From sequence record ON286972: DNA of 64,000 nucleotides; one strand, 5' to 3'. This document shows positions 1 through 64,000 of this stretch, one piece after another; positions within the stretch are counted from its first letter, which is position 1, and every line of letters starts with the position of its first letter. The DNA is from Escherichia phage A4. Made by a program: the position numbers and the translations under genes. The notes beneath the pieces were generated by a model, which was not told the DNA's origin, searched no databases, and saw only the letters and a program-made list of their open reading frames with translations.

Positions 1-226
1 CTACTATAGTTACATATGGAATCATTGTTCTTTTATCAGTGATTATGGCAAATGATTTTAAGAGTGGTTTTCTTGAAGAAAATGGTGAGTTTTCTTCTAA
101 AACTGAAAAGTACTTTTATTATTTCTTTAAAATTTCGTATACAATTTTACTCATAATTTTGGGTTTACTATTGTATTTCATGTACACAATCTTAGATGTA
201 ATGCATCTTTTATAACGGAGATAACA

Positions 227-829
227 ATGACTTGTATTATTGCTTACACTGATGGTAACACATCTTTTATCGCGGGTGACAAACTGGGTAGTAATGGTTT
301 CACTAAAGCAATTCAAACTGAACCAAAAGTGTTTGAAAAAGAATTCATCAAAATCGATGAAAGTGGATTGAATCGCACCAAAGAAGTTATGGCAATGGGA
401 TACACGTCGAGCTTCCGCATGGGACAATTGCTGACGTATAAACTTGATTTACCTGAACAGCAATCAAACCAAACATTCTCACAGTACTTAGTACTTGAGG
501 TAATCCCACGTATTCGCACACTATTCAAAGAAGAATGGGGTGCTCGTGATACAACTCAAGATGTGGGTGGTGGTCAATTTATCATTCTTCATAATCATAC
601 AATTTATGAAGTGCAAGAGGACTTTTCAGTACTCCAGCCTAAGACTCAAATTACGTCAGTAGGTAGTGGGACATATCATGCAATTGCAGCTATGCAAGCA
701 TATATTGAAGTTCAAAAAGAAACAGGTGTTAAGATGGTTGATCGCACCGATTCTATCTTCAAAATTGTAAGTGATAATGTTACCAGCGTTAGTGCTGAGT
801 ATGATTTACTAAGCTATCCTAAGCTGTAA
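227..829 (+). CDS. HslV/proteasome-beta-like Ntn-hydrolase peptidase
   Basis: N-terminus MTCIIAYTDGNTSFIAGD resembles HslV MTTIVSV..VIAGD (Thr2 nucleophile present); later ITSVGSGTYHAIAAMQAY resembles HslV GSGGPYAQAAARAL. Confidence 0.5.
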   Translation: MTCIIAYTDGNTSFIAGDKLGSNGFTKAIQTEPKVFEKEFIKIDESGLNRTKEVMAMGYTSSFRMGQLLTYKLDLPEQQSNQTFSQYLVLEVIPRIRTLFKEEWGARDTTQDVGGGQFIILHNHTIYEVQEDFSVLQPKTQITSVGSGTYHAIAAMQAYIEVQKETGVKMVDRTDSIFKIVSDNVTSVSAEYDLLSYPKL

Positions 830-889
830 TACAAAAAAGGGGATTCTTATAATCCCCTATATTAATTTAATAAGGAGAGTATTATAACT

Positions 890-1102
890 ATGATAACTAT
901 CAATTACTTTTCACTATGCTTTGTTTATTTTGTTGTTGTATTTCTAGCAGTTGTAGCGTACAATAATATTAAATGTATATATAAAATTATCAAAAACAAA
1001 GAGAAATTCAATGGATGGATGATATATCACATTGTCATCTCGGTTGTGTGTATCTTATTTGTATACGATTTGAGTTCATTAGGTACAGTAGGTAAGCTAT
1101 GA
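890..1102 (+). CDS. small hydrophobic membrane protein
   Basis: 70-aa ORF, two hydrophobic segments; stop overlaps next start. Confidence 0.35.
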   Translation: MITINYFSLCFVYFVVVFLAVVAYNNIKCIYKIIKNKEKFNGWMIYHIVISVVCILFVYDLSSLGTVGKL

Positions 1103-1851
1103 TTTCTGACTCTTTTATAAAAAATAAAGGTAATAAACGTGTATTGGTTATTTCCGGTGCAGGTCTATCCGTTGAAAGTGGGATGGAACCGTTTCGCATG
1201 GACGATGGCCTATGGGATCAATTTCAAATAAATGATGTATGTAACATTGCACGTCTTAGTACTAAGTATCATTTAGTACACACTTTCTATAATACATTAC
1301 GTGTTAAAATGAAAGATTGTGTTCCTAATGATATGCATTATTATATCAAATCTCTAGAAGATACATACGGTGATAACTTTTTACATATGACTTCGAATAT
1401 GGATGATCTCTATACTCGTATTGGTGGTAATGAATTAAAGTTACATGGTAATTTAAAAGAAGTTATTGAGAATTTTACAATTGGTGGTGACGATTATAGT
1501 ATTGTGGATTGTGGTTATGAACCGTACATTCCGAAAGAAGGTGTCTTTGCGAAACCAAACGTAGTGTTCATTGGTGAATATTATCGTTATGTTGATGGTG
1601 AAAAACTCCCAATATACGATGAGCGTAATTTAATATTGCAATCCTTAACAGAAGATGATACAGTTGTAGTCATTGGTAGCAGTGACACAGTACTGAAATG
1701 GTCACATCTGGTTGCTTGTTTACCATGCTTTAGTGTTAATATCAACATCAGAAAAAATGATAACGATTTCATGTTCAATGAAAAAATTATAAAACCAGCT
1801 ACAAAAGCGATTCCAGTACTGGAAACTATCATTAAGGATAGAATGAAATGA
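1099..1851 (+). CDS. Sir2-family (sirtuin-like) NAD-dependent protein
   Basis: VLVISGAGLSVESGMEPFR..DGLW matches sirtuin NAD-binding motif GAGxSxxSGIPxFR..GLW; KLHGN candidate catalytic His; ATGA overlap with downstream Nudix. Confidence 0.6.
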   Translation: MISDSFIKNKGNKRVLVISGAGLSVESGMEPFRMDDGLWDQFQINDVCNIARLSTKYHLVHTFYNTLRVKMKDCVPNDMHYYIKSLEDTYGDNFLHMTSNMDDLYTRIGGNELKLHGNLKEVIENFTIGGDDYSIVDCGYEPYIPKEGVFAKPNVVFIGEYYRYVDGEKLPIYDERNLILQSLTEDDTVVVIGSSDTVLKWSHLVACLPCFSVNINIRKNDNDFMFNEKIIKPATKAIPVLETIIKDRMK

Positions 1852-2396
1852 TTCGAGAAGTACCTCTAGGTGAGTATGGTAAACGAGCAAACTTTGTATT
1901 CTGTTACTTCTTTGCTCGAAATTGTAACCCATATAAAGGTTATGAATTAAATGATATCCCTGTTGTGAATCTGGTATTACTCCAGCTTCGTTGGGATGGT
2001 TTACTGGGTGGTTGTGGTGGAACAGTCGAAGATACCGATGCCACCTTAGAAGATGCACTATTCCGTGAAATTCAGGAAGAGATGGATTATAATATTTTCA
2101 TCGAACAACTGAAACCATTGAAAACTTACGAACTATATCCTGGAGCACATACCCATAGCTATAGTTATGAAGTTACTTACGAAGAATTGAATGCGATTCG
2201 CGACGGATACAGTACTGCTAAACATGCAAGTGCAGAAGTGGCTGGTGTTAATTTATGTCACATTTCTCGTTATTCAAAGGGACAAAACCGAGAAGCAGGA
2301 TATAATAATCTTATGACACAAAACTTCATAGGAACTGCTAAAATGGAATTAGAACATCTTGTTCAATCCGAGAATTTACTGATTAGTTACTTATAA
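1848..2396 (+). CDS. Nudix-like hydrolase (degenerate Nudix box)
   Basis: GGTVEDTDATLEDALFREIQEE contains REIQEE signature of the Nudix box; start overlaps Sir2 stop. Confidence 0.45.
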   Translation: MIREVPLGEYGKRANFVFCYFFARNCNPYKGYELNDIPVVNLVLLQLRWDGLLGGCGGTVEDTDATLEDALFREIQEEMDYNIFIEQLKPLKTYELYPGAHTHSYSYEVTYEELNAIRDGYSTAKHASAEVAGVNLCHISRYSKGQNREAGYNNLMTQNFIGTAKMELEHLVQSENLLISYL

Positions 2397-2407
2397 GGTG
2401 AATTATA

Positions 2408-2740
2408 ATGTCTTACTCAATGTTTCTGGATGATATTCGTGATCCTGAAAAGTATTATCCAAATCAAAACATGGTTTTATGTCGTGATTATGAAAGTGCA
2501 TGTGCTTATGTAAATGAACATGGTTTACCACAATTTATTAGCTTCGATCATGACTTAGGTGATGTTGGGGAGGATGAAAAAACAGGGTATTCATTTGCAA
2601 AATTTCTAATTGATTATATGGTCGAAAACAATATCAGTACTGAATTCGATTATATCATCCATAGCAGTAATCCTGTAGGGAAGGTCAACATTGACACATA
2701 CTTACAGAATGGTTTTAGATTTTTGAGAGGGGACAATTGA
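2408..2740 (+). CDS. hypothetical protein
   Basis: 110-aa ORF with upstream AGGTGA; acidic motifs FLDDIRDP / SFDHDLGD; fold not assigned. Confidence 0.4.
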   Translation: MSYSMFLDDIRDPEKYYPNQNMVLCRDYESACAYVNEHGLPQFISFDHDLGDVGEDEKTGYSFAKFLIDYMVENNISTEFDYIIHSSNPVGKVNIDTYLQNGFRFLRGDN

Positions 2741-3036
2741 CAAAACATCATATACAAAGCTTTATAATCACAAGTGTTATATTTCTTGTTGTGTTTTGGT
2801 TCTTCTATCATCAAGATCAAACCAAGCACAGAAATATATACTACCGTACTGCTGTTGTTACTGACATAGGGCAGTGTGAAGAAAATACATGTTCATTTAC
2901 TTATAAGACTGAAGATGGGTCTATTAAGTATGGAGCATCAAGTAAACCAGTTTCAGTTGGGCAAATTGTTTACAATGAATGCTGGACAGAAAAGGCTCGC
3001 GGTCACCGCTGCTACGTTGACTATGAGCCACAATAA
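2737..3036 (+). CDS. hypothetical membrane-anchored protein
   Basis: N-terminal hydrophobic segment; TTG start in track, start uncertain. Confidence 0.3.
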   Translation: MTKHHIQSFIITSVIFLVVFWFFYHQDQTKHRNIYYRTAVVTDIGQCEENTCSFTYKTEDGSIKYGASSKPVSVGQIVYNECWTEKARGHRCYVDYEPQ

Positions 3037-3100
3037 GAAGTGTCTGAGTCTATAATCTACCGTAGAGCACAAGGATGTGCTCATAACTCAAGGATGTTTT

Positions 3101-4540
3101 ATGAAAAAATACACAATTGACACAAACGTACTACTATCCGATCCAAATGCAACTGTAGCATTTGATGGGGCAGCAGTGATTCTACCATTCACTGTTCTTG
3201 AAGAACTTGATTCAATCAAGAGCCGTAATGTTGACGTATCACGTGATGCACGTTTCGCAATCCGTAACATCGATGCAATTCTGAAAGATGCTACTCATGA
3301 AGAAATCAGCAGTACTGGTGTTAATATTGCCAATATCCACAAAAATATGGATGCATCCAGTAAGCTATTCGTTATGACGAATGAAGAAGCTGAAGCACTT
3401 ATTCGTATGGGCGGCAGTGAAGATAAAGTAGAAACTCTACTTAAAAGTACTGTACCAGATGACAAAATCATTCTAGTGGCTTTGGCATCACAATCAGTAC
3501 TGGTAACTCGCGACATTAACATGCGTATCAAAGCAATGAGCTACGGTGTTGAGGTACAAGATTACCGTCATGACGTTGCAATCGAAGATAGTGAGTTGAT
3601 TCATATTGGTCAGCACCACCTTGATATTGATTTCTGGAAAACATTCAGTGAAGTTAATAATGCTGAAATTAAATCCCAACAAGAAGGTCGCCGTCTATAT
3701 CACTATATTCCAACCGCATTGATTCAAGATGTTCTACCAGATAATCTATGTATTGGTGATTATCTATATGATAATGCTGATGTACTATTCGTATACGAAG
3801 GTCAATCTGCTATCGAAGAAGAAGACGGTTCACTAACACCTGAAGATATTTTGGTATTCCAGGATATTGGTCAAAGTATCGCTCTTCGTGCTAAAGTTTG
3901 GGATATTAAAGCAAAGAATATTCAACAGGCACTAGCAATTAACAGTATTCTTGACCCTGATGTACATTTGACAGTACTACTCGGTTCAGCAGGTACTGGT
4001 AAAACATTGATTACTGTTGCTACTTCACTCGAATTAGTGCTGGAAAAACGTAAATACGATCGTATAATCTTCTCCAAAACACAAGATTCTCAATTTGAAG
4101 AAATTGGTTTCTTGCCTGGTTCTGAAGCTGAGAAGGTCATCCCATTCTGTGGGGCTGCAATTGATGCACTAGAGTATCTACACAAAGACGATGCTAACCC
4201 ACAAGGTAGTATTGAAGAGATTCTCAAACGTAACGTAATGCAGTTTAAAGCATTGAACTTTATTCGTGGTCGTTCTTTTACTAATACAATTCTAATTGTT
4301 GATGAATTCCAGAACATCACCCCTGCACAGGCAAAAACTATTCTTACCCGTGCAGGTCAAAACTGTAAGGTTATCATTATGGGTAACTTAGCACAGATTG
4401 ATAGTAAGTTTATTAGTCCAGTTAATAGTGGTTTGACATATGTAACTGAAAAATTCAAAGATTGGGAAGGGTGTCGTATCATTGAATTGGAAGGTGTTGT
4501 ACGTTCTGCACTTGCAGAGTTTGCAGAAGAAAATATGTAA
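3101..4540 (+). CDS. phoH: PhoH-like ATPase with N-terminal PIN-like domain
   Basis: Walker A GSAGTGKT, Walker B IVDEFQN; N-terminal ~130 aa PIN-like; start moved to ATG 3101 (MKKYTIDTN) with AAGGA upstream. Confidence 0.7.
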   Translation: MKKYTIDTNVLLSDPNATVAFDGAAVILPFTVLEELDSIKSRNVDVSRDARFAIRNIDAILKDATHEEISSTGVNIANIHKNMDASSKLFVMTNEEAEALIRMGGSEDKVETLLKSTVPDDKIILVALASQSVLVTRDINMRIKAMSYGVEVQDYRHDVAIEDSELIHIGQHHLDIDFWKTFSEVNNAEIKSQQEGRRLYHYIPTALIQDVLPDNLCIGDYLYDNADVLFVYEGQSAIEEEDGSLTPEDILVFQDIGQSIALRAKVWDIKAKNIQQALAINSILDPDVHLTVLLGSAGTGKTLITVATSLELVLEKRKYDRIIFSKTQDSQFEEIGFLPGSEAEKVIPFCGAAIDALEYLHKDDANPQGSIEEILKRNVMQFKALNFIRGRSFTNTILIVDEFQNITPAQAKTILTRAGQNCKVIIMGNLAQIDSKFISPVNSGLTYVTEKFKDWEGCRIIELEGVVRSALAEFAEENM

Positions 4541-4547
4541 TCTATTA

Positions 4548-4576
4548 TTGACATTAAATGTGTTCATTGCTATAAT
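4548..4576 (+). promoter_or_regulatory. sigma70-type promoter (TTGACA-17-TATAAT)
   Basis: TTGACA 4548-4553, 17-bp spacer, TATAAT 4571-4576, ~30 bp upstream of ORF 4609. Confidence 0.55.
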
Positions 4577-4608
4577 GAACACACCATTATCGAAGAAGGA
4601 AGTAAATC

Positions 4609-4797
4609 ATGGCTAAACAACCTAAGAAAAAAGAACCAGAAGTTAAAGTTAAAAAAGTGAAAGTTATTCAATCCAAAGAACAACGCACTTATGAGCTACG
4701 TAAAGCTGAAACTTTAAGTGGGCTTCAGTCTCTACGTAAGCAAGGTGTACTAACACGTGCACAATATCGTGAACTGGTTGCACAAAAAGGTTTTTGA
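4609..4797 (+). CDS. small basic protein
   Basis: 62-aa Lys/Arg-rich ORF, GAAGGAAG ribosome-binding site, consensus promoter upstream. Confidence 0.5.
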   Translation: MAKQPKKKEPEVKVKKVKVIQSKEQRTYELRKAETLSGLQSLRKQGVLTRAQYRELVAQKGF

Positions 4798-4900
4798 TTT
4801 AACGCGTTTTTTTGGAGTTCTTAATAAATACTTTCATAAGAATAATAATACTTTTTATGAATTTAAAAAGAACTCCATGTGTTATTTCAGTAAGTTTTTC

Positions 4901-4927
4901 ATCCCTGTCAATTGGCAGGGATTTTTT
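4901..4927 (+). terminator. rho-independent terminator
   Basis: hairpin ATCCCTG-loop-CAGGGAT followed by TTTTT. Confidence 0.5.
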
Positions 4928-4941
4928 ATTGGTGGTAAACT

Positions 4942-5688
4942 ATGGATCTTGAAAAACAAACCGAAGCAATCATCACCGAACTAATCAAAATTGGTTATAA
5001 ATGCCCATTTATCTATGGTTCGTGGAATACTTTTTGTTTGTATAAGTATGATGACAAATTACCAAATGATATTGATGTTATTAATATAGTACCAGAAGAG
5101 TTTGAAGAAGGTGAGTTCTCTGTAAAATTAGATTGTATTGATATACCTGTCAATATTGAATGTATGACTCTCAATCATCTTCGTGTCGAATTAATGCGTG
5201 GTGATGTTAAATACTATACCATCGGTTTTGGTACTATTGTACCGAAATGTGCAAATCATCTTTTGATGTACCTTGGTCATATCGGTTCGGTTATGATGAC
5301 ACGCCGTAACAGTGAGATTCGTAAAATTTGCAGTACTGCATCAGATAAAGCCTTTAATAAAGGAAAAAAGAAGTTGACAGTACTGGAAGATTACGATAAG
5401 ATGTTAGGACTAAAGAACATCTGGCATAGCATTCACTTCATCTATATCATTACGCATTATTACAATCTGTACAGATCTAACACTGAACATGAAATGAATA
5501 TTGCGTCGATGAAACAAGAGTTTGATGTGCTTGAAATGCTGAACATTCGCGACAACATCTATAAGATATATGATGAAACATATGGTGATTATCATGTAAA
5601 AGCACAAGCTGTTATTGATTACGCGAAACCGATTCGTAACAAACTGATGACTGAATTTAGAAAATTATACCCCAAGGAGGATGTATGA
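4942..5688 (+). CDS. hypothetical protein (possible minimal nucleotidyltransferase fold)
   Basis: 248-aa ORF; YGSW..(17)..DIDV resembles GS..DxD nucleotidyltransferase signature, weak. Confidence 0.4.
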   Translation: MDLEKQTEAIITELIKIGYKCPFIYGSWNTFCLYKYDDKLPNDIDVINIVPEEFEEGEFSVKLDCIDIPVNIECMTLNHLRVELMRGDVKYYTIGFGTIVPKCANHLLMYLGHIGSVMMTRRNSEIRKICSTASDKAFNKGKKKLTVLEDYDKMLGLKNIWHSIHFIYIITHYYNLYRSNTEHEMNIASMKQEFDVLEMLNIRDNIYKIYDETYGDYHVKAQAVIDYAKPIRNKLMTEFRKLYPKEDV

Positions 5689-5751
5689 AAGATACTTTCA
5701 GAGGTCGCATGACTTTCCATTAAGGAACTTTAACTTAATGGAGAAAATAAT

Positions 5752-6309
5752 ATGTTCTTTGACCAAACATTTACGTTGTACCATGATTCTGGAAAAGTAG
5801 AGATTGTTGATAATCTTCTACAATATATTGCTGACCACGAAGGGGTTGAACGATTTCACAGCAAAATGAAATTTGATTTATCCGAGTTCAACAAGAAGAA
5901 TCGTGAATCATTCTGGAAAAATCGTTTCTATTATGAAATGTATCCTGAAAAGTTTGTCAGTTATTATCTCTGTACTGAAAAAGGTTTACTTGTATCGCCT
6001 GATTTACTTATGGGTGAATACATGGTTCTCTATAATGAGTACTGGGAACATAAACGTAAGGCCCGTGACACCGAATGGCGACACAAACGCTCTTACATGT
6101 ACAAGCATAACCATTTTCGCTACAAACGTCCTAAGACCCAACAAGAGCGTCGTATGGCGTGTGCAGTACTGAAGGATGATGGTGAACCTGATATTCGTGG
6201 AAAACGCAAGATGCGTTCACTACCGACATATTGGGACGATTTTAGAACAAGACACAGTACTGGCTGGAAATACAGTACTAAACGTAAACATCAATACAAA
6301 GGGAGCTAA
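5752..6309 (+). CDS. hypothetical protein, basic Arg/Lys/Tyr-rich C-terminus
   Basis: 185-aa ORF, AATGGAG ribosome-binding site. Confidence 0.45.
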   Translation: MFFDQTFTLYHDSGKVEIVDNLLQYIADHEGVERFHSKMKFDLSEFNKKNRESFWKNRFYYEMYPEKFVSYYLCTEKGLLVSPDLLMGEYMVLYNEYWEHKRKARDTEWRHKRSYMYKHNHFRYKRPKTQQERRMACAVLKDDGEPDIRGKRKMRSLPTYWDDFRTRHSTGWKYSTKRKHQYKGS

Positions 6310-6336
6310 TGCTCCCTATTTTTATATAGGTATATT

Positions 6337-6666
6337 ATGAACAAAATTGACGTTGAAGTTGTTATTGGCTATATTGAAATTGAACAGTGTGGTATTGATA
6401 CATTTATTGACACTCTTAATAAGTACCGTGCAGAGTACAAGGGGCACATTAGTCTTTCACCAGACGGTGGTTACGGCGGGTTCGATGGATACAATGTAAT
6501 TTGGACACGAGAAGAAACGGATGAAGAATACAATATCCGTTTGCAGTTAGAATCACAACGTCGCGAAGAAATTGAACGTCAAGAAATGAAACATTTAATG
6601 AACAAGAAATCATTAAGTGCTGAAGAGAAATCTAAACTTCTAAAATATATCAAGGATTACATGTAA
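6337..6666 (+). CDS. hypothetical protein
   Basis: 109-aa ORF; ATGTAATG junction with next gene. Confidence 0.45.
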   Translation: MNKIDVEVVIGYIEIEQCGIDTFIDTLNKYRAEYKGHISLSPDGGYGGFDGYNVIWTREETDEEYNIRLQLESQRREEIERQEMKHLMNKKSLSAEEKSKLLKYIKDYM

Positions 6667-7316
6667 TGAAAAATGTAACTCAAGAAAAGATTCTGTATCA
6701 CGCTAAACATAACGGTTCTTTCAATATTATTAGTCGAGAATACGTTGGTCATATGGCTAAGTTGATTGATAATTTATTGGAATTTGATTTCCTGAAATGG
6801 GAAACTAATAATCTTTGGTATGAATACGCTGGACAGCAATGGGAAAGTGATTATGATAATGCAACACATTCATATACTATCACCAAAGCAGGTGAAGTTC
6901 GTTTAGCCATTATGCGTTGTGCATATGCTTACAAAAATCACAAAGGTGAAGAAAAACATACTCGCAGAAATGAAGAGCTATTGCTTCTCATGGAATCAGC
7001 GAAAGTTACAATGTATGATTTGTTCAACCATCCGCGTTGGTATGAAAATCTAACCAAAGCAGAGTACAAAGCGTTGCGTTACATTGATGAACAGACCAAA
7101 ACGCCAATTTTAGTAGATGATGTAAGTGACGGTGAACTAAGCCTCAAATGTGTATTTGACAATTCCAGTACTGAGAGCATTGCTGACATTTCAGTACAAA
7201 TGGCACTTAAAGCTATGGAACTATTCAAGACGCAATACCAAGGTACAAATGCCGATGAAATTGAACGTGAGTTCATTACACGCGTACAGATTGCATTAGC
7301 TAAGACCAAAACTTAA
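6666..7316 (+). CDS. hypothetical protein
   Basis: 216-aa ORF. Confidence 0.45.
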   Translation: MKNVTQEKILYHAKHNGSFNIISREYVGHMAKLIDNLLEFDFLKWETNNLWYEYAGQQWESDYDNATHSYTITKAGEVRLAIMRCAYAYKNHKGEEKHTRRNEELLLLMESAKVTMYDLFNHPRWYENLTKAEYKALRYIDEQTKTPILVDDVSDGELSLKCVFDNSSTESIADISVQMALKAMELFKTQYQGTNADEIEREFITRVQIALAKTKT

Positions 7317-7334
7317 AAACATTGGAAAATAATC

Positions 7335-7520
7335 ATGAAAAGACTTGCATATGTATTAGTATTAATGTTAATATCATCTTGTTCACTAATGGACTTTAAA
7401 TACAGTACACAATACTATTCAGTGTTTGAAGAAGCACCAGATAACTGTTTACTAGAAAGTAATCAGATGTATGTCATTAATGGTGAAACAAAATTACAAT
7501 ACATTTGCAAAGAGGATTAA
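7335..7520 (+). CDS. putative small lipoprotein
   Basis: signal peptide with lipobox-like LISSC. Confidence 0.4.
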   Translation: MKRLAYVLVLMLISSCSLMDFKYSTQYYSVFEEAPDNCLLESNQMYVINGETKLQYICKED

Positions 7521-7523
7521 TTC

Positions 7524-7757
7524 ATGAAAAAGATTATCATTTCTTGTTTAGTTGCTGGGGCAACCTTACTCGTAGGCTGTGCACCTAAAGTTAACGAGAT
7601 GGATGCAGAAATGATCCGTAAGGACTTAACTAAACTGAATCATAATGGCACACTCTATGCCTGTCATGAGATGCGTCACGGACAGGATCTAAATCTTATG
7701 TGTCGCAAAATTGTTAACCGCAAACGCTTAACAACAGTTCCAAAGGATGCTCAATGA
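7524..7757 (+). CDS. putative small lipoprotein
   Basis: MKKIIISCLVAGATLLVGC: canonical lipobox LVGC. Confidence 0.5.
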   Translation: MKKIIISCLVAGATLLVGCAPKVNEMDAEMIRKDLTKLNHNGTLYACHEMRHGQDLNLMCRKIVNRKRLTTVPKDAQ

Positions 7758-7779
7758 AAGACGTAATGGGATATAAACT

Positions 7780-8139
7780 ATGAGTGATTATGTTGCATTC
7801 CTACATCGTTTTGGTAAAGCTGAAGAAAAGCACATCATTCGTCTACCAGCTTATGGTGAGAAAGACTGGTACAAAAGTACTATCAGCGTAGGTGCATTCC
7901 GTGACCGTGAAGCTGAATTCTTTCTCGGTAAGCAACATGAACGAGCAGTACTTTGCTCCCTTTGGCGTTTAGACGAATGGGATGAAGAGAATGCAAGAAC
8001 TGCGGTATCAATGCTTAAAATTGTTGGCATTGCAAACTATCAGCACCCATATGATCTATTACCTACGTTTACCCATGCTTCATTGTTTGACTTTTATAAA
8101 GCAATCGGGTATGATTATAAAAAGAAACGTTATATCTGA
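7780..8139 (+). CDS. hypothetical protein
   Basis: 119-aa ORF. Confidence 0.45.
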   Translation: MSDYVAFLHRFGKAEEKHIIRLPAYGEKDWYKSTISVGAFRDREAEFFLGKQHERAVLCSLWRLDEWDEENARTAVSMLKIVGIANYQHPYDLLPTFTHASLFDFYKAIGYDYKKKRYI

Positions 8140-8149
8140 GGATCAATCC

Positions 8150-8953
8150 ATGTCGAATCCAATCTGTAAGCATTGTTCAAAAACTAAATTCTACCATGAA
8201 CCACATACATTGAAATGTCCTAAACCTTCTCGTTCTCTTCTCGTCACTTATGAAGATGTTAATGTATATGATGAAGTAGTTTCTGAACCAAACGTTTTAG
8301 TTATTCCAGAAATCAATCAAACCGTAAGTACATTACTAGATTGGAAAGAACAGATTACCAATGTAGATGATTTTGTTATTCCGTTACATGACAAACAATG
8401 GGTTTTTGATACGATTTATAAAAATGCCGATGTTGATTGTGAAGAAGAAGCAGATGACCTAAAATGTGCATTAAACAATTGTGATGGAACTGTCGTTTTA
8501 GGTAAACCGGATACTGCAAATGATGGAACTTATCTAATGTTTGGTATGAAAACCAATATCGGTGAACTTGAAGATGATTATTGCCTTCTTGATAATATTA
8601 CATTAATAGAATGGAGTAAGCTTTCTAATTTAGAATTGATTGAAATTGGCACTTTTGAAAGTCATATGGATATTGATGAAAGTAAGAATAAAGGTATTAA
8701 TGCCTTTATGTCTGAAGTTATTGGGCGTTCATTGTATAGTCCCGATTCCGTTGATATCAAAACGACTGCTGATTGTAAAGCATTCCTAAAGCAAGAATAT
8801 GATGTTGAAAAAGCAAAACGCATTAAAAAAGAAAAATGGGGTCAAATCGAATACCGCTTATTTGAATCAGATGAAGGTAGACATTACACCTTAGTATCGT
8901 ATAACGATAAACTAATTTCTCATTACGCTTTTGCATATAACGAAGACTACTAA
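8150..8953 (+). CDS. hypothetical protein with N-terminal Cys-rich segment
   Basis: start moved to ATG 8150 (MSNPICKHCSK) with GAGGA 7 nt upstream; track ORF from 7982 overlaps previous gene. Confidence 0.5.
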   Translation: MSNPICKHCSKTKFYHEPHTLKCPKPSRSLLVTYEDVNVYDEVVSEPNVLVIPEINQTVSTLLDWKEQITNVDDFVIPLHDKQWVFDTIYKNADVDCEEEADDLKCALNNCDGTVVLGKPDTANDGTYLMFGMKTNIGELEDDYCLLDNITLIEWSKLSNLELIEIGTFESHMDIDESKNKGINAFMSEVIGRSLYSPDSVDIKTTADCKAFLKQEYDVEKAKRIKKEKWGQIEYRLFESDEGRHYTLVSYNDKLISHYAFAYNEDY

Positions 8954-8997
8954 TAGTTCAGTACTGTCCATGTGGCAGTACTTTTTATGGAGACTAT

Positions 8998-9615
8998 ATG
9001 ACTACATCACAAAAGTACTGGTGGATTTTGGGACACCCTGAATTTATCAATAAAGACTACGTTGATGCTCGCATTGATGTTGAGCCACACGATGTATGTC
9101 CCATCACAAATCGAATTGAAGATTATCCGGCCCTGAATACAAAAACACAGTACTGGATCGAAATGCTAACTCCGTTTTTCGATGAAGACGAAGGGAAGTT
9201 CGTTCGTGGACATGAGTACGAGTTGGATTGTGGTGGTGATACATATGAAGAAGCAATTGATAATTTATACACCAAGATCCTAGAAAAGTACGGTGATTAC
9301 ACACAAGAAGAAGCGGAAGCTAAGTATGATGCTGTACATCAGCGTGTAGTGACGAAAAGTGCTTTTCCTTCATCAATGTTCCAACCAGAAGAACTTCGTA
9401 ACACATGGGAGAACTCAAAATTATCTGAAATTGAACGTGATTATATTCCAGGTGATATTGAAAACATTAAAGGTACAATAAAAGCCTTGAAAGAATTCCT
9501 CAAAACTTGTACAATAGAAGAACAAGAAGAGGCAAACAAACATTTACAATCCGAGGAATGTAAACTATGGGTGCTTGAGGAATCACTTAGAAAAGGCATA
9601 GACTACAACATATGA
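8998..9615 (+). CDS. hypothetical acidic protein
   Basis: 205-aa ORF; followed by hairpin using AGTACTG arms at ~8958-8990 upstream. Confidence 0.45.
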   Translation: MTTSQKYWWILGHPEFINKDYVDARIDVEPHDVCPITNRIEDYPALNTKTQYWIEMLTPFFDEDEGKFVRGHEYELDCGGDTYEEAIDNLYTKILEKYGDYTQEEAEAKYDAVHQRVVTKSAFPSSMFQPEELRNTWENSKLSEIERDYIPGDIENIKGTIKALKEFLKTCTIEEQEEANKHLQSEECKLWVLEESLRKGIDYNI

Positions 9616-9980
9616 ACCCGAAATTGCTTAAACTGGTAGAAGAACTCCGTGAGATGCCGCCGATTGAACAAGTTGGCAATTACAAACGGTATAGAGTAAT
9701 TGCTCGTGCACTGGATAAGAAAGGTCGAGTACTGGCTACTCGTACCAACTCTTACACACAGACTCACCCTAAGCAGAAAGGCTTTGCAATTCGTGCGGGT
9801 CGCCCTCAAGGGGAATTTTTACACGCTGAAATTTCGTGTCTTCTTGCTGCTCGTGCTGAAGTACATACTCTTCTTATCGCTCGTGTAAGTAAAGATGGAA
9901 TTCCAGTTCCAGCAAAACCTTGTGAGATTTGTACATTAGCAATTCAGGAGTACGGGGTAAAAGAGATTATCCATACATGA
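9612..9980 (+). CDS. cytidine/deoxycytidylate deaminase-fold zinc enzyme
   Basis: HAE ... PCEIC zinc-binding signature (H[AC]E and PCxxC). Confidence 0.5.
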   Translation: MNPKLLKLVEELREMPPIEQVGNYKRYRVIARALDKKGRVLATRTNSYTQTHPKQKGFAIRAGRPQGEFLHAEISCLLAARAEVHTLLIARVSKDGIPVPAKPCEICTLAIQEYGVKEIIHT

Positions 9981-10198
9981 AAATTGAACGATATCAGCAC
10001 CATACTGTACTGTTTGGTGAATCAATAATGTACTATTATATTTTTGAGCCAAAACATTCGTTACAAATAACTATATACGAAAATGGTAAATTTAAAGATA
10101 CCAATTTCCCATTACATGAATTGGCATTATATTCCAGTACTGATCACTTTAAGCATTTAGTATTTGTATATTGTATTCCAAATGAAAACGAGGAATAA
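9977..10198 (+). CDS. hypothetical protein
   Basis: start set at ATG 9977 overlapping previous stop; track ORF from 9929 overlaps. Confidence 0.3.
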   Translation: MKIERYQHHTVLFGESIMYYYIFEPKHSLQITIYENGKFKDTNFPLHELALYSSTDHFKHLVFVYCIPNENEE

Positions 10199-10200
10199 CT

Positions 10201-10611
10201 ATGTTAGAAGATGAGTTTCTAAAATTAAGTAGAAAGATATTTGATATACTAGGTGATGAAACAGATTTCAATCTAAGCGATAAAGATATCCCATTGGAAG
10301 ATGGTGGTTTCTTTTTCGCATTTGGATCTACGTATAATCTGGATATTTCAAAGCCTATCAGTGATGATAGTGATTATACTGCAACAACATATTTTGATTT
10401 CCAGCTTAATGGACACAAAGAGCGTTTACTAACGTACAGACGTAAAGGTAGTTTCAATAGAACCGAGATTACATTAATGGATTTTGAGAAACGCATCGAA
10501 CTCGCGAAGAAACATCCATTCATCAGTACTCATGCGTTTAATAGGCTAATCGATCTATTAGACAGTTATCCAGAGACAATACGAGGGTCATTACGTTTAA
10601 ATGCAGATTGA
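10201..10611 (+). CDS. hypothetical protein
   Basis: 136-aa ORF. Confidence 0.45.
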   Translation: MLEDEFLKLSRKIFDILGDETDFNLSDKDIPLEDGGFFFAFGSTYNLDISKPISDDSDYTATTYFDFQLNGHKERLLTYRRKGSFNRTEITLMDFEKRIELAKKHPFISTHAFNRLIDLLDSYPETIRGSLRLNAD

Positions 10612-10786
10612 AATTTTTAAAAAAGAATATGATGGTGAAAGTATCTGTGATATCCAACGTGATGTACATGAAGCGTTTAATTCCAGATTCAATCCATTAG
10701 TTGCTCAAATTCCACAAGATGAGTATGGATTCCAGGAAGGTACATTTACTGTAACTATTACATGGAGTCCAGATGAGACTAATTAA
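10601..10786 (+). CDS. hypothetical small protein
   Basis: 61-aa ORF overlapping previous gene end. Confidence 0.3.
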   Translation: MQIEIFKKEYDGESICDIQRDVHEAFNSRFNPLVAQIPQDEYGFQEGTFTVTITWSPDETN

Positions 10787-10863
10787 ACTATTCATTGGTT
10801 GCAGTGCAATTGCAATTTATATGTTATGCTAATCTGGTCAGTTGTTATTTTGTCTATTCTATA

Positions 10864-10888
10864 AAGCACCCAAGTGGTGCTTTTTGTG
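10864..10888 (+). terminator. rho-independent terminator
   Basis: AAGCACC-CAAGT-GGTGCTT hairpin then TTTTT. Confidence 0.55.
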
Positions 10889-11019
10889 TTTGTACAGTAC
10901 TTAATCAATTGCACTTTTCCTTGATTTAGGTCAAGAGAAAAAGGCCAATATGAGGCTATAATGCTCTTTGTTGAAGTTAAATAAATTCACCCAAACGAAT
11001 AACATACAAGGAATGTGAA

Positions 11020-12825
11020 ATGCAAATAGATAAATTATATACGGACGTAACTAACTTCCTCAACCAGAGTAACGCTGATTTAACAAACGAAAATGCAAAT
11101 AAAGACGCTAAATGTGTTAATACACATCGTGATTTATTGGCAGGTATTCTTTCTAAACATTATTCCCAAGATGTGATTCCTGATGAATTGATGAAGTGGC
11201 ATAATGAAGGTTACGGTCATATTCATGATTTAGACTATTACATTAGCCCATTAACAAACTGTTGTTTAGTTAATTATCCTGATATGCTTGCTAATGGCTT
11301 CATGATTGGTTGTGCCAAGATTGAAGAACCAAAAAGCTTTGGGGTAGCTTGTACAGTACTAACACAGATTGTTCAGGCTGTTGCAAGCTCACAGTACGGT
11401 GGTCAGTCGTTGGCTCACATTGACACTGGCCTTGCACCATATGTACAAAAGTCATGGAATAAACTTCTAGAAAAACAAAAGAAATACAATCTTAGTACTG
11501 AATTCATTGAAGATGAGTTGCGTAAGGAAGTTTATGACGGTTGTCAAACAATTCTATATCAAACAAACTCAATGATCAGTACTAATGGTCAGGCTGCGTT
11601 CATTTCTTTAAGTTTAGGATTAGGTACATCTAAATTTGAAAAACTAATCACTGAACAATATTTGAAAGTACATGAAAATGGACTAGGTAAAGATAAGATT
11701 ACTCCAGTATTCCCTAAAGTAATATTCTTTCTTCAGGATGGAATTAATATGAACAGTACTGATTGTAATTATGACTTAAAACAATTAGCTATGCGTTGTG
11801 CAGCTAAACGCATCTATCCTGATTTTGTATCAGTACCTTTGAATCAAAAAGTTACTGGAAGCACAACTATTCCTGTTACTCCGATGGGATGCAGAAGTTT
11901 CTTAGGGAAATGGGAAAATACACAAGGAGAAGAAAAATACAATGGTAGATTCAACCTTGGCGTTGTGTCTATCAACTTACCACTAATTGCTCTTGAGAGT
12001 GAGTCTGATGGTGATTTCTTTGATAAGATTGACGAGCACATGAATATTGCTTACAGAGCACAGATGAACCGTGTAGAACGTTTAAAAGGTACAAAGGCAA
12101 AACAAAACCCTATACTTTTCGCTGAAGGTGCGATTGCACGTCTTGATCCTGAAGACACTATTGACCATTTATTTTATAATGGTTATGCTAGTATCAGTAT
12201 TGGTTATGTTGGGTTATCTGAGTGTTCAGAGATCCTCACTGGTTCAATTAGTAAAGAGTTCTGTATGAGTATTTTGAACTACATGAAAGCAAAATGTGAT
12301 GAATTCAAAAAAGAGAGTAACATTGCATTTAGTCTTTACGGTACACCAGCAGAATCACTATGTTATAAATTTGCACGTTGTATTGAGGCAAAACATCCTT
12401 CAGTACTGAAACGTGACTTTATCACTAACTCATTCCATCAACCAGTATGGGTTGAAAGTACACCTTTTGCTAAATGGGATTATGAGGAAAACTTTGCTTA
12501 TCTAAGCAATGGTGGTAATATTAGCTATGTCGAAACACCAAATCTAGCTAATAATATACAAGCACTAGAAACATTAATAAATTTTGCTTATACTAAAATT
12601 CCATATTTTGGTATTAATCAGAAGGTCGATAAGTGTTTTGAATGTGATTTTGAGGGTGAATTTAGTGTAGATAAAAATGGTTTCCATTGTCCGGTATGTG
12701 ACAACCGCAATGAACGCACAATGTCGGTTATTCGCAGAGTATCAGGATATCTTAGTGCACCAAATAGTCGCCCGTTCAATAAAGGTAAACAAGCTGAAGT
12801 TATTCAACGTATACAACACATGTAA
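11020..12825 (+). CDS. nrdD: anaerobic ribonucleoside-triphosphate reductase (class III)
   Basis: 601-aa; C-terminal Cys cluster CFECDFEG..CPVCDN and glycyl-radical-like RRVSGYL; adjacent nrdG. Confidence 0.8.
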   Translation: MQIDKLYTDVTNFLNQSNADLTNENANKDAKCVNTHRDLLAGILSKHYSQDVIPDELMKWHNEGYGHIHDLDYYISPLTNCCLVNYPDMLANGFMIGCAKIEEPKSFGVACTVLTQIVQAVASSQYGGQSLAHIDTGLAPYVQKSWNKLLEKQKKYNLSTEFIEDELRKEVYDGCQTILYQTNSMISTNGQAAFISLSLGLGTSKFEKLITEQYLKVHENGLGKDKITPVFPKVIFFLQDGINMNSTDCNYDLKQLAMRCAAKRIYPDFVSVPLNQKVTGSTTIPVTPMGCRSFLGKWENTQGEEKYNGRFNLGVVSINLPLIALESESDGDFFDKIDEHMNIAYRAQMNRVERLKGTKAKQNPILFAEGAIARLDPEDTIDHLFYNGYASISIGYVGLSECSEILTGSISKEFCMSILNYMKAKCDEFKKESNIAFSLYGTPAESLCYKFARCIEAKHPSVLKRDFITNSFHQPVWVESTPFAKWDYEENFAYLSNGGNISYVETPNLANNIQALETLINFAYTKIPYFGINQKVDKCFECDFEGEFSVDKNGFHCPVCDNRNERTMSVIRRVSGYLSAPNSRPFNKGKQAEVIQRIQHM

Positions 12826-12834
12826 GGAGATATT

Positions 12835-13197
12835 ATGTCAATTCAAGGTAAACAAGTCATGTCTGGTGAGCACCGTGGAACTATCATGCTAATAGAAAAT
12901 GATATTGCACGTATTATTGTATCAAAGACCTTTTCTGAAGATGATGAAGTACTTTTGAGTACTTTTGATGGTGAGGTACTGCGTGATGTGGAAATTCAAC
13001 ACGCACCGAATATTGAAGGTGGGCAGCACTTGAATGTAAATGTTCTATCTAAAGAACAACTCATTGATGCACAAAATAATCCAGAAAAGTATCCGCAACT
13101 TACAATTCGTGTTAGTGGTTATGCAGTTCGTTTCAATTCACTAACAAAAGAACAACAAGATGATGTAATCAATCGTACTTTTACTAAAGGTCTATGA
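12835..13197 (+). CDS. grcA: GrcA/YfiD-like autonomous glycyl-radical cofactor protein
   Basis: [37 protein letters not shown] closely matches E. coli YfiD glycyl-radical domain (from memory). Confidence 0.75.
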
Positions 13198-13529
13198 TGG
13201 ACTTAAAACCAATTGTAGTTAACAAATATAAAGAACCATATGATGTGTATATTGGTCGTGGGTCTAAATGGGGAAATCCATTTACCCACATTAATGACAA
13301 ACAAACAAAGGCAGAGTTTATAGTTCCGACACGAGAAGAGTCGATTGAGAAGTTCAGAGAGTATCTTATCCAAAGAATTGAAAATGGTGAGGTTACTATC
13401 GAAGAACTACTTGAATTGGCTGGGAAGCGTCTTGGGTGCTTTTGTAAGCCAAAATCATGTCATGGTGATGTTCTTGTAGAAATAGTGAGTGCAATATTAG
13501 ATGAATTACCAGACGATAATCAAGGATGA
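13194..13529 (+). CDS. DUF4326-like protein
   Basis: [12 protein letters not shown] ... [11 protein letters not shown] pattern. Confidence 0.45.
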
Positions 13530-13980
13530 TTTAGTTAATGGGGAGGGAGTTAGATGCTCCCTTTTTGTTTCAGGGTGTAGCCACGGATGTGAAGAATGCT
13601 TCAACGAAAAAGCATGGGATTATCGCAGTGGTTCAGAATTCAGTACTGAAACAGTTGAAATCATCCTGAATGAACTTAACAAGCCATATGTACAAGGATT
13701 ATCCCTTTTAGGTGGTGATCCATTGATGCCAAAGAATATCAGTACTGTTATTGAGTTATGTAAAGTAGTAAAAGAAAAATATCCAAATAAAGATATTTGG
13801 TGCTGGAGTGGTTATACTTTAGAGGAAATAATAAATAATCATGCCTCCGCAATACTAGAGTACATTGATGTATTAGTTGATGGTAAATTTATTCTTGAAG
13901 AAAAGAATTTAGAATTACCATTTAGAGGCTCTAATAATCAACGTATTCTTCGTAAAGGAGTAGATTATGCGTTATCTTGA
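13501..13980 (+). CDS. nrdG: anaerobic ribonucleotide reductase activating protein (radical SAM)
   Basis: GEGVRCSLFVSGCSHGCEEC radical-SAM CxxxCxxC-like cluster; next to nrdD. Confidence 0.75.
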   Translation: MNYQTIIKDDLVNGEGVRCSLFVSGCSHGCEECFNEKAWDYRSGSEFSTETVEIILNELNKPYVQGLSLLGGDPLMPKNISTVIELCKVVKEKYPNKDIWCWSGYTLEEIINNHASAILEYIDVLVDGKFILEEKNLELPFRGSNNQRILRKGVDYALS

Positions 13981-14125
13981 TATTATTTCTGAAAAGATAC
14001 AGAAACGTGGAAATGAGTGGGTTGTTACTGACCACACAGGGAAGAAAGTTCTCGGTCGTCACCCAACCAGAAAAGAAGCACTTAAACAATTAAGAGCAGT
14101 TGAATTTTCTAAACACGGCGGTTAA
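13967..14125 (+). CDS. small hypothetical protein (52 aa)
   Basis: ORF below track cutoff; AAAGGAG 8 nt upstream; followed by terminator. Confidence 0.3.
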   Translation: MRYLDIISEKIQKRGNEWVVTDHTGKKVLGRHPTRKEALKQLRAVEFSKHGG

Positions 14126-14131
14126 TATGAA

Positions 14132-14156
14132 GAAGCACCCTTTGGGTGCTTTTTTT
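14132..14156 (+). terminator. rho-independent terminator
   Basis: AAGCACCC-TTTG-GGTGCTT then TTTTTT. Confidence 0.6.
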
Positions 14157-14163
14157 ATACTAT

Positions 14164-14171
14164 TATAAATA
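14164..14171 (+). promoter_or_regulatory. T4-type late promoter-like TATAAATA
   Basis: exact TATAAATA ~30 bp upstream of tail-fibre gene start. Confidence 0.35.
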
Positions 14172-14202
14172 CACTATGGATATCTAGATAAAAGGGATAT
14201 AT

Positions 14203-16887
14203 ATGGCAAAGAAAATATATGGTGGCATTGATGTTACACATAATGTAACAGTCAAAGGTAAGAGAAGTGTTCAGAGCATCAATGATAACGTATTTGATGA
14301 AAATGGCAATCTCACAATAGATGCATATACACAAGATGATATGCTGGAAATGGTTGGTATGTTACCCATTTCTCGTTATGGTACACAAAACTATCTACCT
14401 GCTGGTGTCAATGGTACAACAGTTGGTTCTTCAGAAAATACTAAATCCAGAAATACAAAATTATTTTTGGAAGATGATAACACTTTAGTAATGCTACGTC
14501 CTGGTACAAATGGGAGTACACAAGGGGTTTATTATAGTTATATGACCCAGGCGGTTGGTACAACAAATACAAGTCGTATGGTTAATACTACTCGTGCATA
14601 TAAACCAAATTATTTTGGTGATTATTATGCATACCATTTATATTCATGTAGTGATGATATTACATGTGGTATGGCAAGTAATGGTTCAATTAATAAACTT
14701 TTTGTATCCGTTAATAATGGCACAATGAACGATGCAATGCATACCGGAATTTTAATTGATGACTATGCTTCAGTTAGGCCAATTGGTGAAGTACAATTTG
14801 TTATTCGTGCAGAAGATGGTGCATTATACTTTTTCAGTTTAGATACACCAAGCAATACTCTTAAAATATCAGTGGTTAAAGTTACTTTTAGTCCAAGTAA
14901 TAACCCAGGTGGTGGTACTTATAGTGTTACTAGAATTACTGGTTGGGCCACAAGAACTTTTTATAATGCAATGGTATATGATGACAATATTGTTCCAACT
15001 ATGAAAATAAATTCAACAAATACCAATGATAATCCATACGTTTTAATTCCAAGTGGTATTATTGGGTTTGGTATTTATATGACAGACCCAGATTTATATG
15101 TTGCACAGAAATCAGGTACAACTACATTTAAATTTAGATTATGTGGCGATATGTGGATGACTAACGGCAGATATGATATACGACCACAACACAGTTTTAG
15201 TATGACTTTTGATATTGCTACTAAGCAATGTGCATTGGATAATATGACAACTACTACACCAGTTGCTGTTTATGATAATGGTACAAGCATGAATGAATCT
15301 GGTCCATGTTTAACAACTGACCCGTTTTATCTTCACGCAGGTGGACGTAACATTTTCAGTAATTATTGCTATGTTCCATCAACTGGGGATGCGTTTTGCT
15401 CATTTTCACCAAACCTTGCAGAAGCATTGAATATATCATATGCAAAATACCCACCCAAATCATTATTTGATTTAATGGATGTTAGAAGTGTATCGGCAAC
15501 TGATTTTATTAATGGTGTCGTATCACCAAGATTTGGTTCAGCAGTTGGTTCATTCCAAGTGGGTGTGGAGTTATTACCAAATAACAGTACTAAGCAATAT
15601 TCAAGACGTTCAGGTGATGGTCGTTTTTATCCATCCTATGCTGTACATAAAGCTACCCCGAACTTTACATTTAAGTCTCTAGACTATGGTAATGTTCTTG
15701 GCTATGAACCAACACCAGACCGAGCGTTTATAACTACACCAGAATCTAGAATTTTTATAAGTTCAATTTCTGGTTCAACGGTAACGACTAATGGTGGTGT
15801 TTTGGTGGCTGATAATAGAACATCAACGCCAATTAGTTTTGATTATAAAGGTAATGTACTGAATAATGGTACAATCAGTATGTCACAAGATATAATGAAT
15901 TCCATTAGAAATTCCGAATTTGCTAAAGTTGCTAGTTCATGGAATATATCACCAGCATCAATAAAAACATTATCTGTATTTGTTCCACAACAAACTGATA
16001 TTCCTGTTTTTGGTGTTCTTGCAGCATCTACTACAGCCCGTGGTCTATATATTCGAGTTGTTGAATTGAATGTCAATACAAGAACTGGTGATATTACAAC
16101 ATGGTCGTTCAAACGTTTAGTACATGAAAGTGTTCAAGCTGGGGATTACAAAACAGATACCGCATATCATCTTGATAGTGGAAGTATTGGTATTACTATA
16201 TATGATGCGGGTTCTTTCTACTTCATTGGTGGTGGTATTCCTGGTTTCTTTAATACAGTTGGTAATACAAACTCTCCATTTTTCCGTGCTACAGTGGATA
16301 AAGCGACAGCCCAATTTAATAATTTCCATATAGCTGGTGCACGTCCGATCTATGCATTAGATGGTCAACCATTCGCTTTACCTAACATTGGGTTTGGTAT
16401 TCTTCAAAGTATAGATAATAATAACAAAACAATTTTTAGAACATATGGTACAACATTAGCGGATTATAATGCATGGACTGATAAAGGAAATCCATTTATA
16501 TGTCTTGTTTCCCAAGATGTTGCTCAAGGTTTTATTATATACTTCACCGAAGAGACACCAGTACTGATATCCGGTAAACACTATACATTACCAATATCAA
16601 ATATAGATTTAACAACTGTGAAAGCAAATCCTGCCAATACTACATTTTATGTGTATATTAAATTAGTACAGGGTATTGCAAACTATCATATATCAACAAC
16701 TGAATTAGCTGAAACTCATTCAATATTCTGGATTGGTACAGTGAAAACTGATAATTTACAAATAACCGAAATTAATATAGAAAAACGTTCTCGTTTAGAC
16801 CTGTTTGGTTCATCATTCAACGCTGCCGGAAGTTCCTTCCCAGTAAGTTCTGGGTTCCCTTCAAGTTCTGGTAATGTGAATTGGTAA
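14203..16887 (+). CDS. tail fibre protein
   Basis: 894-aa Ser/Thr/Asn/Gly-rich; C-terminal module shared with 16898-17488 and 17499-20240. Confidence 0.55.
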   Translation: MAKKIYGGIDVTHNVTVKGKRSVQSINDNVFDENGNLTIDAYTQDDMLEMVGMLPISRYGTQNYLPAGVNGTTVGSSENTKSRNTKLFLEDDNTLVMLRPGTNGSTQGVYYSYMTQAVGTTNTSRMVNTTRAYKPNYFGDYYAYHLYSCSDDITCGMASNGSINKLFVSVNNGTMNDAMHTGILIDDYASVRPIGEVQFVIRAEDGALYFFSLDTPSNTLKISVVKVTFSPSNNPGGGTYSVTRITGWATRTFYNAMVYDDNIVPTMKINSTNTNDNPYVLIPSGIIGFGIYMTDPDLYVAQKSGTTTFKFRLCGDMWMTNGRYDIRPQHSFSMTFDIATKQCALDNMTTTTPVAVYDNGTSMNESGPCLTTDPFYLHAGGRNIFSNYCYVPSTGDAFCSFSPNLAEALNISYAKYPPKSLFDLMDVRSVSATDFINGVVSPRFGSAVGSFQVGVELLPNNSTKQYSRRSGDGRFYPSYAVHKATPNFTFKSLDYGNVLGYEPTPDRAFITTPESRIFISSISGSTVTTNGGVLVADNRTSTPISFDYKGNVLNNGTISMSQDIMNSIRNSEFAKVASSWNISPASIKTLSVFVPQQTDIPVFGVLAASTTARGLYIRVVELNVNTRTGDITTWSFKRLVHESVQAGDYKTDTAYHLDSGSIGITIYDAGSFYFIGGGIPGFFNTVGNTNSPFFRATVDKATAQFNNFHIAGARPIYALDGQPFALPNIGFGILQSIDNNNKTIFRTYGTTLADYNAWTDKGNPFICLVSQDVAQGFIIYFTEETPVLISGKHYTLPISNIDLTTVKANPANTTFYVYIKLVQGIANYHISTTELAETHSIFWIGTVKTDNLQITEINIEKRSRLDLFGSSFNAAGSSFPVSSGFPSSSGNVNW

Positions 16888-16897
16888 TGGAGATAAT

Positions 16898-17488
16898 ATG
16901 GCTTATAAATTTAGATCTGATGTGGAAGCGTATGCTTCCGTTAAATCACAAGGAAAAAATACTGGGACCACGATAACTGATCGTTCTGGTAATGTGTATC
17001 AAGCTGATGCTAATGGGAATGTTGATGTACCACTCATGAGTACAGATGATGTGAATTACATTACCAGTTCCTTTCCGTTATCACAATTTGGTTCACTTTA
17101 CAGTACTGAACCATTGGGTATTTCTGCTGCTGGTTTCAATTTAACTTTCAGTAAAGAATTACCATTGTTCATGGCGGGAGCGGTTTATACCCTCCCTGCT
17201 AAAACAATAACGGACCCAGGAGTTACTGGAACTAATATTGAAACACATTATGTATATGTTATATTAGATGTTGGGGTAGCTGACTACCTCATTTCTAAAA
17301 CTCAACGCCCTGAAAGTAGTGTTAATATGTACATAGGACAACTGACAGTTTTCCCAGATGGCATTACAGGGGTCAGTATAAATAAAGTGTCAAGATTTGA
17401 CGACTTCAGAGTAAGTGCTACAAAAATTGGTTCAGCTATCCCTATCAGTTCTGGTACACCAGATGTGAATAGTGGGACAGAATGGTAA
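16898..17488 (+). CDS. tail fibre-related protein (shares fibre C-terminal module)
   Basis: 196 aa; C-terminus ..SRFDDFR..AIPISSGTPDVNSGTEW parallels the two large fibre proteins. Confidence 0.5.
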   Translation: MAYKFRSDVEAYASVKSQGKNTGTTITDRSGNVYQADANGNVDVPLMSTDDVNYITSSFPLSQFGSLYSTEPLGISAAGFNLTFSKELPLFMAGAVYTLPAKTITDPGVTGTNIETHYVYVILDVGVADYLISKTQRPESSVNMYIGQLTVFPDGITGVSINKVSRFDDFRVSATKIGSAIPISSGTPDVNSGTEW

Positions 17489-17498
17489 AGGAATATAT

Positions 17499-20240
17499 AT
17501 GGCTTCGAGACGAATTATAGGAAACGCAGAAATACTAGGGAATTTGAAAATTAATGGAAAGTATGCATTACGTTCCTTTAATGGATTCCCTGCTGATTCT
17601 GCTGGTAATATCACTTACCAATATTATGACAAAGCGGAAGTGGATCAAATGTTTGATATGCTTCCTGTTTCAAGGGTAGGTGATCAAGATTACCTACCGA
17701 TGAGTATTAACGGTACATTTGAAGGTGCTTCTTCCTTTTCATTTGCAAAAATAATGCAACCTTGTATCATTGAAAATGATGGTACTGGTGTAATTTTACG
17801 TGCAGGTACAAATGGAAGTTCTTATGGTTTCTATTATGCTTATATAAAAAATATAAGAGATATAGAAACATTAACTCAAGATAATATAATTACAACCAAC
17901 ACGATGTATAGACCTTCTGTGCTACCAAGTACTGATTACATTTATGAATTTTATGGGTCAAATGCATATGAATTACTATTTTGGGAATCAACTGATAGAG
18001 CATCATACTACCTTACATTAACAAATGAAACATTAAATGAATCAGCACACAAACATTGCAGAATTCCAAAAACAGCAATAACAAATAAACCAATCTATGC
18101 ACACATCGTAAATGATTCAGTTTATATATGGTGTATGGATTCAAGTGTATTGAGTAGTGTTCGCGGGTGTGCATTTATCATATACACAGTACCTTTAACT
18201 GCATTTAATACTGGTTCAGTTTCGACAGTAACACAGATTAGTGGTTATTCAGGAAGAACTATAAGAAATGTAACATACACTGCATCTAATAATATTCGTG
18301 TTTATGATAGTTATTCAGCGTTGGGTTCAGGTGGTGATGCACTAATAGCATATGATAATGGTGTTTCCAGAATAGATTATTGGGAAAATAACGCATTTAA
18401 TACCCAAGCAGTTCTTAGTCCAGATGGTACAAAAATAAGAGTAGCGATATATCCAGGGTTTCGTGTCTTAACCGCAACAAAAACATCTGGTGTATATGCA
18501 CTTGGTATCAGCTTTACATATGATATCAGTACTAAAACAATGACACTTGACGGTTCTGAACGTGGTCCAATCAGAGTATCAGCTAATGCATCAACTGGTA
18601 GTATAACAGTGAGTAACCCGTTTTCAATCAATATGGAAAACTTTACAGGGTTTTATGATGGTGCACTTGGTAACTATGGTTCAATCTGTCAAACTTCTGA
18701 TGGTTTTGTTTTCACTACCAAAGCAAGATGGTCATCCATGCCGACCTATGCAGTACAAACATACAAAGTTTCTGGTACACCTTATGATAGTTGGGTTGCT
18801 AAAACACGTACTGGTAGTAATTTAAAACGCGTAGAAGTAATGCCCGTTTATGGTTCACCTGTAGGTGAAAACTTAATAGGTGTTCGTTTCGTTGATAAAC
18901 GTAAGATACTTGTTGCATGTTCTGGTACTGCTGATGGAATTTCTTATGGTTATGATAGTACAGTTTTTACTGAAATAGGTGAGAATCCAACTTATAGTTA
19001 TAAAAACTTGGAACAAAATACCACAATGAATGGTTTTGCACCATCAGGTAATAGACACTATTTAAGTACTGATTACAAATATGCAGGTATGGTAACATTG
19101 GTTGATGCCAATGGAAATGTCAGCACTTATGGATCTTCTTTAATAGAAGGTATCGATAAACCAGCTTATGGAAAATTCGACCCTGTTACAATGGACTTTA
19201 ACAGTGATAGATATGAAATTTCAGGAACTACATTATCAGGTATAGGTTATAATGCCGTTGCTAAAGCTGGATTGACTGGAATAACTGAACATAAAACTGT
19301 TTTTTATTATGTACCTGATACTACATATTCTAAATCTATTGCAGTCACTTCTGCACTAAACGGTACTACCAACGTGTGTTATATTATTTTTTCCGAAATA
19401 TCATGTAGTGCACTGGGTACAAGTGGTACTATAATTTTACGTGGTATTAGTGTTGATACAGCAAGATATACATCAATCACGAATACATTCCAAATTTCAC
19501 CAAATGAAATGATCAAACGTTGGGCTGGTATGACTGTTGCTAAGTTTAGTGGTTTTAACTACTTAGGTGTGAACATTTTATATGGCATTGATACCCCAGG
19601 TTGGACTCGTTATCCTAACATGATTGCTAAAGTGAAAAATGGTATTATTTCAAGTCAACGATATATGGAAACAACTTATATTTCAAACGCACAATTTGAT
19701 ATAGGTACAATTCCAGGGATTGGGTTTGGATATTACCAAATGAACAAAAACGATTATCAAACTAAATCAGTTTTTGCTGTATGTGGTACTACTGAAGCAG
19801 ATATGGATAAACTAATATCTGGTAATGAAACGATATCACAGTACTTAGTTGTTGCTTCACAGGATGTGGCACAAGGGTTCAACGTGTACTTTTCACAAGA
19901 AGTACCAGTTTTCTTGGGTGGAAAGTTTGCAAAGATACCACCGACTATGATAGACTTATCTACCATAAGTACTACACCAGATAATTCAACATTCTACATA
20001 TATGCGGTTATGGATAGAGGTACATCTACAGCTTCGTATCAGATATCACTATATCAATTATCAGAAACTATGACATCAACCTACATTGGTAAGATAGTAA
20101 CTGATGCTAATGGTATTGCATCAATCGAGTCTGAAAAAGTGTCCAGATTCTTGCTATACCGCCCAAGTACCTACAATCGTGGTTCTGCTATCCCAGCTAG
20201 TTCTGGGTTACCATCACAATCTGGTACTCGTTGGAGTTAA
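17499..20240 (+). CDS. tail fibre protein
   Basis: start moved to ATG 17499 with AAAGGAATATATATGG, same context as 14203; C-terminal VAQGF..SRF..AIPASSGLPSQSGTRWS. Confidence 0.55.
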   Translation: MASRRIIGNAEILGNLKINGKYALRSFNGFPADSAGNITYQYYDKAEVDQMFDMLPVSRVGDQDYLPMSINGTFEGASSFSFAKIMQPCIIENDGTGVILRAGTNGSSYGFYYAYIKNIRDIETLTQDNIITTNTMYRPSVLPSTDYIYEFYGSNAYELLFWESTDRASYYLTLTNETLNESAHKHCRIPKTAITNKPIYAHIVNDSVYIWCMDSSVLSSVRGCAFIIYTVPLTAFNTGSVSTVTQISGYSGRTIRNVTYTASNNIRVYDSYSALGSGGDALIAYDNGVSRIDYWENNAFNTQAVLSPDGTKIRVAIYPGFRVLTATKTSGVYALGISFTYDISTKTMTLDGSERGPIRVSANASTGSITVSNPFSINMENFTGFYDGALGNYGSICQTSDGFVFTTKARWSSMPTYAVQTYKVSGTPYDSWVAKTRTGSNLKRVEVMPVYGSPVGENLIGVRFVDKRKILVACSGTADGISYGYDSTVFTEIGENPTYSYKNLEQNTTMNGFAPSGNRHYLSTDYKYAGMVTLVDANGNVSTYGSSLIEGIDKPAYGKFDPVTMDFNSDRYEISGTTLSGIGYNAVAKAGLTGITEHKTVFYYVPDTTYSKSIAVTSALNGTTNVCYIIFSEISCSALGTSGTIILRGISVDTARYTSITNTFQISPNEMIKRWAGMTVAKFSGFNYLGVNILYGIDTPGWTRYPNMIAKVKNGIISSQRYMETTYISNAQFDIGTIPGIGFGYYQMNKNDYQTKSVFAVCGTTEADMDKLISGNETISQYLVVASQDVAQGFNVYFSQEVPVFLGGKFAKIPPTMIDLSTISTTPDNSTFYIYAVMDRGTSTASYQISLYQLSETMTSTYIGKIVTDANGIASIESEKVSRFLLYRPSTYNRGSAIPASSGLPSQSGTRWS

Positions 20241-20246
20241 AAAATT

Positions 20247-20276
20247 AAGCCTGTCTATTGACAGGCTTTTCTTTTA
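20247..20276 (+). terminator. rho-independent terminator
   Basis: 9-bp stem AAGCCTGTC/GACAGGCTT, 4-nt loop, T-rich tail. Confidence 0.55.
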
Positions 20277-20286
20277 TCCGTATAAT
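20258..20286 (+). promoter_or_regulatory. sigma70-type promoter (TTGACA-17-TATAAT) overlapping terminator hairpin
   Basis: TTGACA 20258-20263, 17-bp spacer, TATAAT 20281-20286. Confidence 0.5.
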
Positions 20287-20308
20287 GCTAAAAAACTAGG
20301 AGGAAACT

Positions 20309-20869
20309 ATGGTACAATCACGTTTTAGACCACCGCTGTCACCAGCACAGTTACAACGTTTAAAAGAAAAAGAGCAGCACTTTCAGAATACCCTAGTAGT
20401 TCGTTTGCTATGCAAAAGTGTAACTCTTAAAGATTTTGTGAAAACCGATAATGATCGTAAATCACTTATCGAACTTAAGTACAAGTTAAGTAAGCATAAA
20501 CTATATGGATTACTGGCAGAATACACCCAAAATCCATTCAGTGATCGTTGGTCTATGGTTCAAAAAAAACTGTGGGGTGGTGATGAAGAATTCATACTAC
20601 GCGATTTAAAAAATGCAATCATGTTTAAGGTTGAGTATACACCAGCAGGGATTGAACACAGAACCGAAGAAACTATCATTCAATCAAGAGATTTGTCATG
20701 TGTTGTTTCTTCAAACTTCGGTGTTCATTATGATATGCTTGATGATGATGAGTTAATGATTCTGTTCCATGTCATTATTGGTGCTGAAGATATTAAAGAA
20801 AAGTTATCACAAATTGAAGAAGAACAGCGTAAATTCAAAATCCAAAAGAGAATAACTGATTTATATTAA
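20309..20869 (+). CDS. hypothetical protein, paralog family member 1
   Basis: shares K[ST]D[NE]DR[KR]..L..K..LS[KS]H motif and C-terminal L.LFH with next two genes. Confidence 0.5.
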   Translation: MVQSRFRPPLSPAQLQRLKEKEQHFQNTLVVRLLCKSVTLKDFVKTDNDRKSLIELKYKLSKHKLYGLLAEYTQNPFSDRWSMVQKKLWGGDEEFILRDLKNAIMFKVEYTPAGIEHRTEETIIQSRDLSCVVSSNFGVHYDMLDDDELMILFHVIIGAEDIKEKLSQIEEEQRKFKIQKRITDLY

Positions 20870-20878
20870 GAGGTTACT

Positions 20879-21379
20879 ATGTTTTTCAAAAAGAAAAATA
20901 ATGATCACAAAAGAGAAAATGTAGAGTGGTGTACATTAATTCTTCCAGTACTGATGAAAAGCTATTCTTTAAAAGAAATTATCCGTACTGATGAAGATCG
21001 TAGAACTATACTTAAAATTAAAGAAATGTTAAGTTCTCATTCTCTAATGAAACTAATCACAGACCTAGTTAAAGAACCATACGGTGAACGTTGGTTATAT
21101 GAACCAGTATTCATATATGGTAATCATATCAACCGTGTAAAATTGTTTGATACCGAAACTAAGGTTGATTTTAATGCAGTAACATATTCATCTAAAGATT
21201 ATGATGAAAAACATACATTTGTTTATATTAACGGAGATGCGAATATTCTACCTAAACATGAACAAATGTTTTTGTTTCATTTACTCGTTGCACTTCGTGA
21301 GCTTGAAACAAAGTACAAGAAGTTAGAATACGAGCAGCATAAACTTAATGAATTTAATAAATTAAAAGGATTATACTAA
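20879..21379 (+). CDS. hypothetical protein, paralog family member 2
   Basis: RTDEDRRTILKIKEMLSSH motif; tandem to paralogs. Confidence 0.5.
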   Translation: MFFKKKNNDHKRENVEWCTLILPVLMKSYSLKEIIRTDEDRRTILKIKEMLSSHSLMKLITDLVKEPYGERWLYEPVFIYGNHINRVKLFDTETKVDFNAVTYSSKDYDEKHTFVYINGDANILPKHEQMFLFHLLVALRELETKYKKLEYEQHKLNEFNKLKGLY

Positions 21380-21882
21380 TGTTCTTCGGTAAACATAAAG
21401 TAAAAGATGATGGTATTCTTCAGTACTTAGTTGCGTTGATTTTAAACAAAAGTACTTTATTAGTACCTAATATTAAATCAGACAAAGATCGCAGAGAAAT
21501 TATTCAAAACAAATATCTTCTTTCAAAATGTGATCCTGTTATCTATGCATTTTGTAAGTACTGTTCAAAAAACTTGTTCAGTATTCATGTAGATTTTGAA
21601 AGACACGAGAGTAGAACAGATTCTAGGATCAACGTGTATATAATTAATGATTTAAATCGAGGGAATCGAGGGTTCATGTTCTGGATGGACGGACGTGATA
21701 TACGTGTGCGTATTAAAATGTCGGTTGGGTGGAAGGATTTTTCAACTTCTGTATCTGATTATCTTGTACTTCACGCACTATATAACAGTATTACTAACGT
21801 GAAAGATATCGACAAGAAAATTCAGGAACAAAAAGAACTGGATGATGCAAAGAACGAATACTTACAATATTACAGGAGTTAA
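21379..21882 (+). CDS. hypothetical protein, paralog family member 3
   Basis: KSDKDRREIIQNKYLLSKC motif; tandem to paralogs. Confidence 0.5.
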   Translation: MFFGKHKVKDDGILQYLVALILNKSTLLVPNIKSDKDRREIIQNKYLLSKCDPVIYAFCKYCSKNLFSIHVDFERHESRTDSRINVYIINDLNRGNRGFMFWMDGRDIRVRIKMSVGWKDFSTSVSDYLVLHALYNSITNVKDIDKKIQEQKELDDAKNEYLQYYRS

Positions 21883-21885
21883 TAT

Positions 21886-22287
21886 ATGGATCTTGATGAT
21901 GTGTATAGCACCATAAGACAGATGGATTCGTATAAAAAAGTATATAGTGGTTACAAGAGTGATAAACAATTTTATGGAATCGGGGAGTATGATGTAATAT
22001 CATTCGAATACGATGATACTGGTGAAAGTTCCATTAATATTGTTTGCCCTCGTGACCGTGAAAATAACTTCATGTACGTTGAAATCAATAATGATGGTTT
22101 ACACTTTACTAAAATATTAAATGGTGGCAAACAATCTATTTCTCTGGATTTATCCGAAGAAGAAAAGTTCTTTCAAGAAGATACTATAATCAATCTTGGT
22201 TTTAGTTTATCAGAATACAAAGTTCTTCATAAAGATTTCATGAAGTACTATAATGGGTTTCTTAAGGAGCTAACATTACATCTATGA
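21886..22287 (+). CDS. hypothetical protein
   Basis: 133-aa ORF. Confidence 0.45.
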   Translation: MDLDDVYSTIRQMDSYKKVYSGYKSDKQFYGIGEYDVISFEYDDTGESSINIVCPRDRENNFMYVEINNDGLHFTKILNGGKQSISLDLSEEEKFFQEDTIINLGFSLSEYKVLHKDFMKYYNGFLKELTLHL

Positions 22288-23525
22288 ATAATAACAAATT
22301 TCTTGAACAAACAATTGTGAAGCACTTAGCAGGTTCACAAGCGTATGGAACCAGTACACCTGAAAGTGATACGGATTATCGTGGTATTTTTCTTGCTAAC
22401 AAAGAATTCATCCTTACGCCTTTTTATAATGTAAAGGAAGTTTCTGATTCAAGAGAAGAAGATACTAAATTCTATGAACTAAACCAGTACTTAAGACTAT
22501 ACACAGAGGCTAACCCAAATATCCTTGAATCACTATGGGTCGATCCTGAACACATCGTAGAAAGTACTGAGATCTATGATTATCTACGCACTTTCAATCA
22601 ACAATTGCTTAGCTCAAAGATTGCACACTCTTATACTGGTTATGCCTATAATCAGGTTAAGCGTATGTCTAATCACCACGGGTGGATGGATAAAGAGCGT
22701 ATTGCTGAAAAACGTCTAAATGAAATCTTAGAAGATTTTCCAGTAGATGAAACTTTAGCATGGATGTATGAAAACTTCCCACACTATTTGGTAGAACGTT
22801 TAGATACTTCTAAACTACATCCATTTAATGCTAAGAAAATAGATTTTGAAAAATACATGCGTGATACTTCATTGCAGTTAGTTTCAACTAATCCGTTGAA
22901 ACAGTATCATTTTGTACGTTTAGTACATAATTACAGTACTGATAAAGTACTAGACCGTGATTTCAACTTATTGGATTATAACAATGGGTACGAATTAATT
23001 CATTACGGTGAAAATATCTTTGGTGTTATTATCAATCCTAATGAAAGTACAGTTAACGCGGATGGTTCTTTACGTTATTTCAACAAAGAACGCAGTACTG
23101 AAGAATTGAAAGTACGACCTGAACTCATTGTTAAATTCAATGAAAAAGAATACAGTGAGAACAGTGAGAACCGTAAAAGTTATCACAAATGGAAAGAGAA
23201 TCGTAATGCTAAACGTGCAATTCTTGAATCCAAACACGGCTACGATTGCAAACATGCTATGCATACGATCAGACTTTTGAATACAGCCGAAGAAGCATTA
23301 CAAAGCGGTATTATTCTGGTGAAACGTCCTGATGCTGATATGCTAATGGATATTCGCAACGGTAAGTGGAAATATGAAGAAGTCATGGAGTACTTTAACG
23401 ATAAGGTAAAATATATTCGTGAAGTACTTTATCCTAAGTCAGTACTCCCGAAGAAACCAGATATTGCATTAGCTGCGAAAGTACTGTTAGATATTCGCGA
23501 AATGCAGTGGTACGGTAAGAAATAG
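22284..23525 (+). CDS. Pol-beta-superfamily nucleotidyltransferase-domain protein
   Basis: N-terminal GSQAYGTSTPESDTDYRG fits GS-x(9-13)-DxD nucleotidyltransferase signature; 413 aa. Confidence 0.45.
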   Translation: MNNNKFLEQTIVKHLAGSQAYGTSTPESDTDYRGIFLANKEFILTPFYNVKEVSDSREEDTKFYELNQYLRLYTEANPNILESLWVDPEHIVESTEIYDYLRTFNQQLLSSKIAHSYTGYAYNQVKRMSNHHGWMDKERIAEKRLNEILEDFPVDETLAWMYENFPHYLVERLDTSKLHPFNAKKIDFEKYMRDTSLQLVSTNPLKQYHFVRLVHNYSTDKVLDRDFNLLDYNNGYELIHYGENIFGVIINPNESTVNADGSLRYFNKERSTEELKVRPELIVKFNEKEYSENSENRKSYHKWKENRNAKRAILESKHGYDCKHAMHTIRLLNTAEEALQSGIILVKRPDADMLMDIRNGKWKYEEVMEYFNDKVKYIREVLYPKSVLPKKPDIALAAKVLLDIREMQWYGKK

Positions 23526-23609
23526 TATTATTGAATATTGGTCTAAATGGGTCTAAAAAATCCACTTAGACCAATAAATACCCAATAATAACTAATTTAA
23601 GGATGGATT

Positions 23610-24239
23610 ATGGCTATTTCCTTTTACACCACAATGGAAGTTACTGGTGTTGTTAAATTCTCGAAAGCTGAATTTAAAAAACCAATATTAACATTTGATA
23701 CATCGTCTTTTAATATTATCAGAACACACGAAATTTCTGGTGCAGATAATCATTTAAGTAATTCAGTGATTACAACACTAGGAACAGATAGCAACCAATC
23801 GTTACAGATTGCTGCGTGGGCTGGGATGACAGAGACTAATAACGGTGTTAAAATACAAGCACGCACAACAAATGACACAAACAGTACTGAATGGGTTACA
23901 TTATATGATAGCTCCAACAGTACTGTGACAGTATTACCACAAGCTGATAGTTACGATATAGATACCAGTACTGGTAATAAAGTTTTTAATTTAACTCTAA
24001 ACAAACCAAACACTACAATTAATATCCTTCCTAATGCTAAAACTCAAGTATATGATTGCACTGTTATCATAGAACAAGGCACAGGTTCAAATCTTGTAAG
24101 CTGGAGTTCTAATGTGAAATGGTCATTCAATCGTCAAGTTCTTCTTTCATATGAACAATCCCAAAAAGATATAATTTCCCTAGAAACCTATGATGGTGGT
24201 ATTACATGGTACGGTGCTCTTATTCGAGCAGGGGTATAA
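23610..24239 (+). CDS. hypothetical protein (Ser/Thr/Asn-rich, possibly virion-associated)
   Basis: 209-aa ORF, composition like fibre proteins. Confidence 0.4.
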   Translation: MAISFYTTMEVTGVVKFSKAEFKKPILTFDTSSFNIIRTHEISGADNHLSNSVITTLGTDSNQSLQIAAWAGMTETNNGVKIQARTTNDTNSTEWVTLYDSSNSTVTVLPQADSYDIDTSTGNKVFNLTLNKPNTTINILPNAKTQVYDCTVIIEQGTGSNLVSWSSNVKWSFNRQVLLSYEQSQKDIISLETYDGGITWYGALIRAGV

Positions 24240-24240
24240 A

Positions 24241-27024
24241 ATGACAAAATATAACATAGATAACGTTATACAATTACTTTATGGTCATCATAGATTTTTA
24301 GAAAGAAATACAGGTGATACAGTAGATCCAACAAAACAGCATTACGTAATAAACGATCAAGGTGTATTAGCAAATAACCGTCATTTTATTAATTTCAGTG
24401 CAATGGAAGGTCAACCAAATGGTGACGGGACAACTGAGGGTCAAAGTCTTTTGATCATTGGTTATATCTATGCTTATCTTGCAACTAATGATGAAATGTT
24501 TTTGGATAAAGCTAAGTATTATTGGGACGCATATCACAAATATTTTTATGCTAATAGACAGTTTCCAGATCCACCACGTCCATTACAATGTAACTGGATT
24601 GTGAATGCTAAAGAACCAATACTCGCCAACTGGCCTTTGTCAGATGATGATTGGCCTACTCACGGTGGATTCAAAGGCGTAGAATTTAATTTCATAGATG
24701 GTCAATGTCGTATTCCACATGATGAGCCGTATTATGGACAATTCCTTGATAAAGTTACTTTTGCATTCAAAGGTGCACTTGCATGGAATCAGATTAACGC
24801 GTCAGTACAGGCAATATTACCAGATGGTAGTACTGACTGGGATAACCCTGGTGAACAATATGATGTTGATTGGGTAATTGATTACTTAGGACGTAAAGTA
24901 GATTATAATGGGGATATTATCAGTACTGGACACTATGAGTCAGAAAAAGGAACAGTACAGGTAAAAGACAGAACATTAAATGGTGTTTATAAATTAAACT
25001 TCGCTAATAGACAACCTGTTGAATTTGGTGGTACGTACATCGCACGTAATCAGATGCAACACAACCGTCCATTACATGTTCCTATTACTCTTGACTTTGC
25101 TGATAACGCATCTGATGCTGAATTATGGTTCAGTGATGCTTCTTACTTGTTATATAAAATAACAAAGGAAAGAAAACATTATCTTGGATGGAAATGTTCT
25201 TTACTTACTTGTTATGCATATGGTGACATTGATGCATTTGATAAATTCTTCAGACAAAGTACTAAAGTATCTTCGCCATTTACTGATGGTATTTCATATG
25301 ATTATTTTTATCCAAGTGATGCGATTGCTACATATTCCCGCAACGTTGATGGTTATATCAGAATACGTCAGGAACAAAGTGCACAAAGTACTCTTGAACA
25401 GCAAGCAATATGGTTCAGACTAAATTCTGATTCGAAATTGGTTGTTGATTATGGTGGAATATGTGATGATGGTTCTCCATTAACATTTAAGCCAGTACTT
25501 GACTTATCAAAAACAAAAAGTGATAATGATGCTATAAGATACCGTTGTGGTTTACCACTGAGTACCAGTACTGAAATTAAACACTCTGAAACTCCATTAA
25601 GTGTTTTTGTCCGTGAGAAGAAAGATGATGGTAGCTCTTATATTATGGCTGACAGCCGTTCAGTTGTTGATTATGGGGGAGCCGTATATAAAATGGAATA
25701 TAGTACTGATATTCTTGGTTCCAGAGTTGATACTATATGCGATATCAGTACTGGTGAAGACGGTGGTATAGTTGTAGGATTTTGGTTATTAGATTCAGAA
25801 AAAGCACCTATTAATTCTTTTACATATCGTTCATATGAAGATGATTTTAATATCAGAATCGAAGATGATAATGGATGGCGTTGGTGGTGGATGATTCCTG
25901 CAACACATGGTGAATGGACCACAATAGAATTGAAACCAGAGGATTTACATCTTTCTGGATATCAGCCAAATCACAGCGATGATCCTGACCCAGAAGCCCC
26001 AGTATATAGTGAATTGGAAGATTTCACTCTATTACCCGATACAACACCAATCAATGGAACTGCTAAAATCCAATGGTATTGTATAAATGATATTCCACCA
26101 CTATATACATCCGAAAATGGCGATGACTATACAATGACATTCTCTATTACTGTTTCTGGAACAGCAGCATATTCGGCGTATTTGGGGGATTGTGTAATTA
26201 AAGATTATGAATTAAATTCGTTACGTTACACTCCTGGTACTATTCCATTTTCAAATATTACTGATCCATATGCAAATCAGTACGGTGGGTGGCGTGGACT
26301 ACCATATCCTGGATACCAATACCCAGTAATTTACTGCTTTAAAGACGAACCAGTAGACCATACAAGAATGGGTAATATGTTGGATTTTATGAAAGATTCA
26401 CAAGAATGGTTTACAAACCAATTCGGTACAGTTGGTCCTTGTGCACAGGCATATGTATGGAACCGCTGGGACAACCTCAAATATGGTGAACCTGATACGT
26501 TTACAATGTTACACTGGGGTGATGAAGCATGGAGTGGATATGAACCACGTGCATTCTTTGGTGCGGCTCGTTGCTGGCAAGAATTAGCAGAGCGTGGTGA
26601 AGAACCACCAGTTGAATTGGTTGAGTTCTGTGAGAACTGGATTAACTTTTTAATTCAATTCCAGGATGAAAATGAAGGTCGTTCACCAACAATCTTTAAT
26701 AAAGATGGAACAGTTGAAGGCCCAGCATGGGATTTCACAGGACATATGTGTGGATTGTGGTTGGCAGGTGGTAGTGCATGTGGCTTAGCTGGGTGCAAGA
26801 TTGAACGCTTACCAGAAATGGTTGACAGATTGGTTGATGAATTGCAAAATAACTATGTAATAACAAAACCAGGTTCACCGATGAACGGCTCATGGAGTCC
26901 AGCAGTTCGAGAAGATTCAGACAATGGGATGTTCTTTGGATTTTGGGCTGGTGAAATCATGCGTGGTCTTGGTTTGTACTCAATGTACAGACTGAACTCA
27001 CACAATCGTTATAGTGAATTATAA
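24241..27024 (+). CDS. large hypothetical protein (927 aa), Trp/Tyr/Asp-rich
   Basis: start set at ATG 24241 (MTKYNIDN) rather than overlapping track start 24190. Confidence 0.45.
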   Translation: MTKYNIDNVIQLLYGHHRFLERNTGDTVDPTKQHYVINDQGVLANNRHFINFSAMEGQPNGDGTTEGQSLLIIGYIYAYLATNDEMFLDKAKYYWDAYHKYFYANRQFPDPPRPLQCNWIVNAKEPILANWPLSDDDWPTHGGFKGVEFNFIDGQCRIPHDEPYYGQFLDKVTFAFKGALAWNQINASVQAILPDGSTDWDNPGEQYDVDWVIDYLGRKVDYNGDIISTGHYESEKGTVQVKDRTLNGVYKLNFANRQPVEFGGTYIARNQMQHNRPLHVPITLDFADNASDAELWFSDASYLLYKITKERKHYLGWKCSLLTCYAYGDIDAFDKFFRQSTKVSSPFTDGISYDYFYPSDAIATYSRNVDGYIRIRQEQSAQSTLEQQAIWFRLNSDSKLVVDYGGICDDGSPLTFKPVLDLSKTKSDNDAIRYRCGLPLSTSTEIKHSETPLSVFVREKKDDGSSYIMADSRSVVDYGGAVYKMEYSTDILGSRVDTICDISTGEDGGIVVGFWLLDSEKAPINSFTYRSYEDDFNIRIEDDNGWRWWWMIPATHGEWTTIELKPEDLHLSGYQPNHSDDPDPEAPVYSELEDFTLLPDTTPINGTAKIQWYCINDIPPLYTSENGDDYTMTFSITVSGTAAYSAYLGDCVIKDYELNSLRYTPGTIPFSNITDPYANQYGGWRGLPYPGYQYPVIYCFKDEPVDHTRMGNMLDFMKDSQEWFTNQFGTVGPCAQAYVWNRWDNLKYGEPDTFTMLHWGDEAWSGYEPRAFFGAARCWQELAERGEEPPVELVEFCENWINFLIQFQDENEGRSPTIFNKDGTVEGPAWDFTGHMCGLWLAGGSACGLAGCKIERLPEMVDRLVDELQNNYVITKPGSPMNGSWSPAVREDSDNGMFFGFWAGEIMRGLGLYSMYRLNSHNRYSEL

Positions 27025-27055
27025 GTTGACAACCAACAAACAGTGATATAAACTA

Positions 27056-27087
27056 AGAGAACTTCATGAGAGGTTCTCTTTTTTTTA
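27056..27087 (+). terminator. hairpin + T8 run (terminator or 5' leader structure)
   Basis: AGAGAAC..GTTCTCT stem then TTTTTTTT; a TTGACA-15-TGaTATAAA promoter-like site lies just upstream (27026-27052). Confidence 0.4.
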
Positions 27088-27099
27088 TAAGGTGAAAAA

Positions 27100-27525
27100 A
27101 TGCTAAACGAACAAATCAAAGACGCACTACGTGTACTGAATCGCGAAGTTAGCCGTATCCATAAAAGTACTGATCGTTATAAAGTAATGCATGAAATTAA
27201 ACTAGAATTAGAAGCTATCAATAAGGGTGAATGGTTCCTTGAACCAGAATACCGTACACGTGAACCATCTGACGTTGAAAAAGCAATTGCAAAATTCATT
27301 TCTGGTCGTTATAGTGATGTATCAGAGAAAGATGTACTGATGAATTTACATTTAACCTCCTTAGAAATTGAAGAAAAATTCAAATTTGATTCACTGGACT
27401 GGGTAGAAATGATCATGGAACTTGAAGATGAATTTAAGGTTGAGATCGAAGATAAGTATGAATCAGGTGATACCAGAATCGTACATCTCGTAGCACATGT
27501 ACAAACAATGATCGATAAACGATAA
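27100..27525 (+). CDS. acyl carrier protein-like protein with N-terminal extension
   Basis: FDSLDWVEMIMELEDEFKVEIED closely parallels ACP [23 protein letters not shown] incl. phosphopantetheine Ser. Confidence 0.5.
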   Translation: MLNEQIKDALRVLNREVSRIHKSTDRYKVMHEIKLELEAINKGEWFLEPEYRTREPSDVEKAIAKFISGRYSDVSEKDVLMNLHLTSLEIEEKFKFDSLDWVEMIMELEDEFKVEIEDKYESGDTRIVHLVAHVQTMIDKR

Positions 27526-27570
27526 TTTTCAGCACTCTAAATAATATCATCATCTATAGGAGATATTATT

Positions 27571-27945
27571 ATGAGTGTACTAGATATTATTGTTTCAAAA
27601 GTACTGATACCGTTCTGGAAACCAATTGCGTTTGTTCTCCTGATGGCATCATGTACTTTTGGAGGCTGGAAGGCTAATACTTTTTATACTGGGTATAAAG
27701 AAAGTATTGAATTAAAAATAGAGAAGAAAGTAGATGCGGCTTTAAGTAAAATTGAAAGCCAAAATACCAAAAACTATGTAGAAACTAAACAGATAATGCA
27801 AAATAATGCAAAGGTAATAGAAACTAAAGTACCAGTTATTATTGAGCGTGAAGTGTATAGAAATGTATGTTTAGATGAAGAAGGGGTAAAACTTTTGAAT
27901 GATCTAAAACAAAATTCACTTGCAGCTAGAGAGAAATTTAAATGA
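27571..27945 (+). CDS. putative i-spanin (Rz-like)
   Basis: N-terminal TM segment, predicted coiled-coil remainder; overlaps downstream lipoprotein gene. Confidence 0.4.
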   Translation: MSVLDIIVSKVLIPFWKPIAFVLLMASCTFGGWKANTFYTGYKESIELKIEKKVDAALSKIESQNTKNYVETKQIMQNNAKVIETKVPVIIEREVYRNVCLDEEGVKLLNDLKQNSLAAREKFK

Positions 27946-28256
27946 AATACATATTAACATTCTTGATTACTTTTATGTTTATCACTGGGTGTTCTAATAA
28001 GGTTCCAGTTCAAGCGTCACCAATAATCACCCAGGAAATATTATTAGAACGATGCGAAGAAGATACACCAATTCCTAAAAAAATTGTTGTTGACTCACAT
28101 GGTAATAGAGGATATGCTGGTGATGAAATTCTTAACGTTCTGACGCGTTGGGATTCCATGTACAATGATTGTGCACTGAGATATGATGCACTAATTGATA
28201 CAATTCGCAAACTCCAAGACCAAAATATTCGTGTTAACATAAAAGTTAAGGAATAG
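27942..28256 (+). CDS. putative o-spanin (Rz1-like outer-membrane lipoprotein)
   Basis: signal peptide with lipobox ITGC; start overlaps upstream TM gene. Confidence 0.45.
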   Translation: MKYILTFLITFMFITGCSNKVPVQASPIITQEILLERCEEDTPIPKKIVVDSHGNRGYAGDEILNVLTRWDSMYNDCALRYDALIDTIRKLQDQNIRVNIKVKE

Positions 28257-28257
28257 T

Positions 28258-28869
28258 ATGTCTAAATATCATGTTTATTATGTAACCAAATTGAGTTTAC
28301 TAGATGAACTCAATCATACTAGTACCAAAATGAAACGTTATACTTATAATGGTATTACTTTCAGATACTTTCCACAAAAAGTACTAACATTCGTTAAGAA
28401 TTGTAAGTGCATTGCTTGTGGCATCGAGGCTACAGAAGTTCGAATCGAACGTTCCAACTGTAGTGATCCGGTATATGGTAAACCGCATTTAAATGTGTAT
28501 GCAGTATGTGGTCTTTATGAAGTTATGATGACTGTAGATCATAATCATCTTGCATCTAAAGGTGGTGCTGATTTGGAGTCAAACTTTAATACAATGTGTG
28601 CGAGATGTAATCAGTTGCGTTCAAATAAAACTGAAACGGTTGATGAATTCCTTGAGAAAGTCAAAAACCGAAATCTACTTGAAGAACATATGAATCGTTA
28701 TTTCAATAAGATTGAGAAGGAAAGTAAACGTCCTACACCAGAAATGCTCGAAGAACGTAGATTGCGTCAAGAGCTATGGGATAACGATCATCTGTGGCAT
28801 GTTCGTGAGTACGGGCGACACATGAAAGCATTAAAAAAGGCACAAAAGCTGTTGGATAAACATGAGTAA
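28258..28869 (+). CDS. HNH endonuclease
   Basis: VDHNHLASKGGADLESNFNTMCARCNQLRSNK (HNH core) plus upstream CxxC. Confidence 0.6.
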   Translation: MSKYHVYYVTKLSLLDELNHTSTKMKRYTYNGITFRYFPQKVLTFVKNCKCIACGIEATEVRIERSNCSDPVYGKPHLNVYAVCGLYEVMMTVDHNHLASKGGADLESNFNTMCARCNQLRSNKTETVDEFLEKVKNRNLLEEHMNRYFNKIEKESKRPTPEMLEERRLRQELWDNDHLWHVREYGRHMKALKKAQKLLDKHE

Positions 28870-28882
28870 TATGTTATAATAG

Positions 28883-28908
28883 GGACTTGAGAAATCAAGT
28901 CCTTTTTT
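28883..28908 (+). terminator. rho-independent terminator
   Basis: GGACTTGA-GAAA-TCAAGTCC then TTTTTT. Confidence 0.55.
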
Positions 28909-28922
28909 AATGGAGAAAATAA

Positions 28923-29279
28923 ATGAAATCAAAAATCTTTTTACCACAGTTAATGTGGCATCTTGCAGAGTTAGATGAAGATGATGTGTATACAGACTAT
29001 GGTGCATGGGATGACAGTACTGAAACCGTTGGTCCAGATGTGCAGTACAAAATCATTTGCAATGAAAGTAAAGGGCATAGACGATTTACTGAAGAATTTG
29101 ATCTTGTTTTTCTTGACATAAACGAGAACAAGTATTATCATTGTACGTATGAACGAGGTTTAACAGAATATCGACCACAACGACCATTCGAGTATGAAAC
29201 GGATGGTGTTAAGTGCAATGAAGTTTCTGTTACCAGAGAAGAAATTATCACTTATAGAACTTTGTGGAAATATGTGTAA
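28923..29279 (+). CDS. hypothetical protein
   Basis: 118-aa ORF. Confidence 0.45.
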   Translation: MKSKIFLPQLMWHLAELDEDDVYTDYGAWDDSTETVGPDVQYKIICNESKGHRRFTEEFDLVFLDINENKYYHCTYERGLTEYRPQRPFEYETDGVKCNEVSVTREEIITYRTLWKYV

Positions 29280-29677
29280 TGCTTAAAGATTTAGATTTTT
29301 CAAACTTAGAAATTGTTAGTGCTGTGAAAAATATCTCTGACATGGGAGACGAAAAGACAGTACTGTTAACTATTACATTTGTCAAAGAAGAAGATAGTTA
29401 TTTACATCTTACAGGTATTGAAGAACTAATTCATAAAACTAATCTACAAGATAATAGGAAGTATATTAAGCTTCAGGCTTCCTATACGAAAAAAACGTCA
29501 AATTTTGTAGACCTAAATAGTGTAGTCAAGGTGGTATTCAATCACCCTGAACAAAAGTACAGAAATGTGTCACGCAATGAGACAGATGCCAGTACTCTAC
29601 AGCTTCTTCAGGATATTGAGTTCATTGAAACAGTATTTGAACGAAGCAGCAAAGAATTGAAAAAAGTTTATATGTAA
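29279..29677 (+). CDS. hypothetical protein
   Basis: start ambiguous (track 29264; ATG 29279 overlaps previous stop). Confidence 0.4.
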   Translation: MLKDLDFSNLEIVSAVKNISDMGDEKTVLLTITFVKEEDSYLHLTGIEELIHKTNLQDNRKYIKLQASYTKKTSNFVDLNSVVKVVFNHPEQKYRNVSRNETDASTLQLLQDIEFIETVFERSSKELKKVYM

Positions 29678-29679
29678 TT

Positions 29680-29707
29680 GGGACAATACTTTATATTGTG
29701 CTATAAT
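29680..29707 (+). promoter_or_regulatory. promoter (GGGACA-16-TGcTATAAT, extended -10)
   Basis: same AATTGGGACAA..TGnTATAAT architecture as promoter at 60668-60695. Confidence 0.45.
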
Positions 29708-29713
29708 TATATT

Positions 29714-30253
29714 GTAATGGAAAATGTCAGTGGACGTTTTAACAACGGACAAGAAGAACCTACTTCTCTTGAAAATGTAAAGGATAGATGAGCCTTCCCA
29801 CTGAGGCGATGAGCAAAAGAAACCCGTTAGTACCATCCAAGTGCATTCATACAAACGCGAAATAAGACACGGATCACACGGCGACACGGCTCAATAAAGA
29901 ACTCCGATAAGCATACAGAGAGTTCCTCGATAGATGTATAAGGATCGCACCTTACCAGATTTGCTAAGGGAGTTTTACTTAAAACAAGCGGTCAATTTTT
30001 CTACGGGAAAGTTGCACCCAAAATTTGAGTAAAACGAGTACTGAATTGATCGAATAGTTCCAGTACTTTAGTGCAGGGGATGAAAATACCTGCGACCGTT
30101 GCATATGACTGCGATAGAGAGAAACAGAGCAACCCGCTTTCGTTCTCCAAAAATTGGACACCCTTGATCCGTCCAAAATATGGAGAAATTCGCAATTCGA
30201 TAAATTCCGATGCCATCAGCGTCAAAATCAAGAACCTTAATTGGTTCTTTTTT
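29714..30253 (+). ncRNA. candidate ~540-nt non-coding transcript (unclassified)
   Basis: no ORF >60 aa with a ribosome-binding site; only short overlapping ORFs in several frames; bounded by promoter 29680-29707 and terminator 30230-30253; locally GC-richer. Confidence 0.3.
30230..30253 (+). terminator. rho-independent terminator
   Basis: AAGAACC-TTAATT-GGTTCTT then TTTTTT. Confidence 0.55.
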
Positions 30254-30397
30254 AATATCATTCCCCTGCGGGGGGATGAAAATGTCCTCAACAAATCCCG
30301 TCAATCTTTAAAAGTACAATACAATATTAATTAATATGAATGAGTGAGTTATCGTAGATAACGAAACGAATTCTTGAGTTACGAGAGAACGAAGTGA

Positions 30398-30814
30398 ATG
30401 AGTAACGCAACGAATATTAAAAATTCATCTGATTTAACCAAAGAATTGTTTAAAAAGTTTTTTGAGTATCAAATCAATGAAGAGCATGGAATTAAACAGA
30501 ATTACATAAGTACAATAAAAACCAATAATATCCGAACTGAAATCTATGATAGTGTAATCGAATTTATTAATGCATTGAGTACTGAAAGACCTATAGTAGT
30601 TTTGTTTTTTAAACGAGATTATCCAGTACAAGTCAACAGGAATGTTCATTTCATTACAGAAAATGATTTAAGTACTTACACAACGAGTTCTCTTAGGAAT
30701 TGTATACTGATAGTATGTGATGACTCCGAGTATTATAGTAAAGTTGTATGGGATAGAAGACGTAATTCAGTAATAAGAGATATGAATCCCGAATTTACAT
30801 TTCTGATCAAATAA
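30398..30814 (+). CDS. hypothetical protein
   Basis: 138-aa ORF. Confidence 0.4.
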   Translation: MSNATNIKNSSDLTKELFKKFFEYQINEEHGIKQNYISTIKTNNIRTEIYDSVIEFINALSTERPIVVLFFKRDYPVQVNRNVHFITENDLSTYTTSSLRNCILIVCDDSEYYSKVVWDRRRNSVIRDMNPEFTFLIK

Positions 30815-30825
30815 ATAGACATAGA

Positions 30826-31287
30826 ATGACTCCCTGGAGAGATTTTATGGAAAATATTAACGACTTGCGACATGTTATGGACTTCATTGGCTGTACTGAA
30901 GAAGACAGTGCTTATGATGAAGTACTATTGACATTTATTGAAAACAGCATTATACTACCAGCAATTGCACATAGCTGGCATTTACAAAGTAAACACTACA
31001 CAAAACATCTACAATTAGATGAGTTGTATAAAGAGTTACCAGAATATGTCGATGCGTTCATTGAAGGCATTATGAACACTCGTGGTGCTTTACAAATTGG
31101 TACTGGACACAGTTATAAGTTCACACCAATTGAACAGTGTATTCCGATTCTTGAAGAATACTGTGAACAATGTAAGTACGTTCATGCTATGCTTGAAGAA
31201 GCTGAAGACTATGGCAGTACTAATACCCTTGAAGATATAATGAGTTTCATTGAGGGTACTTTATATAAACTTAAGTATCTTGAATAA
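30826..31287 (+). CDS. hypothetical protein
   Basis: 153-aa ORF. Confidence 0.45.
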   Translation: MTPWRDFMENINDLRHVMDFIGCTEEDSAYDEVLLTFIENSIILPAIAHSWHLQSKHYTKHLQLDELYKELPEYVDAFIEGIMNTRGALQIGTGHSYKFTPIEQCIPILEEYCEQCKYVHAMLEEAEDYGSTNTLEDIMSFIEGTLYKLKYLE

Positions 31288-31296
31288 TATAAACAT

Positions 31297-31326
31297 GGAG
31301 AGTCATTTTGACTCTCCTTTTCTTTT
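31297..31326 (+). terminator. rho-independent terminator
   Basis: GGAGAGTC-loop-GACTCTCC then T-rich run. Confidence 0.55.
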
Positions 31327-31347
31327 ACTATAAAAAAGAGGTTGACT

Positions 31348-31701
31348 ATGAGTGATTATCGCATAACAGCAGGTCTTATTGCACGTTTAGTAGATCCAGT
31401 ACCACGAGAAGATTGGGAATCTATCACTGACCGTCTGTTTCAAGCAGATGTAAACCTTCATATTTCTTATGATGGTATGCTAGTATATAGTACTGATAAA
31501 GATGTTACAATGTACGAGTTTGATATTCTCATTGGAGAACCAAGTGACAGTACAGAATTCAGTACTAAATGTGAACGAGAAGGTCTTTGCATTGATACTT
31601 CTTCTATTAAGCCTTATGTATCTTTATGGTATGATGGTGCTGATAGTCCAATGTCAACTACTGAAATCGGTGATTTCCTGAATGCAAATCAAAAAAATTA
31701 A
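31348..31701 (+). CDS. hypothetical protein
   Basis: start set at ATG 31348 with AAGAGG 7 nt upstream (track uses TTG 31342). Confidence 0.45.
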   Translation: MSDYRITAGLIARLVDPVPREDWESITDRLFQADVNLHISYDGMLVYSTDKDVTMYEFDILIGEPSDSTEFSTKCEREGLCIDTSSIKPYVSLWYDGADSPMSTTEIGDFLNANQKN

Positions 31702-32074
31702 ATTCCATCAGCATTGCTCAATTCATGAATGTGATGACTGTGGTATGTGTATGAGTGATATTTTTACAGTTTCCTGTAAAGGATTCAAATTCACACATGG
31801 TGAACCTGCGTATTGTTATGGTACAGAAGAAGGTGATATTGAAGTAGTACTGAAAGAGTTGTTCCAGTACTTGCAAAGTGCAGGGCATGATGTTACAATG
31901 CCCACATATTATGAAGATGAATATGACACTCATGTGGAAGAAAACATTTACTATAATCAATTCGTTTATGGTAATGGTTTTATCACATACCTTCACGAGA
32001 ATGGTATTGAGGTAAAAACTAAGTACACAAGTGACGATTATGATGATGATAATTCTATGGAGATTGAAGATTGA
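31682..32074 (+). CDS. hypothetical Cys/His-rich acidic protein
   Basis: HQHCSIHECDDCGMCMSD cluster. Confidence 0.4.
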   Translation: MQIKKIKFHQHCSIHECDDCGMCMSDIFTVSCKGFKFTHGEPAYCYGTEEGDIEVVLKELFQYLQSAGHDVTMPTYYEDEYDTHVEENIYYNQFVYGNGFITYLHENGIEVKTKYTSDDYDDDNSMEIED

Positions 32075-32640
32075 AAGCAAAAGACTTAGCAGCACTGTTG
32101 ATGCAGAATCCTGAAATGGAAGTGTATCATGAGCACATGCACATTGATGATATGTGTGAGGTTTACTATTCTGCTGAAAATGTCACTGGTATTGAAATTA
32201 CTCCAAGTGGTGTATTCATCAGTACTGAACGTGTTGATTTCAATTCCCAGCAAGAAATCAAAACTCCACATAATAAACCTCGCATTGGTGCTATTGACCT
32301 AGTATTTCATCAGGACCGTTTGGTAGAATATGATGAAGACGATGGTACTACCAGAACTGATGTTGAGAATGTTGTTTTTCGTTTTTATAATGCATACGAA
32401 GACCCAACTACTGGGGAAGACTTCTTCCGTGAGCTATTCGAGGATGGTCAAGTTTATGGTCAGGATGGAACAGTTTTTGTTCTGGACCCTAACTATGAGC
32501 CAGATCACAATACATGGCAATTCTATACACCACAAGATGTAATGGAAGTTAAAGTACTGACTTCTGTTGACGATGCGTGGAATCCAGTATATACTTCAAT
32601 GACCTTTGAAGAAGCACGTAATTTCTTTGTAAACAAATAA
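32071..32640 (+). CDS. hypothetical protein
   Basis: 189-aa ORF. Confidence 0.45.
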   Translation: MKAKDLAALLMQNPEMEVYHEHMHIDDMCEVYYSAENVTGIEITPSGVFISTERVDFNSQQEIKTPHNKPRIGAIDLVFHQDRLVEYDEDDGTTRTDVENVVFRFYNAYEDPTTGEDFFRELFEDGQVYGQDGTVFVLDPNYEPDHNTWQFYTPQDVMEVKVLTSVDDAWNPVYTSMTFEEARNFFVNK

Positions 32641-32655
32641 TAAGGATTCAAATAT

Positions 32656-32937
32656 ATGAAAATTGTTGGCGTAGCATGGATGTTGATGAATGATGGTACT
32701 AAAGGCTTTGAAGAATATGCAATCCTTGAAAATGTAAATGATTTAAAGCATTTCAAGAAAACCACTGACGATGATACATTCGATATCGTCTATACGTACC
32801 AGCTTATCCCTAATGACACAGACTACGAAGCATTTGAGTATGATTCTGATTTGTTTAACTCTGTAATTATGGATTCAGCAGAGTCCCTTGATGAAAATGC
32901 AGTACTTCTAATGTTGAGTACAGTACCAGCAATGTAG
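32656..32937 (+). CDS. hypothetical protein
   Basis: 93-aa ORF. Confidence 0.4.
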   Translation: MKIVGVAWMLMNDGTKGFEEYAILENVNDLKHFKKTTDDDTFDIVYTYQLIPNDTDYEAFEYDSDLFNSVIMDSAESLDENAVLLMLSTVPAM

Positions 32938-32944
32938 AGGTTTT

Positions 32945-33442
32945 ATGTATACAATTATATTATTGCGTAGTTCATATGGTGAATCTGATGGTGCAACTGA
33001 TGGTATAATGAGTTTTGATTACGCACATAGTACATCAGATGCGATTGATACCATTAAAGAGATTGTACGAACTGAACATTACCGTGTACGTTCTGAACCA
33101 TCGAATGCATTTGCCGATATTGCAATCACTGCATTGTATAATGGTAAAGTTTTTAGTACGTACCCACAATATTCTGAAGATATCTATATAGTTGCTGAAG
33201 CACCAGAATTCAGTACTGAAGAAGAAAAGTACATTTTCAATGTTGGTGATATAATGTTTTCAGAAAGTAAGAAAATCACAAAAAATCATGCTTTCTGTGA
33301 ACGAATTAAAAACGAAGAAAATGCATTAGGTAAAAAGTTAAAACCACTATACGCTAGTATGTTACGTGAAGAACAAGAACGCAAACATCTGGAGGAACTA
33401 ATGAAAAAGTATCCTGATATGGTGAAAAATTATGGCACTTAG
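32945..33442 (+). CDS. hypothetical protein
   Basis: 165-aa ORF. Confidence 0.45.
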   Translation: MYTIILLRSSYGESDGATDGIMSFDYAHSTSDAIDTIKEIVRTEHYRVRSEPSNAFADIAITALYNGKVFSTYPQYSEDIYIVAEAPEFSTEEEKYIFNVGDIMFSESKKITKNHAFCERIKNEENALGKKLKPLYASMLREEQERKHLEELMKKYPDMVKNYGT

Positions 33443-33767
33443 AGGTAGTAAGAAATATAATGCTTTTGAAACATACGTTTCGAAAGATGGAAAACTACAC
33501 CGAGATTTAAAGCCTGAGTGTAAGGTATTACTTGATACAGTGCGTGATGCACCTTATGGTGGTAAACGCCGCAAATTGATTTATGAAATTCTGAAAAGCG
33601 GTGCAGAATTACAGGTTAATGGAAAACATTGTGTCCAAACGAAGAATGATCCTGATATCTTACGTCTTCTTAAAGAAGGTAAGATTGAAATGTTCAATGA
33701 AGGTGTTTCTTATTACGGACAAAGAGTAAAATGTAAACATACTTTTTTGAGAATTAAAAATGGATGA
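33432..33767 (+). CDS. hypothetical protein
   Basis: 111-aa ORF. Confidence 0.45.
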   Translation: MALRGSKKYNAFETYVSKDGKLHRDLKPECKVLLDTVRDAPYGGKRRKLIYEILKSGAELQVNGKHCVQTKNDPDILRLLKEGKIEMFNEGVSYYGQRVKCKHTFLRIKNG

Positions 33768-33930
33768 AACAGATATAGAATTACTAATTCAAAATAATCT
33801 TAGTGTAGAAATAGAATCAGAAGATGTAGAACTGTGGAATAGTGATGGTAGTACTTCACCACATAAACGCATTACTGTAAAATTACTATACGGAGGTAGT
33901 GTAATTAGTACAACAGAAACAAGTTTATAA
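33760..33930 (+). CDS. small hypothetical acidic protein (56 aa)
   Basis: below track cutoff; ATG overlaps previous stop. Confidence 0.25.
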   Translation: MDETDIELLIQNNLSVEIESEDVELWNSDGSTSPHKRITVKLLYGGSVISTTETSL

Positions 33931-33938
33931 ACTAAGGA

Positions 33939-34529
33939 TTGGTTATGGGTAAACTTATTTTCTTTAGTGGGAGTATGTCATCAGGAAAGAGTACACATCT
34001 TTTACAGAACGCATATAACCACAAGAAGAACGGGATGAAAGTCATCTACTTAACGAGTGCATTAGATGATCGTTATGGTACTGGTAAAATAACATCGAGA
34101 ATCGGTATAGAATCTGAAGCTCAAGTTATTCCAAAAGATGACCTAAGCGTTATTCATGACGTAATAAAACTATTACAGGTTGACAATGATTATAATAGTA
34201 TCTACGTTGATGAATGTCAGTTTTTAAATCGAAAACAAATTGATTTATTAGCCGATATTGCTGATGAGCATATGGTTGATGTATATTGTTATGGTATTAA
34301 AACCGATTTTGAATCAAATACATTTGAAGGTTCTCAAAGGTTATTTGAAATAGCAGATGAGATCCATGAATTAAAGAACGTATGTGAAAATCAAAAGTGC
34401 GGAAGAAATGCCATAATGAATGCTCGCATCGTAGATAGTACTGATAAAGTGTTTATTGGTGGTGATGAATCATATAAGAGCCTGTGTAGAAAATGTTATA
34501 AAAACTATATGAGGAATAAAAATGGTTGA
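33939..34529 (+). CDS. tdk: thymidine kinase
   Basis: P-loop FFSGSMSSGKST, ~195 aa, C-terminal CRKC pair typical of type II TK. Confidence 0.75.
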   Translation: MVMGKLIFFSGSMSSGKSTHLLQNAYNHKKNGMKVIYLTSALDDRYGTGKITSRIGIESEAQVIPKDDLSVIHDVIKLLQVDNDYNSIYVDECQFLNRKQIDLLADIADEHMVDVYCYGIKTDFESNTFEGSQRLFEIADEIHELKNVCENQKCGRNAIMNARIVDSTDKVFIGGDESYKSLCRKCYKNYMRNKNG

Positions 34530-34755
34530 TAAACTACTTAAAAATATTGCAGTACGCTTGTTGGATGGTTTTGTTGATACAGTGAAACTACTATTCAGTA
34601 CTGCAATGAGCATTTTAGTAATATTGATGTTCGCATTAGTATTACATTTTGTACCAGTATGGATTGTAATTACTGCAATTGTCGTTCTACTTATCATCAT
34701 CTCGTACTTCACATATCGTGAAGATTTGCAAGAGTTGCTTGATAAAGATGACTAA
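34522..34755 (+). CDS. small membrane protein
   Basis: two hydrophobic helices. Confidence 0.4.
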   Translation: MVDKLLKNIAVRLLDGFVDTVKLLFSTAMSILVILMFALVLHFVPVWIVITAIVVLLIIISYFTYREDLQELLDKDD

Positions 34756-34801
34756 AACTTTATATTCCTCACTATGTGGGGAATATTTTTAAGGTAATAT
34801 T

Positions 34802-35263
34802 ATGATTAATCGTGAAATATTGCAATGCTTGTATCGTTTGGTTGATGTTTGTAAAGATACTAATCTATTGAAAATGGATTTTTATGAACACAAAGCTAAT
34901 ATATTAGCTGAAATTCTTGGATATACAAATCCTCAATTCCGATACTATGACGGTGCGATGTTTAGTGCATTTGATGGTAATTATTCAGTCCAATGCGTAG
35001 CACAAGAGTTATTTTATGTGTGGGATGACACAACGAATTGTCAGGTTATGATCGAAGTTAGATATCCAGATGGGAGTAATACACCAATGGGTGAATATAA
35101 TAGATTAGATACATTTTATGCATTACAACCATCCACACCTACACCTGTTCCATATCCTAATATTGAATCTGAAATTATCCATTATGAGATGATTCAGAAA
35201 TGTAAATCACTCTCAACTTATGATGAGATATATTTTCCATTAGTTTTTATAGGATCTAAATGA
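34802..35263 (+). CDS. hypothetical protein
   Basis: 153-aa ORF. Confidence 0.45.
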   Translation: MINREILQCLYRLVDVCKDTNLLKMDFYEHKANILAEILGYTNPQFRYYDGAMFSAFDGNYSVQCVAQELFYVWDDTTNCQVMIEVRYPDGSNTPMGEYNRLDTFYALQPSTPTPVPYPNIESEIIHYEMIQKCKSLSTYDEIYFPLVFIGSK

Positions 35264-35646
35264 TGAGATGGAAAAAGAGACATACTAAACGATTTACTGA
35301 GATCGTCAAAAAGTATTATAATTCTAAAGATAGTTTTGCATCTATGTTGTATGAAAGTATTACACCTAGACGTTATCCACAATGCTATGTTAATGTAAGA
35401 AACAAAAGTAAGAACCGATATACAGTAGAGTTATATGGGGAAGGTACTACATTTCTTGGGACTCGTATTTCAGTACCTTCTTACCTGTACTCACGAGTTA
35501 AACGCAGTCGTGTTCAGGGTGTACTAGTCGGATATCAAATGTTGTCCATTGATGAAGTTAATGATAAGCTCACACGAAACTTTTCTTACACAGATTTCGA
35601 AATTCATGATATAATCTTAGATATCTTATCAGATTTGGGGAATTGA
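35260..35646 (+). CDS. hypothetical protein
   Basis: 128-aa ORF, ATGA overlap. Confidence 0.45.
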   Translation: MMRWKKRHTKRFTEIVKKYYNSKDSFASMLYESITPRRYPQCYVNVRNKSKNRYTVELYGEGTTFLGTRISVPSYLYSRVKRSRVQGVLVGYQMLSIDEVNDKLTRNFSYTDFEIHDIILDILSDLGN

Positions 35647-35695
35647 CCGTGGTATACGTAGAAGTCTTTATGTTTGATGTTAAAAAAGGAAAAAA

Positions 35696-35830
35696 ATGAT
35701 GAAAGGATTAAAGAAATTTGGATCGGATTTTGTTAAGTGTATTCGCTACACTTATGATGCAAATCCAGAAATGACCGCCATTGTCGGTGTGTTTATTACA
35801 TTAGTTGTGTTAAGCTTTGTAGTGGTGTAA
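35696..35830 (+). CDS. small membrane protein (44 aa)
   Basis: below track cutoff; C-terminal hydrophobic helix; AAAGGAAAAAAATG. Confidence 0.25.
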   Translation: MMKGLKKFGSDFVKCIRYTYDANPEMTAIVGVFITLVVLSFVVV

Positions 35831-35833
35831 AAT

Positions 35834-36037
35834 ATGATTGAAATTAATGCTGATATATATTGTAGTGCATCACCCAATTACTTCATTTATGCACTAAGTA
35901 CATTTGGTGAAACTGAAGGTGAAACTTTTGTTTTAGTAGATAATACTACATGGTACAAAACAAGTAATAAAATTCCAAAAGATGTTTTGGAAACATATGT
36001 TCGTATTGAAAATAAAAACATATATGTACATTTATAG
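35834..36037 (+). CDS. hypothetical protein
   Basis: 67-aa ORF. Confidence 0.35.
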   Translation: MIEINADIYCSASPNYFIYALSTFGETEGETFVLVDNTTWYKTSNKIPKDVLETYVRIENKNIYVHL

Positions 36038-36044
36038 GTAAAAT

Positions 36045-36455
36045 ATGATTGAAATGGAAGGAACTCTGGTGTATGATCCAGACCGTGGCACTATGAAAAA
36101 GAAGAAGGACTTCTGGTTAGTACTGCAACTTCCATTACAGTTGGTTAGATACTACCAGTACTTCATCAGAACTGATCTACACATTGATGTTAAAGACCCA
36201 CAATGGGGAGCACACGTCAGTATTGTTCGTGGTGAAGTGCCACCAAATCCAGAGTACTGGAAAAAGTACGATGGTCAAAAAATTAAAATAAAATTCAATC
36301 CTGATATTGTTCAAGTGAAAGATAAAAAGAAACCAGGCTCGTTCTTTATCATAGAGTTCGATGATGAATTCATTGGACACATTCGCAATGAACTAGGATT
36401 ACAATCAAAGTACTTACGTTATCACCTCACAGTAGGGAGAACGTACTACGACTAA
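36045..36455 (+). CDS. 2H-phosphoesterase-fold protein (LigT/cyclic phosphodiesterase-like)
   Basis: two H-x-[ST]-x motifs: AHVSIV and YHLTVG, spaced as in 2H phosphoesterases; 136 aa. Confidence 0.45.
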   Translation: MIEMEGTLVYDPDRGTMKKKKDFWLVLQLPLQLVRYYQYFIRTDLHIDVKDPQWGAHVSIVRGEVPPNPEYWKKYDGQKIKIKFNPDIVQVKDKKKPGSFFIIEFDDEFIGHIRNELGLQSKYLRYHLTVGRTYYD

Positions 36456-36540
36456 CCTATAGGTTTGTCATACAATTGGCTAAATAAAATGGGTATTAAT
36501 ATACCCATAATTATAACCAAAAGAAATATCAAGATTTTAC

Positions 36541-36568
36541 TTGATATGAAATTGAAAGATGCTATACT
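36541..36568 (+). promoter_or_regulatory. putative sigma70-like promoter (TTGATA-16-TATACT)
   Basis: upstream of endolysin; followed by 14-bp perfect palindrome TTTCAGTACTGAAA at 36597-36610. Confidence 0.3.
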
Positions 36569-36702
36569 ACTTACATGTACAGAATGAAAGTTACCTTTTC
36601 AGTACTGAAAGTATTGTAGAAAGTCCGATGAGGCTTTTGCAAATGGCCTCATAAGCCCTCTTTGTAATTGCTCATCATAACACGCAAACAAAGGAGGCGT
36701 TT

Positions 36703-37629
36703 TTGACAATAGCGATACAAACACCTAAAACTAAGACAGCTATAGGCTTATTAGTTTCACTTGTTATCATCGCTGCGTTTGGATTTTATGGTTTTTCTCA
36801 ACATGATCGTGCATCATCATCGGGCGAAAGTCAGGTGCACAATTTAAAACCGCAAGTTACACAAATTCAAAAGCAGGAATTACCTAAAGGGTATACACCT
36901 AAAGTAGTTCCAGGCAGCGAGAAACATTATACTGTTGAATACGGTGATAGTTATCATTCGATAGCTAAGAAGTTTAAACCGCATAATGTGTTGTTTGAAG
37001 ATTACGTTACAGTATTGAAGAATATCAATCTTAATGCTAAACTTCATACATCGCAGGGTATCTTTATCCCAACAAAAGAGGATTTGAAAGACGTACTGTT
37101 ACCTGATGTGGTAGTACTTTTCGATTATAATGATCCTGAAATAGTTGCACACATCAAAGAAGCTGAAGGTTCAATTGAATTTCAGTCCAAGAACAAAAGA
37201 CGTTTACTTGGGGGAAAAGTTGGAGTTCCTTTCTACAATTCAAAATTTCATCCTTATAAGGATATGAAAGGTAATTATACAATAGGTTATGGACATTACT
37301 TAGGTAAGAACGAATCTGATGCAATTAAGTACAGAAACGGTATTACCAAAGCACAAGCACATAAACTATTACTTCAAGATTTGAAAAGGACATATAATGA
37401 CTTTACAACTCTAATGAAGAAAAAAAATGCAGTAAATCTTACAAAAGACCAACAACGTATTCTCTTTGACATGGCTTACACGATGGGTGTTGATAAGTTG
37501 GCCTCATTTAATAAACTATGGAGAAGTGCTGAAGCTGAAAATCATAAGAAGTTTAAAAGAGAAATCAAAAATTCCTTATGGTATAGGCAAGTAACAAACA
37601 GAGCGGATACTTTGTTAAGCTCAATCTAA
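36703..37629 (+). CDS. endolysin: signal-anchor + LysM-like + lysozyme domain
   Basis: TTG start after AAAGGAGG; N-terminal TM; YTVEYGDSYHSIAKKF LysM-like; NYTIGYGHYLG resembles T4-lysozyme TIGIGH core. Confidence 0.65.
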   Translation: MTIAIQTPKTKTAIGLLVSLVIIAAFGFYGFSQHDRASSSGESQVHNLKPQVTQIQKQELPKGYTPKVVPGSEKHYTVEYGDSYHSIAKKFKPHNVLFEDYVTVLKNINLNAKLHTSQGIFIPTKEDLKDVLLPDVVVLFDYNDPEIVAHIKEAEGSIEFQSKNKRRLLGGKVGVPFYNSKFHPYKDMKGNYTIGYGHYLGKNESDAIKYRNGITKAQAHKLLLQDLKRTYNDFTTLMKKKNAVNLTKDQQRILFDMAYTMGVDKLASFNKLWRSAEAENHKKFKREIKNSLWYRQVTNRADTLLSSI

Positions 37630-37643
37630 AAGGAAGGTGAAGT

Positions 37644-37976
37644 ATGCTAAATCTAGTTATTCAAGGTAATGTTGATATTACTCCAGCAATCCATGACGCA
37701 ATTCATCAAGAAGCAAACACTCTAAATAAATTTAGTGATTCTTCAGTACTGAATATTGGTGTTCATGTGAAAAAAGAGCATAAGACACAGTACGCAGTAA
37801 CTTTAACATCAGGTGGTAAGTCTGTTACTGCCGATGATGCAGATTTATACAAGGCGATTGTCGATTCATTCGAAAAAATGGAAACTGTATTCAGTAAAGA
37901 CAAAAGCATTAAATTGCACCGCCGAAACCATCCAGACCGTCCAGTTGTAGTTGATGTAACTGACGAAGAAGAGTAA
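37644..37976 (+). CDS. hypothetical protein
   Basis: 110-aa ORF, AAGGAAGGTGA ribosome-binding site. Confidence 0.45.
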   Translation: MLNLVIQGNVDITPAIHDAIHQEANTLNKFSDSSVLNIGVHVKKEHKTQYAVTLTSGGKSVTADDADLYKAIVDSFEKMETVFSKDKSIKLHRRNHPDRPVVVDVTDEEE

Positions 37977-37982
37977 TATAAT

Positions 37983-38012
37983 AAAGGGACAGATTAATTC
38001 TGTCCCTTTTCT
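37983..38012 (+). terminator. rho-independent terminator
   Basis: GGGACAG-loop-CTGTCCC then TTTT. Confidence 0.55.
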
Positions 38013-38027
38013 TATGGAGTTTTAATT

Positions 38028-38441
38028 ATGAATTATGCTTGGATGGAAATTGTAAAATCTCTCGTATCAACACATGATGTTGATTTACCAGATAGTCTAG
38101 TGTTTAATAGATGGTACTATCCAAATCCAGAGGACTGTAGGGTTGGAATTGGATTTTTTATTAATGATAAATCTAATTTGATTGGATTAATTGAAGATAT
38201 GAAATCCAACGCAGTATCAATCTCTATTGAGTTTAATGAAGACCACATAAAATACTACGACAATAAAATGGCAGAAGATGATGATGTTATAATCCCTGTA
38301 GATATAGACGAAGCTTCATTTTTTCAGTTATCATTGATTTATGATCTATCTAACATTACTTATGATAATGTGAAAGACCTTTTTATATTGTACAATAAAA
38401 TGTATAATTACTTTTTAAGACCTTTTTATATTGTACAATAA
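38028..38441 (+). CDS. hypothetical protein (C-terminus encoded by tandem repeat)
   Basis: 137-aa ORF; last ~20 codons lie inside the 43-bp tandem duplication. Confidence 0.4.
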   Translation: MNYAWMEIVKSLVSTHDVDLPDSLVFNRWYYPNPEDCRVGIGFFINDKSNLIGLIEDMKSNAVSISIEFNEDHIKYYDNKMAEDDDVIIPVDIDEASFFQLSLIYDLSNITYDNVKDLFILYNKMYNYFLRPFYIVQ

Positions 38442-38460
38442 AATGTATAATTACTTTTTA
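38375..38460 (+). repeat. perfect 43-bp tandem direct repeat (2 copies)
   Basis: AGACCTTTTTATATTGTACAATAAAATGTATAATTACTTTTTA at 38375-38417 and again at 38418-38460. Confidence 0.85.
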
Positions 38461-38476
38461 TAATGGAGGTATTGTA

Positions 38477-38662
38477 ATGGAATATACAATAGGTGCAATA
38501 GTATGTATCGCAGCATTATTAGGTGGCATTGGTGTGATGATTTACTTTGATGCAGAACCCAGTACTGAAATGGGTACAACCCTGGAACTCAAACCTGGCA
38601 TTAAGGTGAACGACTCTTACTGTTACGATCCACATAGTAATAAGTATGTGATTTGTTTATGA
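38477..38662 (+). CDS. small membrane protein
   Basis: N-terminal hydrophobic helix. Confidence 0.35.
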   Translation: MEYTIGAIVCIAALLGGIGVMIYFDAEPSTEMGTTLELKPGIKVNDSYCYDPHSNKYVICL

Positions 38663-39069
38663 AAAAGTTTAATATTAAACCGATATTTGATGCTATCGAA
38701 ATTAAATTGAAAGACCAACGAAAACCCGATGGTACTGGTTTATTCTTTAGTTTAGATAGAACCTACGTTGAAACACATGTATCAAGTTTTGATAGAACTG
38801 GTAATCTTTTCATCCGTTCATATAACATGTTTTATAGTGAAGATGTTTTTATGATAGATATCACTTTAGATGAAAGTATAGGTTTGATGTACATTGAAGA
38901 TGTTCAATCAAACGATCAACGAAACGGCACACTTCCTATTGGTGCTACCGAGGAAGAGTTTATGCAATATCAGTTCATTGATGATACCTTTGGTATTGAC
39001 TTTGTGACATATCAGAGTATAATGCGTGTATACGAACAGTATGAGGATTACGTAATTGGACGTTACTAA
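38653..39069 (+). CDS. hypothetical protein, paralog A
   Basis: C-terminal ..EEEFMQYQFIDDTFGIDFVTYQSIMRVYEQYE parallels next gene. Confidence 0.45.
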   Translation: MFMKKFNIKPIFDAIEIKLKDQRKPDGTGLFFSLDRTYVETHVSSFDRTGNLFIRSYNMFYSEDVFMIDITLDESIGLMYIEDVQSNDQRNGTLPIGATEEEFMQYQFIDDTFGIDFVTYQSIMRVYEQYEDYVIGRY

Positions 39070-39478
39070 AATACCCAAATTCAACGAAACGTTAAAGTAC
39101 TTTTCTGAACAAGAGTTCAGTACTGAAAGACGTGGTTTAGTCACATACAACCAATATCGCGTAATGTATACTAACCAGTTACAAGGAACAGTACGTATTA
39201 AAATCCGTAATGCATATGATGATGGTGATGAATTATTAATTATACTAAGAAAAAGTAAGATAGAACTACAATACCATAGATTTGATACTTCCGATGAGTT
39301 TGCATGGAATGTGTTAGAAAAGAAAGTAGGTTCATTGCCTGTAGTTGATGATGGACCTGAAACACTTGATCAGTACATGTTCATTGATGATACATTTAGT
39401 ATTGACTATTCTTCATTTCAGTATATACTATCTATACATAAACAATATGAATCCCGCTTGCGTGACAGATTAATTTAA
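39056..39478 (+). CDS. hypothetical protein, paralog B
   Basis: C-terminal ..LDQYMFIDDTFSIDYSSFQYILSIHKQYE parallels previous gene. Confidence 0.45.
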   Translation: MDVTKIPKFNETLKYFSEQEFSTERRGLVTYNQYRVMYTNQLQGTVRIKIRNAYDDGDELLIILRKSKIELQYHRFDTSDEFAWNVLEKKVGSLPVVDDGPETLDQYMFIDDTFSIDYSSFQYILSIHKQYESRLRDRLI

Positions 39479-39489
39479 TTGGAGGCTTT

Positions 39490-39612
39490 ATGATTGCAAT
39501 GTTAGAAGAAGATTGGGGTGTTTCTGAACAAGGAACCGACGAATATCAAGTTCCAGAATACAAGCCAAAAGGCTTCTGGGAAAGTCTGCGTGATTGGTTG
39601 ATGGGAGAATAA
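39490..39612 (+). CDS. small hypothetical protein (40 aa)
   Basis: GGAGG 5 nt upstream; below track cutoff. Confidence 0.2.
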   Translation: MIAMLEEDWGVSEQGTDEYQVPEYKPKGFWESLRDWLMGE

Positions 39613-39621
39613 GATTAGAAA

Positions 39622-40689
39622 ATGTATAAATTTTATTTTAATGAAAATAACGAGAAGGTATATTTCCATGAAGAATTAGGTATGCGTTTCGAATGGATGC
39701 GTCCCGAAGATTTATCACCAAAATTAATTAAAACATCAAAAACACCTAAAGAACATTTTGATGAAATAATAGAAAAAGGATATAATATTTTAGGATTTGC
39801 TATAACATCAAGTGATGAATGGAAATCTAGTTTTACAAGAACTGTTGTTGAAAAAGATGGTATTATATATACAAAAAGAAATATAAATGATATAAAAACG
39901 AAAGGTATGAAATATATCATTGGGAAATATGACAATGAAAATTATAGATATTATCTTTATAAGACTTCAAAAAGTCTAATGACTGGTGAATGTGAATTAC
40001 TTTTAGAACAACCAATAATTAAAGATAAAAGAACCAAATTAACTTATAAATGCTTAAAATGTGGTCACGTTGATGAAATGGAAATTAGTAATATACAAAG
40101 TGGTCAGGGTTGCTCTATTTGTCGATTTGAAAAAACCAGATTAGCACACGCATTCACCACCGCTGAATTTGTTGAACGAGCAAAAGAAATTCATGGTAAT
40201 GTATATAACTATTCAAAAGTCATCTACATTAATAGTAGCACTCATGTTGAAATAATTTGTAAAAAACATAATAATTCTTTTTATATCATTCCAAATTTTC
40301 ATATAGCAAAAAATAAAAATCAAGGTTGCCCAATATGCTCATCTGAACATACTGAATCCAGAGCTAGTAGAGAAATAACACGTTTTTTAATTGAAAATGG
40401 TATAAAATTTAATAAAGAACAAACATTTAGTGACTGTAAAAATAAAATGTTATTAAGATTTGATTTTTATTTGGTTGATTATGATATTTGTATTGAGTAT
40501 GATGGTAAACAACATTTTGAGAAATCACCTCATTGGGGTGGAGAAGATAAATTGAAAAACATCAAGGATAACGATACTATAAAGACACAATATTGTGAAA
40601 AGAATTTTATTAAATTAATACGTGTAACATATTATGAAGACCACTTAACTGTATTAAAAAAACATCTTTCAGAGGAAGGTATATTATGA
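39622..40689 (+). CDS. Zn-ribbon protein with C-terminal endonuclease-like domain (possible free-standing homing endonuclease)
   Basis: multiple CxxC pairs; C-terminal RFDFYLVDYDICIEYDGKQHF resembles PD-(D/E)xK/DUF559-type motif; gene markedly more AT-rich than neighbours. Confidence 0.35.
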   Translation: MYKFYFNENNEKVYFHEELGMRFEWMRPEDLSPKLIKTSKTPKEHFDEIIEKGYNILGFAITSSDEWKSSFTRTVVEKDGIIYTKRNINDIKTKGMKYIIGKYDNENYRYYLYKTSKSLMTGECELLLEQPIIKDKRTKLTYKCLKCGHVDEMEISNIQSGQGCSICRFEKTRLAHAFTTAEFVERAKEIHGNVYNYSKVIYINSSTHVEIICKKHNNSFYIIPNFHIAKNKNQGCPICSSEHTESRASREITRFLIENGIKFNKEQTFSDCKNKMLLRFDFYLVDYDICIEYDGKQHFEKSPHWGGEDKLKNIKDNDTIKTQYCEKNFIKLIRVTYYEDHLTVLKKHLSEEGIL

Positions 40690-41798
40690 AAAAGTATTTG
40701 GTGGGCGGCTATGTGAGGGACCGTTTAATGGGTATTCGTACAAAAGACAAAGATTATGTCATTGTCGGTGCTACCGAATCCGATATTAAGTACTTACAAA
40801 GTATTGGCTATAAGCAAGTAGGTAAGGATTTTCCCGTGTATCTAAGTCCAGAGGGTAATGAGCACGCATTGGCCCGTACCGAACGTAAAACTGGTACTGG
40901 TTACGGTGGCTTCGAAGTGAATACTAAAGGCGTGACACTAGAGCAAGATCTATACAGAAGGGATATTACGGTAAATAGCATAGCGTATGATCCAGTACTG
41001 CAAATTCACATCGACCCATACGGTGGTAAAGCTGATATCAAGAATAAAGTACTACGCCATGTATCCGAGCACTTCAAAGAAGATCCATTACGTGTATTAC
41101 GTCTAGCTCGCTTTGCTACGCGTTATTCTGATTTCTCTATACACGAGACTACTGAAGCACTTGCAATCGATATGGTAGCGTCTGGTGAGCTAAATCACCT
41201 TGTTCCAGACCGTGTTTATGTTGAATTTGAAAAAGCACTGTCAGAAGAAAAGCCAGCTAAGTTCCTTAAAACACTAAGTAAGTTGGGTTACTATGAAAAA
41301 GCATTTAATGCAACATTAACCAAAAAGTCATTGGAACTCATTGATCATATCTCTGATAATTGTACTGAAGCATATAAGCCATATTTCTTATGGTCTGTGC
41401 TTCTTGAGAAAGAAGAAGTTGGTGAGGATTCAGTACTGAATGGTGCTATTAAAATGCCCGTTAAGTACGTTAAATTCAGTAATTACATCAAACGTTTCCG
41501 TGATGATATCAAGGCATTCCGTAAAAAGACCCCAAATGAAATGGGACAATTATTACTGGATATGAATATCAAGAATAACGGCGGTGAAGAATTCCTTTAC
41601 AAAGTACTGGAATATTTTATTCTACGTAAAGAGATTGATTTAGACCTTGAAGATTTAATCATTAAGGTATATGATCGTTACACTGATGTAGTACTTCCAG
41701 ATATTCAACAACTGGTAAAAGACGGTGAGTTAGAAGCATCTGAAATCCGTGATTTTGTTTCAGATTTACGTTGTGAAGCAATTCAACAAATGTTTTAA
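40686..41798 (+). CDS. tRNA nucleotidyltransferase (CCA-adding enzyme) family protein
   Basis: N-terminal GGYVRDRLMG..DKDYV head-domain motif. Confidence 0.65.
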   Translation: MKKYLVGGYVRDRLMGIRTKDKDYVIVGATESDIKYLQSIGYKQVGKDFPVYLSPEGNEHALARTERKTGTGYGGFEVNTKGVTLEQDLYRRDITVNSIAYDPVLQIHIDPYGGKADIKNKVLRHVSEHFKEDPLRVLRLARFATRYSDFSIHETTEALAIDMVASGELNHLVPDRVYVEFEKALSEEKPAKFLKTLSKLGYYEKAFNATLTKKSLELIDHISDNCTEAYKPYFLWSVLLEKEEVGEDSVLNGAIKMPVKYVKFSNYIKRFRDDIKAFRKKTPNEMGQLLLDMNIKNNGGEEFLYKVLEYFILRKEIDLDLEDLIIKVYDRYTDVVLPDIQQLVKDGELEASEIRDFVSDLRCEAIQQMF

Positions 41799-41884
41799 AA
41801 CTCTGGGACAAGAGAACGACTTCTGATATAATAATTGTATCTGGGCATCATTGCTATTAAGAGATAAGATTATGCGTTATAGTT

Positions 41885-42301
41885 GTGGCATTATATTTTA
41901 TCGTGATGGTCAGATACTTGTTGGACACACAACACGGACAGAAGCATTGGGATTTACCAAAAGGTAAAACCGAGGGCAATGAAACATTTGCTGAAGCTGC
42001 TGTTCGTGAGTGCTATGAAGAAACAGGATTTGAGATTGATGAAAAGGATCTTCTCTTATTAGGTGATGTATCATACAGGAAAGGGAAAAGATTAGTTTTA
42101 TTTTTCTATACAGCTAAATACAAACCCGAACCGGATGAACTGAAGTGTAACAGTACTTATACCAATCGATATGGTAAAAGCCATCCAGAATTGGATAAAT
42201 TCATGTACATTGATGTTCAAGATTGTCAAAAGTATTTGACCGAACGAATGTGTAACAGTATAATTAAAGCTGTTAAATTGTTTCAAAAAAATAAAGGATA
42301 G
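41885..42301 (+). CDS. Nudix hydrolase (apparent frameshift at 5' end)
   Basis: perfect Nudix box GKTEGNETFAEAAVRECYEETGF; expected N-terminal strand MRYSCGIIFYRDGQILVGH is in the -1 frame starting ATG 41872. Confidence 0.5.
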   Translation: MALYFIVMVRYLLDTQHGQKHWDLPKGKTEGNETFAEAAVRECYEETGFEIDEKDLLLLGDVSYRKGKRLVLFFYTAKYKPEPDELKCNSTYTNRYGKSHPELDKFMYIDVQDCQKYLTERMCNSIIKAVKLFQKNKG

Positions 42302-42305
42302 TTAT

Positions 42306-42554
42306 ATGAAAGTGAAAATTTATGGTCGCACGACTGGTTGTAATTTCTGTGATACAGCAAAAGCAATTTGTGAGAACAATTCATTTGAAATGGATTTTAT
42401 CGATGTGGTTTCTGAAGGTATTGATGGTGCTAAACTATCAGAAATTTGCGGTGAGCCAGTTCGTCAAGTTCCACAAATTTTCGTAAATGATGAGTATGTT
42501 CCTGGTGGATGTACTGGTTTTGTTAACGGGCTAAAAGAAGGTCGCTGGAACTAA
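42306..42554 (+). CDS. glutaredoxin/thioredoxin-fold protein (NrdC-like)
   Basis: CNFC active-site motif near N-terminus, ~82 aa. Confidence 0.55.
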   Translation: MKVKIYGRTTGCNFCDTAKAICENNSFEMDFIDVVSEGIDGAKLSEICGEPVRQVPQIFVNDEYVPGGCTGFVNGLKEGRWN

Positions 42555-42793
42555 TGAATATCGATAAGGTATCATCACGAGCACGTGCATTGGCTGACAG
42601 TTTGGGAGTTAAATTTGAAACTCCAGATATCAACCAATCAAAACAAAAAGCTCAAAAGAAAATTCATGAAATGAAAGAATACACATCAAGACGTGAAGAA
42701 TACGATGCTGCTATTTCTCACATTATTGAAGTGTTTAGTAAAGATGATATTTTAGCATTTATTGCTTCACATGAGGTTGTAAAAAACCCCTAA
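42554..42793 (+). CDS. hypothetical protein
   Basis: 79-aa ORF, ATGA overlap. Confidence 0.4.
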   Translation: MNIDKVSSRARALADSLGVKFETPDINQSKQKAQKKIHEMKEYTSRREEYDAAISHIIEVFSKDDILAFIASHEVVKNP

Positions 42794-42828
42794 ATAATAT
42801 TGAAGAACAACAAGTTCTTCTTAACAAT

Positions 42829-43086
42829 TTGGGAGATACTATTATGCTCAGTTTTCGTGAACAATTAGCAAAAGGTCAATTTCAGACTAAAGCTCAAACA
42901 AATATTCCTAAAAAATCTGCATTCTTAGGAACAATTACGGAAGATGGTTATTGTGACTTCAATCCACCAGAAGATAGCTGGTATATTGAAAAAGACACAA
43001 AACGTAGTAATAGACTTCACAAAAGTACAATAGCAAGAAAGCATCGAAAAGAATTGAAGAAAATTCGTTTCGGTGAAGAAGAATAA
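42829..43086 (+). CDS. hypothetical basic protein
   Basis: 85-aa ORF. Confidence 0.4.
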   Translation: MGDTIMLSFREQLAKGQFQTKAQTNIPKKSAFLGTITEDGYCDFNPPEDSWYIEKDTKRSNRLHKSTIARKHRKELKKIRFGEEE

Positions 43087-43100
43087 CCTAATAATATAAA

Positions 43101-43130
43101 GGACTTGAGATTATCGAGTCCTTTTCTTTT
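43101..43130 (+). terminator. rho-independent terminator
   Basis: GGACTTGA-GATTA-TCGAGTCC (one wobble) then T-rich run. Confidence 0.5.
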
Positions 43131-43140
43131 CGGAGAACAC

Positions 43141-43617
43141 ATGATACATGAACATCACGGAAATCTGTTTGAATTATTCAGTACTGTAACTGATGATCAT
43201 ACTGCATTACATATTATAGCTCATGGTTGTAATGCTCAAGGTAAAATGGGTTCTGGTTTTGCAAAAGAACTCAGAATGCAGTACCCAAAGGCATATGATG
43301 ATTATAAAGAATATGAAAAGAGAATGGGTTTTCTAAGAACCGGACAAATTGCATATTCAGCAATTAATGATGATTTGATTATCGCAAACTGCATTACTCA
43401 AAAATGGTACGGAACTGATGGTGCAAAATACGTAAGCTATGATGCCATTGATGACGTTTTCATGCATTTGAATTTTTTCTGTAAAATTGAACGAAATGTT
43501 CATGTACACTTTCCGAAAATTGGAGCCGATTTGGGCGGTGGTAACTGGAACGTTATCAAAGAAATCATTGACCACAGGCTGGTTAATGCTGAAAAACATT
43601 TATATATTCTCAAATAA
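43141..43617 (+). CDS. macro-domain-like protein (ADP-ribose binding/processing)
   Basis: IIAHGCNAQGKMGSGFAKEL resembles macro motif NAAN..GGGV..AI; start set at ATG 43141. Confidence 0.4.
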   Translation: MIHEHHGNLFELFSTVTDDHTALHIIAHGCNAQGKMGSGFAKELRMQYPKAYDDYKEYEKRMGFLRTGQIAYSAINDDLIIANCITQKWYGTDGAKYVSYDAIDDVFMHLNFFCKIERNVHVHFPKIGADLGGGNWNVIKEIIDHRLVNAEKHLYILK

Positions 43618-43636
43618 ACAAAAGGACTTGACAAAA

Positions 43637-43945
43637 ATGACTATTACCGTTAAACTACTAAACATCAACAACGTTGGCCCAGTACTAGCAGTTCTACAAA
43701 CCGATGCTCCAGAAGCAGTAGTAGTTAACTACCCAGCACAGCTAGGTACTGACGAAAAAGGTGAAATCATTCTACGTGATTATCTAGAATTTATTAGTTC
43801 AGAAAAAGGTGTTATTTTCTTCAAATCTAACATCATCAGTATCAGTGATGCAAACCCTGCACTGGTTGATGCTTATGTTGAAGCAATTAAGACTCTAGAA
43901 GATAAGCCAGCGTTGATTGTCCCTGACAACAAAATCATCCTATAA
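43637..43945 (+). CDS. hypothetical protein
   Basis: start set at ATG 43637 (MTITVKLL); track ORF from 43487 overlaps previous gene. Confidence 0.45.
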   Translation: MTITVKLLNINNVGPVLAVLQTDAPEAVVVNYPAQLGTDEKGEIILRDYLEFISSEKGVIFFKSNIISISDANPALVDAYVEAIKTLEDKPALIVPDNKIIL

Positions 43946-43957
43946 TAGAGGTATAAA

Positions 43958-44335
43958 ATGGCTGCTAATGAAGTGAAAGCAAAAACTATTCAAGCTATCG
44001 TAGTACTGAAAGGTAAAACCCCATCACCAAAAGAATTGGTTATGGCTGGCATGACTATGCTACATCAGTACAACCCAGCATCCCCTAACTATGTTCAAGA
44101 ATATGAAGCCAAACAGTTTAAAGCTCATTGGGATTCATGGATTAAAGACAATGAACTGGAACAAGTTGTCTATGAAGCAGATGACATGGATGAAATGATG
44201 CAGATTGAATATCTTGCGAATCAGCAGTCAGTACCACTAAGTATGTTTGGTAATGGGGAAGAGGTTCTAGTACTCGGCCCCTTCACTAAAAAAGATATTG
44301 AACACATTGTCACTAACTGTACAAAGATAAGTTAG
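43958..44335 (+). CDS. hypothetical protein
   Basis: 125-aa ORF. Confidence 0.45.
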   Translation: MAANEVKAKTIQAIVVLKGKTPSPKELVMAGMTMLHQYNPASPNYVQEYEAKQFKAHWDSWIKDNELEQVVYEADDMDEMMQIEYLANQQSVPLSMFGNGEEVLVLGPFTKKDIEHIVTNCTKIS

Positions 44336-44547
44336 TGAGCGATCATCTTTTAACAGGTGTTTATAATCATAAATTAATAGTCGGGAATACTCATTACTGG
44401 ATTGAGCCAAATCAAGACTATATAATATACTATCATGATGGGAAACATATATATTCAGTTAGTATATTTGGTTTCCTTGATATGATAGATACTGAACACT
44501 TTGTTAACTTAGTTTATTTGCGTTGTTGGTACGATAGACTAAGCTAA
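44335..44547 (+). CDS. hypothetical protein
   Basis: 70-aa ORF. Confidence 0.35.
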   Translation: MSDHLLTGVYNHKLIVGNTHYWIEPNQDYIIYYHDGKHIYSVSIFGFLDMIDTEHFVNLVYLRCWYDRLS

Positions 44548-44598
44548 ATCAATAGCACCTCTAAATAATGTATATAAACATTAAAGAGGTGCTTTTTT

Positions 44599-45390
44599 AT
44601 GTCATATGACTATATGGGTGGAAATCCAGATGCCCCAAATTACGATCACCGTGAAAAATTAAAAGATGTGATTACACAAATGTTGGGTGCTGGTGCTGTT
44701 GAAGTTGAAATTACTGATGGACAATTAGAAATCGCAATCGATAATGCGGTATCAAACTACAGAGCATGGAGTTCTGCATCAAAAGAAGAAGCTTTTTTAA
44801 GCATGAAATTCTATGATTCTCAATCAGTTTACATGCTACCAACTGAAGTAGAAATTGTTAAGAAAATTTATCGTTATGGTAATGGTTATTTGAGTTCTGG
44901 TAGTGGTAACTCGGTTGACCCATTTTCAATTGCATTTACAAACACATATCTACTAACGTCTGCTCGCAACGCTGGTGGTTATGATTTAACAACCTATGAC
45001 TTCAGTTTCCAGTTTCAGGAATTAGTAGGTCGTATGTTTGGACGTGAGATTATTTTCCAGTTTAATCCCATGACTAAGAAACTGGTTATTGACCGTGATA
45101 TTCGCGGCACAGAAGAAGTACTGGTTCATGTGTATCATAACATCCCAGAACCACTACTATTCCAACGTCAAATGAGTTATCCGTGGCTTCGTGATTGGGC
45201 TTTATCGGAAGCGATGATTATGTTAGGTCGCAACCGTGCTAAGTTTGCTTCTTTGCCTGGACCACAAGGAACATTTTCAATGGATGGTGATACACTTCGT
45301 AATGAAGGTATGCAACTCCAGGAACAACTTAAAGAACAGTTGAAGAGATACAAAGATGGTGGTGAACCACTTGGTATGATTATTGGTTAA
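44599..45390 (+). CDS. hypothetical protein (possibly tail/neck-associated)
   Basis: 263-aa ORF upstream of sheath gene. Confidence 0.4.
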   Translation: MSYDYMGGNPDAPNYDHREKLKDVITQMLGAGAVEVEITDGQLEIAIDNAVSNYRAWSSASKEEAFLSMKFYDSQSVYMLPTEVEIVKKIYRYGNGYLSSGSGNSVDPFSIAFTNTYLLTSARNAGGYDLTTYDFSFQFQELVGRMFGREIIFQFNPMTKKLVIDRDIRGTEEVLVHVYHNIPEPLLFQRQMSYPWLRDWALSEAMIMLGRNRAKFASLPGPQGTFSMDGDTLRNEGMQLQEQLKEQLKRYKDGGEPLGMIIG

Positions 45391-45400
45391 AATAAAAAAA

Positions 45401-45424
45401 AGACTCCATGTTGGGGTCTTTTTT
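45401..45424 (+). terminator. rho-independent terminator
   Basis: AGACTCC-loop-GGGGTCT then TTTTTT, A-run upstream. Confidence 0.5.
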
Positions 45425-45440
45425 CATATACGGTGATATA

Positions 45441-45698
45441 ATGACAATTGAATATGCAAAATTCAGATGTGGAAAATTAAGCGACAATTATTTCGAATCA
45501 GAACAGTACTGGCGATTTATCAAAAATGCATTAGTAGATGTATTCACCAGGGATGTAATTAACGCATGGGCAAGTATATGCAGGGATGATAATGGAAAAA
45601 CATTTTATGTTGTATATGTGTCAGTATACAACGGTAATGAAACTATTATTGATATAGTTAGAAGCTTAGTTGGTGATGAATATATGAAGGAAGTGTAA
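45441..45698 (+). CDS. hypothetical protein
   Basis: start uncertain (ATG 45441 vs track 45408 inside terminator hairpin). Confidence 0.3.
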   Translation: MTIEYAKFRCGKLSDNYFESEQYWRFIKNALVDVFTRDVINAWASICRDDNGKTFYVVYVSVYNGNETIIDIVRSLVGDEYMKEV

Positions 45699-45700
45699 CT

Positions 45701-46327
45701 ATGGAAAGAAAAATCGTAGCCATCAATGGCTCAATAGGAAGTGGTAAAGATACATACGCTAAAACATTCATCGATAATGGATATACCCGTATGTCGTTTG
45801 CAAAGAACCTGAAAGATTCAGTTGCAGCTATTTTTGGCTGGGACAGGGAAATGCTAGAAGGAACTACTAAAGAAGGTCGTGCTATTCGTGAACAACCGGA
45901 TCAGTACTGGTGTAATAAATTAGGACGTGATGATGTTTCACCACGTTGGGTACTGCAAAATTACGGTACTAATGTAGTTCGTCGTTATTTGCATAATGAC
46001 ATTTGGGTATTCAGTTTAGAACGTTCTATGATGGAAATAGAAGGTAACATTATCATTACTGATTGTCGTTTTCCAAATGAATTGAAAATGATTCGTGAAA
46101 ATAACGGTATCATCATTGAAGTTCAACGCAATTTACCATTCTGGTATGGTCTAGCAGCATCATACAATAAAGGTGATATCCAAATGAAACCAGTTGAACT
46201 GGAATCAGTACATGAATCTGAATGGGCATGGATTGGTATTAACAACCCACATTATATTATCAAGAATAATGGAACTATAAAAGACCTAGAAAACAAAGCA
46301 CTGGATATTATTTATACGAAAAACTGA
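45701..46327 (+). CDS. P-loop kinase, deoxynucleoside-monophosphate-kinase-like
   Basis: INGSIGSGKDT resembles T4 gp1 SGVKRSGKDT P-loop; ~208 aa. Confidence 0.45.
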   Translation: MERKIVAINGSIGSGKDTYAKTFIDNGYTRMSFAKNLKDSVAAIFGWDREMLEGTTKEGRAIREQPDQYWCNKLGRDDVSPRWVLQNYGTNVVRRYLHNDIWVFSLERSMMEIEGNIIITDCRFPNELKMIRENNGIIIEVQRNLPFWYGLAASYNKGDIQMKPVELESVHESEWAWIGINNPHYIIKNNGTIKDLENKALDIIYTKN

Positions 46328-46421
46328 TAAAAAATCAATTAGCTCAAGTCAATTAAATCCACCAATAAATAAGACTATACGAAATATATTCGAATAACCA
46401 ATTATTTTTGGAGGATTTAAT

Positions 46422-49085
46422 ATGGCAGGAGAACTCCTATCGCCTGGCGTTTCCATTTCAGTTACTGATGAAAGTATGAGCACTGCTTCCGCACCTGGAA
46501 CAGTACCACTATTCATCATTGCTACCGCAGAAGATAAATTAGTACCAGGTAGCAACACAATCGCTGCTGGAACCACAAAAGCAAATGCTGGTAAGTTGCA
46601 ACTTCTAACTTCTCAGAAAAGTTCACTAGACACTTACGGCACACCGATTTTTCAATCAAGTAATGGTTCAGTTGTTCAAGGTGACGAACTAAACGAATAC
46701 GGCCTACATGCTGCTTATTCTTACCTTGGTATTACTAACCGTGCTTATGTTGTACGTGCAGATATCGACTTGGCACAACTATCACCTTCTGCTACTGCTC
46801 CAACTGGTCCAGTACCAAACGGTACATTGTGGCTAGATGTTGCTCAATCACAAGTTGAAGCATATGTTTCTAAAGTGGATTCACCAACCAGTTTCTATGA
46901 CTGGCAACTAAAACCAGTAACTATTGTTAGTGCTGAAGAAGTTAGTGATGTTAGCCTAGTTGGTATCAACGTTGACGATCTAGTACTACGTTATAAGCCA
47001 AGCAATGGTCAAATGCTAATGTACAAACGTGCAGCATCTGGTCTAGTTCAAGTTGAAACTTACCTTTCACCAATCAACAAAGTACCAGTAGGTAATACAG
47101 TTGAGAAAGGTAATATCTGGATTCGTGATGGATACACTCAAAATGGTGCTAATTACTTCGGTACTCGTTTTGTTATTAAACGTTATGCATCCCTAACTCA
47201 AGTTTGGAATCAAGTACAAGCATTCACTGGTAACAGTTTCCAAGAAATTGAATCCAAAAGTGGTGTTCTAAATAACAGCTTCATCGCTACTCGTTTTGAC
47301 TGGGATAGTAAGAGTTTCTCTTTCTATATTCAAAGTGCAAAACTACCAGCACTAAGTGCTCCAGCGATTCCAGTTGGTGAAACTGTAGTTGTTCAAGCAG
47401 ACCAAGATTCTTACTTGACTTTCTCTTATTTGACCAAAACTGTTAAAGTACTAGCAGTTGCACTAGGTGGTGTTATTAACACTCAAACTATTCTTGACAA
47501 TCTAAATGCTTCATCTGAACTAATCAATGATGGCTTTAAATTTAAAAGAGAAAGTAATGGTGGCCTAGTAATTAATAGTTCTAAAGGTTATAGTTTCAAA
47601 ACTGCACAAAGTGGTAGTGTACTATTTGATGAAGATGAATTTGCAAAACTAACTGTTGATAGTAATAACTATGCTTTGATTAACGTTAACAATTTCCGTG
47701 TTGATAGTAACGTTCCACGTAGTATCGCTAAAGAAGGTACTCTATGGTATGATTTCAGTAATTCTGATAATCTAAATGTTACCATGTATCTAGCTGATGT
47801 TGCTAATGACAAATGGGTTGAAGTTGACGAAGCTAACAAATATGTGCAAGTTGACGAACCTGCTGCTGACCGTACAATCTGGGTTTCTCCTAAATCACAA
47901 GGTATTGATGGCTACGATTTCTATCGTAATGTTAATGGTGAGTGGGTTAAACTTGACAGTACTGATCAAAGTACACTAAACGGTATGATCTTCAAGGACT
48001 TTAACTTCCCTGAACAAGTTCCAGCGGCTGCTCTATACCAAAACGGTATGCTCGCAATCGACCTTGGAAATACTGAAGGTGTGGTTAAGAAAATGATCGA
48101 TGGATTTTGGCATGTTGTCAGTGGTGTTGGTCTTGATGGGAATGGCTTGTTTGGTCGTGCTGCTCAACGCCAATTGGTTGTAGAAGCACTAAATGCAGTT
48201 ATCGTTGGAAACGATGATATCCGTTCTGAATTCATTGACTTTAACCTAATTTCTGTTCCTGGTTATGTTGAATGTTTAGATGAGTGTGTGACCCTAAACA
48301 CCGACCGTAAAGAAACTGCTTTCATCGTAACTGATGTTCCAGCACGTTTGAACCCAACTGGTAACGGTAATGCTGTTCAACAATGGGCAACTAACGCAAA
48401 TAACGCACCAAGTAATGGTGATGTTGGTCGTACTACTGCATATGATTATGCTGCTCAATATATGGGCTGGTGCTTAAGTACTAACGTTGATGGTGAAGAA
48501 GTTGCAGTTCCTGGCAGTACTATTGCAATGCGTACCTATGCATACAGCGACAGCGTAAGTTATGTATGGTATCCACCTGCTGGTACTACTCGTGGTGTTG
48601 TAACAAACGCTGCATCTGTAGGCTTCATCAATGATGAAGGTGAATATCAGCCAGTGGTTTATAACCAAGGTCAACGTGATGTAATGTACACCAACAACAT
48701 TAACCCAATTGCAATGCGTCCAAATCGTGGTTTGCTAGTATATGGTGATAAAACACTATCTCCTAACCAAACTTCCGCATTAAGCCGTGTTAACGTTGCA
48801 CGTTTAGTTGTTTATATTCGTCGTCAACTAGAAATTATTTCTGAACCATTCCTATTCCGTTTGAATACTCCAAGTACTCGTCAGGAATTCAGTGGTGTAG
48901 TTAATAGCTTCCTAGCTGAAATCGTTCAACAACAAGGTCTATATAACTTCGCAGTTGTTTGTGATGAAAGTAACAACACCTCCGAGCGAATTGACCGTAA
49001 CGAACTTTGGATGGATATCGCAATCCAACCTACTAAGTCTATCAACTTCATTTACGTACCGATTCGTATTGAAAAGACTCAATAA
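46422..49085 (+). CDS. tail sheath protein
   Basis: 887 aa; N-terminus MAGELLSPGVSISVTDES resembles T4 gp18 MTLLSPGIEL; followed by tube-like genes. Confidence 0.6.
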   Translation: MAGELLSPGVSISVTDESMSTASAPGTVPLFIIATAEDKLVPGSNTIAAGTTKANAGKLQLLTSQKSSLDTYGTPIFQSSNGSVVQGDELNEYGLHAAYSYLGITNRAYVVRADIDLAQLSPSATAPTGPVPNGTLWLDVAQSQVEAYVSKVDSPTSFYDWQLKPVTIVSAEEVSDVSLVGINVDDLVLRYKPSNGQMLMYKRAASGLVQVETYLSPINKVPVGNTVEKGNIWIRDGYTQNGANYFGTRFVIKRYASLTQVWNQVQAFTGNSFQEIESKSGVLNNSFIATRFDWDSKSFSFYIQSAKLPALSAPAIPVGETVVVQADQDSYLTFSYLTKTVKVLAVALGGVINTQTILDNLNASSELINDGFKFKRESNGGLVINSSKGYSFKTAQSGSVLFDEDEFAKLTVDSNNYALINVNNFRVDSNVPRSIAKEGTLWYDFSNSDNLNVTMYLADVANDKWVEVDEANKYVQVDEPAADRTIWVSPKSQGIDGYDFYRNVNGEWVKLDSTDQSTLNGMIFKDFNFPEQVPAAALYQNGMLAIDLGNTEGVVKKMIDGFWHVVSGVGLDGNGLFGRAAQRQLVVEALNAVIVGNDDIRSEFIDFNLISVPGYVECLDECVTLNTDRKETAFIVTDVPARLNPTGNGNAVQQWATNANNAPSNGDVGRTTAYDYAAQYMGWCLSTNVDGEEVAVPGSTIAMRTYAYSDSVSYVWYPPAGTTRGVVTNAASVGFINDEGEYQPVVYNQGQRDVMYTNNINPIAMRPNRGLLVYGDKTLSPNQTSALSRVNVARLVVYIRRQLEIISEPFLFRLNTPSTRQEFSGVVNSFLAEIVQQQGLYNFAVVCDESNNTSERIDRNELWMDIAIQPTKSINFIYVPIRIEKTQ

Positions 49086-49092
49086 CACACTA

Positions 49093-49118
49093 AGGGAACC
49101 ATATGGTTCCCTTTTTTA
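49093..49118 (+). terminator. rho-independent terminator
   Basis: AGGGAACC-ATAT-GGTTCCCT then TTTTT. Confidence 0.6.
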
Positions 49119-49163
49119 TTGTTTAAATTAAATACCATATATTCAGTAAGGTGAGAGGGATAT

Positions 49164-49334
49164 ATGGACGAAATAATTAAAAGTATCCTACAAGAATTGG
49201 CCTTTAATTCAGAATCACAAGAAGAAGCCCAAAATCTTATAGAAGCCTTAATGGAAGTATTAAAAGATGTGGGTATTGTGAGTGATTTTTCTGCTTATAC
49301 AAATGGTAGATGGTCAGTTCGGTGTAAGGTTTAA
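49164..49334 (+). CDS. small hypothetical protein (56 aa)
   Basis: below track cutoff; GAGAGGGA upstream. Confidence 0.25.
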   Translation: MDEIIKSILQELAFNSESQEEAQNLIEALMEVLKDVGIVSDFSAYTNGRWSVRCKV

Positions 49335-49435
49335 GCTATATACTGGTGAATTCCAGTACACATATTGTATTAATATGGATTGGTTCCCTATAGATAAAAC
49401 ATATCATTAAGTACTACATAAAGTATGTTAATTTT

Positions 49436-49443
49436 TATAAATA
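49436..49443 (+). promoter_or_regulatory. T4-type late promoter-like TATAAATA
   Basis: exact TATAAATA ~38 bp upstream of tail-tube-like gene. Confidence 0.35.
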
Positions 49444-49480
49444 ATATAAAGATCTCATTTCCTAATAGGAGAATTAATTA

Positions 49481-50164
49481 ATGGCTACTATGCTAGATCG
49501 ATATGGCGTTCCGCTTGCTGGTGGTGGTCGTATTTCAATGAAACAACCAAAAGCAAAATATAAATTCCGTGTAATTTTCTTTGGTTTTGGTGCCAATGAT
49601 GATGGCAACATGATTACACTAGATACAAACACTGTTGGTGCAGTATCTGTATCGCATGAAAACGTAACTGTTCATAGTTATAACAGTTCCGCACACTATA
49701 AAGGCAAATATACTTGGGATGCGATTGAAGTTGCTTTCCGTGATTCAGTTGGTAATGCTTCAGCAAAAGCACTTTACAACCAAATGCGTAAAGAATTCAA
49801 CTACTATAGTCAAGAATCTCGTATGACTGATTCCCAGTTTAAATTTGAAATGTGGATTCAAGAACTAGATGGTTCTAACAGCGAAAATGCAACAAACCTT
49901 TTTGAAGGTACTCTAAGTACTTGGGTTTGTCAGGGTTGCTTTATTGAATCCAGCAACTTTGGTGATTGGGATTACTCTTCAAGCGAAGCACAAGTTATTA
50001 CAATGAGTGTTCAACCAGATGGTTGTGCTAAGTTGGGTCCAAACGGTGAAGCATTCGGTGATGAAGTTACTGGTTTCGGTAACCCAAGTACTGCATCTTC
50101 TATTAGTGGTGCACAAACCAACATTAGTAGTACTACACTACCTGATACAAACTTCTTTGATTAA
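49481..50164 (+). CDS. tail tube-like protein, paralog 1
   Basis: YGVPLAGGGRISMKQPKAKYKFRVIFFGFG parallels next gene; position after sheath. Confidence 0.45.
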   Translation: MATMLDRYGVPLAGGGRISMKQPKAKYKFRVIFFGFGANDDGNMITLDTNTVGAVSVSHENVTVHSYNSSAHYKGKYTWDAIEVAFRDSVGNASAKALYNQMRKEFNYYSQESRMTDSQFKFEMWIQELDGSNSENATNLFEGTLSTWVCQGCFIESSNFGDWDYSSSEAQVITMSVQPDGCAKLGPNGEAFGDEVTGFGNPSTASSISGAQTNISSTTLPDTNFFD

Positions 50165-50181
50165 TTAAAGATACTTCTAAA

Positions 50182-50209
50182 GCCTCGAAACTATTTCGGG
50201 GCTTTTTTT
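50182..50209 (+). terminator. rho-independent terminator
   Basis: GCCTCGAAA-CTA-TTTCGGGGC then TTTTTTT. Confidence 0.55.
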
Positions 50210-50251
50210 ATGCTAAATAAAGTATAATACCTTAAATTAAAAGAGGTTGCT

Positions 50252-51028
50252 ATGGCAAAAAACATGATTAGTAAATATGGCGTTCCATTACCATCGGGAA
50301 GAAATAAAACAATGCTACAACCTAAAGCTAAGTATAAATTTAGAGTTATTGTTTATAATTTCGGTACTGATATTGATGAGCGTGATCACATCGCATTAGA
50401 TGTTGATAAAGTTGATAGACCAACAGTAACATTCAGTACTCATAAGTTGAACCATTTTACTACCAATACTACATATATTGGTAATCATAACTGGGAACCC
50501 ATCACACTAACAATTCGTGATTCAATCGGTAATGAAAGTGCTAAAGCATTGTCTAGACAGTTACAAAAACAATTAGATTTTCAAAGACGTATTACCTCCA
50601 GAAGTGAACAAGACTATGGTTCGTATAAATTTGGTATGGTTATTCAAATGCTAAATGGACGTAACACAGATGATAGTATTGAAGATTTGGCAAGAAATAC
50701 GGCTGTTTCTGCTGCAACCGCAGTGACAAATAATGGTGGGTTAGTTAACGCAGTAGATCAATTCATCGGCGGCTCCAACTATAATAGTGCTGGTGTAATG
50801 GAATACTTTGTTCTTACAGGGTGTATCATCACCAATATTAGTTACGATTCATTGGAATATAGCTCCAGTGCACCAGTAACTATGGATATTACAATTAAGC
50901 CTGATAATTGTATTCAATTTGATAATATTGAAGAAATGTATAGTACTCGCATTAATTCATTACTACCAGAAAAAGTTAATCAGGGACTAGATATCATTGA
51001 CCGTGTATTCGGTAATATAGGTTTTTAA
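50252..51028 (+). CDS. tail tube-like protein, paralog 2
   Basis: YGVPLPSGRNKTMLQPKAKYKFRVIVYNFG. Confidence 0.45.
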   Translation: MAKNMISKYGVPLPSGRNKTMLQPKAKYKFRVIVYNFGTDIDERDHIALDVDKVDRPTVTFSTHKLNHFTTNTTYIGNHNWEPITLTIRDSIGNESAKALSRQLQKQLDFQRRITSRSEQDYGSYKFGMVIQMLNGRNTDDSIEDLARNTAVSAATAVTNNGGLVNAVDQFIGGSNYNSAGVMEYFVLTGCIITNISYDSLEYSSSAPVTMDITIKPDNCIQFDNIEEMYSTRINSLLPEKVNQGLDIIDRVFGNIGF

Positions 51029-51038
51029 GGAGAGTACT

Positions 51039-53152
<2,114 letters not shown>

Positions 53153-53180
53153 CTTAAACGACCATTAATGGAGTTATTAA

Positions 53181-53711
53181 ATGAACAAACTACAACAAAT
53201 TCTAACAGAAAATAAACCTGTATATGAATATCGTGTCAAATTTGCATTTGAACCTAGTACTGAACAATTGAGTAAAGTTACCCAACGTCTAGTAGATCGC
53301 TATGATGCTTTCGAAGTTGGTGCTCTGAAGAAAACTATTTTCATGGAAAAACCACTAGACTTTTATGAACTAGATTGTGGTGAAATCTGGATGTTTGATT
53401 TCAAATGCAATCGTGGCGTACAGTCTAATGTACTAATGTATGAAATTGGAAACCTTCTATCTGTTACTGAAGCACTTATTCGTGTTCGCGGTAAAGATGA
53501 ACCACGTCAAATTGAAATGTCCATCAGTGAAGATGACGTTGATTTTGACGAAATTCGTGTTATCGGAAAAGATTTCGGTGATGCAGTAGATAGTACTGGT
53601 ATTTCTGGTCAAGAACGTGCTGATAAAGCAGTTGAAGACGCAAAAGAAGAGATTAAACGTGATAATAAATACTCTCAATATATGAGTGCTGGTTTTGGTA
53701 AAAAGGAATAA
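53181..53711 (+). CDS. hypothetical protein
   Basis: 176-aa ORF. Confidence 0.45.
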   Translation: MNKLQQILTENKPVYEYRVKFAFEPSTEQLSKVTQRLVDRYDAFEVGALKKTIFMEKPLDFYELDCGEIWMFDFKCNRGVQSNVLMYEIGNLLSVTEALIRVRGKDEPRQIEMSISEDDVDFDEIRVIGKDFGDAVDSTGISGQERADKAVEDAKEEIKRDNKYSQYMSAGFGKKE

Positions 53712-53714
53712 ACG

Positions 53715-54266
53715 ATGAGTATACTTAATGAAATGTTTGAGTATGAGGACAATGAACTGAATGAAGCTCGTCCTTATAGTCGTTCTCAAAGTGCTATTGA
53801 TAGTGCTAAAGGGAAAGTAAAAGGTATGTTCGGTAGTGGGCAGATTGAGCAAGGTGCACAGGAAGTTGGTGCAGAAGCTAACCGCCTATGGGCTGAATTT
53901 AAACGATATATTGGTAAAAAATATGGTAAAGCACAAAGCTCTGTTCCATATGCTGATGTTGCACAATTCTTCAAAGGTAATCAATTGGATGTGAAATTCC
54001 TCGGTAATAATCAACGCCGTTCTTTTACACCAAAAGATGTTGGTAACGCTCTATTACAGGCTGCTCGTGAATACATGAACACATATCGTGATCAAGAAGA
54101 GCCAGCACCAGCTAAACCACAAAGTGAACCAGCAGCAGCACCACAAGCTTCAAATGAACCACCACAACCAGCGGCGAATCCATCTACCCAATCACAAGGT
54201 ATTGCTGGTATTCTACAAGGTCTAAGTCCTGCTGAACGTGAGCAACTACTTCGAATGATTTCGTAA
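53715..54266 (+). CDS. hypothetical protein with Pro/Ala/Gln-rich C-terminus
   Basis: 183-aa ORF. Confidence 0.45.
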   Translation: MSILNEMFEYEDNELNEARPYSRSQSAIDSAKGKVKGMFGSGQIEQGAQEVGAEANRLWAEFKRYIGKKYGKAQSSVPYADVAQFFKGNQLDVKFLGNNQRRSFTPKDVGNALLQAAREYMNTYRDQEEPAPAKPQSEPAAAPQASNEPPQPAANPSTQSQGIAGILQGLSPAEREQLLRMIS

Positions 54267-54278
54267 GGGGATAATACA

Positions 54279-55751
54279 ATGCTTAAATTATTCAGTACTG
54301 AAAGTACGGTAGTTCCTAATGGGTATATCTATACTTCCCATACTGGAGCAAAATATGTCTTCTTAGAAGGTATGTGGTTCAATGATAGTAATATGATGAT
54401 GGTTGATCCACAAAAATATCCAAATATGTATGCTTGTGCTCGACAACAAATTGTTGAGCACAACAATAAATCAAACACTGCATTTAAAATTGGCGAAAAC
54501 TATCTTCACAATGGAAAAGAGTGTACGTTCATCGGTGAAAGCCGCTTCCATAGTGATGACGGTACTATTCTTTCTGAAAGTGAAGTGATTACAGAACTAA
54601 TGGGTGATGAACAACGTGTATATCAAGTTTCCAAAGAAACTCTACAAAAAGAGTGGAGTACTTTGAAATTTTATATTCTACCCCCACATGCACAAGATAT
54701 TTCTATCCCAGCAGGTATGGTAGTTCAAGGATATAAGTTTATTCCTAACAGTCATCGCTTTGTTGAACTAAAAAGCGGTCGCCCTGTAAGCCCAGAAATG
54801 ACACGTAAACTAAGTGAAGAAGGTCTTCGCATTGCTCGCCAATTATCTACAAACAATAAACTAATCCCATTGAAATCTGTATTGATTCAAGGTAATGTTC
54901 GTTCTGAATGGAACGGTAAAGAATTTTGCGATAATGACGGTAATGTGGTAGTATCTGAACAAGGCTCGAAAGCTATTTTCCAAGCATATTCACAGTTCGT
55001 TAAGGCAAATCCTGAAGATTTTCCTTCTTTAACTGGTGCTAGTACTGGTGAAGAACAACGTTTTGGTTCTGTACCGAAGCCAGAAAAAGTTACCGAAGCT
55101 GAAGATGAACCAGCAGTTGGTGTACCAGATGGATACCGTTTTACTTCTGGTAAAAACAAAACTTATGCTAAACAACGTGGTGCTTGGTTTGATGTTGAAA
55201 CTAAAAAACAACTAAATTCAGGTGCTGCACAAAGTATTGAGCGTGCTGCACAACAAGCTATTCTTAAACATAACGAATCCGGTGCAATGAAAATCGGAAC
55301 AAAAGTTACTTCTAAGAAAGGCAAAGAATATGTATACGTTGGTGGTGATCGATTCATTGGTCCAGATGGTAAAATGATTCCAAAAAGTGCTGCACAAGCT
55401 ATTCTGGATCGTTTTGAATCTTCTAAATCAGAGAATGAACCTAAACCAAATGACGCACCACAAGAAGAACCAAAAGCACAAGAAGAACCTAAACCTGAAG
55501 CACAGGCTGAACCGAAAGAAGAACCAAAGGAAGAGCCTAAACCAGAACCGACCCCTGAACCAGAAGTTGAGCAAGGGAATGGTATGGAAGCACTTGCATC
55601 ACAAATTAAATCTTCTCCTTATGCGAAAAAGATTACAGTACTGCTAACCCGTGGTGATAAGGTTTCTTTACTAGCCGCTGACATTCTATTAGCTGGTAAT
55701 AAAGATGAAGTAGTGCAGATTTTAAAATCATTAAATAATAATGATGAATAA
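54279..55751 (+). CDS. hypothetical protein with internal duplicated segments and EPK-rich linker
   Basis: 490 aa; recurring G.KY.F.EG / KIGTKVTSKKGKEYVYVGGDRF-like blocks. Confidence 0.45.
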   Translation: MLKLFSTESTVVPNGYIYTSHTGAKYVFLEGMWFNDSNMMMVDPQKYPNMYACARQQIVEHNNKSNTAFKIGENYLHNGKECTFIGESRFHSDDGTILSESEVITELMGDEQRVYQVSKETLQKEWSTLKFYILPPHAQDISIPAGMVVQGYKFIPNSHRFVELKSGRPVSPEMTRKLSEEGLRIARQLSTNNKLIPLKSVLIQGNVRSEWNGKEFCDNDGNVVVSEQGSKAIFQAYSQFVKANPEDFPSLTGASTGEEQRFGSVPKPEKVTEAEDEPAVGVPDGYRFTSGKNKTYAKQRGAWFDVETKKQLNSGAAQSIERAAQQAILKHNESGAMKIGTKVTSKKGKEYVYVGGDRFIGPDGKMIPKSAAQAILDRFESSKSENEPKPNDAPQEEPKAQEEPKPEAQAEPKEEPKEEPKPEPTPEPEVEQGNGMEALASQIKSSPYAKKITVLLTRGDKVSLLAADILLAGNKDEVVQILKSLNNNDE

Positions 55752-55764
55752 CTAAAAGGATTTA

Positions 55765-56715
55765 TTGAAAATGGCAAAAAAAATTAATGAAGCACAGGTT
55801 AAAATTGATATTGCTGGTCTAGAATCTGATGATCTAGAAGCACTATCCCGTATGCTTGCACTAGCTGGTCAAGCTGAAAAGCAATCATCCGTAGCACCTA
55901 CTGTTTCTCCAATCGCTCCACTTGACTTCGGTTCTTTTGGTGGTTCAGCGGAAGAACCAGAAGTTGTTGCTCCAGAAATGGGTGCTGATGTAGCACCTGT
56001 TCCAGAAATTGGTGAAGAAGACCCACTAGCACAAGCTGTTGATGATCTATCTGGTTCAGTAACTGATTTCGGTGCTGATGCAGAAGGTGAAGCTGACATT
56101 CCAGTTATCGATGTTGAAGCTCCTGGTGAAGAAGATGAACTTTCTCTTGACATGAGTGGTCAACCTAAGCTAGAATCTACTCTATCAGATGAAGACGAAG
56201 AAGTTATTGAAGAAGAATTCGATTTCGGTCGTATGATGTCTCTAGCTGGTCTTCCTGTTACTGAAGCAGTAGATGAAGATGAAGAAGAAATTGAAGAAGA
56301 AGTTACTGAATCTCAAATCCTTCCTGACCTAAGTCTAGAAGAAGAGAGTCCAGCACTTGACACAACTGATTTTGGTCCTTTCCGTTCTGAATACGATGCT
56401 GTTCAAGATGGTCAAGCTAAAACCAATGGTGTTGAAGGTGATAACTTCATCGTAGTTCCTAAAGGAAACCAATTCTACTGGAGACGTGTTGTTCAAGAAG
56501 AACTTGACAATGTTCCAAATCCAGAAGAATATGATAATGAAGGCAATGTACATCGTGTACATGAATTCAAGCCAAAAGCACCTGGTACTGCTCTAGGTGA
56601 TAACCCACTTAATGTTTACGAAGCTGAAGAAGAAGAGTCTGAAGAAGACGAATCTGTAGAAGACATTTTTGAAAGTCTCCAAAGTAAGTACAATAAGTTT
56701 CTAGGAGATAAGTAA
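55765..56715 (+). CDS. highly acidic protein
   Basis: 316 aa, Asp/Glu-rich. Confidence 0.45.
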   Translation: MKMAKKINEAQVKIDIAGLESDDLEALSRMLALAGQAEKQSSVAPTVSPIAPLDFGSFGGSAEEPEVVAPEMGADVAPVPEIGEEDPLAQAVDDLSGSVTDFGADAEGEADIPVIDVEAPGEEDELSLDMSGQPKLESTLSDEDEEVIEEEFDFGRMMSLAGLPVTEAVDEDEEEIEEEVTESQILPDLSLEEESPALDTTDFGPFRSEYDAVQDGQAKTNGVEGDNFIVVPKGNQFYWRRVVQEELDNVPNPEEYDNEGNVHRVHEFKPKAPGTALGDNPLNVYEAEEEESEEDESVEDIFESLQSKYNKFLGDK

Positions 56716-56716
56716 T

Positions 56717-57118
56717 ATGTCATACAGCTATCGTGAACTAGTGGAATCACTAGATGCGATTATGGCAGAAGAAGAAGTTCCTCAAGAAGAAAATGGTATC
56801 GTTGTCCAAGAAGATTCGGACAACGTTATCGTTGATTTACTAAAGGAAATCACTACATCTTTAGTTGCTTTAGTTGATAAAGCAAAAGAAGAAGGTTCTG
56901 ACCATAAAGAAATCGCAGAAAAACTTAAAAAAGCATGTGACATTTTGGCAGATGTGGAATATAATGATGACTTAGAAGCGAAAGACAGTACTAAAGAAAT
57001 TGAAGAAGATTTCGGTACTGAAGATATGGCTCCTAAAGTTGACAGTGAAGGTCATCGTAGCTATAAAGTTAAAGATGCTCCTTCTTATGCTGCCAGACAA
57101 GGTTTTGTGGGGATGTAA
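56717..57118 (+). CDS. acidic hypothetical protein
   Basis: 133-aa ORF, ATGTAATATG junction. Confidence 0.45.
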   Translation: MSYSYRELVESLDAIMAEEEVPQEENGIVVQEDSDNVIVDLLKEITTSLVALVDKAKEEGSDHKEIAEKLKKACDILADVEYNDDLEAKDSTKEIEEDFGTEDMAPKVDSEGHRSYKVKDAPSYAARQGFVGM

Positions 57119-57120
57119 TT

Positions 57121-57465
57121 ATGATACCACAACCCACTAACAGCACTGAATTTCAAAATGAAGTACTTATAAAAGTTAAAGAAGTACATGAATCGGACGC
57201 TGAAATCACTGACAGAATGCTTCTGATGTCTATTTTTGAAAACTTCAGAACTGGTGGTGGTTTGAGGCTTAGTAAGTATGGATTTATGATTTGTGAAGAA
57301 AATAATCTTTATGAATTTACAAAAATCCCCTTGCTAAGAGAGTTCAAAAGCTCTATAATATTTACATCGCTTGATAGAATATGTAGAAGTCCTTATTATG
57401 TTGATGGCTACTACATATATCTCTCCGACGCAATGATAGTTACTGAATTAACATTGTGTCGGTGA
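57121..57465 (+). CDS. hypothetical protein
   Basis: 114-aa ORF. Confidence 0.4.
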   Translation: MIPQPTNSTEFQNEVLIKVKEVHESDAEITDRMLLMSIFENFRTGGGLRLSKYGFMICEENNLYEFTKIPLLREFKSSIIFTSLDRICRSPYYVDGYYIYLSDAMIVTELTLCR

Positions 57466-57529
57466 TGATTTCAAGCAGTTATTTTCGATGCATATGTAGA
57501 ACGCTTCGAAAATAAAAATGAAAAAGATG

Positions 57530-57557
57530 TTGACAGTACAGATTAACGTGATATAAT
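57530..57557 (+). promoter_or_regulatory. sigma70-type promoter P1 (TTGACA-16-TGaTATAAT)
   Basis: TTGACA 57530-57535, extended -10 GTGATATAAT ending 57557, A-tract upstream. Confidence 0.55.
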
Positions 57558-57622
57558 GAACGTCACGAAGCAAGATTTCAAAATCACAAGATGTGAGATT
57601 GAAAAAGAAAGAAAAAAAGTTG

Positions 57623-57650
57623 TTGACAAGCCTGAACGATGTGATATAAT
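57623..57650 (+). promoter_or_regulatory. sigma70-type promoter P2 (TTGACA-16-TGaTATAAT)
   Basis: near-identical to P1, 93 bp downstream; A-tract upstream. Confidence 0.55.
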
Positions 57651-57817
57651 GACCACATCAAGACGGCAAACAAGATTGACCTTTTTAAACACACGGATGA
57701 TTCACTGAAGATAAGGAACTGATAAGTTAAAATACTTTTAACACAGTTCCTTTACTTTTGCCAACGGATTGGTTATAATATAAACCTAGTTTTTTATCCA
57801 ACAAAAGGAAAATACAC

Positions 57818-59143
57818 ATGAGCGAACAACAAGATATCCTGAACGTAAAACTGACTCCTAAGAAAGCAAAAATGGCTATGGCTCTGGCAGATAAAATTCA
57901 GGATAGTCTGATGATTTGGGGTAGCCCTGGTATCGGTAAGTCTGCGATTGCACGTCAATACGCTGACGAGAACTATCCTCTTCGTAAGGATAACTTGGCT
58001 AAAATCGAGTTCATGAAACAACAAATTGAAGTTGATACTGAAAATGCTGATGCACTTCGCCGCGAACTGGCAGCGTTTGAAGCAAAACTGATTGACCAAG
58101 ACACTAACTTCATCGACTTCCGTCTGTCACAGATTGAACCAAGTGACCTACGTGGTATCCCAGTCCCTGAAAAAGTGTTCCTGGATATGGATGGCAAACA
58201 ACTGATTGAATCTGAACTGGAAACAGCTAAAGATTACATTGCTGAAACAGCAGTTGTATGGGCAGCACCTAAAGTACTGAAACTGTCTCCAGATTGGAAA
58301 GGTGTTATCCTGTTTGACGAAATTAACTCTGCTATGCCGATTGTACAGGCAGCGTCTTATCAGCTAATCCTCGACCGTTGTGTTGGTGAGATGAAGCTAC
58401 CTAAGACTGCACTGATTCTCGCAGCAGGTAACCGTGAAACTGATGGCGGCGTAACGTTCTCTCTGGCAACGCCACTACGTGACCGTATGACCCACATCGA
58501 AATGGTTCCTTACCATCAAGATTGGATTGACGATTACGCGATTGCTAAGCGTTTGAACCCAGGTACTGTTGCGTTCATCAACAACACTGGTGCTAAGTAC
58601 TTCAACACCCTTAGCCCACAAGATCCTTCTCACAGTGGTGGTACTTCTCCACGTTCATGGGAAGCAGTAGCACGCTACGAAGACCTGAAGAAAGGCAACA
58701 ACATTGATAAAGAAGTGTTCCGTGCTCTAATCGCTGGTCGTGTTGGTGAAGGTGTAGCAACTGAATATATCGAATACGTAGAAAACGTATCTAAACTACC
58801 AGATACTATGTCCATCCTACAGGGTGAGATTAAAGAGATTGATGCAACGCTGGATATTTCTGCGAACTACTTCATCTCTCTGAATCTGGTTTATAAAATT
58901 ATCGACCTGTACAATGAGAAGCAAGAACAACGTCTTCCAGTTGAAGAGTGGGGCAAGCTGTGCAACAACTTCATCACCTTCCTGGACCGTAACTTCTCCG
59001 AAACTCAGGCAGAACTGGCAGTACTAGCAATTCGTACCATCACTCAACATAAGGTAGCGATTGCGTACAAAGATGTTCCAGCGTTCAAAGACTTCGTTAT
59101 GAAGTACTCTGACCTAGTACGCAAAGCACGTTCTCTTGGTTAA
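57818..59143 (+). CDS. AAA+ ATPase (MoxR/CobS-like)
   Basis: Walker A WGSPGIGKS, Walker B ILFDEINSA; CTG/CGT-rich codon usage unlike neighbours. Confidence 0.65.
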   Translation: MSEQQDILNVKLTPKKAKMAMALADKIQDSLMIWGSPGIGKSAIARQYADENYPLRKDNLAKIEFMKQQIEVDTENADALRRELAAFEAKLIDQDTNFIDFRLSQIEPSDLRGIPVPEKVFLDMDGKQLIESELETAKDYIAETAVVWAAPKVLKLSPDWKGVILFDEINSAMPIVQAASYQLILDRCVGEMKLPKTALILAAGNRETDGGVTFSLATPLRDRMTHIEMVPYHQDWIDDYAIAKRLNPGTVAFINNTGAKYFNTLSPQDPSHSGGTSPRSWEAVARYEDLKKGNNIDKEVFRALIAGRVGEGVATEYIEYVENVSKLPDTMSILQGEIKEIDATLDISANYFISLNLVYKIIDLYNEKQEQRLPVEEWGKLCNNFITFLDRNFSETQAELAVLAIRTITQHKVAIAYKDVPAFKDFVMKYSDLVRKARSLG

Positions 59144-59217
59144 TAACTAAAAGAATGTTTGACAAGAAGGATGCCACATGGTATCCTTCTTTTATCTTAA
59201 CTAAACGAGGAAATATC

Positions 59218-60621
59218 ATGTCCGATAAGAAATTTAGCGACGTAACACCACAACTCCAGAAAGAATGCCAAGACCGTTTGATTCTTGCTCGTACTTCTCT
59301 GATGTTAACTGCTCCATTCTTTGGTGTACTGGCTTCACGTCTGCGTCCAGTTGCAAACAATACATGGTGTCGTACCTTAGCAGTAGATGGTAAACATTTA
59401 TTCTATAACGTAGAATTTATCATGGGTATTCAAGACCCAAGCAAGAAAGAAGCATACGAAGAAGCAATTCGTGAGAAGCATCCTGAAGTAACTGAAGAAC
59501 AATTGAAAGAAATGACCGAAGGTTTGACTGATGAAAACCTGATTGCAGTTATCTGTCATGAAATTCTTCACTGTGCATACGATCACTTCCTTCGTCGTGG
59601 TATGCGTGACCCACAACGCTACAACCGTGCAGCAGACTACGCAATCAACCAAATTATTGTTCGTGAAAAAATTGGTAAGATTCAAAGTCAATGGTTGTAT
59701 GATAAGAAGTATGATGGTATGACCGCCGAAGAGATTTATATTCTTCTAGAAGAAGAAGATAAACAAGATCAAGATGAAGGTGAAGGACAACCACAATCTG
59801 GTAGTGGTGAAGGTGAAGGTAAATCACGCGGTACTTTTGGTGATATCCAAAATGGTAAAGGCAAAGGCACTACCATTGACCAACACGATGTACCACAAGA
59901 TGGTGAAGGTGGTGCATCTGAAGCACAAAAACGTGAATACATGGACGATTTCAAAACAGCAATGATGAATGCTGCTCGTGCAGGTGGTACTCCTGCTGAA
60001 ATCGCTCGTATGATCAATAACTTTAAAGAACCAAAAATTGACTGGCGTTCTAAACTTCAACGTACTCTTCGTAGCTGGTTGAAGTCCGATGCGACCTATC
60101 AAAGCCCAAGCCGCCGTTCGTGGGGTGCTGGTTTTGGTTCTAACGGTTCATTCTACGGGAATCCAATCTTCCCAGGTATGAAACCAGATGACGATATTGA
60201 TATTGCAATTGCACTCGATGCATCAGGCTCTATCAGTGAAGATATGCTTCGTGATTTCATCAGTGAAGTACTAGGCATCACTAAACAATTCAAGCAGTTT
60301 AAAATTCGTATCATGACATTTGATACTGAAGTTTATACTGTGATGGATTATAAAACTGGTGAAGAACGTAAGATTCTTGAATATCCAGTTAAAGGTGGTG
60401 GCGGTACTGACTTTGAAGCAGTTTGGGTTCACATGAAGCATGACAATTATAAGCCTAAACAGCTTATCATGTTTACCGATGGTGAACCGTGGCAGTCATG
60501 GGGTGATCCTAACTACTGTAAAACACTGTTTGTGATTCACAGTAACCCGAACAAAGTAGCACCATTTGGTGAAACTGTTCACTACGAATATGAAGCGGAC
60601 AAAAAACGCCAACGTTCGTAA
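59218..60621 (+). CDS. vWA-domain protein with N-terminal HExxH metallopeptidase-like motif (CobT/DUF2201-like)
   Basis: HEILH motif; MIDAS-like DASGS; start set at ATG 59218 with GAGGAAATATC upstream. Confidence 0.6.
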   Translation: MSDKKFSDVTPQLQKECQDRLILARTSLMLTAPFFGVLASRLRPVANNTWCRTLAVDGKHLFYNVEFIMGIQDPSKKEAYEEAIREKHPEVTEEQLKEMTEGLTDENLIAVICHEILHCAYDHFLRRGMRDPQRYNRAADYAINQIIVREKIGKIQSQWLYDKKYDGMTAEEIYILLEEEDKQDQDEGEGQPQSGSGEGEGKSRGTFGDIQNGKGKGTTIDQHDVPQDGEGGASEAQKREYMDDFKTAMMNAARAGGTPAEIARMINNFKEPKIDWRSKLQRTLRSWLKSDATYQSPSRRSWGAGFGSNGSFYGNPIFPGMKPDDDIDIAIALDASGSISEDMLRDFISEVLGITKQFKQFKIRIMTFDTEVYTVMDYKTGEERKILEYPVKGGGGTDFEAVWVHMKHDNYKPKQLIMFTDGEPWQSWGDPNYCKTLFVIHSNPNKVAPFGETVHYEYEADKKRQRS

Positions 60622-60641
60622 AAATAAATATAGAGAACGAT

Positions 60642-60670
60642 TCGTCGTTCTCTTTTATTTTATAATTGGG
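60642..60670 (+). terminator. rho-independent terminator
   Basis: AGAGAACG-loop-CGTTCTCT then TTTTATTTT. Confidence 0.55.
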
Positions 60671-60695
60671 ACAACCCAATTAACTATGATATAAT
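60668..60695 (+). promoter_or_regulatory. promoter (GGGACA-16-TGaTATAAT)
   Basis: AATTGGGACAA..ATGATATAAT, same architecture as 29680-29707. Confidence 0.45.
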
Positions 60696-60728
60696 GGAAA
60701 TCGTAATAACATACATGGAGAGTAATAT

Positions 60729-60971
60729 ATGAGTACTGAAAACAATGCACAAGACGAAGTAATCCTAGACCTAGTTGACCTAATCAACGCTGCTCGTATT
60801 ATGGAATCTGCGGTTGCACGTAATGCGTTTCAAGTTGATGAACTAGTGAACGTAGCACCAATTGTTTCCAAGTTCGTTAAATTTGCTGATAAAGCACTTG
60901 CTGATATCAAAGAACGTGAAGAAGCTGCTGCTCAAGCACAAGATACCGCTGGTACAGAAGGGGAAGAATAA
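60729..60971 (+). CDS. hypothetical acidic protein
   Basis: 80-aa ORF, GGAGAG upstream. Confidence 0.4.
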   Translation: MSTENNAQDEVILDLVDLINAARIMESAVARNAFQVDELVNVAPIVSKFVKFADKALADIKEREEAAAQAQDTAGTEGEE

Positions 60972-61627
60972 TGGCTGCTATTCGTCACACAGGTGTAATT
61001 CGTAATACTGGTTCTCGTGTTTTCGTTGTTTGGCGTTCACTTCCAGATGATCATGATCATTGTCTAGTTGTGTATCGTGACTCACTTCCAGAAGCATATG
61101 TATCTGCTGTAACCGATTTAGTTATGGGTCGTGGACAAGCTTCTGTTGAACTTTGGGAAGTTATGCATCAAGTAGGTTATCTCGATGGTCGTAAAATGCT
61201 AGATGTTCTTCACAATCTACAATATCTACGTAAAGTCCGTACTTGTGATATTGACATGCACACTGGCGGTAACAACAAGATTTCACTTGATGTACTGAAT
61301 GATGCAATCGACGGTAATGAAAGTAAAAAACATGAAGATGGTAAAGTAAAAGATTACAACCCATTCAATCCACAAGTTCAAGATACAAAAGTCGAAGATG
61401 AAACTATTGTTGATGAACTACTAAAAACTGCTGCAAAATATGATCAACTAGCTAAAGAGCATTATGAGCGTGCTTATAACCTAGAACCTTCTCTTCGTCC
61501 CAACGAAACGAATGTGAAAACTGATTCTGATAAGAAAGTTTTTTACATTGAACTTCCAGAAGGTATTTCTCAAACCAAAGCAATTGAGAAACTAAAACTT
61601 GTTTTTGCAGAGCGTAAGAATGGCTAA
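60971..61627 (+). CDS. hypothetical protein
   Basis: 218-aa ORF. Confidence 0.45.
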   Translation: MAAIRHTGVIRNTGSRVFVVWRSLPDDHDHCLVVYRDSLPEAYVSAVTDLVMGRGQASVELWEVMHQVGYLDGRKMLDVLHNLQYLRKVRTCDIDMHTGGNNKISLDVLNDAIDGNESKKHEDGKVKDYNPFNPQVQDTKVEDETIVDELLKTAAKYDQLAKEHYERAYNLEPSLRPNETNVKTDSDKKVFYIELPEGISQTKAIEKLKLVFAERKNG

Positions 61628-61925
61628 AGTTACTAGAGAAGATATCATTCTCAAAATAACTGAAGAAAGACAGAAACAAATAGATAATCCAAATACATTA
61701 TCTGATACACTTAAAACAAAGAATGATTGGGCTTCCTTATGTGCCTATTATCTCTTCGAAGGGGCAACTCGCCCCGATAAGCATGTATCATTCGATGAAT
61801 TTAGAGAGTCCTTAATCAAAGCTGGTGCTGTCATTTTGGCAGCCCTTGAAACCAGTTTCGCATTAGAGGATGAGAAATTACAAGAATTAATGTCTGCTTT
61901 GGAACATAAGAATGACGATAAATGA
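61620..61925 (+). CDS. hypothetical protein
   Basis: start set at ATG 61620 overlapping previous stop. Confidence 0.4.
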   Translation: MAKVTREDIILKITEERQKQIDNPNTLSDTLKTKNDWASLCAYYLFEGATRPDKHVSFDEFRESLIKAGAVILAALETSFALEDEKLQELMSALEHKNDDK

Positions 61926-62502
61926 ACTTGATGAAGCAATCAAGGGATTAACTAATACATTTTATAGCGGTGGTGCACAAGGTGCAGACCGCTTTTTCAC
62001 TTTATATGCTATGGAAAATGGTTTTAATGTAATTAACTTTTCATTCAAAAATCATAATCATAGTGTTGATGAAAGTACTATATTAGAAATCCCATCTTAT
62101 ATTTTGAATGATAGTTCTATTCTACATCAACTAAACATGGCATGTTATTCATTACAACGCCGTGTACCTAAACCTGGCTCGTATGTTTATAATCTATTAG
62201 CTCGTAATAGATATCAAATTTTAAACACAGAGAGAGTTTATTGTATGGCTTCACTTGTTTCACCTACTCAAGTTAGTGGTGGTACTGCATGGGCTGTACA
62301 AATGTATATTGACAGTACTGATAATCCTGAAATATACTGCTATGACATTAATGACAGAAAAGTATATTCATATAATCCAGTACTAAAAGAATTCGAAGAA
62401 ACCGCATCAGTACCTAAGCCGCATGGAAATTGGACGGGAATAGGCTCAAGAAATGCACAAGAAAAGCATATGATGCACTTTACAACATTTTTTCAAGGAT
62501 GA
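61912..62502 (+). CDS. Rossmann-like nucleotide-binding protein with GGAxGxD motif (SLOG/DprA-like?)
   Basis: FYSGGAQGADRF near N-terminus; assignment tentative. Confidence 0.3.
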   Translation: MTINELDEAIKGLTNTFYSGGAQGADRFFTLYAMENGFNVINFSFKNHNHSVDESTILEIPSYILNDSSILHQLNMACYSLQRRVPKPGSYVYNLLARNRYQILNTERVYCMASLVSPTQVSGGTAWAVQMYIDSTDNPEIYCYDINDRKVYSYNPVLKEFEETASVPKPHGNWTGIGSRNAQEKHMMHFTTFFQG

Positions 62503-62505
62503 ACA

Positions 62506-63435
62506 ATGAAACAACTACAAGAACTATATCAAAAAATTCTGGATGAAGGCGTAGAAAGTACTGATCGTACAGGTGTAGGTACTATCAAACTAATCGGTCA
62601 ACAAATGCGTTTTGACCTTCAACAAGGCTTTCCAGCAGTGACAACCAAACGTTTAGCTTGGAAAGCAATGACTTCAGAATTATTATGGTTCATTGAAGGT
62701 TCTCATGATGAGCGTCGCTTGTGTGAAATTCTACACGGCACTCGTGATTGGGAAAAGAAAACAATTTGGACAGACAACTACCTTAATCAAGGTGTAGCTC
62801 TTGGATATTCTAATGGTGAGCTTGGACCAGTTTATGGTAAGCAATGGCGTGAATGGGAAGATTATAAATTCAGTGCCAGTACTGTAGAAATTCAGGAATT
62901 GAAAGATAAAGGTTATAAAGTAATTGATTATACTGGTTCACATGGTGTTGTTATGCGTCGTGTTACTGACCAACTAAAACAAGTCATTGAAGGTATCAAA
63001 GCAGATCCATACGGTCGTCGTCACATTCTAAGTGCCTGGAACGTTGGTGAGCTTGATGATATGACTTTACCACCCTGTCATAGCTTCGTACAGTTTTGTG
63101 TCGTACAGGGTAAGCTAAGCTGTATTCTGCATCAACGTTCAGCAGATCTATTTTTGGGCGTACCATTTAACATTAGTAGCTATTCACTACTAACACATAT
63201 GATTGCTCAAATTACAGGTTTAGATGTTGGTGAGTTTATTTGGAATGGTGGTGATTGTCACATTTACAAAAACCACGTTGAACAAGTAAAAGAACAACTT
63301 CAACGTGAACCACGTGAATTACCAGAACTATGGCTAGATCCTTCAATTACCGATATTGAAGATTTTACAATGGATTCTTTCAAACTTTTGAATTACAATC
63401 CAATGCCAACAATTAAAGCACCAATGGCTGTATAA
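62506..63435 (+). CDS. thyA: thymidylate synthase
   Basis: ThyA-like N-terminus, active-site LPPCH, 309 aa uninterrupted. Confidence 0.8.
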   Translation: MKQLQELYQKILDEGVESTDRTGVGTIKLIGQQMRFDLQQGFPAVTTKRLAWKAMTSELLWFIEGSHDERRLCEILHGTRDWEKKTIWTDNYLNQGVALGYSNGELGPVYGKQWREWEDYKFSASTVEIQELKDKGYKVIDYTGSHGVVMRRVTDQLKQVIEGIKADPYGRRHILSAWNVGELDDMTLPPCHSFVQFCVVQGKLSCILHQRSADLFLGVPFNISSYSLLTHMIAQITGLDVGEFIWNGGDCHIYKNHVEQVKEQLQREPRELPELWLDPSITDIEDFTMDSFKLLNYNPMPTIKAPMAV

Positions 63436-63442
63436 TAGAAAA

Positions 63443-63467
63443 GGGAGACAAATGTCTCCCTTTTTTT
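63443..63467. terminator. bidirectional rho-independent terminator
   Basis: GGGAGAC-AAAT-GTCTCCC flanked by A-run upstream and T7 downstream, between convergent genes. Confidence 0.6.
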
Positions 63468-63930
63468 ATTTCACGGTTACTAATGTTCTTCCTGCAAAAC
63501 GAACATCAGGAGAAGAAGGAATACTATAAACTACACCAGTTAATGTAAACTTAACACTATCAACATCAACTTTAACAAATTCATCAGTTGTTACTTGTTC
63601 TTGAATTTCAGCATTAACTATATCAGTTTCTGGAACTGTCAGTCTGTAATATGCACCATCAAGTACCCAATTATCAACAGTGAATAATGTAGTTCTTACT
63701 GTACCAGAACCAATCGGAACCCATTTACCATCAACTTTCTGCATTGATGTTCTATTCTGTTCAGAGTACGCAATCATACCATCAACACCTTCACTGTCAT
63801 TAACAGTTGTTAGTACTGGCAATTGGATACCATAACGGTTAATACGTGTACGCAACACATTACTGTCATATACAGATAAATCCGCATAACCACGAACATC
63901 CATACGCAATTCACCGTTTAGTAGTTTCAT
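63466..63930 (-). CDS. hypothetical protein (only clear minus-strand gene; N-terminus may extend)
   Basis: 154-aa ORF convergent with thyA, ends at the shared terminator. Confidence 0.45.
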   Translation of the reverse strand: MKLLNGELRMDVRGYADLSVYDSNVLRTRINRYGIQLPVLTTVNDSEGVDGMIAYSEQNRTSMQKVDGKWVPIGSGTVRTTLFTVDNWVLDGAYYRLTVPETDIVNAEIQEQVTTDEFVKVDVDSVKFTLTGVVYSIPSSPDVRFAGRTLVTVK

Positions 63931-64000
63931 ATTAATATCGTTGGTAACGTGTGCAAATCTAAATGAATTACCACTGGTTAGCAGGATTCCATTAAAATTA

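What the first reader, a model, noticed from the sequence alone, without database searches (positions are those of the whole stretch)
22284..23525. 413-aa nucleotidyltransferase-domain protein
The N-terminus has a GS-x10-DxD signature (GSQAYGTSTPESDTDYRG) typical of Pol-beta-superfamily nucleotidyltransferases, followed by ~350 aa of unassigned sequence. Such enzymes in phages include RNA-repair, tRNA-modifying and signalling-nucleotide enzymes, and a CCA-adding enzyme is also present (40686-41798).
Basis: partly seen in the sequence, partly recalled or inferred. Interest (0 to 1): 0.45.

Follow-up and report, generated by a model that had tools for sequence, protein, structure and literature searches.

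The report
Phage RlaP-type RNA-end nucleotidyltransferase, long form
This jumbo-phage gene encodes a member of the known RlaP family, enzymes shown in bacteria to add one or two nucleotides to broken RNA ends, here with an extra 180-residue insertion; it is an ordinary, already annotated kind of phage gene that probably helps mend tRNAs cut by host defences.

Summary
It is under strong purifying selection (dN/dS 0.04 against phage PBECO4).

[quoted passage not shown] Orthologues in PBECO4/121Q-type coliphages are already annotated "nucleotidyltransferase".

An AlphaFold model (pLDDT 93) shows an N-terminal nucleotidyltransferase (NTase) domain with catalytic D29, D31 and D60, and a C-terminal HEPN-like helical domain (K323/H327/R330). 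A ~180-aa insertion (aa 131-310), absent from canonical RlaP, splits the two.

A 2025 preprint shows that Pseudomonas RlaP adds 1-2 NMPs to RNA 3'-OH ends and helps restore over-trimmed tRNA. The relative PBECO4 encodes T4-type polynucleotide kinase and RNA ligase 1, which by synteny lie just outside this window. A CCA-adding-type enzyme sits at 40686-41798.

The most likely role is a tRNA-repair accessory against anticodon nucleases. This is inferred, not shown. The long form is biochemically untested and is not operon-linked to a ligase.

Verdict: new member of a known kind, low interest.

The parts
22284..23525 (+). Complete ORF (413 aa plus stop): long-form RlaP-family nucleotidyltransferase
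   Evidence: ORF list and translation. PF10127 E=2e-17. phrog_388 E=1e-76 over the full length. dN/dS 0.044 against PBECO4 gp066.
22284..22673 (+). N-terminal Pol-beta NTase domain plus first part of the connecting helix (aa 1-130)
   Evidence: Matches Pfam RlaP profile positions 25-144 of 249. hhalign against canonical short RlaP paralogues gives probability 98%, E=2.8e-13 over aa 11-129. The AF2 model shows the alpha/beta NTase core. 38% identical to bacterial L071 residues 94-221.
22332..22337 (+). G17-S18 of the NTase signature
   Evidence: Invariant in 52 homologues.
22368..22376 (+). D29-T30-D31, first two metal-binding carboxylates (DxD)
   Evidence: D29 and D31 are invariant. They align to the 'DSDvDLrG' block of the canonical RlaP HMM.
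22461..22463 (+). D60, candidate third catalytic carboxylate
   Evidence: Invariant. Lies on strand 61-65 of the model. Aligns to the conserved D of the canonical RlaP HMM ('elD'). The catalytic role is inferred.
22674..23213 (+). Insertion relative to canonical RlaP (aa 131-310): helices, then a four-stranded beta subdomain (strands 211-216, 236-242, 245-250, 281-285)
   Evidence: In L071 the segments homologous to query 2-130 and 311-405 are contiguous, and L071 matches PF10127 end to end. No Pfam hit for this part alone. Predicted with high confidence. Only a non-significant hit (E=0.41) to a PD-(D/E)XK-like protein, 9iab.
22689..22883 (+). Extra ~60-aa helical sub-insertion (aa ~136-200) seen only in the ~410-aa forms (jumbo phages and a few others)
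   Evidence: Gap in the ~345-360-aa homologues in alignment A1.
23214..23522 (+). C-terminal helical (HEPN-like) domain of RlaP (aa 311-413)
23250..23273 (+). K323-H-A-M-H327-T-I-R330, the most conserved helix of the C-terminal domain; probable NTP/RNA-binding residues
   Evidence: K323, H327 and R330 are invariant. They align to 'K-x-L-Y-a-y-R' of the canonical RlaP HMM, weakly but in four independent phage homologues. The binding role is inferred.
23247..23249 (+). C322, the site where homologues carry an intein (between D321 and C/T322); unoccupied here
   Evidence: P0094, P0121, P0123, P0129 and P0143 have 275-350-aa intein-like insertions at exactly this point.
20258..20286 (+). Perfect sigma-70 consensus promoter (TTGACA-17-TATAAT), probably heading the five-ORF block that ends with the NTase
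   Evidence: 12 of 12 match. Two such sites occur in the window against 0.04 expected. It is followed by the Shine-Dalgarno (SD, ribosome-binding) sequence AGGAGG (20298-20303) and the ATG at 20309. Function is inferred from consensus only.
20309..22287 (+). Four small upstream ORFs (186, 166, 167 and 133 aa), packed head to tail with the NTase. The last one overlaps the NTase start (ATGA at 22284-22287), and AAGGAG lies at 22264-22269.
   Evidence: ORF list. Sequence. No Pfam hits. They evolve fast: 33-60% identical to the PBECO4 counterparts, against 87% for the NTase over aligned residues. They are not conserved next to the Yersinia phage or CR3 homologues.
40686..41798 (+). Context only: class II CCA-adding / poly(A) polymerase family enzyme, a second RNA 3'-end NTase of the same phage
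   Evidence: Pfam PolyA_pol head (E=1.8e-18) and PolyA_pol_RNAbd (E=1.8e-7). The PBECO4 orthologue gp033 is annotated tRNA nucleotidyltransferase.

Best explanation
The gene encodes a long-form member of the RlaP family (Pfam PF10127), a template-independent RNA 3'-end nucleotidyltransferase. D29, D31 and D60 in the N-terminal Pol-beta domain would hold two divalent metals, probably Mn2+. The C-terminal helical domain (K323, H327, R330, R348, R358) would close the cleft that holds the NTP and the RNA 3' end. The enzyme would add one or two NMPs to a 3'-OH RNA end.

In the infected cell it most likely acts as an accessory step of T4-type tRNA repair. The sequence would be: a host anticodon nuclease cuts a tRNA and, as RloC does, trims off a nucleotide; the phage polynucleotide kinase/phosphatase makes 3'-OH and 5'-P ends; RlaP puts nucleotides back; and the phage RNA ligase 1 seals the loop. 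The gene is probably transcribed early by host RNA polymerase, from a consensus sigma-70 promoter, together with four small ORFs. The 180-aa insertion between the two domains is specific to this subfamily. Its role is unknown; I guess substrate (tRNA) recognition.

Shown here: family membership, conserved catalytic residues, predicted fold, purifying selection, and the presence of Pnkp, Rnl1 and a CCA enzyme in the phage lineage. Inferred: the RNA substrate, the number of nucleotides added, the metal, cooperation with the ligase, and the anti-defence role.
For: Family and fold:
- PF10127 scores 64 bits against a cut-off of 23. phrog_388 matches the full length, E=1e-76.
- G17, S18, D29, D31, D60 and the C-terminal block W303...R358 are invariant in 52 homologues.
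- Phage NTases of canonical size align over both domains.
- The bridging homologue L071 is homologous to the query's N- and C-terminal parts (E=3e-22 and 8e-10) and matches the RlaP profile at positions 7-248 of 249.
- T4 NrdC.11, placed in the RlaP network by the preprint, aligns to both ends of the query.

Biochemistry of the family:
- RlaP needs a 3'-OH RNA and adds 1-2 NMPs. It prefers nicked-tRNA mimics and Mn2+.
- Its products were ligated by T4 Rnl1, and treatment raised aminoacylation of a tRNA that had lost one nucleotide (PMC12776372).

Lineage and context:
- RlaP was reported as the most prevalent repair NTase of jumbo phages, with a distribution that mirrors RNA ligases (PMC7824862).
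- PBECO4 encodes a Pnkp (34% identical to T4 PseT, E=2e-42) and an Rnl1 (36% identical to T4 RnlA, E=4e-58), 37-40 kb from its RlaP gene.
- A CCA-type enzyme is in the window. Distant homologues lie 2-3 kb from CCA-adding or Thg1 genes.
- dN/dS is 0.044. A consensus promoter heads the block.
Against: - No member of the long form (phrog_388 type) has been assayed. The only biochemistry is on two short Pseudomonas enzymes, in a preprint that is not peer reviewed and calls the repair role 'potential'.
- The C-terminal half does not match the Pfam profile directly. A direct profile-profile comparison is not significant (E=0.029).
- The 180-aa insertion could change the substrate.
- No RNA ligase or kinase gene lies in the 64-kb window: tblastn with T4 PseT and RnlA was negative, and Pfam scans of about 30 of the larger ORFs found none.
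- None lies within 5 kb of the homologue in 80 bacterial loci.
- The ligase and kinase were seen in a relative at about 80% DNA identity, not in this phage itself.
- The T4 nrdC.11-mobD.3 segment can be deleted without loss of viability in the laboratory (PMC9825161), so any role is conditional.
Confidence: 0.6

Rival explanations
1. It is the same enzyme class but works on the acceptor (3') end of tRNAs rather than on broken anticodon loops. It would rebuild or prime 3' ends trimmed beyond the CCA, so that the phage CCA-adding enzyme can finish them.
For: A CCA-adding-family enzyme is encoded in the window. In Cronobacter phage CR3 the homologue lies 2 kb from a tRNA nucleotidyltransferase. 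In Yersinia phage fHe-Yen9-04 it lies 3 kb from a Thg1-type tRNA-His guanylyltransferase, another tRNA-end repair enzyme. Pseudomonas RlaP also labels full-length tRNAs and single-stranded RNA 3' ends.
Against: In the preprint the enzyme preferred the 3' end inside the nicked anticodon loop over the acceptor end of the same tRNA mimic. Untemplated addition of any of the four NMPs would rarely rebuild a correct acceptor stem. In this window the two genes are 17 kb apart.
Confidence: 0.15
2. It nucleotidylates something other than RNA: a small molecule such as an antibiotic or metabolite, or a protein (AMPylation). Examples are kanamycin/lincosamide NTases, DrrA, GlnE, and MNT antitoxins that AMPylate HEPN toxins.
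Against: These are fold-level matches at 5-16% identity. The sequence profile places the protein in PF10127, not in those families. Pseudomonas RlaP labelled RNA but not E. coli proteins or DNA. The HEPN Rx4-6H motif is not conserved: H318 varies as H/F/Y/N.
Confidence: 0.07
3. It synthesises a free oligonucleotide or nucleotide signal, like Hailong HalB oligo-dA or CD-NTase products. A phage version might use this to mimic or jam a host defence signal.
Against: There is no sequence-level similarity to HalB: a profile search of PDB sequences found nothing. There were no PADLOC hits. CD-NTases gave Foldseek probabilities below 0.1. RlaP needs an RNA primer and stops after 1-2 additions.
Confidence: 0.05
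4. It is a host shut-off factor that tails host tRNAs or rRNAs and so inactivates them, as MenT-type NTase toxins do. On this reading it is not a repair enzyme.
For: Adding an extra nucleotide to intact or correctly nicked tRNA is expected to lower its function; the preprint itself discusses this. The gene probably has an early sigma-70 promoter.
Against: The family co-occurs with repair enzymes rather than with antitoxins. The same subfamily is widespread as a chromosomal gene in bacteria without an obvious immunity partner. It is unrelated in sequence to MenT.
Confidence: 0.05

Closest known systems
RlaP (Pfam PF10127) of Pseudomonas fluorescens / P. aeruginosa (Carruthers, Fatma and Huang, bioRxiv Dec 2025, PMC12776372)
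   Same: Same Pfam family. Same GS...DxD...D catalytic set. Same layout of N-terminal NTase plus C-terminal helical domain. The expected chemistry is addition of 1-2 NMPs to an RNA 3'-OH.
   Different: The Pseudomonas enzymes are short forms encoded inside RtcB-RtcA operons. This protein has a ~180-aa insertion between the two domains, matches only the first half of the Pfam profile directly, and is not next to any ligase gene. Its likely partner ligase is a 5'-P ligase (Rnl1 type), not RtcB.
Phage T4 NrdC.11 (336 aa, function unknown; placed in cluster 5 of the RlaP similarity network by the preprint)
   Same: It is a phage-encoded RlaP relative in a phage that also has Pnkp and Rnl1. It aligns collinearly to query residues 9-152 (29% identity) and 309-378 (27% identity). 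It too matches only Pfam profile positions 24-142.
   Different: It is a different subfamily, with E=8e-20 to the A1 profile against about 1e-195 for true orthologues. Its middle region is shorter and different. It is deletable in T4.
phrog_388 / 'nucleotidyltransferase' of Asteriusvirus (PBECO4 gp066, 121Q gp506), Eneladusvirus, Vequintavirinae and other phages
   Same: These are orthologues: 85-88% identical in Asteriusvirus, 58-60% in Salmonella phage Munch and Yersinia phage fHe-Yen9-04, and 34-38% in ~145-kb phages. In PBECO4 the gene order is the same.
   Different: None of substance. The window's copy is simply a new allele; the nearest database protein, P0001, is 96% identical.
Hailong HalB and kanamycin nucleotidyltransferase (nearest solved structures)
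   Different: Only 10-18% identity with no profile-level similarity. The substrates differ (free oligo-dA synthesis; aminoglycosides), and there is no HalA-like partner.

Membership tests
RlaP (PF10127) | Scores above the curated Pfam gathering threshold | tested here: met
   64.2 bits against a cut-off of 23, E=2e-17, covering residues 15-132 and profile positions 25-144 of 249.
RlaP (PF10127) | Pol-beta NTase catalytic set: G-S, DxD and a third carboxylate | tested here: met
   G17, S18, D29, D31 and D60 are invariant in 52 homologues. All align to the conserved columns of a canonical RlaP HMM.
RlaP (PF10127) | C-terminal helical domain homologous to that of canonical RlaP, forming the cleft with the NTase domain | tested here: met
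   The evidence is indirect. Query 311-405 is 32% identical (E=8e-10) to the C-terminal half of L071, which matches PF10127 at positions 7-248 of 249. Short phage NTases align over both domains. The model shows the helical bundle. Direct tests are weak: there is no Pfam hit for the C-terminus alone, and hhalign gives E=0.029.
RlaP (PF10127) | Gene lies in the same operon or neighbourhood as an RNA ligase (the origin of the name; true of only part of the family) | tested here: not met
   No Rnl1 or Pnkp homologue is in the 64-kb window, and there was no ligase family among about 30 ORFs scanned. None lies within 5 kb in 80 bacterial loci. Co-occurrence at genome level is met in the relative PBECO4, where Rnl1 and Pnkp lie 37-40 kb away.
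RlaP (PF10127) | Adds 1-2 NMPs to RNA 3'-OH, Mn2+-dependent | not testable with these tools
   Known only for the P. fluorescens and P. aeruginosa enzymes.
CD-NTase / cGAS-DncV-like signalling enzymes | Profile or fold match to CD-NTases, with a CBASS-type context | tested here: not met
   No PADLOC hit. CdnE and CdnC gave Foldseek E about 1 and probability below 0.1.
MNT-HEPN toxin-antitoxin modules | Minimal NTase, plus a HEPN domain with a conserved Rx4-6H RNase motif | tested here: not met
Class II CCA-adding enzyme / poly(A) polymerase (PF01743) | PolyA_pol head domain | tested here: not met
   There is no PF01743 match for this ORF. The family is present in a different ORF, 40686-41798.
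Hailong HalB | Sequence-level relation to HalB and an adjacent HalA effector | tested here: not met

The most novel reading that the evidence does not exclude
The ~180-aa insertion may be a tRNA-recognition module that steers the enzyme to broken anticodon loops. It is found only in the long-form subfamily, is well conserved, and contains a small alpha-beta-beta-beta-alpha-beta unit with a non-significant resemblance to PD-(D/E)XK proteins. On this reading the long-form phage RlaP is a dedicated counter-defence against nucleotide-excising anticodon nucleases such as RloC. That would supply a step missing from the classical T4 Pnkp-Rnl1 pathway. It might also explain why bacteria often pair a long form with a short canonical RlaP in tandem.
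Probability: 0.25. Interest if true: 0.55.

Novelty: new member of a known kind. Interest (0 to 1): 0.2.

Why it matters
tRNA cleavage is now recognised as a common anti-phage strategy: PrrC, RloC, PARIS, retron Eco7 and others (PMC12409363). Phages answer it with their own tRNAs and with repair enzymes.

RlaP is the least understood part of that repair kit. If the phage long form really restores nucleotides removed by "smart" nucleases, it would explain how large phages survive defences that simple ligation cannot reverse. It would also give a testable phage gene for that function.

As it stands, the gene is an expected, already annotated component of PBECO4/121Q-type jumbo phages. The finding adds a subfamily assignment and a domain map rather than a new kind of system.

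Tried and rejected
- NCBIfam and PADLOC scans gave no hits.
- Sequence searches of PDB chains found nothing related, with the single protein and with the 52-sequence profile. The PfRlaP crystal structure is evidently not in the copies at hand.
- Pfam scans of the C-terminal part (aa 286-413) and the middle part (aa 133-300) alone found nothing.
- hhalign of those parts against canonical short RlaP was not significant.
- ARAGORN found no tRNA genes in the window.
- tblastn with T4 PseT and RnlA found nothing in the window.
- Clustering the neighbours in 80 bacterial loci gave no conserved partner other than a tandem paralogue. The next most frequent 'family' was an antisense-ORF artefact of GC-rich genomes.
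- The supplements of the jumbo-phage review and of the UE-S1 paper are not held. The Burroughs and Aravind 2016 paper that named RlaP is not held either, so its definition is taken from the two papers that cite it.
- I considered and rejected CD-NTase, Cid1/TUTase, MNT antitoxin, antibiotic NTase and HalB membership; the reasons are in the membership table.

Full report
**Observation.** The ORF at 22284-23525 (+) exists as described: ATG start, 413 codons, TGA stop. The N-terminus reads ...LAG17S18QAYGTSTPESD29TD31YRG..., which is GS-x10-DxD. This is not a chance motif.
- Pfam PF10127 (RlaP, "RNA repair pathway DNA polymerase beta family") matches at E=2e-17, 64 bits against a curated cut-off of 23.
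- phrog_388 ("nucleotidyltransferase") matches residues 3-412 at E=1e-76.
- NCBIfam and PADLOC give nothing.
- Against the PBECO4 orthologue, dN/dS is 0.044 with synonymous sites near saturation, so the reading frame is under strong purifying selection.

**Where the window comes from.** The DNA is about 80% identical to PBECO4/121Q-type E. coli jumbo phages (Asteriusvirus) and has the same gene order.
- The protein is 85-88% identical to their "nucleotidyltransferase" (PBECO4 gp066, 121Q gp506).
- It is 58-60% identical to homologues in Salmonella phage Munch and Yersinia phage fHe-Yen9-04.
- It is 34-38% identical to homologues in ~145-kb Vequintavirinae-type phages.
- Its N-terminal third also finds T4 NrdC.11.
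- The closest database protein is 96% identical (P0001).
- An exhaustive HMMER scan of 1.84 billion cluster representatives finds 6,909 relatives at E<=1e-3 and 468 at E<=1e-30.
- A scan of bacterial genomes finds at least 546 loci with a ~350-aa form, mainly in cyanobacteria, myxobacteria and planctomycetes.

**Anatomy.** In a 52-sequence alignment (A1) the invariant residues fall into two blocks.
- The first block is G17, S18, Y21, G22, S28, D29, D31, R33, G34, D60, N77-P78-N79 and E82.
- The second block is W303, R307, N308, R311, E315, K323, H327, R330, R348, D350, R358 and G360.

The AlphaFold2 model is confident (pLDDT 93.3, pTM 0.83). It shows, in order:
- an alpha/beta NTase core (aa 1-110);
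- a long helix (113-151);
- a helical segment (155-210);
- a small four-stranded beta unit (211-285);
- a C-terminal helical bundle (287-410).

No close solved structure exists in the libraries at hand.
- Foldseek against the PDB gives only weak hits (E>=0.02), all of them NTases: kanamycin NTase, Hailong HalB, LinB and MNT.
- Against predicted viral structures, phage NTases of 232-290 aa align across the whole span of the query with TM-scores of 0.63-0.76 normalised to the target.

**Is the C-terminal half the RlaP helical domain?** Pfam matches only profile positions 25-144 of 249. The same is true of T4 NrdC.11. The C-terminal 128 residues alone hit nothing in Pfam, and a direct profile-profile comparison with canonical short RlaP is collinear but not significant (E=0.029).

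The link comes through an intermediate. A planctomycete homologue (L071) is 38% identical to query 2-130 (E=3e-22) and 32% identical to query 311-405 (E=8e-10). These two segments are contiguous in L071, and L071 matches PF10127 at positions 7-248 of 249 with 131 bits.

A canonical-RlaP HMM built here also supports the link. It aligns its conserved third-carboxylate column to D60. It aligns its "K-x-L-Y-a-y-R-v-l-l-t-g" helix to K323...R330, weakly but at the same place in four independent phage homologues.

So the protein is a canonical two-domain RlaP split by an insertion of about 180 residues (aa 131-310). Within the insertion, about 60 residues (136-200) occur only in the ~410-aa forms. 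The insertion has no Pfam match. Its only hit is a non-significant one to a PD-(D/E)XK-like protein (9iab, E=0.41). No acidic catalytic-type residues are conserved in it.

**What the family does.** I could not read the paper that named RlaP (Burroughs and Aravind 2016). Two papers that cite it describe the family.
- The jumbo-phage survey of Iyer et al. 2021 calls RlaP the most prevalent repair NTase of jumbo phages, with a distribution mirroring RNA ligases. It predicts that RlaP restores nucleotides removed by nucleases such as RloC before ligation (PMC7824862).
- A December 2025 preprint gives the first biochemistry (PMC12776372).

The preprint reports the following for P. fluorescens and P. 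aeruginosa RlaP:
- They label RNA but not DNA or protein.
- They require a 3'-OH and add one or two NMPs of any base, and also dAMP.
- They prefer Mn2+ and prefer the 3' end inside a nicked anticodon loop.
- After T4 Rnl1 ligation, RlaP treatment raises aminoacylation of a tRNA that had lost one nucleotide.
- The crystal structure is an N-terminal NTase domain plus a C-terminal helical domain forming a cleft.
- T4 NrdC.11 is placed in the same family network.

**Context.**
- The window has no tRNA genes.
- It has no T4-type polynucleotide kinase or RNA ligase 1, and Pfam scans of about 30 larger ORFs found no ligase.
- It does encode a class II CCA-adding/poly(A) polymerase-family enzyme at 40686-41798.
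- The relative PBECO4 has a polynucleotide kinase (gp125, 34% identical to T4 PseT, E=2e-42) and an Rnl1 (gp129, 36% identical to T4 RnlA, E=4e-58), 37-40 kb from its RlaP gene.
- The left edge of the window maps to about 67.9 kb of PBECO4. These two genes would therefore lie about 14-17 kb outside the window if synteny holds.
- Another Asteriusvirus paper mentions an RNA ligase and eight tRNAs (PMC12805682).
- In distant phages the homologue lies 2 kb from a tRNA nucleotidyltransferase (CR3) and 3 kb from a Thg1-type guanylyltransferase (fHe-Yen9-04).
- In 80 bacterial loci no ligase or kinase recurs beside it. In 25 of them the long form sits in tandem with a short, canonical, full-length PF10127 paralogue.
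- Only one RlaP-family gene is present in the window.

**Expression.** A perfect sigma-70 consensus (TTGACA-17-TATAAT) lies at 20258-20286. It comes directly after a terminator-like hairpin and 22 nt before the ATG at 20309, with AGGAGG between them. Two perfect sites occur in the window against 0.04 expected by chance.

From there, five ORFs follow head to tail. The last small ORF overlaps the NTase start (ATGA), and AAGGAG lies 14 nt upstream. Early transcription by host polymerase is therefore plausible but untested.

The four small ORFs have no family assignment. They diverge much faster than the NTase: 33-60% identical to the PBECO4 counterparts, against 87% for the NTase over aligned residues. 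They are not conserved beside the more distant homologues. They are probably not obligate partners.

**Most likely mechanism.** It is a template-independent RNA 3'-end nucleotidyltransferase. [quoted passage not shown] This would rescue tRNAs from which a host anticodon nuclease has also removed a nucleotide.
- I put family membership at about 0.95.
- I put the full functional statement at about 0.6. No long-form enzyme has been assayed, the insertion could alter the substrate, and the family's in vivo role is still a proposal.
- The T4 nrdC.11-mobD.3 segment is deletable in the laboratory (PMC9825161), which fits a conditional, defence-dependent role.

**Rivals.** The alternatives are acceptor-end repair together with the CCA enzyme, nucleotidylation of a protein or small molecule, HalB-like oligonucleotide synthesis, and tRNA tailing as host shut-off. 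The evidence for and against each is given in the Rival explanations section.

**Novelty and score.** The family is known, and its presence and predicted role in jumbo phages are published. Orthologues are already annotated as nucleotidyltransferases. What is added here is the subfamily assignment, the catalytic residues, the mapping of an uncharacterised 180-aa insertion, and the genome-level link to Pnkp and Rnl1. I rate it a new member of a known kind, interest 0.2.

Noticed in passing
window 23247-23249 (C322); homologues P0094, P0121, P0123, P0129, P0143: Many homologues (at least 10 of the top 150 cluster representatives are 660-763 aa) carry an intein-like insertion of 275-350 aa exactly between D321 and C/T322, in the most conserved C-terminal motif GYD|(C/T)KHAMH. 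The insertion has Cys1, a TxNH block, two LAGLIDADG-type motifs and an ending 'VVCFTVPN...GN' before C/T. P0094 has a weak Pfam LAGLIDADG_3 hit. The window's copy has no intein but has Cys at the +1 position where most homologues have Thr.
   Followed up: partly
bacterial loci L011, L014, L019, L034, L071, L085 and others (match at about 8001-9100 in most): In 25 of 80 bacterial loci the long-form gene sits in tandem with a short (~250-290 aa) canonical RlaP paralogue that matches PF10127 end to end. This suggests the two forms may work as a pair. No short paralogue is present in the phage window.
   Followed up: partly
window 20309-21882: Three tandem small ORFs (186, 166 and 167 aa) resemble one another. 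The first two are about 25% identical, and the second and third share the N-terminal 'MFF.K...' and a 'TD.DR' motif. They have no family assignment and are only 33-40% identical to their PBECO4 counterparts, so this is a fast-evolving paralogue cluster of unknown function.
   Followed up: partly
window 4548-4576 and 20258-20286: Two perfect sigma-70 consensus promoters (TTGACA-17-TATAAT) on the + strand, against 0.04 expected by chance. The second overlaps a bidirectional terminator-like hairpin at 20247-20268.
   Followed up: partly
window 39622-40689: A 355-aa ORF whose stop overlaps the start of the CCA-type enzyme gene. It has a treble-clef zinc-finger match (DUF4379, E=2e-7) and a weak CapR-homology match. 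In PBECO4 only small ORFs (gp034-036) are annotated at this position, so the gene may be specific to this phage.
   Followed up: no
window 1099-2396 and 3077-4540: A Sir2-family protein (1099-1851) is followed directly by a Nudt16-like Nudix hydrolase (1848-2396). A PIN-PhoH fusion protein lies at 3077-4540. These are candidate NAD+/RNA conflict genes.
   Followed up: no
window 37644-37976: A phage-encoded HPF/RaiA-type ribosome hibernation factor homologue (Ribosomal_S30AE, E=4e-10).
   Followed up: no
window 22845-23099 (about aa 188-272 of the NTase): The beta unit of the insertion gives a non-significant profile hit (E=0.41) to a PD-(D/E)XK endonuclease-like protein (PDB 9iab). Its predicted alpha-beta-beta-beta-alpha-beta order would fit that fold, but no catalytic D...(D/E)xK residues are conserved.
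   Followed up: no
Escherichia phage CMSTMSU MH494197.1, about 26966-28492: The orthologue in this relative appears split. The tblastn match comes in two pieces, and BFVD holds separate 432-aa and 134-aa proteins that are 84-92% identical to parts of the query.
   Followed up: no
window 57818-60621: An AAA-type ATPase ORF (weak Pfam matches) is followed by a DUF2201 putative metallopeptidase with a VWA-like domain (E=1e-35). This is a two-gene pair of unknown role in the phage.
   Followed up: no

Follow-up and report, generated by a model that had tools for sequence, protein, structure and literature searches.

Helix II of the acyl carrier proteins (ACPs) is the helix recognised by ACP partner enzymes. 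In the ACP of E. coli, residues D35, E41 and E47/48 form ion-pair contacts with AcpS (bioRxiv 10.1101/2025.01.28.635281). The same protein, AcpP, also has roles that do without the pantetheine arm: the MukB ATPase is stimulated to the same degree by the apo- and holo-forms (PMC8602292), and apo-ACP inhibits glycerol-3-phosphate acyltransferase (PMC3896788). MukBEF is in turn a known phage target, in this case of T7 gp5.9 (PMC7617805). These pantetheine-free roles, with MukB and with glycerol-3-phosphate acyltransferase, are properties of a host protein and serve here as a model for a phage ACP that lacks the attachment serine. ACPs without this serine have been described in the mitochondrial ACP (mACP) of apicomplexans, where it is changed to Phe in Plasmodium and is replaced in Cys/Gly variants in Toxoplasma (PMC8547962). 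The residue that took its place in Plasmodium mACP, Phe113, is needed to bind Isd11, a LYR protein (PMC8547962). The apicomplexan protein retains the ACP fold and is essential with its pantetheine site lost; it docks by means of conserved acidic residues, and binding is aided by a bulky hydrophobic residue located where the cofactor was once attached or close by.

ACPs are frequently annotated in phages, and we know of none with a demonstrated function. Other phage ACPs (phrog_5934 and phrog_4154; for example that of Achromobacter phage Motura and the carrier-domain proteins of phiCbK) resemble the protein described here in being small and ACP-folded, but they are single-domain proteins of ~80 aa, whereas phrog_18343, the family of interest, has an N-terminal hairpin, a fixed place ahead of the spanin genes and a history of serine loss. 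What has been proposed for such proteins is computational prediction only, for example the pairing of a phage ACP with host FabZ (bioRxiv 10.64898/2026.03.01.708874).

The gene lies in a stretch of 64,000 nucleotides from Escherichia phage A4 (ON286972), called the window below, and is an ORF of 141 codons on the + strand that runs from ATG to TAA (27100-27525, stop codon included). It encodes a two-domain ACP-like protein of 141 aa with orthologues in 44+ jumbo-phage genomes. Direct reading of the sequence places a Shine-Dalgarno-like AAGGTG at 27089-27094 (+ strand), with the ATG 5 nt further on. A terminator-like GC hairpin with a T-run (27055-27080, + strand; 11-bp stem, 4-nt loop, T8 tail), recognised by consensus match only, ends the tail-protein gene upstream. 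The N-terminal helical hairpin domain comprises residues 1-45 (27100-27234, + strand), as delimited by AlphaFold2 models and conservation, and is followed by a low-confidence linker of variable length (residues 46-56, 27235-27267, + strand; pLDDT 62 in the model of the window protein), which is the place of indels in family alignments. Sequence and structure matches assign residues 57-141 (27268-27522, + strand) to an ACP four-helix-bundle domain. Within it, alignments locate the motif D97-S98-L99-D100-W101 and the recognition helix, helix II, at 27388-27435 (+ strand); the peptide FDSLDWVEMIMELEDEFKVEIED represents residues 96-118, and S98, the counterpart of AcpP Ser36, is encoded by TCA at 27391-27393. 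Signal peptide and transmembrane segment are both absent, and the product is a cytoplasmic protein of two domains, a hairpin joined by a flexible linker to a C-terminal ACP fold.

The similarity to ACPs is confirmed as being well above chance and more than a chance motif match. BLASTP against E. coli AcpP gave 37% identity over 63 aa (E=6e-8), and the best phmmer match in the PDB was the ACP of B. subtilis (E=1.2e-4), with S98 aligned on the serine of its DSL motif. A family profile searched against the PDB matched E. coli AcpP along the entire ACP domain (E=1.6e-10), and the PHROG family labelled 'acyl carrier protein', phrog_5934, was matched with E=3.8e-11. The best PHROG, however, was phrog_18343, of 'unknown function' (E=8e-42), which covers residues 2-138 and so the full length of the protein; this full-length match, the two domains and the place directly upstream of the spanin genes make the window protein a member of the phrog_18343 hairpin-ACP family. 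The AlphaFold2 model (pLDDT 83.8, pTM 0.64) consists of N-terminal helices at 2-18 and 24-42, a weak linker and a helical bundle at 57-141, and the serine of the D-S-L motif is present at the N-terminus of helix II, in register with Ser36 of the B. subtilis and E. coli proteins. The fold itself appears to derive from a bacterial AcpP-type carrier. An initial annotation made from the letters of the DNA had described an ACP-like C-terminal half with the attachment serine behind an N-terminal extension of about 60 residues, and had made the prediction of a four-helix bundle one of its tests; homology, the predicted ACP fold and the position of S98 on Ser36 all bear this out, and the extension is real, amounting to ~56 aa with two predicted helices. 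A profile search for PP-binding domains, which it had also proposed, gave 19.5 bits with PF00550, below the cutoff of 20.8.

Curated family models place the protein at a distance from AcpP proper. TIGR00517 (AcpP) reaches 28.5 against a cutoff of 70.45, and all NCBIfam ACP models stay far under their cutoffs, so the protein is best called a divergent ACP-like protein and no canonical AcpP or AcpP orthologue. With AcpP (PF00550, TIGR00517), which gives its best matches in sequence and in structure, it shares the four-helix bundle, D-S-L-D at the start of helix II and an acidic recognition helix in which D35, D38, E41, M44 and E47 have counterparts. It differs in its 56-residue N-terminal hairpin and linker, in a loop I that is 5 residues longer, in a Trp that takes the place of Thr39, in the lack of a conserved serine among close orthologues and in that no associated PPTase or FAS genes were found. 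An identity as the D-alanyl carrier protein DltC, the annotation used in fEgEco12, was considered and rejected: TIGR01688 gave 13.4 bits against a cutoff of 52.35, and Pfam searches of 30 window proteins found no AMP-binding ligase nearby. The N-terminal hairpin part had no Pfam match.

Conservation is concentrated on particular residues in both domains. In the ACP domain, these are D97, D100, W101, E103 (E or D), M106, E109, F112, V114 and E115, which lie at the N-terminal end of helix II and along one of its faces; D97 and D100 do not vary, W101, specific to one clade, is invariant there, and E103, M106 and E109 are nearly invariant. The hairpin domain has conserved A9, L10, E16, S23, R26 and Y27. 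S23 is Ser or Thr in all genera and stands directly before helix 2 in the models of both the window protein and a Trp variant, a position that, in these predicted structures, fits a helix-capping role. The idea that S23 might be an alternative prosthetic-group site, served by an RlaP-type nucleotidyltransferase in the manner of CitX/MdcG, was rejected: S23 is Thr in CBB, GAP32 and fHe-Yen9-04, the position is a typical N-cap, and variable genes lie between the ACP-like gene and that of the nucleotidyltransferase.

The initial annotation had taken the DNA to be that of a phage, and the source is indeed a jumbo phage, the region of the window being ~77% identical in nucleotide sequence to Asteriusvirus-like jumbo coliphages (TH47, WPEC3, fEgEco12). 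Full-length orthologues were found in 44 phage records at E<=1e-5 (31 Escherichia, 9 Klebsiella and 4 Salmonella). Divergent members used as queries added Mimasvirus (Pectobacterium CBB, Cronobacter GAP32, Xanthomonas XbC2) and Eneladusvirus (Serratia BF, Erwinia pEa_SNUABM phages, Yersinia fHe-Yen9-04). Among the RaK2-like jumbo phages of Enterobacterales (Asterius-, Alcyoneus-, Mimas- and Eneladusvirus), the gene forms part of the conserved core. A HMMER search of 1.84 billion representatives returned ~10 full-length clusters at 50% identity, all other matches being ordinary single-domain ACPs, and 121Q and RaK2 were the sole matches in a scan of IMG/VR.

GenBank records name the orthologues 'acyl carrier protein', 'acpP', 'D-alanyl carrier protein' or 'carrier domain-containing protein'. 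Since several records already annotate an ACP, the ACP-likeness of the gene is known and therefore not new. In the literature searched there was no experimental work on the hairpin-ACP family, and the clade-specific loss of the serine, the fixed adjoining Trp and the conserved hairpin domain were not described; the fate of the attachment serine appears to be the new part. Annotation of the orthologues is inconsistent between records. In GAP32 it covers the 84-aa ACP part only (L018 2663-2917), while the full two-domain ORF begins at 2501; the product in Salmonella phage SD-15_S21 (P0015) is extended to 192 aa; and the CMSTMSU entry (BFVD A0A2Z5HFQ2), at 432 aa, is an apparent fusion or miscall. 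A further Ser-less protein, one of 276 aa (P0050) found in the search of representatives and external to the phage family, carries an ACP-like domain with LDALDF (Ser to Ala) followed by C-terminal hydrophobic segments.

The serine is not strictly conserved among orthologues. A first alignment of 14 close homologues had Ser at site 98 in 5, Trp in 8 and Thr in 1. In a non-redundant set of 48 sequences, comprising the Asterius/Alcyoneus clade and a sister Salmonella clade, site 98 was Thr in 18, Ser in 11, Trp in 10, Asp in 5, and Asn, Arg, Glu and Lys in 1 each. Among 17 representatives below 80% identity its entropy was 2.47 bits, placing it 110th of 141 sites ranked from least to most variable, with invariant D97 and D100 around it. 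The codons found there (TCA, TGG, ACA, AAC, GAT, TCT) reflect separate substitutions. With E. coli AcpP as the root, a tree of the ACP domain unites the W101 lineages (D-x-x-D-W), the window phage included, in one clade. Loss of the serine is confined to this clade, in which 4 of 15 representatives retain it and the others have W, T, D, N, E or K, whereas all 7 non-W representatives are Ser-bearing. The latter belong to Mimasvirus, Eneladusvirus and the Salmonella clade, and the canonical L-D-S-L-D is kept in every one of them (7/7). The association between Trp gain and Ser loss has a Fisher p of 0.004, a value that ignores shared ancestry; formally, it represents essentially one evolutionary transition followed by many independent replacements of the serine.

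The rest of the protein has remained under constraint. Pairwise dN/dS is 0.12-0.23, also for pairs in which both members are Ser-less, so purifying selection persists despite the loss and the proteins are not decaying. The 121Q-type Trp variant is predicted to have the same two-domain fold (pLDDT 85, with residues 45-54 below 50). These data bear on the explanation that the gene is a functionless, decaying remnant of a captured host acpP, which would account for the loss of the key serine in most relatives. This explanation was already disfavoured and is very improbable, given that dN/dS is 0.12-0.23 in all comparisons, that the gene occupies the same position in at least four genera at 21-40% identity, that both domains have invariant motifs and that a confident fold is obtained for Ser and Trp variants alike. 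Ser, Thr, Asp and Asn are good helix N-cap residues, and together they account for 35 of the 48 residues at site 98, which suggests that only a structural preference is left at this site.

The initial annotation had put forward a phosphopantetheinylated carrier that hijacks host fatty-acid or lipid machinery, and had regarded absence of the conserved serine as an observation that would speak against it. The serine is replaced in most of the clade to which the window phage belongs while selection is still purifying, and this part of the proposal is not supported. That the serine is unconstrained while the protein is conserved argues that the function of the clade is independent of phosphopantetheine. 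The pattern known from mACP, a fold under selection with the serine lost, is found across the clade, the window protein itself being still Ser-bearing. As in the apicomplexan protein, the ACP fold is retained, acidic residues are conserved and there is a bulky hydrophobic residue near the former cofactor site. The two cases differ in that mACP has Phe at the position of the serine itself, while the phage proteins have a fixed aromatic residue at +3 (W101) and a hypervariable serine site, and in the phage context and extra N-terminal domain of the latter.

The best general reading of these observations is that the window's clade has turned the ACP fold into a docking module that works without the cofactor, although we regard it as no more than evenly balanced. 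Ancestrally, the protein of these jumbo phages probably served as a real carrier, modified by the host and fused to a helical hairpin, as argued from the strict retention of Ser in the sister genera; in the older lineages, Mimasvirus, Eneladusvirus and the Salmonella clade, the proteins, with their LDSLD, still look like real carriers. The Asterius/Alcyoneus clade would have begun with the fixation of a Trp one helical turn after the serine. The serine could then have varied freely, with purifying selection still acting on the rest of the protein and above all on the acidic face of helix II. The protein of this clade would then carry no acyl group. Strict conservation of the acidic helix II suggests that the protein docks electrostatically on the basic ACP-binding site of a partner, assisted by the Trp; lying beside the former cofactor exit, Trp101 may replace the hydrophobic contact of the pantetheine arm, in a way reminiscent of Phe113 in Plasmodium mACP. 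S98 of the window phage would be a retained ancestral residue, dispensable for the function that the clade shares.

There are points against the docking reading. The window protein keeps a perfect D-S-L-D context and all the residues for AcpS recognition, and could be a true holo-carrier; 4 of the 15 clade lineages keep the serine, and the S/T/D/N pattern of N-cap residues may be partly structural rather than functional; the association of Trp gain with Ser loss rests on essentially one event; and the ACP reported in Eneladusvirus particles (PMC7760394) would fit a virion-associated role. The first of these points leads to the alternative of a genuine acyl or aminoacyl carrier, in which host AcpS loads S98 and host enzymes supply acyl groups, so that lipid intermediates are diverted or provided, possibly for envelope or lipoprotein-related steps around lysis. 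We consider it unlikely. S98 does fall exactly on Ser36 within D-S-L-D, the equivalents of the AcpS contacts, D97, E103 and E109/D110, are all present in the window protein (bioRxiv 10.1101/2025.01.28.635281), and the sister genera keep the serine in all 7 representatives. Because D97, E103 and E109/D110 are there, host AcpS may still modify S98 of the window protein, and it is a possible modifier of Ser-bearing members in general. However, most lineages of the window's clade carry another residue at the site (W, T, D, N, E, K or R) under selection that is not relaxed, and the scores of all curated ACP models fall below threshold.

The search for carrier machinery also weighs against the genuine carrier. 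Pfam searches of 30 window proteins found no PPTase, ketosynthase, acyltransferase or adenylating (AMP) ligase, the domains recovered being Sir2, NUDIX, RlaP, DUF5856 and a zinc finger. A tblastn search of 50,697 phage records with E. coli AcpS and EntD (E<=1) gave no match in Asterius-, Alcyoneus-, Mimas- or Eneladusvirus; direct inspection covered 64 kb of a genome of ~350 kb, the sensitivity of tblastn is limited, and host AcpS could stand in for a phage enzyme. The initial annotation had likewise seen no PPTase or synthase gene nearby, an impression with which both searches agree. Spanins are lipidated through the Lgt/Lnt pathway of the host, in which phospholipids, and not acyl-ACP, are the donors. 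A role of the protein in spanin lipidation is accordingly unlikely, as acyl-ACP is not used for lipoprotein acylation and the serine is dispensable; this again tells against the genuine carrier, in favour of which the proximity to a lipoprotein spanin, noted previously (PMC7760394), could be cited.

The proximity in question is a constant feature of the locus. Immediately downstream in the window are genes for an Rz-like i-spanin with an N-terminal transmembrane segment (27571-27945, + strand; phrog_1152, E=7.9e-26) and an o-spanin lipoprotein with the lipobox ITGC (27942-28256, + strand; phrog_2425), the start of the latter overlapping the stop of the former by 4 nt; the o-spanin is annotated as such in phages Muenster and XbC2. 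In all 19 loci compared, from four genera and several uncultured relatives, the ACP-like gene is upstream of the i-/o-spanin pair, whose genes have 121-125 and ~100-104 codons, and in 18 it directly adjoins them, the exception (L010) having one ORF of 136 aa between. An HNH endonuclease gene follows (28258-28869, + strand; PHROG match). It is found only in some relatives: it is present in Asterius- and Alcyoneusvirus and missing at the site in a Salmonella-clade contig (L012), BF, CBB, GAP32 and XbC2, a distribution that fits a mobile, homing-type insertion. Another terminator-like hairpin, again a consensus match only, lies after the HNH gene at 28881-28904. The hairpins at 27055-27080 and 28881-28904 bracket exactly the block of ACP-like, i-spanin, o-spanin and HNH genes, which suggests that the block is one transcription unit, the count of hairpins being not above shuffled expectation.

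Upstream is a gene for a tail (fibre) protein of 944 aa (24190-27024, + strand; phrog_2871), the phAPEC6 homologue of which, gp314c, was identified by mass spectrometry as a tail-fibre protein of the virion (PMC7247149). The start of this ORF is probably set too far upstream, since residue 17 is the first that the PHROG alignment covers, and there is an in-frame Met (MTKYNIDNV) at 24241. In fEgEco12, RaK2, BF, CBB, GAP32 and others, the ACP-like gene is not preceded by this tail gene, which makes the latter a variable insertion and no conserved partner; a tail-fibre chaperone was rejected as a conserved explanation for the same reason. A gene for an RlaP-type nucleotidyltransferase (PF10127; 22284-23525 in the window, and related loci L011, L012, L016-L019) is kept 0-5 genes ahead of the ACP-like gene in every genus examined, and in some uncultured relatives overlaps the start of the latter by 4 nt.

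This neighbourhood raises the alternative of an adaptor or chaperone for phage proteins, that is, a lysis accessory acting with the spanins, an assembly factor or a minor virion component. It would be consistent with the position upstream of the spanin pair in 19/19 loci (adjacent in all but one), with the terminator-like hairpins that bracket the ACP-spanin-HNH block in the window and with the tail-fibre gene that precedes the ACP-like gene in Asteriusvirus. Kim et al. remarked on the proximity of ACP and spanin genes in Eneladusvirus, and detected the ACP by LC-MS/MS of purified phage particles (PMC7760394). In phAPEC6, however, the orthologue gp313c is not among 62 virion proteins (PMC7247149), which fits an intracellular role. 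Spanins act in the periplasm, yet the protein has neither a signal peptide nor a transmembrane segment, and many relatives do not have the tail-fibre gene at the upstream position. Because gene order is broadly conserved in these phages and the region is collinear, adjacency to the spanins or to the RlaP-type gene is not independent evidence and is suggestive of a link at most. An adaptor of this kind has, in our estimate, a low probability.

The docking reading can be made more specific. The most likely action of such a module would be that of an unmodifiable decoy of host AcpP, which blocks or retunes an AcpP-dependent enzyme or machine during infection; we tentatively favour a decoy or adaptor that engages a client of host AcpP, although a decoy directed at the host is, taken by itself, rather unlikely. 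With similar reserve, we envisage a cofactor-free pseudo-ACP, made from a captured carrier, with Trp101 as a hydrophobic plug that might jam or re-programme an AcpP-dependent machine of the host, for which PlsB (phospholipid synthesis), AcpS, the lipid A acyltransferases and MukBEF are candidates. The phages offer a natural experiment, in which sister genera keep the cofactor serine and one clade has discarded it yet conserves the remaining protein; serine loss with conservation elsewhere argues that it is the ACP surface that is of use, rather than the arm that carries acyl groups. Should its partner be a client of host AcpP, the protein would represent a new kind of factor for host takeover and a ready-made probe or inhibitor of the network of an essential bacterial hub protein. 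Cofactor-independent ACPs, mainly described from apicomplexan mitochondria, would be extended to viruses, and the pseudo-ACP would be the first viral ACP mimic described. Should the protein of the window phage simply be a holo-ACP, the finding is an ordinary one.

A few other observations concern the window at large. Scans for tRNA genes and Rfam families were empty, and a PADLOC scan for defence systems gave no meaningful match. Three stretches (23526-24189, 29678-30397 and 36456-37263), which the tRNA and Rfam scans included, are unusually long and lack a convincing forward ORF in an array that is otherwise tightly packed and almost entirely on the + strand. Near the start of the window, a Sir2-family gene (1099-1851; PF02146, E=2e-19) is followed by one for a Nudt16-like NUDIX hydrolase (1848-2396; E=4e-19) with overlapping stop and start, a pair that could be NAD/ADP-ribose-related.

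What the first reader, a model, noticed from the sequence alone, without database searches (positions are those of the whole stretch)
29680..30256. Promoter- and terminator-bounded ~540-nt non-coding island: candidate structured ncRNA
Between two + strand genes lies ~700 bp without any convincing ORF; only short overlapping ORFs in several frames, none with a ribosome-binding site. It is preceded by an extended -10 promoter (29680-29707) and closed by a clean terminator (30230-30253). It is visibly GC-richer than flanking genes and holds local hairpins, including two copies of GGGGATGAAAAT each next to a short stem (about 30075-30086 and 30267-30278). Large structured RNAs of unknown function are known from phage genomes, but I cannot assign a class; no tRNA T-loop or hammerhead core was recognised.
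Basis: partly seen in the sequence, partly recalled or inferred. Interest (0 to 1): 0.75.

Follow-up and report, generated by a model that had tools for sequence, protein, structure and literature searches.

The report
New large structured RNA in jumbo phages
The 720-base gap between two genes is a real gene for a large, intricately folded non-coding RNA that belongs to no catalogued family, occurs several times in each genome of a group of giant bacterial viruses, and also turns up in a few small mobile islands in bacterial chromosomes; what it does is still unknown.

Summary
Window 29678-~30410 (+ strand) is non-coding. It has a conserved extended -10 promoter, a ~540-nt RNA ("part A", ~29714-30255) and a terminator hairpin. 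A further ~150-nt conserved structured segment ("part B", 30260-~30410) follows.

- **Family:** I collected 44 non-redundant homologues of 434-587 nt. They come from RaK2/121Q-like jumbo phages, with 3-4 diverged copies per genome, from metagenomes, and from rare chromosomal islands in Enterobacteriaceae.
- **Structure:** A 16-helix fold including a pseudoknot pairs in 88.8% of cells, against 72.6% in shuffles. It shows 619 compensatory double changes, against 195±12.5 in shuffles and 96-136 in slid controls.
- **Not coding:** Indels break the reading frame, substitutions show no 3-base periodicity, and the local ORFs match no protein family.
- **Not a known RNA:** Rfam 15, ARAGORN and a literature search found nothing.
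- **Not a leader:** One paralogue lies between opposite-strand genes, so it is a stand-alone RNA gene.

The function is unknown. My best guess is an abundant, early, trans-acting folded RNA that works as a scaffold or decoy for a conserved partner. The rivals are an R-loop origin primer and a handle in phage-island conflict.

The parts
29678..29707 (+). Promoter: -35-like TTGGGACA, spacer, extended -10 TGcTATAAT. The expected start is near 29714.
   Evidence: It is conserved in all family members as GGrACA-N13-15-TGnTATAAT. The same class occurs at 41805 and 60668 before coding genes.
29714..30255 (+). Part A: the ~540-nt structured RNA body, from the inferred start to the end of the U-run.
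   Evidence: nhmmer E=1e-111 against the family profile. The MFE z-score is -4.32. G-U pairs such as UG:36-38 and GU:26-37 fit the + strand only.
29727..29804 (+). Pseudoknot. The 5' strand 29727-29734 (UCAGUGGA) pairs with the loop 29797-29804 (CCCACUGA) of hairpin P3 (stem 29792-95 / 29805-07). Hairpin P1 (29766-70 / 29780-84, loop GAAAAUGUA) lies between.
   Evidence: In the pseudoknot helix 7 of 8 pairs have compensatory changes. The P3 stem is 100% paired and 2 of 3 pairs covary. In P1, 5 of 5 pairs covary.
29789..30224 (+). Closing long-range contact of the central junction: AUGAG (29788-92) with CGUCA (30220-24).
   Evidence: UA:44, GC:43, AU:43. It is nearly invariant, so covariation neither supports nor refutes it.
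29810..29954 (+). Helices P4 (29810-14 / 29889-93), P5 (29824-27 / 29878-81), P6 (29899-904 / 29920-25) and P7 (29939-43 / 29950-54). Conserved strands are GAAACCCGUUAG, CACGGCrAyryGGC, AUAAAG and CUCGAUAGAyrUAUAAGG.
   Evidence: P4 is 99.5% paired with 4 of 5 pairs covarying. In P5, 4 of 4 pairs covary. In P6, 5 of 5 pairs covary.
29965..30101 (+). Invariant UAAGGGAG (29965-72), possibly paired with GACCGUUGC (30094-30102). It encloses P8 (29972-75 / 30032-35), the 12-13-bp hairpin P9 (30037-48 / 30055-68) and the variable hairpin P10 (30073-77 / 30090-94). The P10 loop holds the first GGGGAUGAAAAU.
   Evidence: In P8, 4 of 4 pairs covary. In P9, 12 of 13 pairs covary and 95.5% of cells are paired. 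The UAAGG/CCGUUG contact is invariant and therefore untested.
30110..30194 (+). 3' core: P11 (30110-14 / 30190-94), P12 (30117-21 / 30137-41) capped by the invariant 15-nt loop AAACAGAGCAACCCG (30122-36), and P13 (30143-47 / 30183-87).
   Evidence: The motif GATAGAGAGAAACnGAGnAACCCGCTTTCG occurs once in the window, against 0 expected. P12 is 100% paired. P11 is 97% paired.
30230..30255 (+). Intrinsic-terminator-like hairpin AAGAACC-UUAAUU-GGUUCUU plus U6.
   Evidence: Its stem covaries (CG:7 AU:4 UA:4 and similar). It is absent in about ten of the 44 homologues.
30260..30304 (+). Part B, first half: hairpin AUUCCCC-UGC-GGGGGGAU (30260-77), then GAAAAUG, then the conserved strand CCUCAACAAAUCCCGUCAA (30286-30304).
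   Evidence: It is conserved in phage and island copies. K64-1 changes CGUCA to CUUCA both here and at the 3' end of part A.
30340..30410 (+). Part B, second half: GAAUGAG, hairpin GUUAUC-GUA-GAUAAC (30348-62), GAAUUCUUGA, and hairpin GUUAC / GUAAC (30378-82 / 30402-06). The loop of the last hairpin holds the conserved ACGAAGUGA and the start codon (30398) of the next gene.
   Evidence: In other members the equivalent hairpins keep the loop (rAACGnAGUGAr) while their stems differ (GUAC/GUAC, AUAAC/GUUAU, UCUAAAU/AUUUAGA and others).

Best explanation
The gap holds a stand-alone gene for a large, highly structured non-coding RNA of a family not yet catalogued. The host RNA polymerase would start at a conserved extended -10 promoter of the class this phage also uses for ordinary genes. 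It would make a ~540-nt RNA ending at an intrinsic terminator. Where that hairpin is missing or read through, it would make a ~700-nt form that includes part B.

The RNA folds into about 16 helices around multi-helix junctions. It has a pseudoknot and several invariant loops and strands.

Inferred, not shown: it acts in trans as a folded RNA. The most likely role is a high-dosage scaffold or decoy that binds a conserved partner through the invariant loops. Three observations point that way. Each genome keeps 3-4 diverged paralogues whose cores are invariant while peripheral helices vary. The promoter is strong. Mobile elements with no shared proteins keep the same RNA, which suggests a partner supplied by the host cell or by the infecting phage.

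The confidence given below is for 'trans-acting structured RNA gene'. That it is a genuine structured RNA locus is about 0.95. The specific scaffold or decoy mode is about 0.35.
For: **Shown**
- Non-coding.
- The promoter and terminator are conserved, and the terminator stem covaries.
- There are 44 non-redundant homologues.
- Covariation: 88.8% of cells paired against 72.6% in shuffles. There are 619 double changes against 195±12.5 in shuffles (0 of 500 reach the observed value) and 96-136 in slid controls. The score is 0.452 against 0.07-0.09.
- The pseudoknot is supported by 7 of 8 covarying pairs.
- MFE z-score is -4.32.
- Copy number is 3 in 121Q and 4 in a 366-kb contig.
- The 121Q copy at 326 kb lies between opposite-strand genes, endonuclease VII on one side and baseplate hub on the other. 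In that paralogue type the unit is closed by a terminator after part B. It is therefore an independent transcription unit.
- Full copies sit in chromosomal islands whose proteins have no homologues in jumbo phages.

**Inferred**
- Trans action and the scaffold or decoy mode.
Against: - No transcript data exist for any member, and the literature searches found none.
- No binding partner is identified.
- The terminator is absent in about ten members, and conserved structure continues beyond it, so the true 3' end is uncertain.
- In the window's own paralogue, part B overlaps the start codon of the next gene, which leaves room for a cis effect there.
- Invariant loops fit a ribozyme as well as a decoy.
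Confidence: 0.6

Rival explanations
1. Cis-acting replication origin. The transcript would form a persistent R-loop and prime DNA synthesis, as in ColE1 RNA II, T4 oriF/oriG or mitochondrial LSP/CSBII. Several copies would mean several origins. Islands would carry it to be replicated without a replication protein of their own.
For: - The RNA length of ~450-590 nt from the promoter is close to RNA II (my knowledge).
- The copies lie in different parts of the genome, from about 54 kb to more than 80 kb apart in 121Q and fHe-Yen9-04.
- A conserved C4/G6 element and an AT-rich variable spacer follow part A.
- The island core has no recognisable replication gene.
- One paralogue lies in the gp46/gp47/endonuclease VII recombination cluster.
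Against: - Most members have an intrinsic terminator before the putative transition point.
- Sixteen covarying helices, a pseudoknot and invariant loops are far more structure than known primer RNAs need.
- Part B hairpins behave like RNA, with conserved loops and covarying stems.
- No plasmid carries anything similar.
- No iterons or DnaA boxes were seen.
Confidence: 0.12
2. The shared RNA is a handle in phage-island conflict. The islands would be satellites, or defence elements, of RaK2-like jumbo phages. Their RNA copy would either mimic the phage RNA to capture a phage factor or titrate that factor to block the phage. This concerns the island copies. It is compatible with the best explanation for the phage copies.
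For: - Full-length A+B units with their own promoter sit in SOS-type islands, in the order recombinase, cargo, RNA, cI(S24)/cro, membrane protein, LprI-like. DarT/ADP-ribosylglycohydrolase or DUF4326/DUF488/DuOB cargo lies nearby.
- The RNA is the only thing the islands share with the phages.
- By alignment grouping, the island RNAs fall inside one phage paralogue group with XaC1 and a 349-kb contig.
Against: - There is no evidence that these islands respond to jumbo phages.
- They are rare: 2 of 5426 E. coli genomes.
- The PADLOC scan of the proteins tested gave nothing except one weak partial match, in the 303-aa island protein.
Confidence: 0.1
3. Cis-regulatory leader. The structured RNA plus terminator would act as an attenuator or antitermination device, like a riboswitch, put or nut site, controlling the gene downstream.
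For: - The order is the classical layout: promoter, structured RNA, terminator, more RNA, then a gene.
- In the window, part B overlaps the start codon of the next gene.
- Members without the terminator would be co-transcribed with downstream genes.
Against: - Downstream genes differ between paralogues: phrog_35272, a methyltransferase, an ADP-ribosylglycohydrolase.
- In the 326-kb paralogue and in the islands, the next gene is on the opposite strand.
- Several units end with their own terminator after part B.
Confidence: 0.08
4. Only for the part B hairpin: an RNA anti-CRISPR-like solitary repeat that mimics type I-E CRISPR repeats.
For: UUCCCC..GGGGAU[A/G]AA is shared with the enterobacterial I-E repeat GUGUUCCCCGCGCCAGCGGGGAUAAACCG (repeat sequence from my knowledge). 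There are sub-threshold Rfam CRISPR-DR hits at 30247-30283.
Against: - The hits have E about 1 and lie on the minus strand.
- The upper stem and loop differ.
- The hairpin is equally conserved in phages of Yersinia and Xanthomonas, whose hosts, as far as I know, lack I-E systems.
- It never occurs apart from part A in the loci fetched.
Confidence: 0.04
5. Protein-coding gene, decayed pseudogene, or chance conservation of spacer DNA.
For: Stop-free stretches of 85-97 codons exist on both strands. Some GenBank records annotate small hypothetical ORFs here.
Against: - The longest stop-free run is not unusual: 85 against 70±17 in shuffles.
- Indels are mostly not multiples of 3, and there is no codon periodicity.
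- There are no Pfam or PHROG hits.
- The sequence is better conserved than the flanking genes across genera, and it shows compensatory changes.
Confidence: 0.01

Closest known systems
GOLLD, ROOL and OLE: large 'ornate' bacterial and phage ncRNAs (Rfam; Harris & Breaker 2018; cryo-EM preprint 10.1101/2024.12.08.627333)
   Same: They are several hundred nucleotides long, with many covarying helices, pseudoknots and invariant loops. They are encoded by phages or prophages as stand-alone genes. Their function is unknown.
   Different: There is no sequence or structure match to their covariance models. The hosts here are Enterobacterales phages, not Firmicutes or rumen organisms. Each genome holds 3-4 paralogues. 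There is no tRNA neighbourhood: ARAGORN finds 0 tRNAs in the window. Oligomerisation is untested.
Abundant ORF-less transcripts of lytic phages found by RNA-seq: the ICP1 ~800-nt ncRNA (PMC7567579) and PA5oct ncRNA001-004 (PMC7318152)
   Same: They are long non-coding units in orf-less gaps of large lytic phages. PA5oct is a distant relative of the RaK2 clade.
   Different: Those were defined by expression, and no conserved structure was reported for them. Here the structure is shown but expression is not. Neither nhmmer nor the covariance model links the PA5oct ncRNA001, 002 or 004 loci to this family.
ColE1 RNA II, and T4 oriF/oriG primer transcripts
   Same: A promoter-driven, structured ~550-nt RNA upstream of a G/C-rich element. 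Several copies per genome would fit T4-like multiple origins.
   Different: This RNA has a terminator before the putative origin, much richer conserved structure, and no antisense RNA I-type partner. It has no similarity to plasmids.
RNA mimicry between phages and host elements: pseudo-ToxI in phage TE, and RNA anti-CRISPRs
   Same: The same RNA family is present in both a lytic phage and a chromosomal mobile or defence-type element.
   Different: Those RNAs are short repeats with a known protein partner. This one is a 450-750-nt single-copy unit with no identified partner.

Membership tests
Any Rfam 15 family (4227 models) | A covariance-model match at or near the gathering score | tested here: not met
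   There are 0 hits at gathering score in the whole window. In 1 kb at E<=10 there are only scattered hits far below threshold. Eleven divergent homologues show no consistent hit.
GOLLD / ROOL / OLE / HEARO / raiA large ncRNAs | A match to the family covariance model | tested here: not met
   None of these families appears.
tmRNA / tRNA | A tRNA-like domain with T-arm and acceptor stem, plus a tag reading frame | tested here: not met
   ARAGORN finds 0 genes in the window. No Rfam tmRNA hit.
RNase P RNA | The P4 pseudoknot with conserved regions CR-I and CR-V, and a match to the Rfam RNaseP models | tested here: not met
   No RNaseP model hit even at E<=10. A short resemblance (CGACCgUuGCA..ACAGAGCAAcCCGC against the M1 RNA sequence as I recall it) is not collinear with the other motifs.
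Group I / group II intron | Interrupts a gene; has the catalytic core (P3-P9, or domain V with the AGC triad); matches the Rfam intron models | tested here: not met
   The flanking ORFs are complete family matches: DUF7325 1-131/131 and phrog_35272 1-141/142. No intron model hit. The long hairpin P9 has freely covarying stems and no conserved triad.
Hammerhead ribozyme | Conserved CUGAnGA and GAAA core strands around three stems | tested here: not met
   AGAUGAG-stem-CG is present. However, the position of the U in CUGA is an A, and the GAA strand varies (CGAUG, CGAAG, CGUUG, CGCAG). No Rfam hit.
Sigma-70-type promoter with extended -10 | TGnTATAAT with an upstream -35-like hexamer at 16-18 bp, conserved in homologues | tested here: met
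Intrinsic (Rho-independent) terminator | A G+C-containing hairpin followed directly by a U-run | tested here: met
   The stem covaries. It is absent in about ten of 44 members, so it does not define the family.
ColE1-type RNA II primer origin | An antisense RNA I, RNase H processing at the origin, and replication dependent on it | not testable with these tools
   Only indirect evidence: no similar sequence in 72,556 plasmids.
RNA anti-CRISPR / type I-E CRISPR repeat | Close match to a host CRISPR repeat, covering both stem-loop and handles, and binding by the Cas6 family | tested here: inconclusive
   There is a partial match of the lower stem and 3' flank only. The Rfam CRISPR-DR hits score 18-23 bits against cut-offs of 39-40.
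PA5oct ncRNA001, 002 and 004 | Detectable homology to the transcripts annotated from RNA-seq | tested here: not met
   nhmmer with --max at E<=10 gives none. The covariance model R1 with filters off gives nothing at those loci.

The most novel reading that the evidence does not exclude
This would be a new class of large ornate RNA that is the only component shared by giant lytic phages and small SOS-inducible chromosomal islands. The RNA itself would be the currency of a phage-island interaction. Islands would copy the phage's essential RNA either to hijack the phage as a satellite or to poison it as a defence. Alternatively, all these elements use it against the same conserved host machine, possibly as a self-assembling RNA particle like ROOL or GOLLD.
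Probability: 0.2. Interest if true: 0.92.

Novelty: new variant of a known kind. Interest (0 to 1): 0.8.

Why it matters
Large, conserved, intricately folded RNAs are rare, and the few known classes include ribozymes and RNP cores. The recently solved classes of still-unknown function (GOLLD, ROOL, OLE) proved to be self-assembling RNA-only complexes. This family has four practical advantages:

- It sits in phages that infect E. coli, Klebsiella and Salmonella and can be cultured and engineered, so its function can be tested directly.
- The alignment is already deep enough to design structure-guided mutants.
- Multi-copy paralogues with an invariant core point to a dosage-dependent role early in infection.
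- Its presence in chromosomal islands next to defence-type cargo offers a possible entry into RNA-level conflict between jumbo phages and mobile elements.

At the least, dozens of GenBank jumbo-phage records annotate spurious 'hypothetical proteins' over these loci and should carry an ncRNA feature instead.

Tried and rejected
**Known RNA families**
- Rfam at gathering score and at E<=10, on the window and on 11 divergent homologues: nothing.
- ARAGORN: nothing.
- RNase P resemblance, hammerhead-like AGAUGAG..CG, group I and group II cores: inspected and rejected (see the membership tests).

**Other copies and distant relatives**
- Second copy in the window: none by blastn, motif search, nhmmer or a covariance model with filters off.
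- Homology to the PA5oct ncRNAs: none.

**Protein coding**
- Rejected.
- An 11-codon micro-ORF after the G-run (MKMSSTNPVNL) is not conserved. 121Q has a stop at codon 2, and other members shift frame.

**A conserved protein neighbour**
- None is common to all copies. Neighbours follow paralogue-specific synteny.
- HNH or endonuclease VII genes lie near some copies but not all.

**Islands and other replicons**
- Homologues of island proteins in phages: none relevant.
- Plasmid copies: none.
- PADLOC defence models on the proteins tested: none, apart from one weak partial match in the 303-aa island protein.

**Literature**
- Eight searches found no description of this RNA.

**Technical note**
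- In one search my columns for the terminator helix were mis-registered (29.7% paired).

Full report
**What is there.** The window comes from a relative of Escherichia phage 121Q (Asteriusvirus, RaK2-like jumbo phages). The region is 78-82% identical to 121Q, PBECO4 and JNE01. Between a complete DUF7325 gene (29264-29677) and a complete phrog_35272 gene (30398-30814) lie 720 bp with only short overlapping ORFs. So is the terminator, with its stem at 30230-49 and a U-run to 30255. GC is 0.405-0.43 inside, against 0.27-0.345 in the flanks. GGGGATGAAAAT occurs twice, at 30076-87 and 30272-83.

**It is a family, and it is multi-copy.** The region matches 71 phage records, with 2-5 places per genome. 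For example, Yersinia phage fHe-Yen9-04 carries copies at 174 kb and 260 kb, in different intergenic contexts. An invariant core motif, GATAGAGAGAAACnGAGnAACCCGCTTTCG, occurs once in the window with 0 expected by chance. That motif and a looser version retrieved the following:
- 16 viral loci, including three in 121Q at 193, 247 and 326 kb;
- 47 metagenome loci, including four in one 366-kb contig;
- 3 loci in bacterial genome assemblies.

A profile search gave 75 hits. These reduce to 58 distinct sequences and to 45 clusters below 95% identity, 434-587 nt long. Forty-four of them were aligned. Members include Alcyoneusvirus K64-1/RaK2, Eneladusvirus, GAP32, CBB, Serratia BF, Erwinia phages, Xanthomonas XbC2 and XaC1, and Salmonella 7t3. 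The window holds a single copy.

**It is not coding.**
- Among pairs more than 80% identical, indel lengths mod 3 are 200 (1), 47 (2) and 25 (0).
- Mismatches between the window and 121Q by codon position are 33/33/38.
- The longest stop-free run is 85 codons, against 70±17 in shuffles.
- The local ORFs match no Pfam or PHROG family.
- An apparent 11-codon ORF after the G-run is not conserved.

**It is a structured RNA on the + strand.**
- RNAalifold on 16 sequences gave 71 pairs, 34 of them with compensatory changes.
- On 44 sequences it gave 56 pairs, 40 of them with compensatory changes.
- A curated structure of 87 pairs in 17 helices pairs in 88.8% of cells, against 72.6±0.4% when partners are shuffled.
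- That structure has 619 double-change cells. Shuffles give 195±12.5, with 0 of 500 reaching the observed value. Sliding partners by 1-3 columns gives 96-136.
- Its covariation score is 0.452, against 0.07-0.09 for the slid controls.

One of the 17 helices, my terminator columns, was mis-registered.

The well-supported elements, in window coordinates:
- a pseudoknot (29727-34 with 29797-804; 7 of 8 pairs covary) across hairpin P3;
- P1, P4, P5, P6 and P8;
- the 12-13-bp hairpin P9 (12 of 13 pairs covary);
- P11, P12 and P13.

P12 is capped by an invariant 15-nt loop, AAACAGrGCAACCCG. Frequent G-U pairs (UG:36-38, GU:26-37) would be C-A mismatches on the other strand. The minimum free energy of -137.1 kcal/mol has z = -4.32 against dinucleotide shuffles. 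Two long-range contacts, AUGAG/CGUCA and UAAGG/CCGUUG, are invariant and therefore unproven.

**The unit is longer than the finding.** After the terminator, every member has the following elements, including the island copies:
- a C4-N3-G6 hairpin;
- GAUGAAAwUG;
- the strand yCUCAACAAAyCyCGUCAr;
- an AT-rich spacer;
- a GAAUU...AAUUC helix enclosing a hairpin with the conserved loop rAACGnAGUGAr;
- a further hairpin whose stems differ between members.

About ten members lack the terminator hairpin altogether. XaC1 and the type-2 paralogues place a strong terminator only after this second part. K64-1 has CUUCA instead of CGUCA both at the 3' end of part A and in part B, which suggests that the two motifs share a partner. 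In the window, part B ends in a hairpin (30378-30406) whose loop holds the start codon of the next gene.

**Stand-alone gene or leader.** The 121Q copy at 326 kb lies between endonuclease VII and baseplate-hub genes, both on the opposite strand. In the islands the next gene, cI, is convergent. The genes downstream of the other paralogues are unrelated to one another. A cis-regulatory leader is therefore unlikely as the general explanation. The promoter belongs to a class also found before ordinary genes in the window, at 41805 and 60668.

**Copies outside phages.** Two of 5426 complete E. coli genomes carry a full A+B unit with its promoter. It sits in a ~10-kb island beside ffs. The island holds an IS3-split integrase, hypothetical proteins, and DUF4326/DUF488/DuOB genes.

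A second island type occurs in Silvania hatchlandensis and in several metagenome contigs. Its gene order is: large serine recombinase, variable cargo, RNA, convergent cI-like S24 repressor, Cro-like HTH_35 protein, a 286-aa membrane protein, and an LprI-like protein. DarT/ADP-ribosylglycohydrolase lies nearby in Silvania. An Enterobacteriaceae isolate, RIT714, also carries a copy, but its gene context was not examined. The island proteins have no homologues in jumbo phages. No plasmid carries the RNA.

**Comparison with what is known.**
- Rfam 15 gives nothing at gathering score and nothing consistent at E<=10, for the window or for 11 divergent members.
- ARAGORN finds no tRNA or tmRNA.
- Resemblances to RNase P, hammerhead and intron cores fail their defining features.
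- The RNA-seq-defined ncRNAs of the related phage PA5oct (PMC7318152) are not detectably homologous.
- Eight full-text searches found no description of this RNA.

The nearest precedents are the large ornate RNAs GOLLD, ROOL and OLE, and the abundant ORF-less ~800-nt transcript of phage ICP1 (PMC7567579). All of these are of unknown function.

**How it most likely works.** Shown: this is a conserved, independently promoted, elaborately folded RNA locus, present in several diverged copies per genome, with invariant loops. Inferred: it is transcribed early by host polymerase, accumulates, and acts in trans as a folded RNA. Lytic jumbo phages and small SOS-type islands share no proteins yet keep the same invariant core. 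That points to a partner supplied by the host cell or by the infecting phage, and the copy number points to stoichiometric action as a scaffold or decoy. I give about 0.6 to a trans-acting RNA and about 0.35 to the scaffold or decoy mode.

The rivals:
- R-loop origin or primer RNA (0.12);
- a phage-island conflict handle, for the island copies (0.10);
- a cis leader (0.08);
- a CRISPR-repeat mimic, for the part B hairpin only (0.04);
- coding sequence or pseudogene (0.01).

**Verdict.** The RNA is a new family within the known category of large phage-associated structured RNAs. It is unusual for its paralogy and for its presence in chromosomal islands. Interest is 0.8.

Noticed in passing
window 30260-30283: The conserved hairpin AUUCCCC-UGC-GGGGGGAU followed by GAAAAUG shares UUCCCC..GGGGAU[A/G]AA with enterobacterial type I-E CRISPR repeats. 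Rfam CRISPR-DR39, DR37 and DR57 give sub-threshold hits on the minus strand (18-23 bits against cut-offs of 39-40). It could be a solitary-repeat mimic, but it is equally conserved in phages of Yersinia and Xanthomonas, whose hosts, as far as I know, lack I-E systems.
   Followed up: partly
L020 7700-18300 (E. coli LR-29-1, NZ_AP027515.1, about 3473200-3483800): A ~10-kb island beside the SRP RNA gene ffs holds an IS3-interrupted integrase, the RNA unit, a membrane protein, DUF4326/DUF488/dual-OB genes and a recombinase. It is found in only 2 of 5426 complete E. coli genomes.
   Followed up: partly
L056 3733-11451; L029 4868-10803 (Silvania hatchlandensis): A conserved mini-element with the gene order: large serine recombinase, variable cargo, RNA, convergent cI(S24), cro(HTH_35), 286-aa membrane protein, LprI-like protein. 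In Silvania, DarT, an ADP-ribosylglycohydrolase and a UvrD-like gene lie next to it. It has no replication or packaging genes.
   Followed up: partly
L021 1654-1750 (Klebsiella phage K64-1): K64-1 has CUUCA instead of CGUCA at both the 3' end of part A and the part B motif. This is a concerted change at two sites about 80 nt apart.
   Followed up: no
window 28258-28869: An HNH homing-endonuclease-like ORF lies two genes upstream of the RNA. Endonuclease VII-type genes lie directly next to another paralogue (121Q 326 kb, fHe-Yen9-04 174 kb). This may be only synteny.
   Followed up: partly
window 41805-41833 and 60668-60696: There are two further promoters of the same class (GGGACA-N14-TGATATAAT) before ordinary coding genes. 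The one at 60668 is preceded by a terminator hairpin at 60636-60659.
   Followed up: partly
window 30826-31317: A Dps-like DUF5856 gene (phrog_858, 'starvation-inducible' regulator) is followed by a perfect 9-bp bidirectional terminator at 31297-31317.
   Followed up: no
GenBank records under hits H1-H40 (e.g. KM507819 gene 516; LT960551 g347/g348): Many jumbo-phage records annotate small 'hypothetical protein' ORFs of 23-51 aa over this RNA. These are almost certainly spurious.
   Followed up: partly
window 42302-43104: This is the largest stretch of the window (803 nt, GC 0.339) not covered by a + strand ORF of at least 90 aa. It was not examined.
   Followed up: no

What the first reader, a model, noticed from the sequence alone, without database searches (positions are those of the whole stretch)
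36045..36455. 2H-phosphoesterase candidate (possible cyclic-nucleotide or RNA-end processing enzyme)
The 136-aa protein has two H-x-[ST]-x motifs (HVSI, HLTV) spaced as in 2H phosphoesterases. This family includes phage enzymes that degrade cyclic oligonucleotide immune signals (anti-CBASS Acb1-type) as well as 2'-5' RNA ligases. It lies just upstream of the endolysin.
Basis: partly seen in the sequence, partly recalled or inferred. Interest (0 to 1): 0.6.

Follow-up and report, generated by a model that had tools for sequence, protein, structure and literature searches.

The report
Minimal 2H phosphoesterase in jumbo coliphage
The 136-residue gene is a real, conserved, very small member of the two-histidine (2H) phosphoesterase superfamily in a giant E. 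coli phage. It most likely opens 2',3'-cyclic phosphate ends during RNA/tRNA repair rather than acting as an Acb1-type anti-CBASS nuclease, and it is a credible but unsurprising, still untested enzyme.

Summary

By sequence it is not an Acb1. Sixty-eight of 82 relatives hit Pfam 2H-SAK (PF22547) and none hits Pfam Acb1 (PF23474). The protein ends 9 residues after H127, so it has no Acb1 lid. Related phages carry a true Acb1 as well as this gene.

The window comes from an Asteriusvirus-like jumbo coliphage. In several lineages the family's neighbours are RNA-repair, translation-rescue or NAD/ADP-ribose genes: CCA-adding enzyme, Ro/TROVE, RNA ligase, YqeY, cREC, a histidine phosphatase, Nudix and macro.

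Verdict: a new member of a known kind. The 2H assignment is solid. The substrate is inferred, with RNA or cyclic-phosphate healing about 0.55 and anti-signalling about 0.2. Interest is modest.

The parts
36045..36455 (+). Gene for the 136-aa stand-alone 2H phosphoesterase (phrog_12204; Pfam 2H-SAK-like clade)
36213..36224 (+). Motif 1, H57-V-S59-I, on predicted strand 56-62. Proposed catalytic His plus phosphate-binding Ser.
   Evidence: H57 is invariant in 82/82 sequences; position 59 is S in 60 and T in 22. Strand assignment.
36423..36434 (+). Motif 2, H127-L-T129-V, followed by G131-R132, on predicted strand 126-132. Proposed second catalytic His plus Thr.
   Evidence: H127 is invariant in 82/82; position 129 is T in 80 and S in 2; G131 in 73/82; position 132 is R in 49 and K in 18. 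The protein ends 9 residues after H127, and the family median is also 9.
36048..36254 (+). Repeat 1 of the internal duplication (strand, loop with Y10-D-P12, strand, helix, HxS strand)
   Evidence: hhalign of the N-half against the C-half of alignment A2 gives probability 71%, E 3.7e-5, 57 columns, with H57xS aligned on H127xT. Secondary structure.
36255..36452 (+). Repeat 2 of the internal duplication (strands 79-84, 88-92 and 99-105, helix 108-116, HxT strand)
   Evidence: This repeat also aligns locally to Acb1 repeat 1, placing H127 on Acb1 H44 (probability 54%).
36036..36039 (+). AGGT, likely Shine-Dalgarno sequence 5 nt upstream of the ATG (inferred)
   Evidence: Read directly from the sequence.
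40686..41798 (+). CCA-adding tRNA nucleotidyltransferase. Candidate downstream partner (inferred from context only).
   Evidence: Pfam PolyA_pol E 1.8e-18. Found within 1.8-6.3 kb of the 2H gene in 4 of 17 independent lineages.
41885..42301 (+). Nudix hydrolase (context)
   Evidence: Pfam NUDIX E 2.2e-12. Nudix genes lie within 10 kb in 5 of 17 lineages.
43105..43617 (+). Macro-domain protein (context, weak Pfam hit). A possible ADP-ribose-1''-phosphate phosphatase.
   Evidence: Pfam Macro E 0.005, below the curated cutoff. The orthologue is annotated as macro / Appr-1-p processing in ph0011 and phage BF.
43958..44335 (+). PTH2-like peptidyl-tRNA hydrolase (context)
   Evidence: Pfam PTH2 E 5e-4, below the curated cutoff. 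Annotated as aminoacyl-tRNA hydrolase in ph0011.
37644..37976 (+). Ribosome hibernation factor (S30AE/HPF) homologue (context)
   Evidence: Pfam Ribosomal_S30AE E 3.8e-10.
1099..4540 (+). Distant (32 kb upstream) cluster of Sir2, Nudt16-like Nudix, cREC and PIN-PhoH. This is the predicted NAD-dependent RNA-repair cluster, which in phage BF also holds a true Acb1-family 2H.
   Evidence: Pfam SIR2 2e-19, Nudt16-like 4e-19, cREC_REC 2e-22, PIN_4 1e-21 and PhoH 1e-43. Described in PMC9503650. BF gp110 hits PF23474 Acb1 at 56 bits.

Best explanation
The gene encodes a catalytically competent, metal-independent 2H phosphodiesterase reduced to the bare duplicated core of two strand-strand-helix-H-x-S/T units. 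His57 and His127 would act as the general acid/base pair. Ser59 and Thr129, probably with Arg132, would hold the phosphate. Conserved aromatic residues (Y10, W24, Y36, Y37, W54, W72) are candidates for stacking on the nucleoside. Its most likely job is end-healing. [quoted passage not shown] The ends could then be processed further by phosphatases, the phage CCA-adding enzyme or a ligase, and the by-products by macro and Nudix enzymes. What is shown: the ORF, motif conservation, the internal duplication, the predicted 2H fold, the family assignment and the gene neighbourhoods. What is inferred: catalysis, the substrate, and any partnership with the neighbouring genes. My confidence is about 0.9 that it is an active 2H enzyme and about 0.55 that RNA or cyclic-phosphate healing is its role.
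For: Motifs: H57 and H127 are the only invariant columns in 82 sequences, and the +2 positions are always S or T.
Duplication: the two halves align to each other.
Family: 68 of 82 members hit Pfam 2H-SAK, and several exceed the 27-bit cutoff. UniRef names the Yersinia phage homologue a 'Swiss Army Knife 2H phosphoesterase domain' protein.
Context in relatives: in Serratia phage BF and most Rak2-like relatives the gene follows an RNA ligase and a Ro/TROVE-like RNA-binding protein. In the distant Ralstonia phage RsoM2USA a TROVE/Ro60 gene ends 93 bp upstream.
Context across 17 lineages: CCA-adding enzyme in 4, Nudix in 5, NADAR in 4, macro/PARG in 3. A histidine phosphatase is adjacent in 24 loci of one lineage, and cREC is adjacent in another. 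YqeY is adjacent in Atu_ph07 and fused to the 2H domain in P0042.
Context in the window: HPF, CCA-adding enzyme, Nudix, macro and PTH2 lie 1-8 kb downstream.
Literature: published comparative genomics already predicts that 2H enzymes of group 2.2 jumbo phages clear cyclic 2'-3' ends (PMC7824862; PMC9503650).
Against: There is no biochemical evidence for any member. The query itself gives no Pfam hit even at E 10; the family assignment rests on its homologues. In this window and in Asteriusviruses generally, the adjacent RNA ligase and Ro genes of relatives are absent, so a ligase-coupled pathway is not encoded locally. Neighbourhood associations are each seen in a minority of lineages. I had no background frequency for jumbo-phage genomes, which are rich in such genes anyway. 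The best single structural neighbour is an immune-signal nuclease, Acb1.
Confidence: 0.55

Rival explanations
1. It is an Acb1-like immune-evasion nuclease. This would be a stand-alone phage 2H enzyme that degrades a host nucleotide second messenger, such as CBASS cyclic di- or trinucleotides, cyclic oligoadenylates or 2'-5'-linked signals, possibly with a specificity different from Acb1.
Confidence: 0.2
2. Its physiological substrate is a small ADP-ribose derivative rather than an RNA end. [quoted passage not shown] The phage macro and Nudix enzymes would then finish the job.
Against: The tightest and most repeated linkages are to RNA-binding or RNA-end enzymes (Ro/TROVE, RNA ligase, YqeY fusion, CCA-adding enzyme). 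NAD/ADPr genes are very common in jumbo phages in general, so proximity is weak evidence. The two roles are not mutually exclusive.
Confidence: 0.15
3. It is a non-catalytic or chance occurrence: a structural or binding protein that merely retains 2H-like motifs.
For: No activity data exist. The query scores below all Pfam thresholds.
Against: The two histidines and both S/T positions are fully conserved across 82 sequences at a mean column identity of 23%. This is the pattern expected for selection on catalysis. The chance frequency of the motif pair is 5e-5.
Confidence: 0.03

Closest known systems
Pfam PF22547 '2H-SAK' (Swiss Army Knife RNA-repair 2H phosphoesterase domain) / PHROG phrog_12204
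   Same: Homologues hit the model at 27-39 bits, covering both motifs, and the model ends just after HxTxGR as these proteins do. 68 of 82 relatives match it. All tested relatives fall in phrog_12204. The predicted role is RNA-end processing.
   Different: The window protein itself is below detection. The phage proteins are stand-alone, about 130-160 aa, rather than domains of a multidomain repair protein. The only fusion identified was to YqeY; other longer members showed no second Pfam domain. No HAD phosphatase or kinase is adjacent here. phrog_12204 is labelled 'unknown function'.
Acb1, anti-CBASS 2H nuclease (T4 gp57B, phage FBB1; Pfam PF23474; PDB 7T26/7T27)
   Different: No sequence-family match. 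An extra N-terminal strand and loop precede repeat 1, and there is no C-terminal lid or E141/W147 equivalents. The two families sit in different PHROGs, 12204 vs 755. They coexist in the same genomes.
LigT/ThpR and archaeal '2'-5' RNA ligase' RNA 2',3'-cyclic phosphodiesterases (PDB 5LDI, 1VGJ, 4QAK, 5H7F)
   Different: These enzymes are 170-185 aa, with about 50 residues after motif 2 that are missing here. Only 2 of 82 relatives give weak LigT_PEase hits. There is no PDB sequence match even with the family profile.
Viral 2',5'-phosphodiesterases (MHV ns2, rotavirus VP3 C-terminal domain) and poxvirus cGAMP PDE
   Different: They come from eukaryotic viruses, show no detectable sequence relationship to this protein, and sit in different genomic contexts.

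Membership tests
2H phosphoesterase superfamily | Two H-phi-[ST]-phi motifs, one per repeat | tested here: met
   HVSI (57-60) and HLTV (127-130). Both His are invariant in 82/82 and the +2 position is 100% S/T.
2H phosphoesterase superfamily | Internally duplicated alpha+beta fold with the two motif strands facing one cleft | tested here: met
2H phosphoesterase superfamily | Metal-independent phosphodiesterase activity dependent on both histidines | not testable with these tools
   Needs enzymology.
Pfam 2H-SAK (PF22547) | Score at or above the 27-bit gathering threshold | tested here: inconclusive
   The query gives no hit at E<=10. The 87%-identical P0003 scores 26.8 bits. P0008, P0018, P0015, P0024 and P0026 score 28-39 bits. 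68 of 82 relatives hit at E<0.01. Membership is therefore by transitive homology.
Swiss Army Knife (SAK) RNA-repair proteins | The 2H domain is embedded in or adjacent to a multidomain end-healing protein (HAD phosphatase, kinase, etc.) | tested here: not met
   The protein is stand-alone at 136 aa. The flanking ORFs have no HAD or kinase domain. The original description (Burroughs & Aravind 2016) could not be read, so this feature is taken from PMC9503650 and from memory.
Acb1 anti-CBASS nuclease (PF23474) | Sequence-family membership | tested here: not met
   No PF23474 hit for the query or any of 82 relatives. The controls BF gp110 (56 bits) and 77 of 78 T4-Acb1 relatives do hit. hhalign against the Acb1 profile gives only a local repeat match.
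Acb1 anti-CBASS nuclease (PF23474) | HxT/HxT catalytic tetrad | tested here: met
   HxS/HxT here. The Acb1 tetrad is H44, T46, H113, T115.
Acb1 anti-CBASS nuclease (PF23474) | C-terminal lid (residues 145-152, W147) and E141 closing over the cyclic dinucleotide | tested here: not met
   The protein ends 9 residues after H127, and the family median is also 9. The lid is described.
Acb1 anti-CBASS nuclease (PF23474) | Cleavage of 3'3'-cGAMP or cyclic trinucleotides and rescue from CBASS | not testable with these tools
   Needs assays.
LigT/ThpR RNA 2',3'-cyclic phosphodiesterase (PF02834/PF13563) | Sequence-family membership | tested here: not met
   The query has no hit. 2 of 82 relatives give weak LigT_PEase hits (best E 0.0012). 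The family profile finds no PDB sequence.

The most novel reading that the evidence does not exclude
phrog_12204 could be a second, unrecognised family of phage anti-signalling nucleases. It would be a lid-less minimal 2H enzyme that jumbo phages keep alongside Acb1 because it destroys a different host immune nucleotide, for example 2'-5'-linked or cyclic oligoadenylate signals, or RNA>p/2',3'-cNMP alarm molecules. On this reading it would not be repairing RNA.
Probability: 0.15. Interest if true: 0.65.

Novelty: new member of a known kind. Interest (0 to 1): 0.3.

Why it matters
If the prediction holds, this is the smallest natural form of the 2H fold, just two repeats with nothing after the second motif. 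It is widespread in giant phages (925 clusters at 50% identity) yet has no solved structure and no assayed member.

Knowing its substrate would show whether jumbo coliphages without a local RNA ligase still heal cleaved tRNAs, for instance through the CCA-adding enzyme or host ligases, or whether they carry a further nucleotide-signal eraser. Either answer bears on how therapeutic jumbo phages of the 121Q/PBECO4 group escape abortive-infection systems.

It does not overturn current ideas. 2H enzymes in such phages were already predicted computationally.

Tried and rejected
1. Direct Pfam, NCBIfam and PDB sequence searches with the query gave nothing useful. Even the 82-sequence profile found no PDB chain.
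2. The query-versus-window tblastn hit at 8735-8887 (ORF 7982-8953) looked like a possible paralogue. It has no motifs and no Pfam hit and was rejected as chance.
3. T4 Acb1 against the family profile gave probability 1%. A full Acb1 profile gave only a 37-column repeat-level match.
4. The AFDB50 fold library was unavailable.
5. The paper that originally described SAK (Burroughs & Aravind 2016) is not held. Searches for '2H-SAK' or 'Swiss Army Knife' with '2H phosphoesterase' found no paper.
6. No supplementary tables are held for the jumbo-phage and UE-S1 papers.
7. I tried to establish whether Asteriusviruses have another RNA ligase. The T4 RnlB tblastn was swamped by T4-like phages. The first 50 kb of the ph0011 annotation was almost all 'hypothetical', so I stopped. 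The UE-S1 paper mentions an 'RNA ligase' and the phAPEC6 paper mentions possible anti-Prr capacity, both without details.
8. The promoter/terminator scan around the gene was no better than shuffles for promoters. There are no tRNAs and no Rfam families in the window.
9. BLASTP-level clustering of neighbours found few shared families. Iterated HMM searches were needed, and no genomic background was available to turn those counts into statistics.

Full report
**Observation.** The ORF at 36045-36455 on the + strand exists as described: ATG start, 136 aa. An in-frame TAA at 36039-36041 closes the frame upstream, and an AGGT at 36036-36039 is a plausible ribosome-binding site. HVSI occupies residues 57-60 (nt 36213-36224) and HLTV residues 127-130 (nt 36423-36434). 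Of 76 plus-strand ORFs of at least 100 aa in the window, this is the only one with a strict H-phi-[ST]-phi pair 55-95 residues apart. Shuffling the protein reproduces such a pair at a frequency of 5e-5. The next gene (36703-37629) has a Phage_lysozyme domain, so 'just upstream of the endolysin' is correct.

**Origin of the window.** tblastn places the gene in 76 phage records, led by Asteriusvirus jumbo coliphages (ph0011 at 93% protein identity; 121Q, PBECO4 and phAPEC6-like phages at 86-89%). Rak2-like phages of Klebsiella, Salmonella, Yersinia, Serratia, Erwinia and Cronobacter follow at 54-60%. Distant jumbo phages come last: a Vibrio phage, Agrobacterium Atu_ph07, Ralstonia RsoM2USA and Bacillus phage G, at 26-35%. 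At the DNA level the window is only about 72-87% identical to ph0011, so it comes from a distinct Asteriusvirus-like phage.

**Family and conservation.**
- The query alone has no Pfam, NCBIfam or PDB sequence match. It matches phrog_12204, labelled 'unknown function', at E 9e-64.
- A profile search of 1.84 billion representatives found 925 clusters at E<=1e-3, nearly all 130-170 aa.
- In an 82-sequence alignment with 23% mean column identity, the only invariant columns are H57 and H127.
- Position 59 is S (60) or T (22). Position 129 is T (80) or S (2). The flanking positions are hydrophobic. G131 (73/82) and R/K132 (67/82) follow motif 2.
- G6, Y10, P12, Y37, G63, W72, R114 and G118 are at least 90% conserved, and W24, Y36 and W54 at 80-89%.
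- The family ends a median of 9 residues after the second histidine.
- The N- and C-terminal halves of the family align to each other, with HxS on HxT (hhalign probability 71%, E 3.7e-5). This is the internal duplication that defines 2H proteins.

**Structure.**
- AlphaFold2 with the 18-sequence alignment gives pLDDT 88.6 and pTM 0.81. The layout is strand-strand-helix-strand(H57), then strand-strand-strand-helix-strand(H127).
- Foldseek against the PDB and against BFVD gives the same picture, with weak E-values.
- The fold assignment is therefore robust. The differences in score between 2H sub-families are too small to assign a sub-family.

**Which 2H clade.**
- Homologues carry the precomputed Pfam domain PF22547. 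On rescanning they hit '2H-SAK, Swiss Army Knife 2H phosphoesterase domain' at 20-39 bits against a 27-bit cutoff. The longer alignments span both motifs and end at the C-terminus.
- 68 of 82 relatives hit it at E<0.01, 2 weakly hit LigT_PEase, and none hits Acb1.
- Pfam does have an Acb1 model (PF23474), and it works. Serratia phage BF gp110 scores 56 bits, and 77 of the 78 T4 gp57B relatives carry it.
- Profile-profile comparison of this family with an Acb1 alignment gives only a 37-column local match. It aligns this family's repeat 2 (H127) to Acb1 repeat 1 (H44), probability 54%.
- The features that let Acb1 grip a cyclic dinucleotide are the C-terminal lid at residues 145-152, W147 and E141 (PMC9117128). 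They cannot exist here, because the chain stops 9 residues after H127.
- The two families sit in different PHROGs, 12204 versus 755.
- They coexist in phage BF and, by tblastn, in GAP32 and Yen9-04, and within 4.4 kb of each other in one metagenomic lineage.
- The protein is therefore not an Acb1-family member, although it resembles Acb1 in size and fold.

**Genomic context in the window.**
- The gene lies in a long co-directional block. It runs: thymidine kinase (33939), small unknown ORFs, the 2H gene, lysozyme, an HPF/S30AE ribosome hibernation factor (37644), unknown ORFs, CCA-adding tRNA nucleotidyltransferase (40686), Nudix (41885), a macro-like protein (43105) and a PTH2-like peptidyl-tRNA hydrolase (43958).
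- Thirty-two kb upstream is a Sir2, Nudt16-like Nudix, cREC and PIN-PhoH cluster. Iyer et al. proposed this cluster as an NAD-dependent RNA-repair system linked to a 2H gene in phage BF. That BF 2H gene is gp110, the Acb1-family protein, not the orthologue of the gene studied here.

**Genomic context in relatives.**
- In BF and most Rak2-like relatives, this gene (gp183) lies 2.4 kb downstream of an RNA ligase (gp178) and directly after a Ro/TROVE-like RNA-binding protein and two tiny ORFs.
- The window and ph0011 lack the ligase, the Ro-like gene, YqeY and gp184. From the organism counts, Asteriusviruses in general lack gp178-type ligase and gp110-type Acb1.
- I fetched 59 loci from viral contigs, mostly 130-600 kb genomes. 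I grouped 65 loci into 17 lineages by 2H identity and searched their +/-10 kb neighbourhoods with iterated HMMs. Results:
  - CCA-adding enzyme in 4 lineages.
  - TROVE/Ro in 3, ending 93 bp upstream in both a Rak2-like contig and the distant RsoM2USA.
  - Nudix in 5.
  - NADAR in 4.
  - Macro or PARG in 3.
  - HPF in 2.
  - YqeY in 2, plus one 2H-YqeY fusion protein, P0042.
  - A histidine phosphatase 4 bp downstream in 24 loci of one lineage.
  - cREC 145 bp downstream in another lineage.
  - Sir2 in 1.
- These are recurring links to RNA-end, tRNA and ADP-ribose chemistry. Each covers a minority of lineages, and I had no background model to test enrichment.

**Mechanism.** The best-supported reading is a metal-independent 2H phosphodiesterase. 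His57 and His127 would serve as acid/base, Ser59 and Thr129 (and probably Arg132) would bind the phosphate, and conserved aromatics would contact the nucleoside. The context favours 2',3'-cyclic phosphate ends on RNA or tRNA, or the related Appr>p, as substrates. This matches the published prediction for 2H enzymes of group 2.2 jumbo phages. Without a local ligase, healed ends in this phage might feed the CCA-adding enzyme, an unidentified phage ligase or a host ligase. That step is inference. The rivals are an Acb1-like signal nuclease (about 0.2), a dedicated Appr>p phosphodiesterase (about 0.15) and a non-catalytic protein (about 0.03).

**Novelty.** The family is already modelled in Pfam and named in UniRef. 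Comparative-genomics papers already discuss 2H enzymes in jumbo phages. No member has a solved structure, and I found no paper describing experiments on it. It is therefore a new, sub-threshold member of a known kind, and notable mainly for being a lid-less minimal 2H core. Interest is modest at 0.3. The main upside is the 15% chance that it is a second anti-signalling nuclease family.

Noticed in passing
window 1099-4540: A co-directional cluster of Sir2 (1099-1851), Nudt16-like Nudix (1848-2396), cREC cyclic-phosphate-processing receiver domain (2408-2740) and PIN-PhoH (3077-4540). It matches the sirtuin-centred, predicted NAD-dependent RNA-repair neighbourhood of PMC9503650. Here it lacks the Acb1-family 2H gene (gp110) that sits beside it in Serratia phage BF.
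   Followed up: partly
window 39622-40689: A 355-aa ORF with a treble-clef zinc finger (DUF4379/CapR) lies immediately upstream of, and overlaps by 4 nt, the CCA-adding enzyme gene. About 1.05 kb (39628-40677) has no counterpart in phage ph0011, where the flanks are contiguous. It is probably a mobile homing-endonuclease-like insertion. Conversely, ph0011 has a 2-kb 'endonuclease domain' gene that is absent from the window near 45391-45501.
   Followed up: partly
window 36456-36702: The 247-nt spacer between the 2H gene and the lysozyme gene folds far better than shuffles (-62 kcal/mol, z -4.6, several hairpins). It has no Rfam match, and part of it (36455-36610) does not align to ph0011. In phage BF this position holds an extra 190-aa gene (gp184, phrog_25951, unknown function). 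It could be terminators or processing sites, or a remnant of a lost gene.
   Followed up: partly
window 37644-37976, 40686-44335: A run of translation-apparatus genes: an HPF/S30AE ribosome hibernation factor homologue, CCA-adding enzyme, Nudix, a macro-like protein and a PTH2-like peptidyl-tRNA hydrolase. No tRNA gene lies anywhere in the 64-kb window.
   Followed up: partly
window 38653-39069 and 39056-39478: Two adjacent ORFs of 138 and 140 aa share a C-terminal '...Q(Y/F)xFIDDTFxIDxxx(Y/F)QxIxxxxxQYE' region. They appear to be tandem paralogues of unknown function with no Pfam hit.
   Followed up: no
L052/L053 (IMGVR_UViG_3300033066_001740) and L056/L068 (IMGVR_UViG_3300036715_004471): Two very large viral contigs each carry two copies of this 2H family, tens of kb apart and belonging to different sequence lineages. 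This suggests sub-functionalisation within the family.
   Followed up: no
L012 6405-7067; L022 about 145 bp downstream of the 2H gene: In one large metagenomic lineage (24 loci), a His_Phos_1 histidine phosphatase gene overlaps the end of the 2H gene. In another lineage a cREC domain gene follows it directly. Both look like two-step cyclic-phosphate-then-phosphate end-healing pairs.
   Followed up: partly
L010 (Aneurinibacillus migulanus chromosome, 6001-6639): The only clearly bacterial chromosomal homologue seen, at 212 aa. It sits between a GntR-aminotransferase regulator and an amino-acid permease, with no phage or RNA-repair genes within 6 kb.
   Followed up: no
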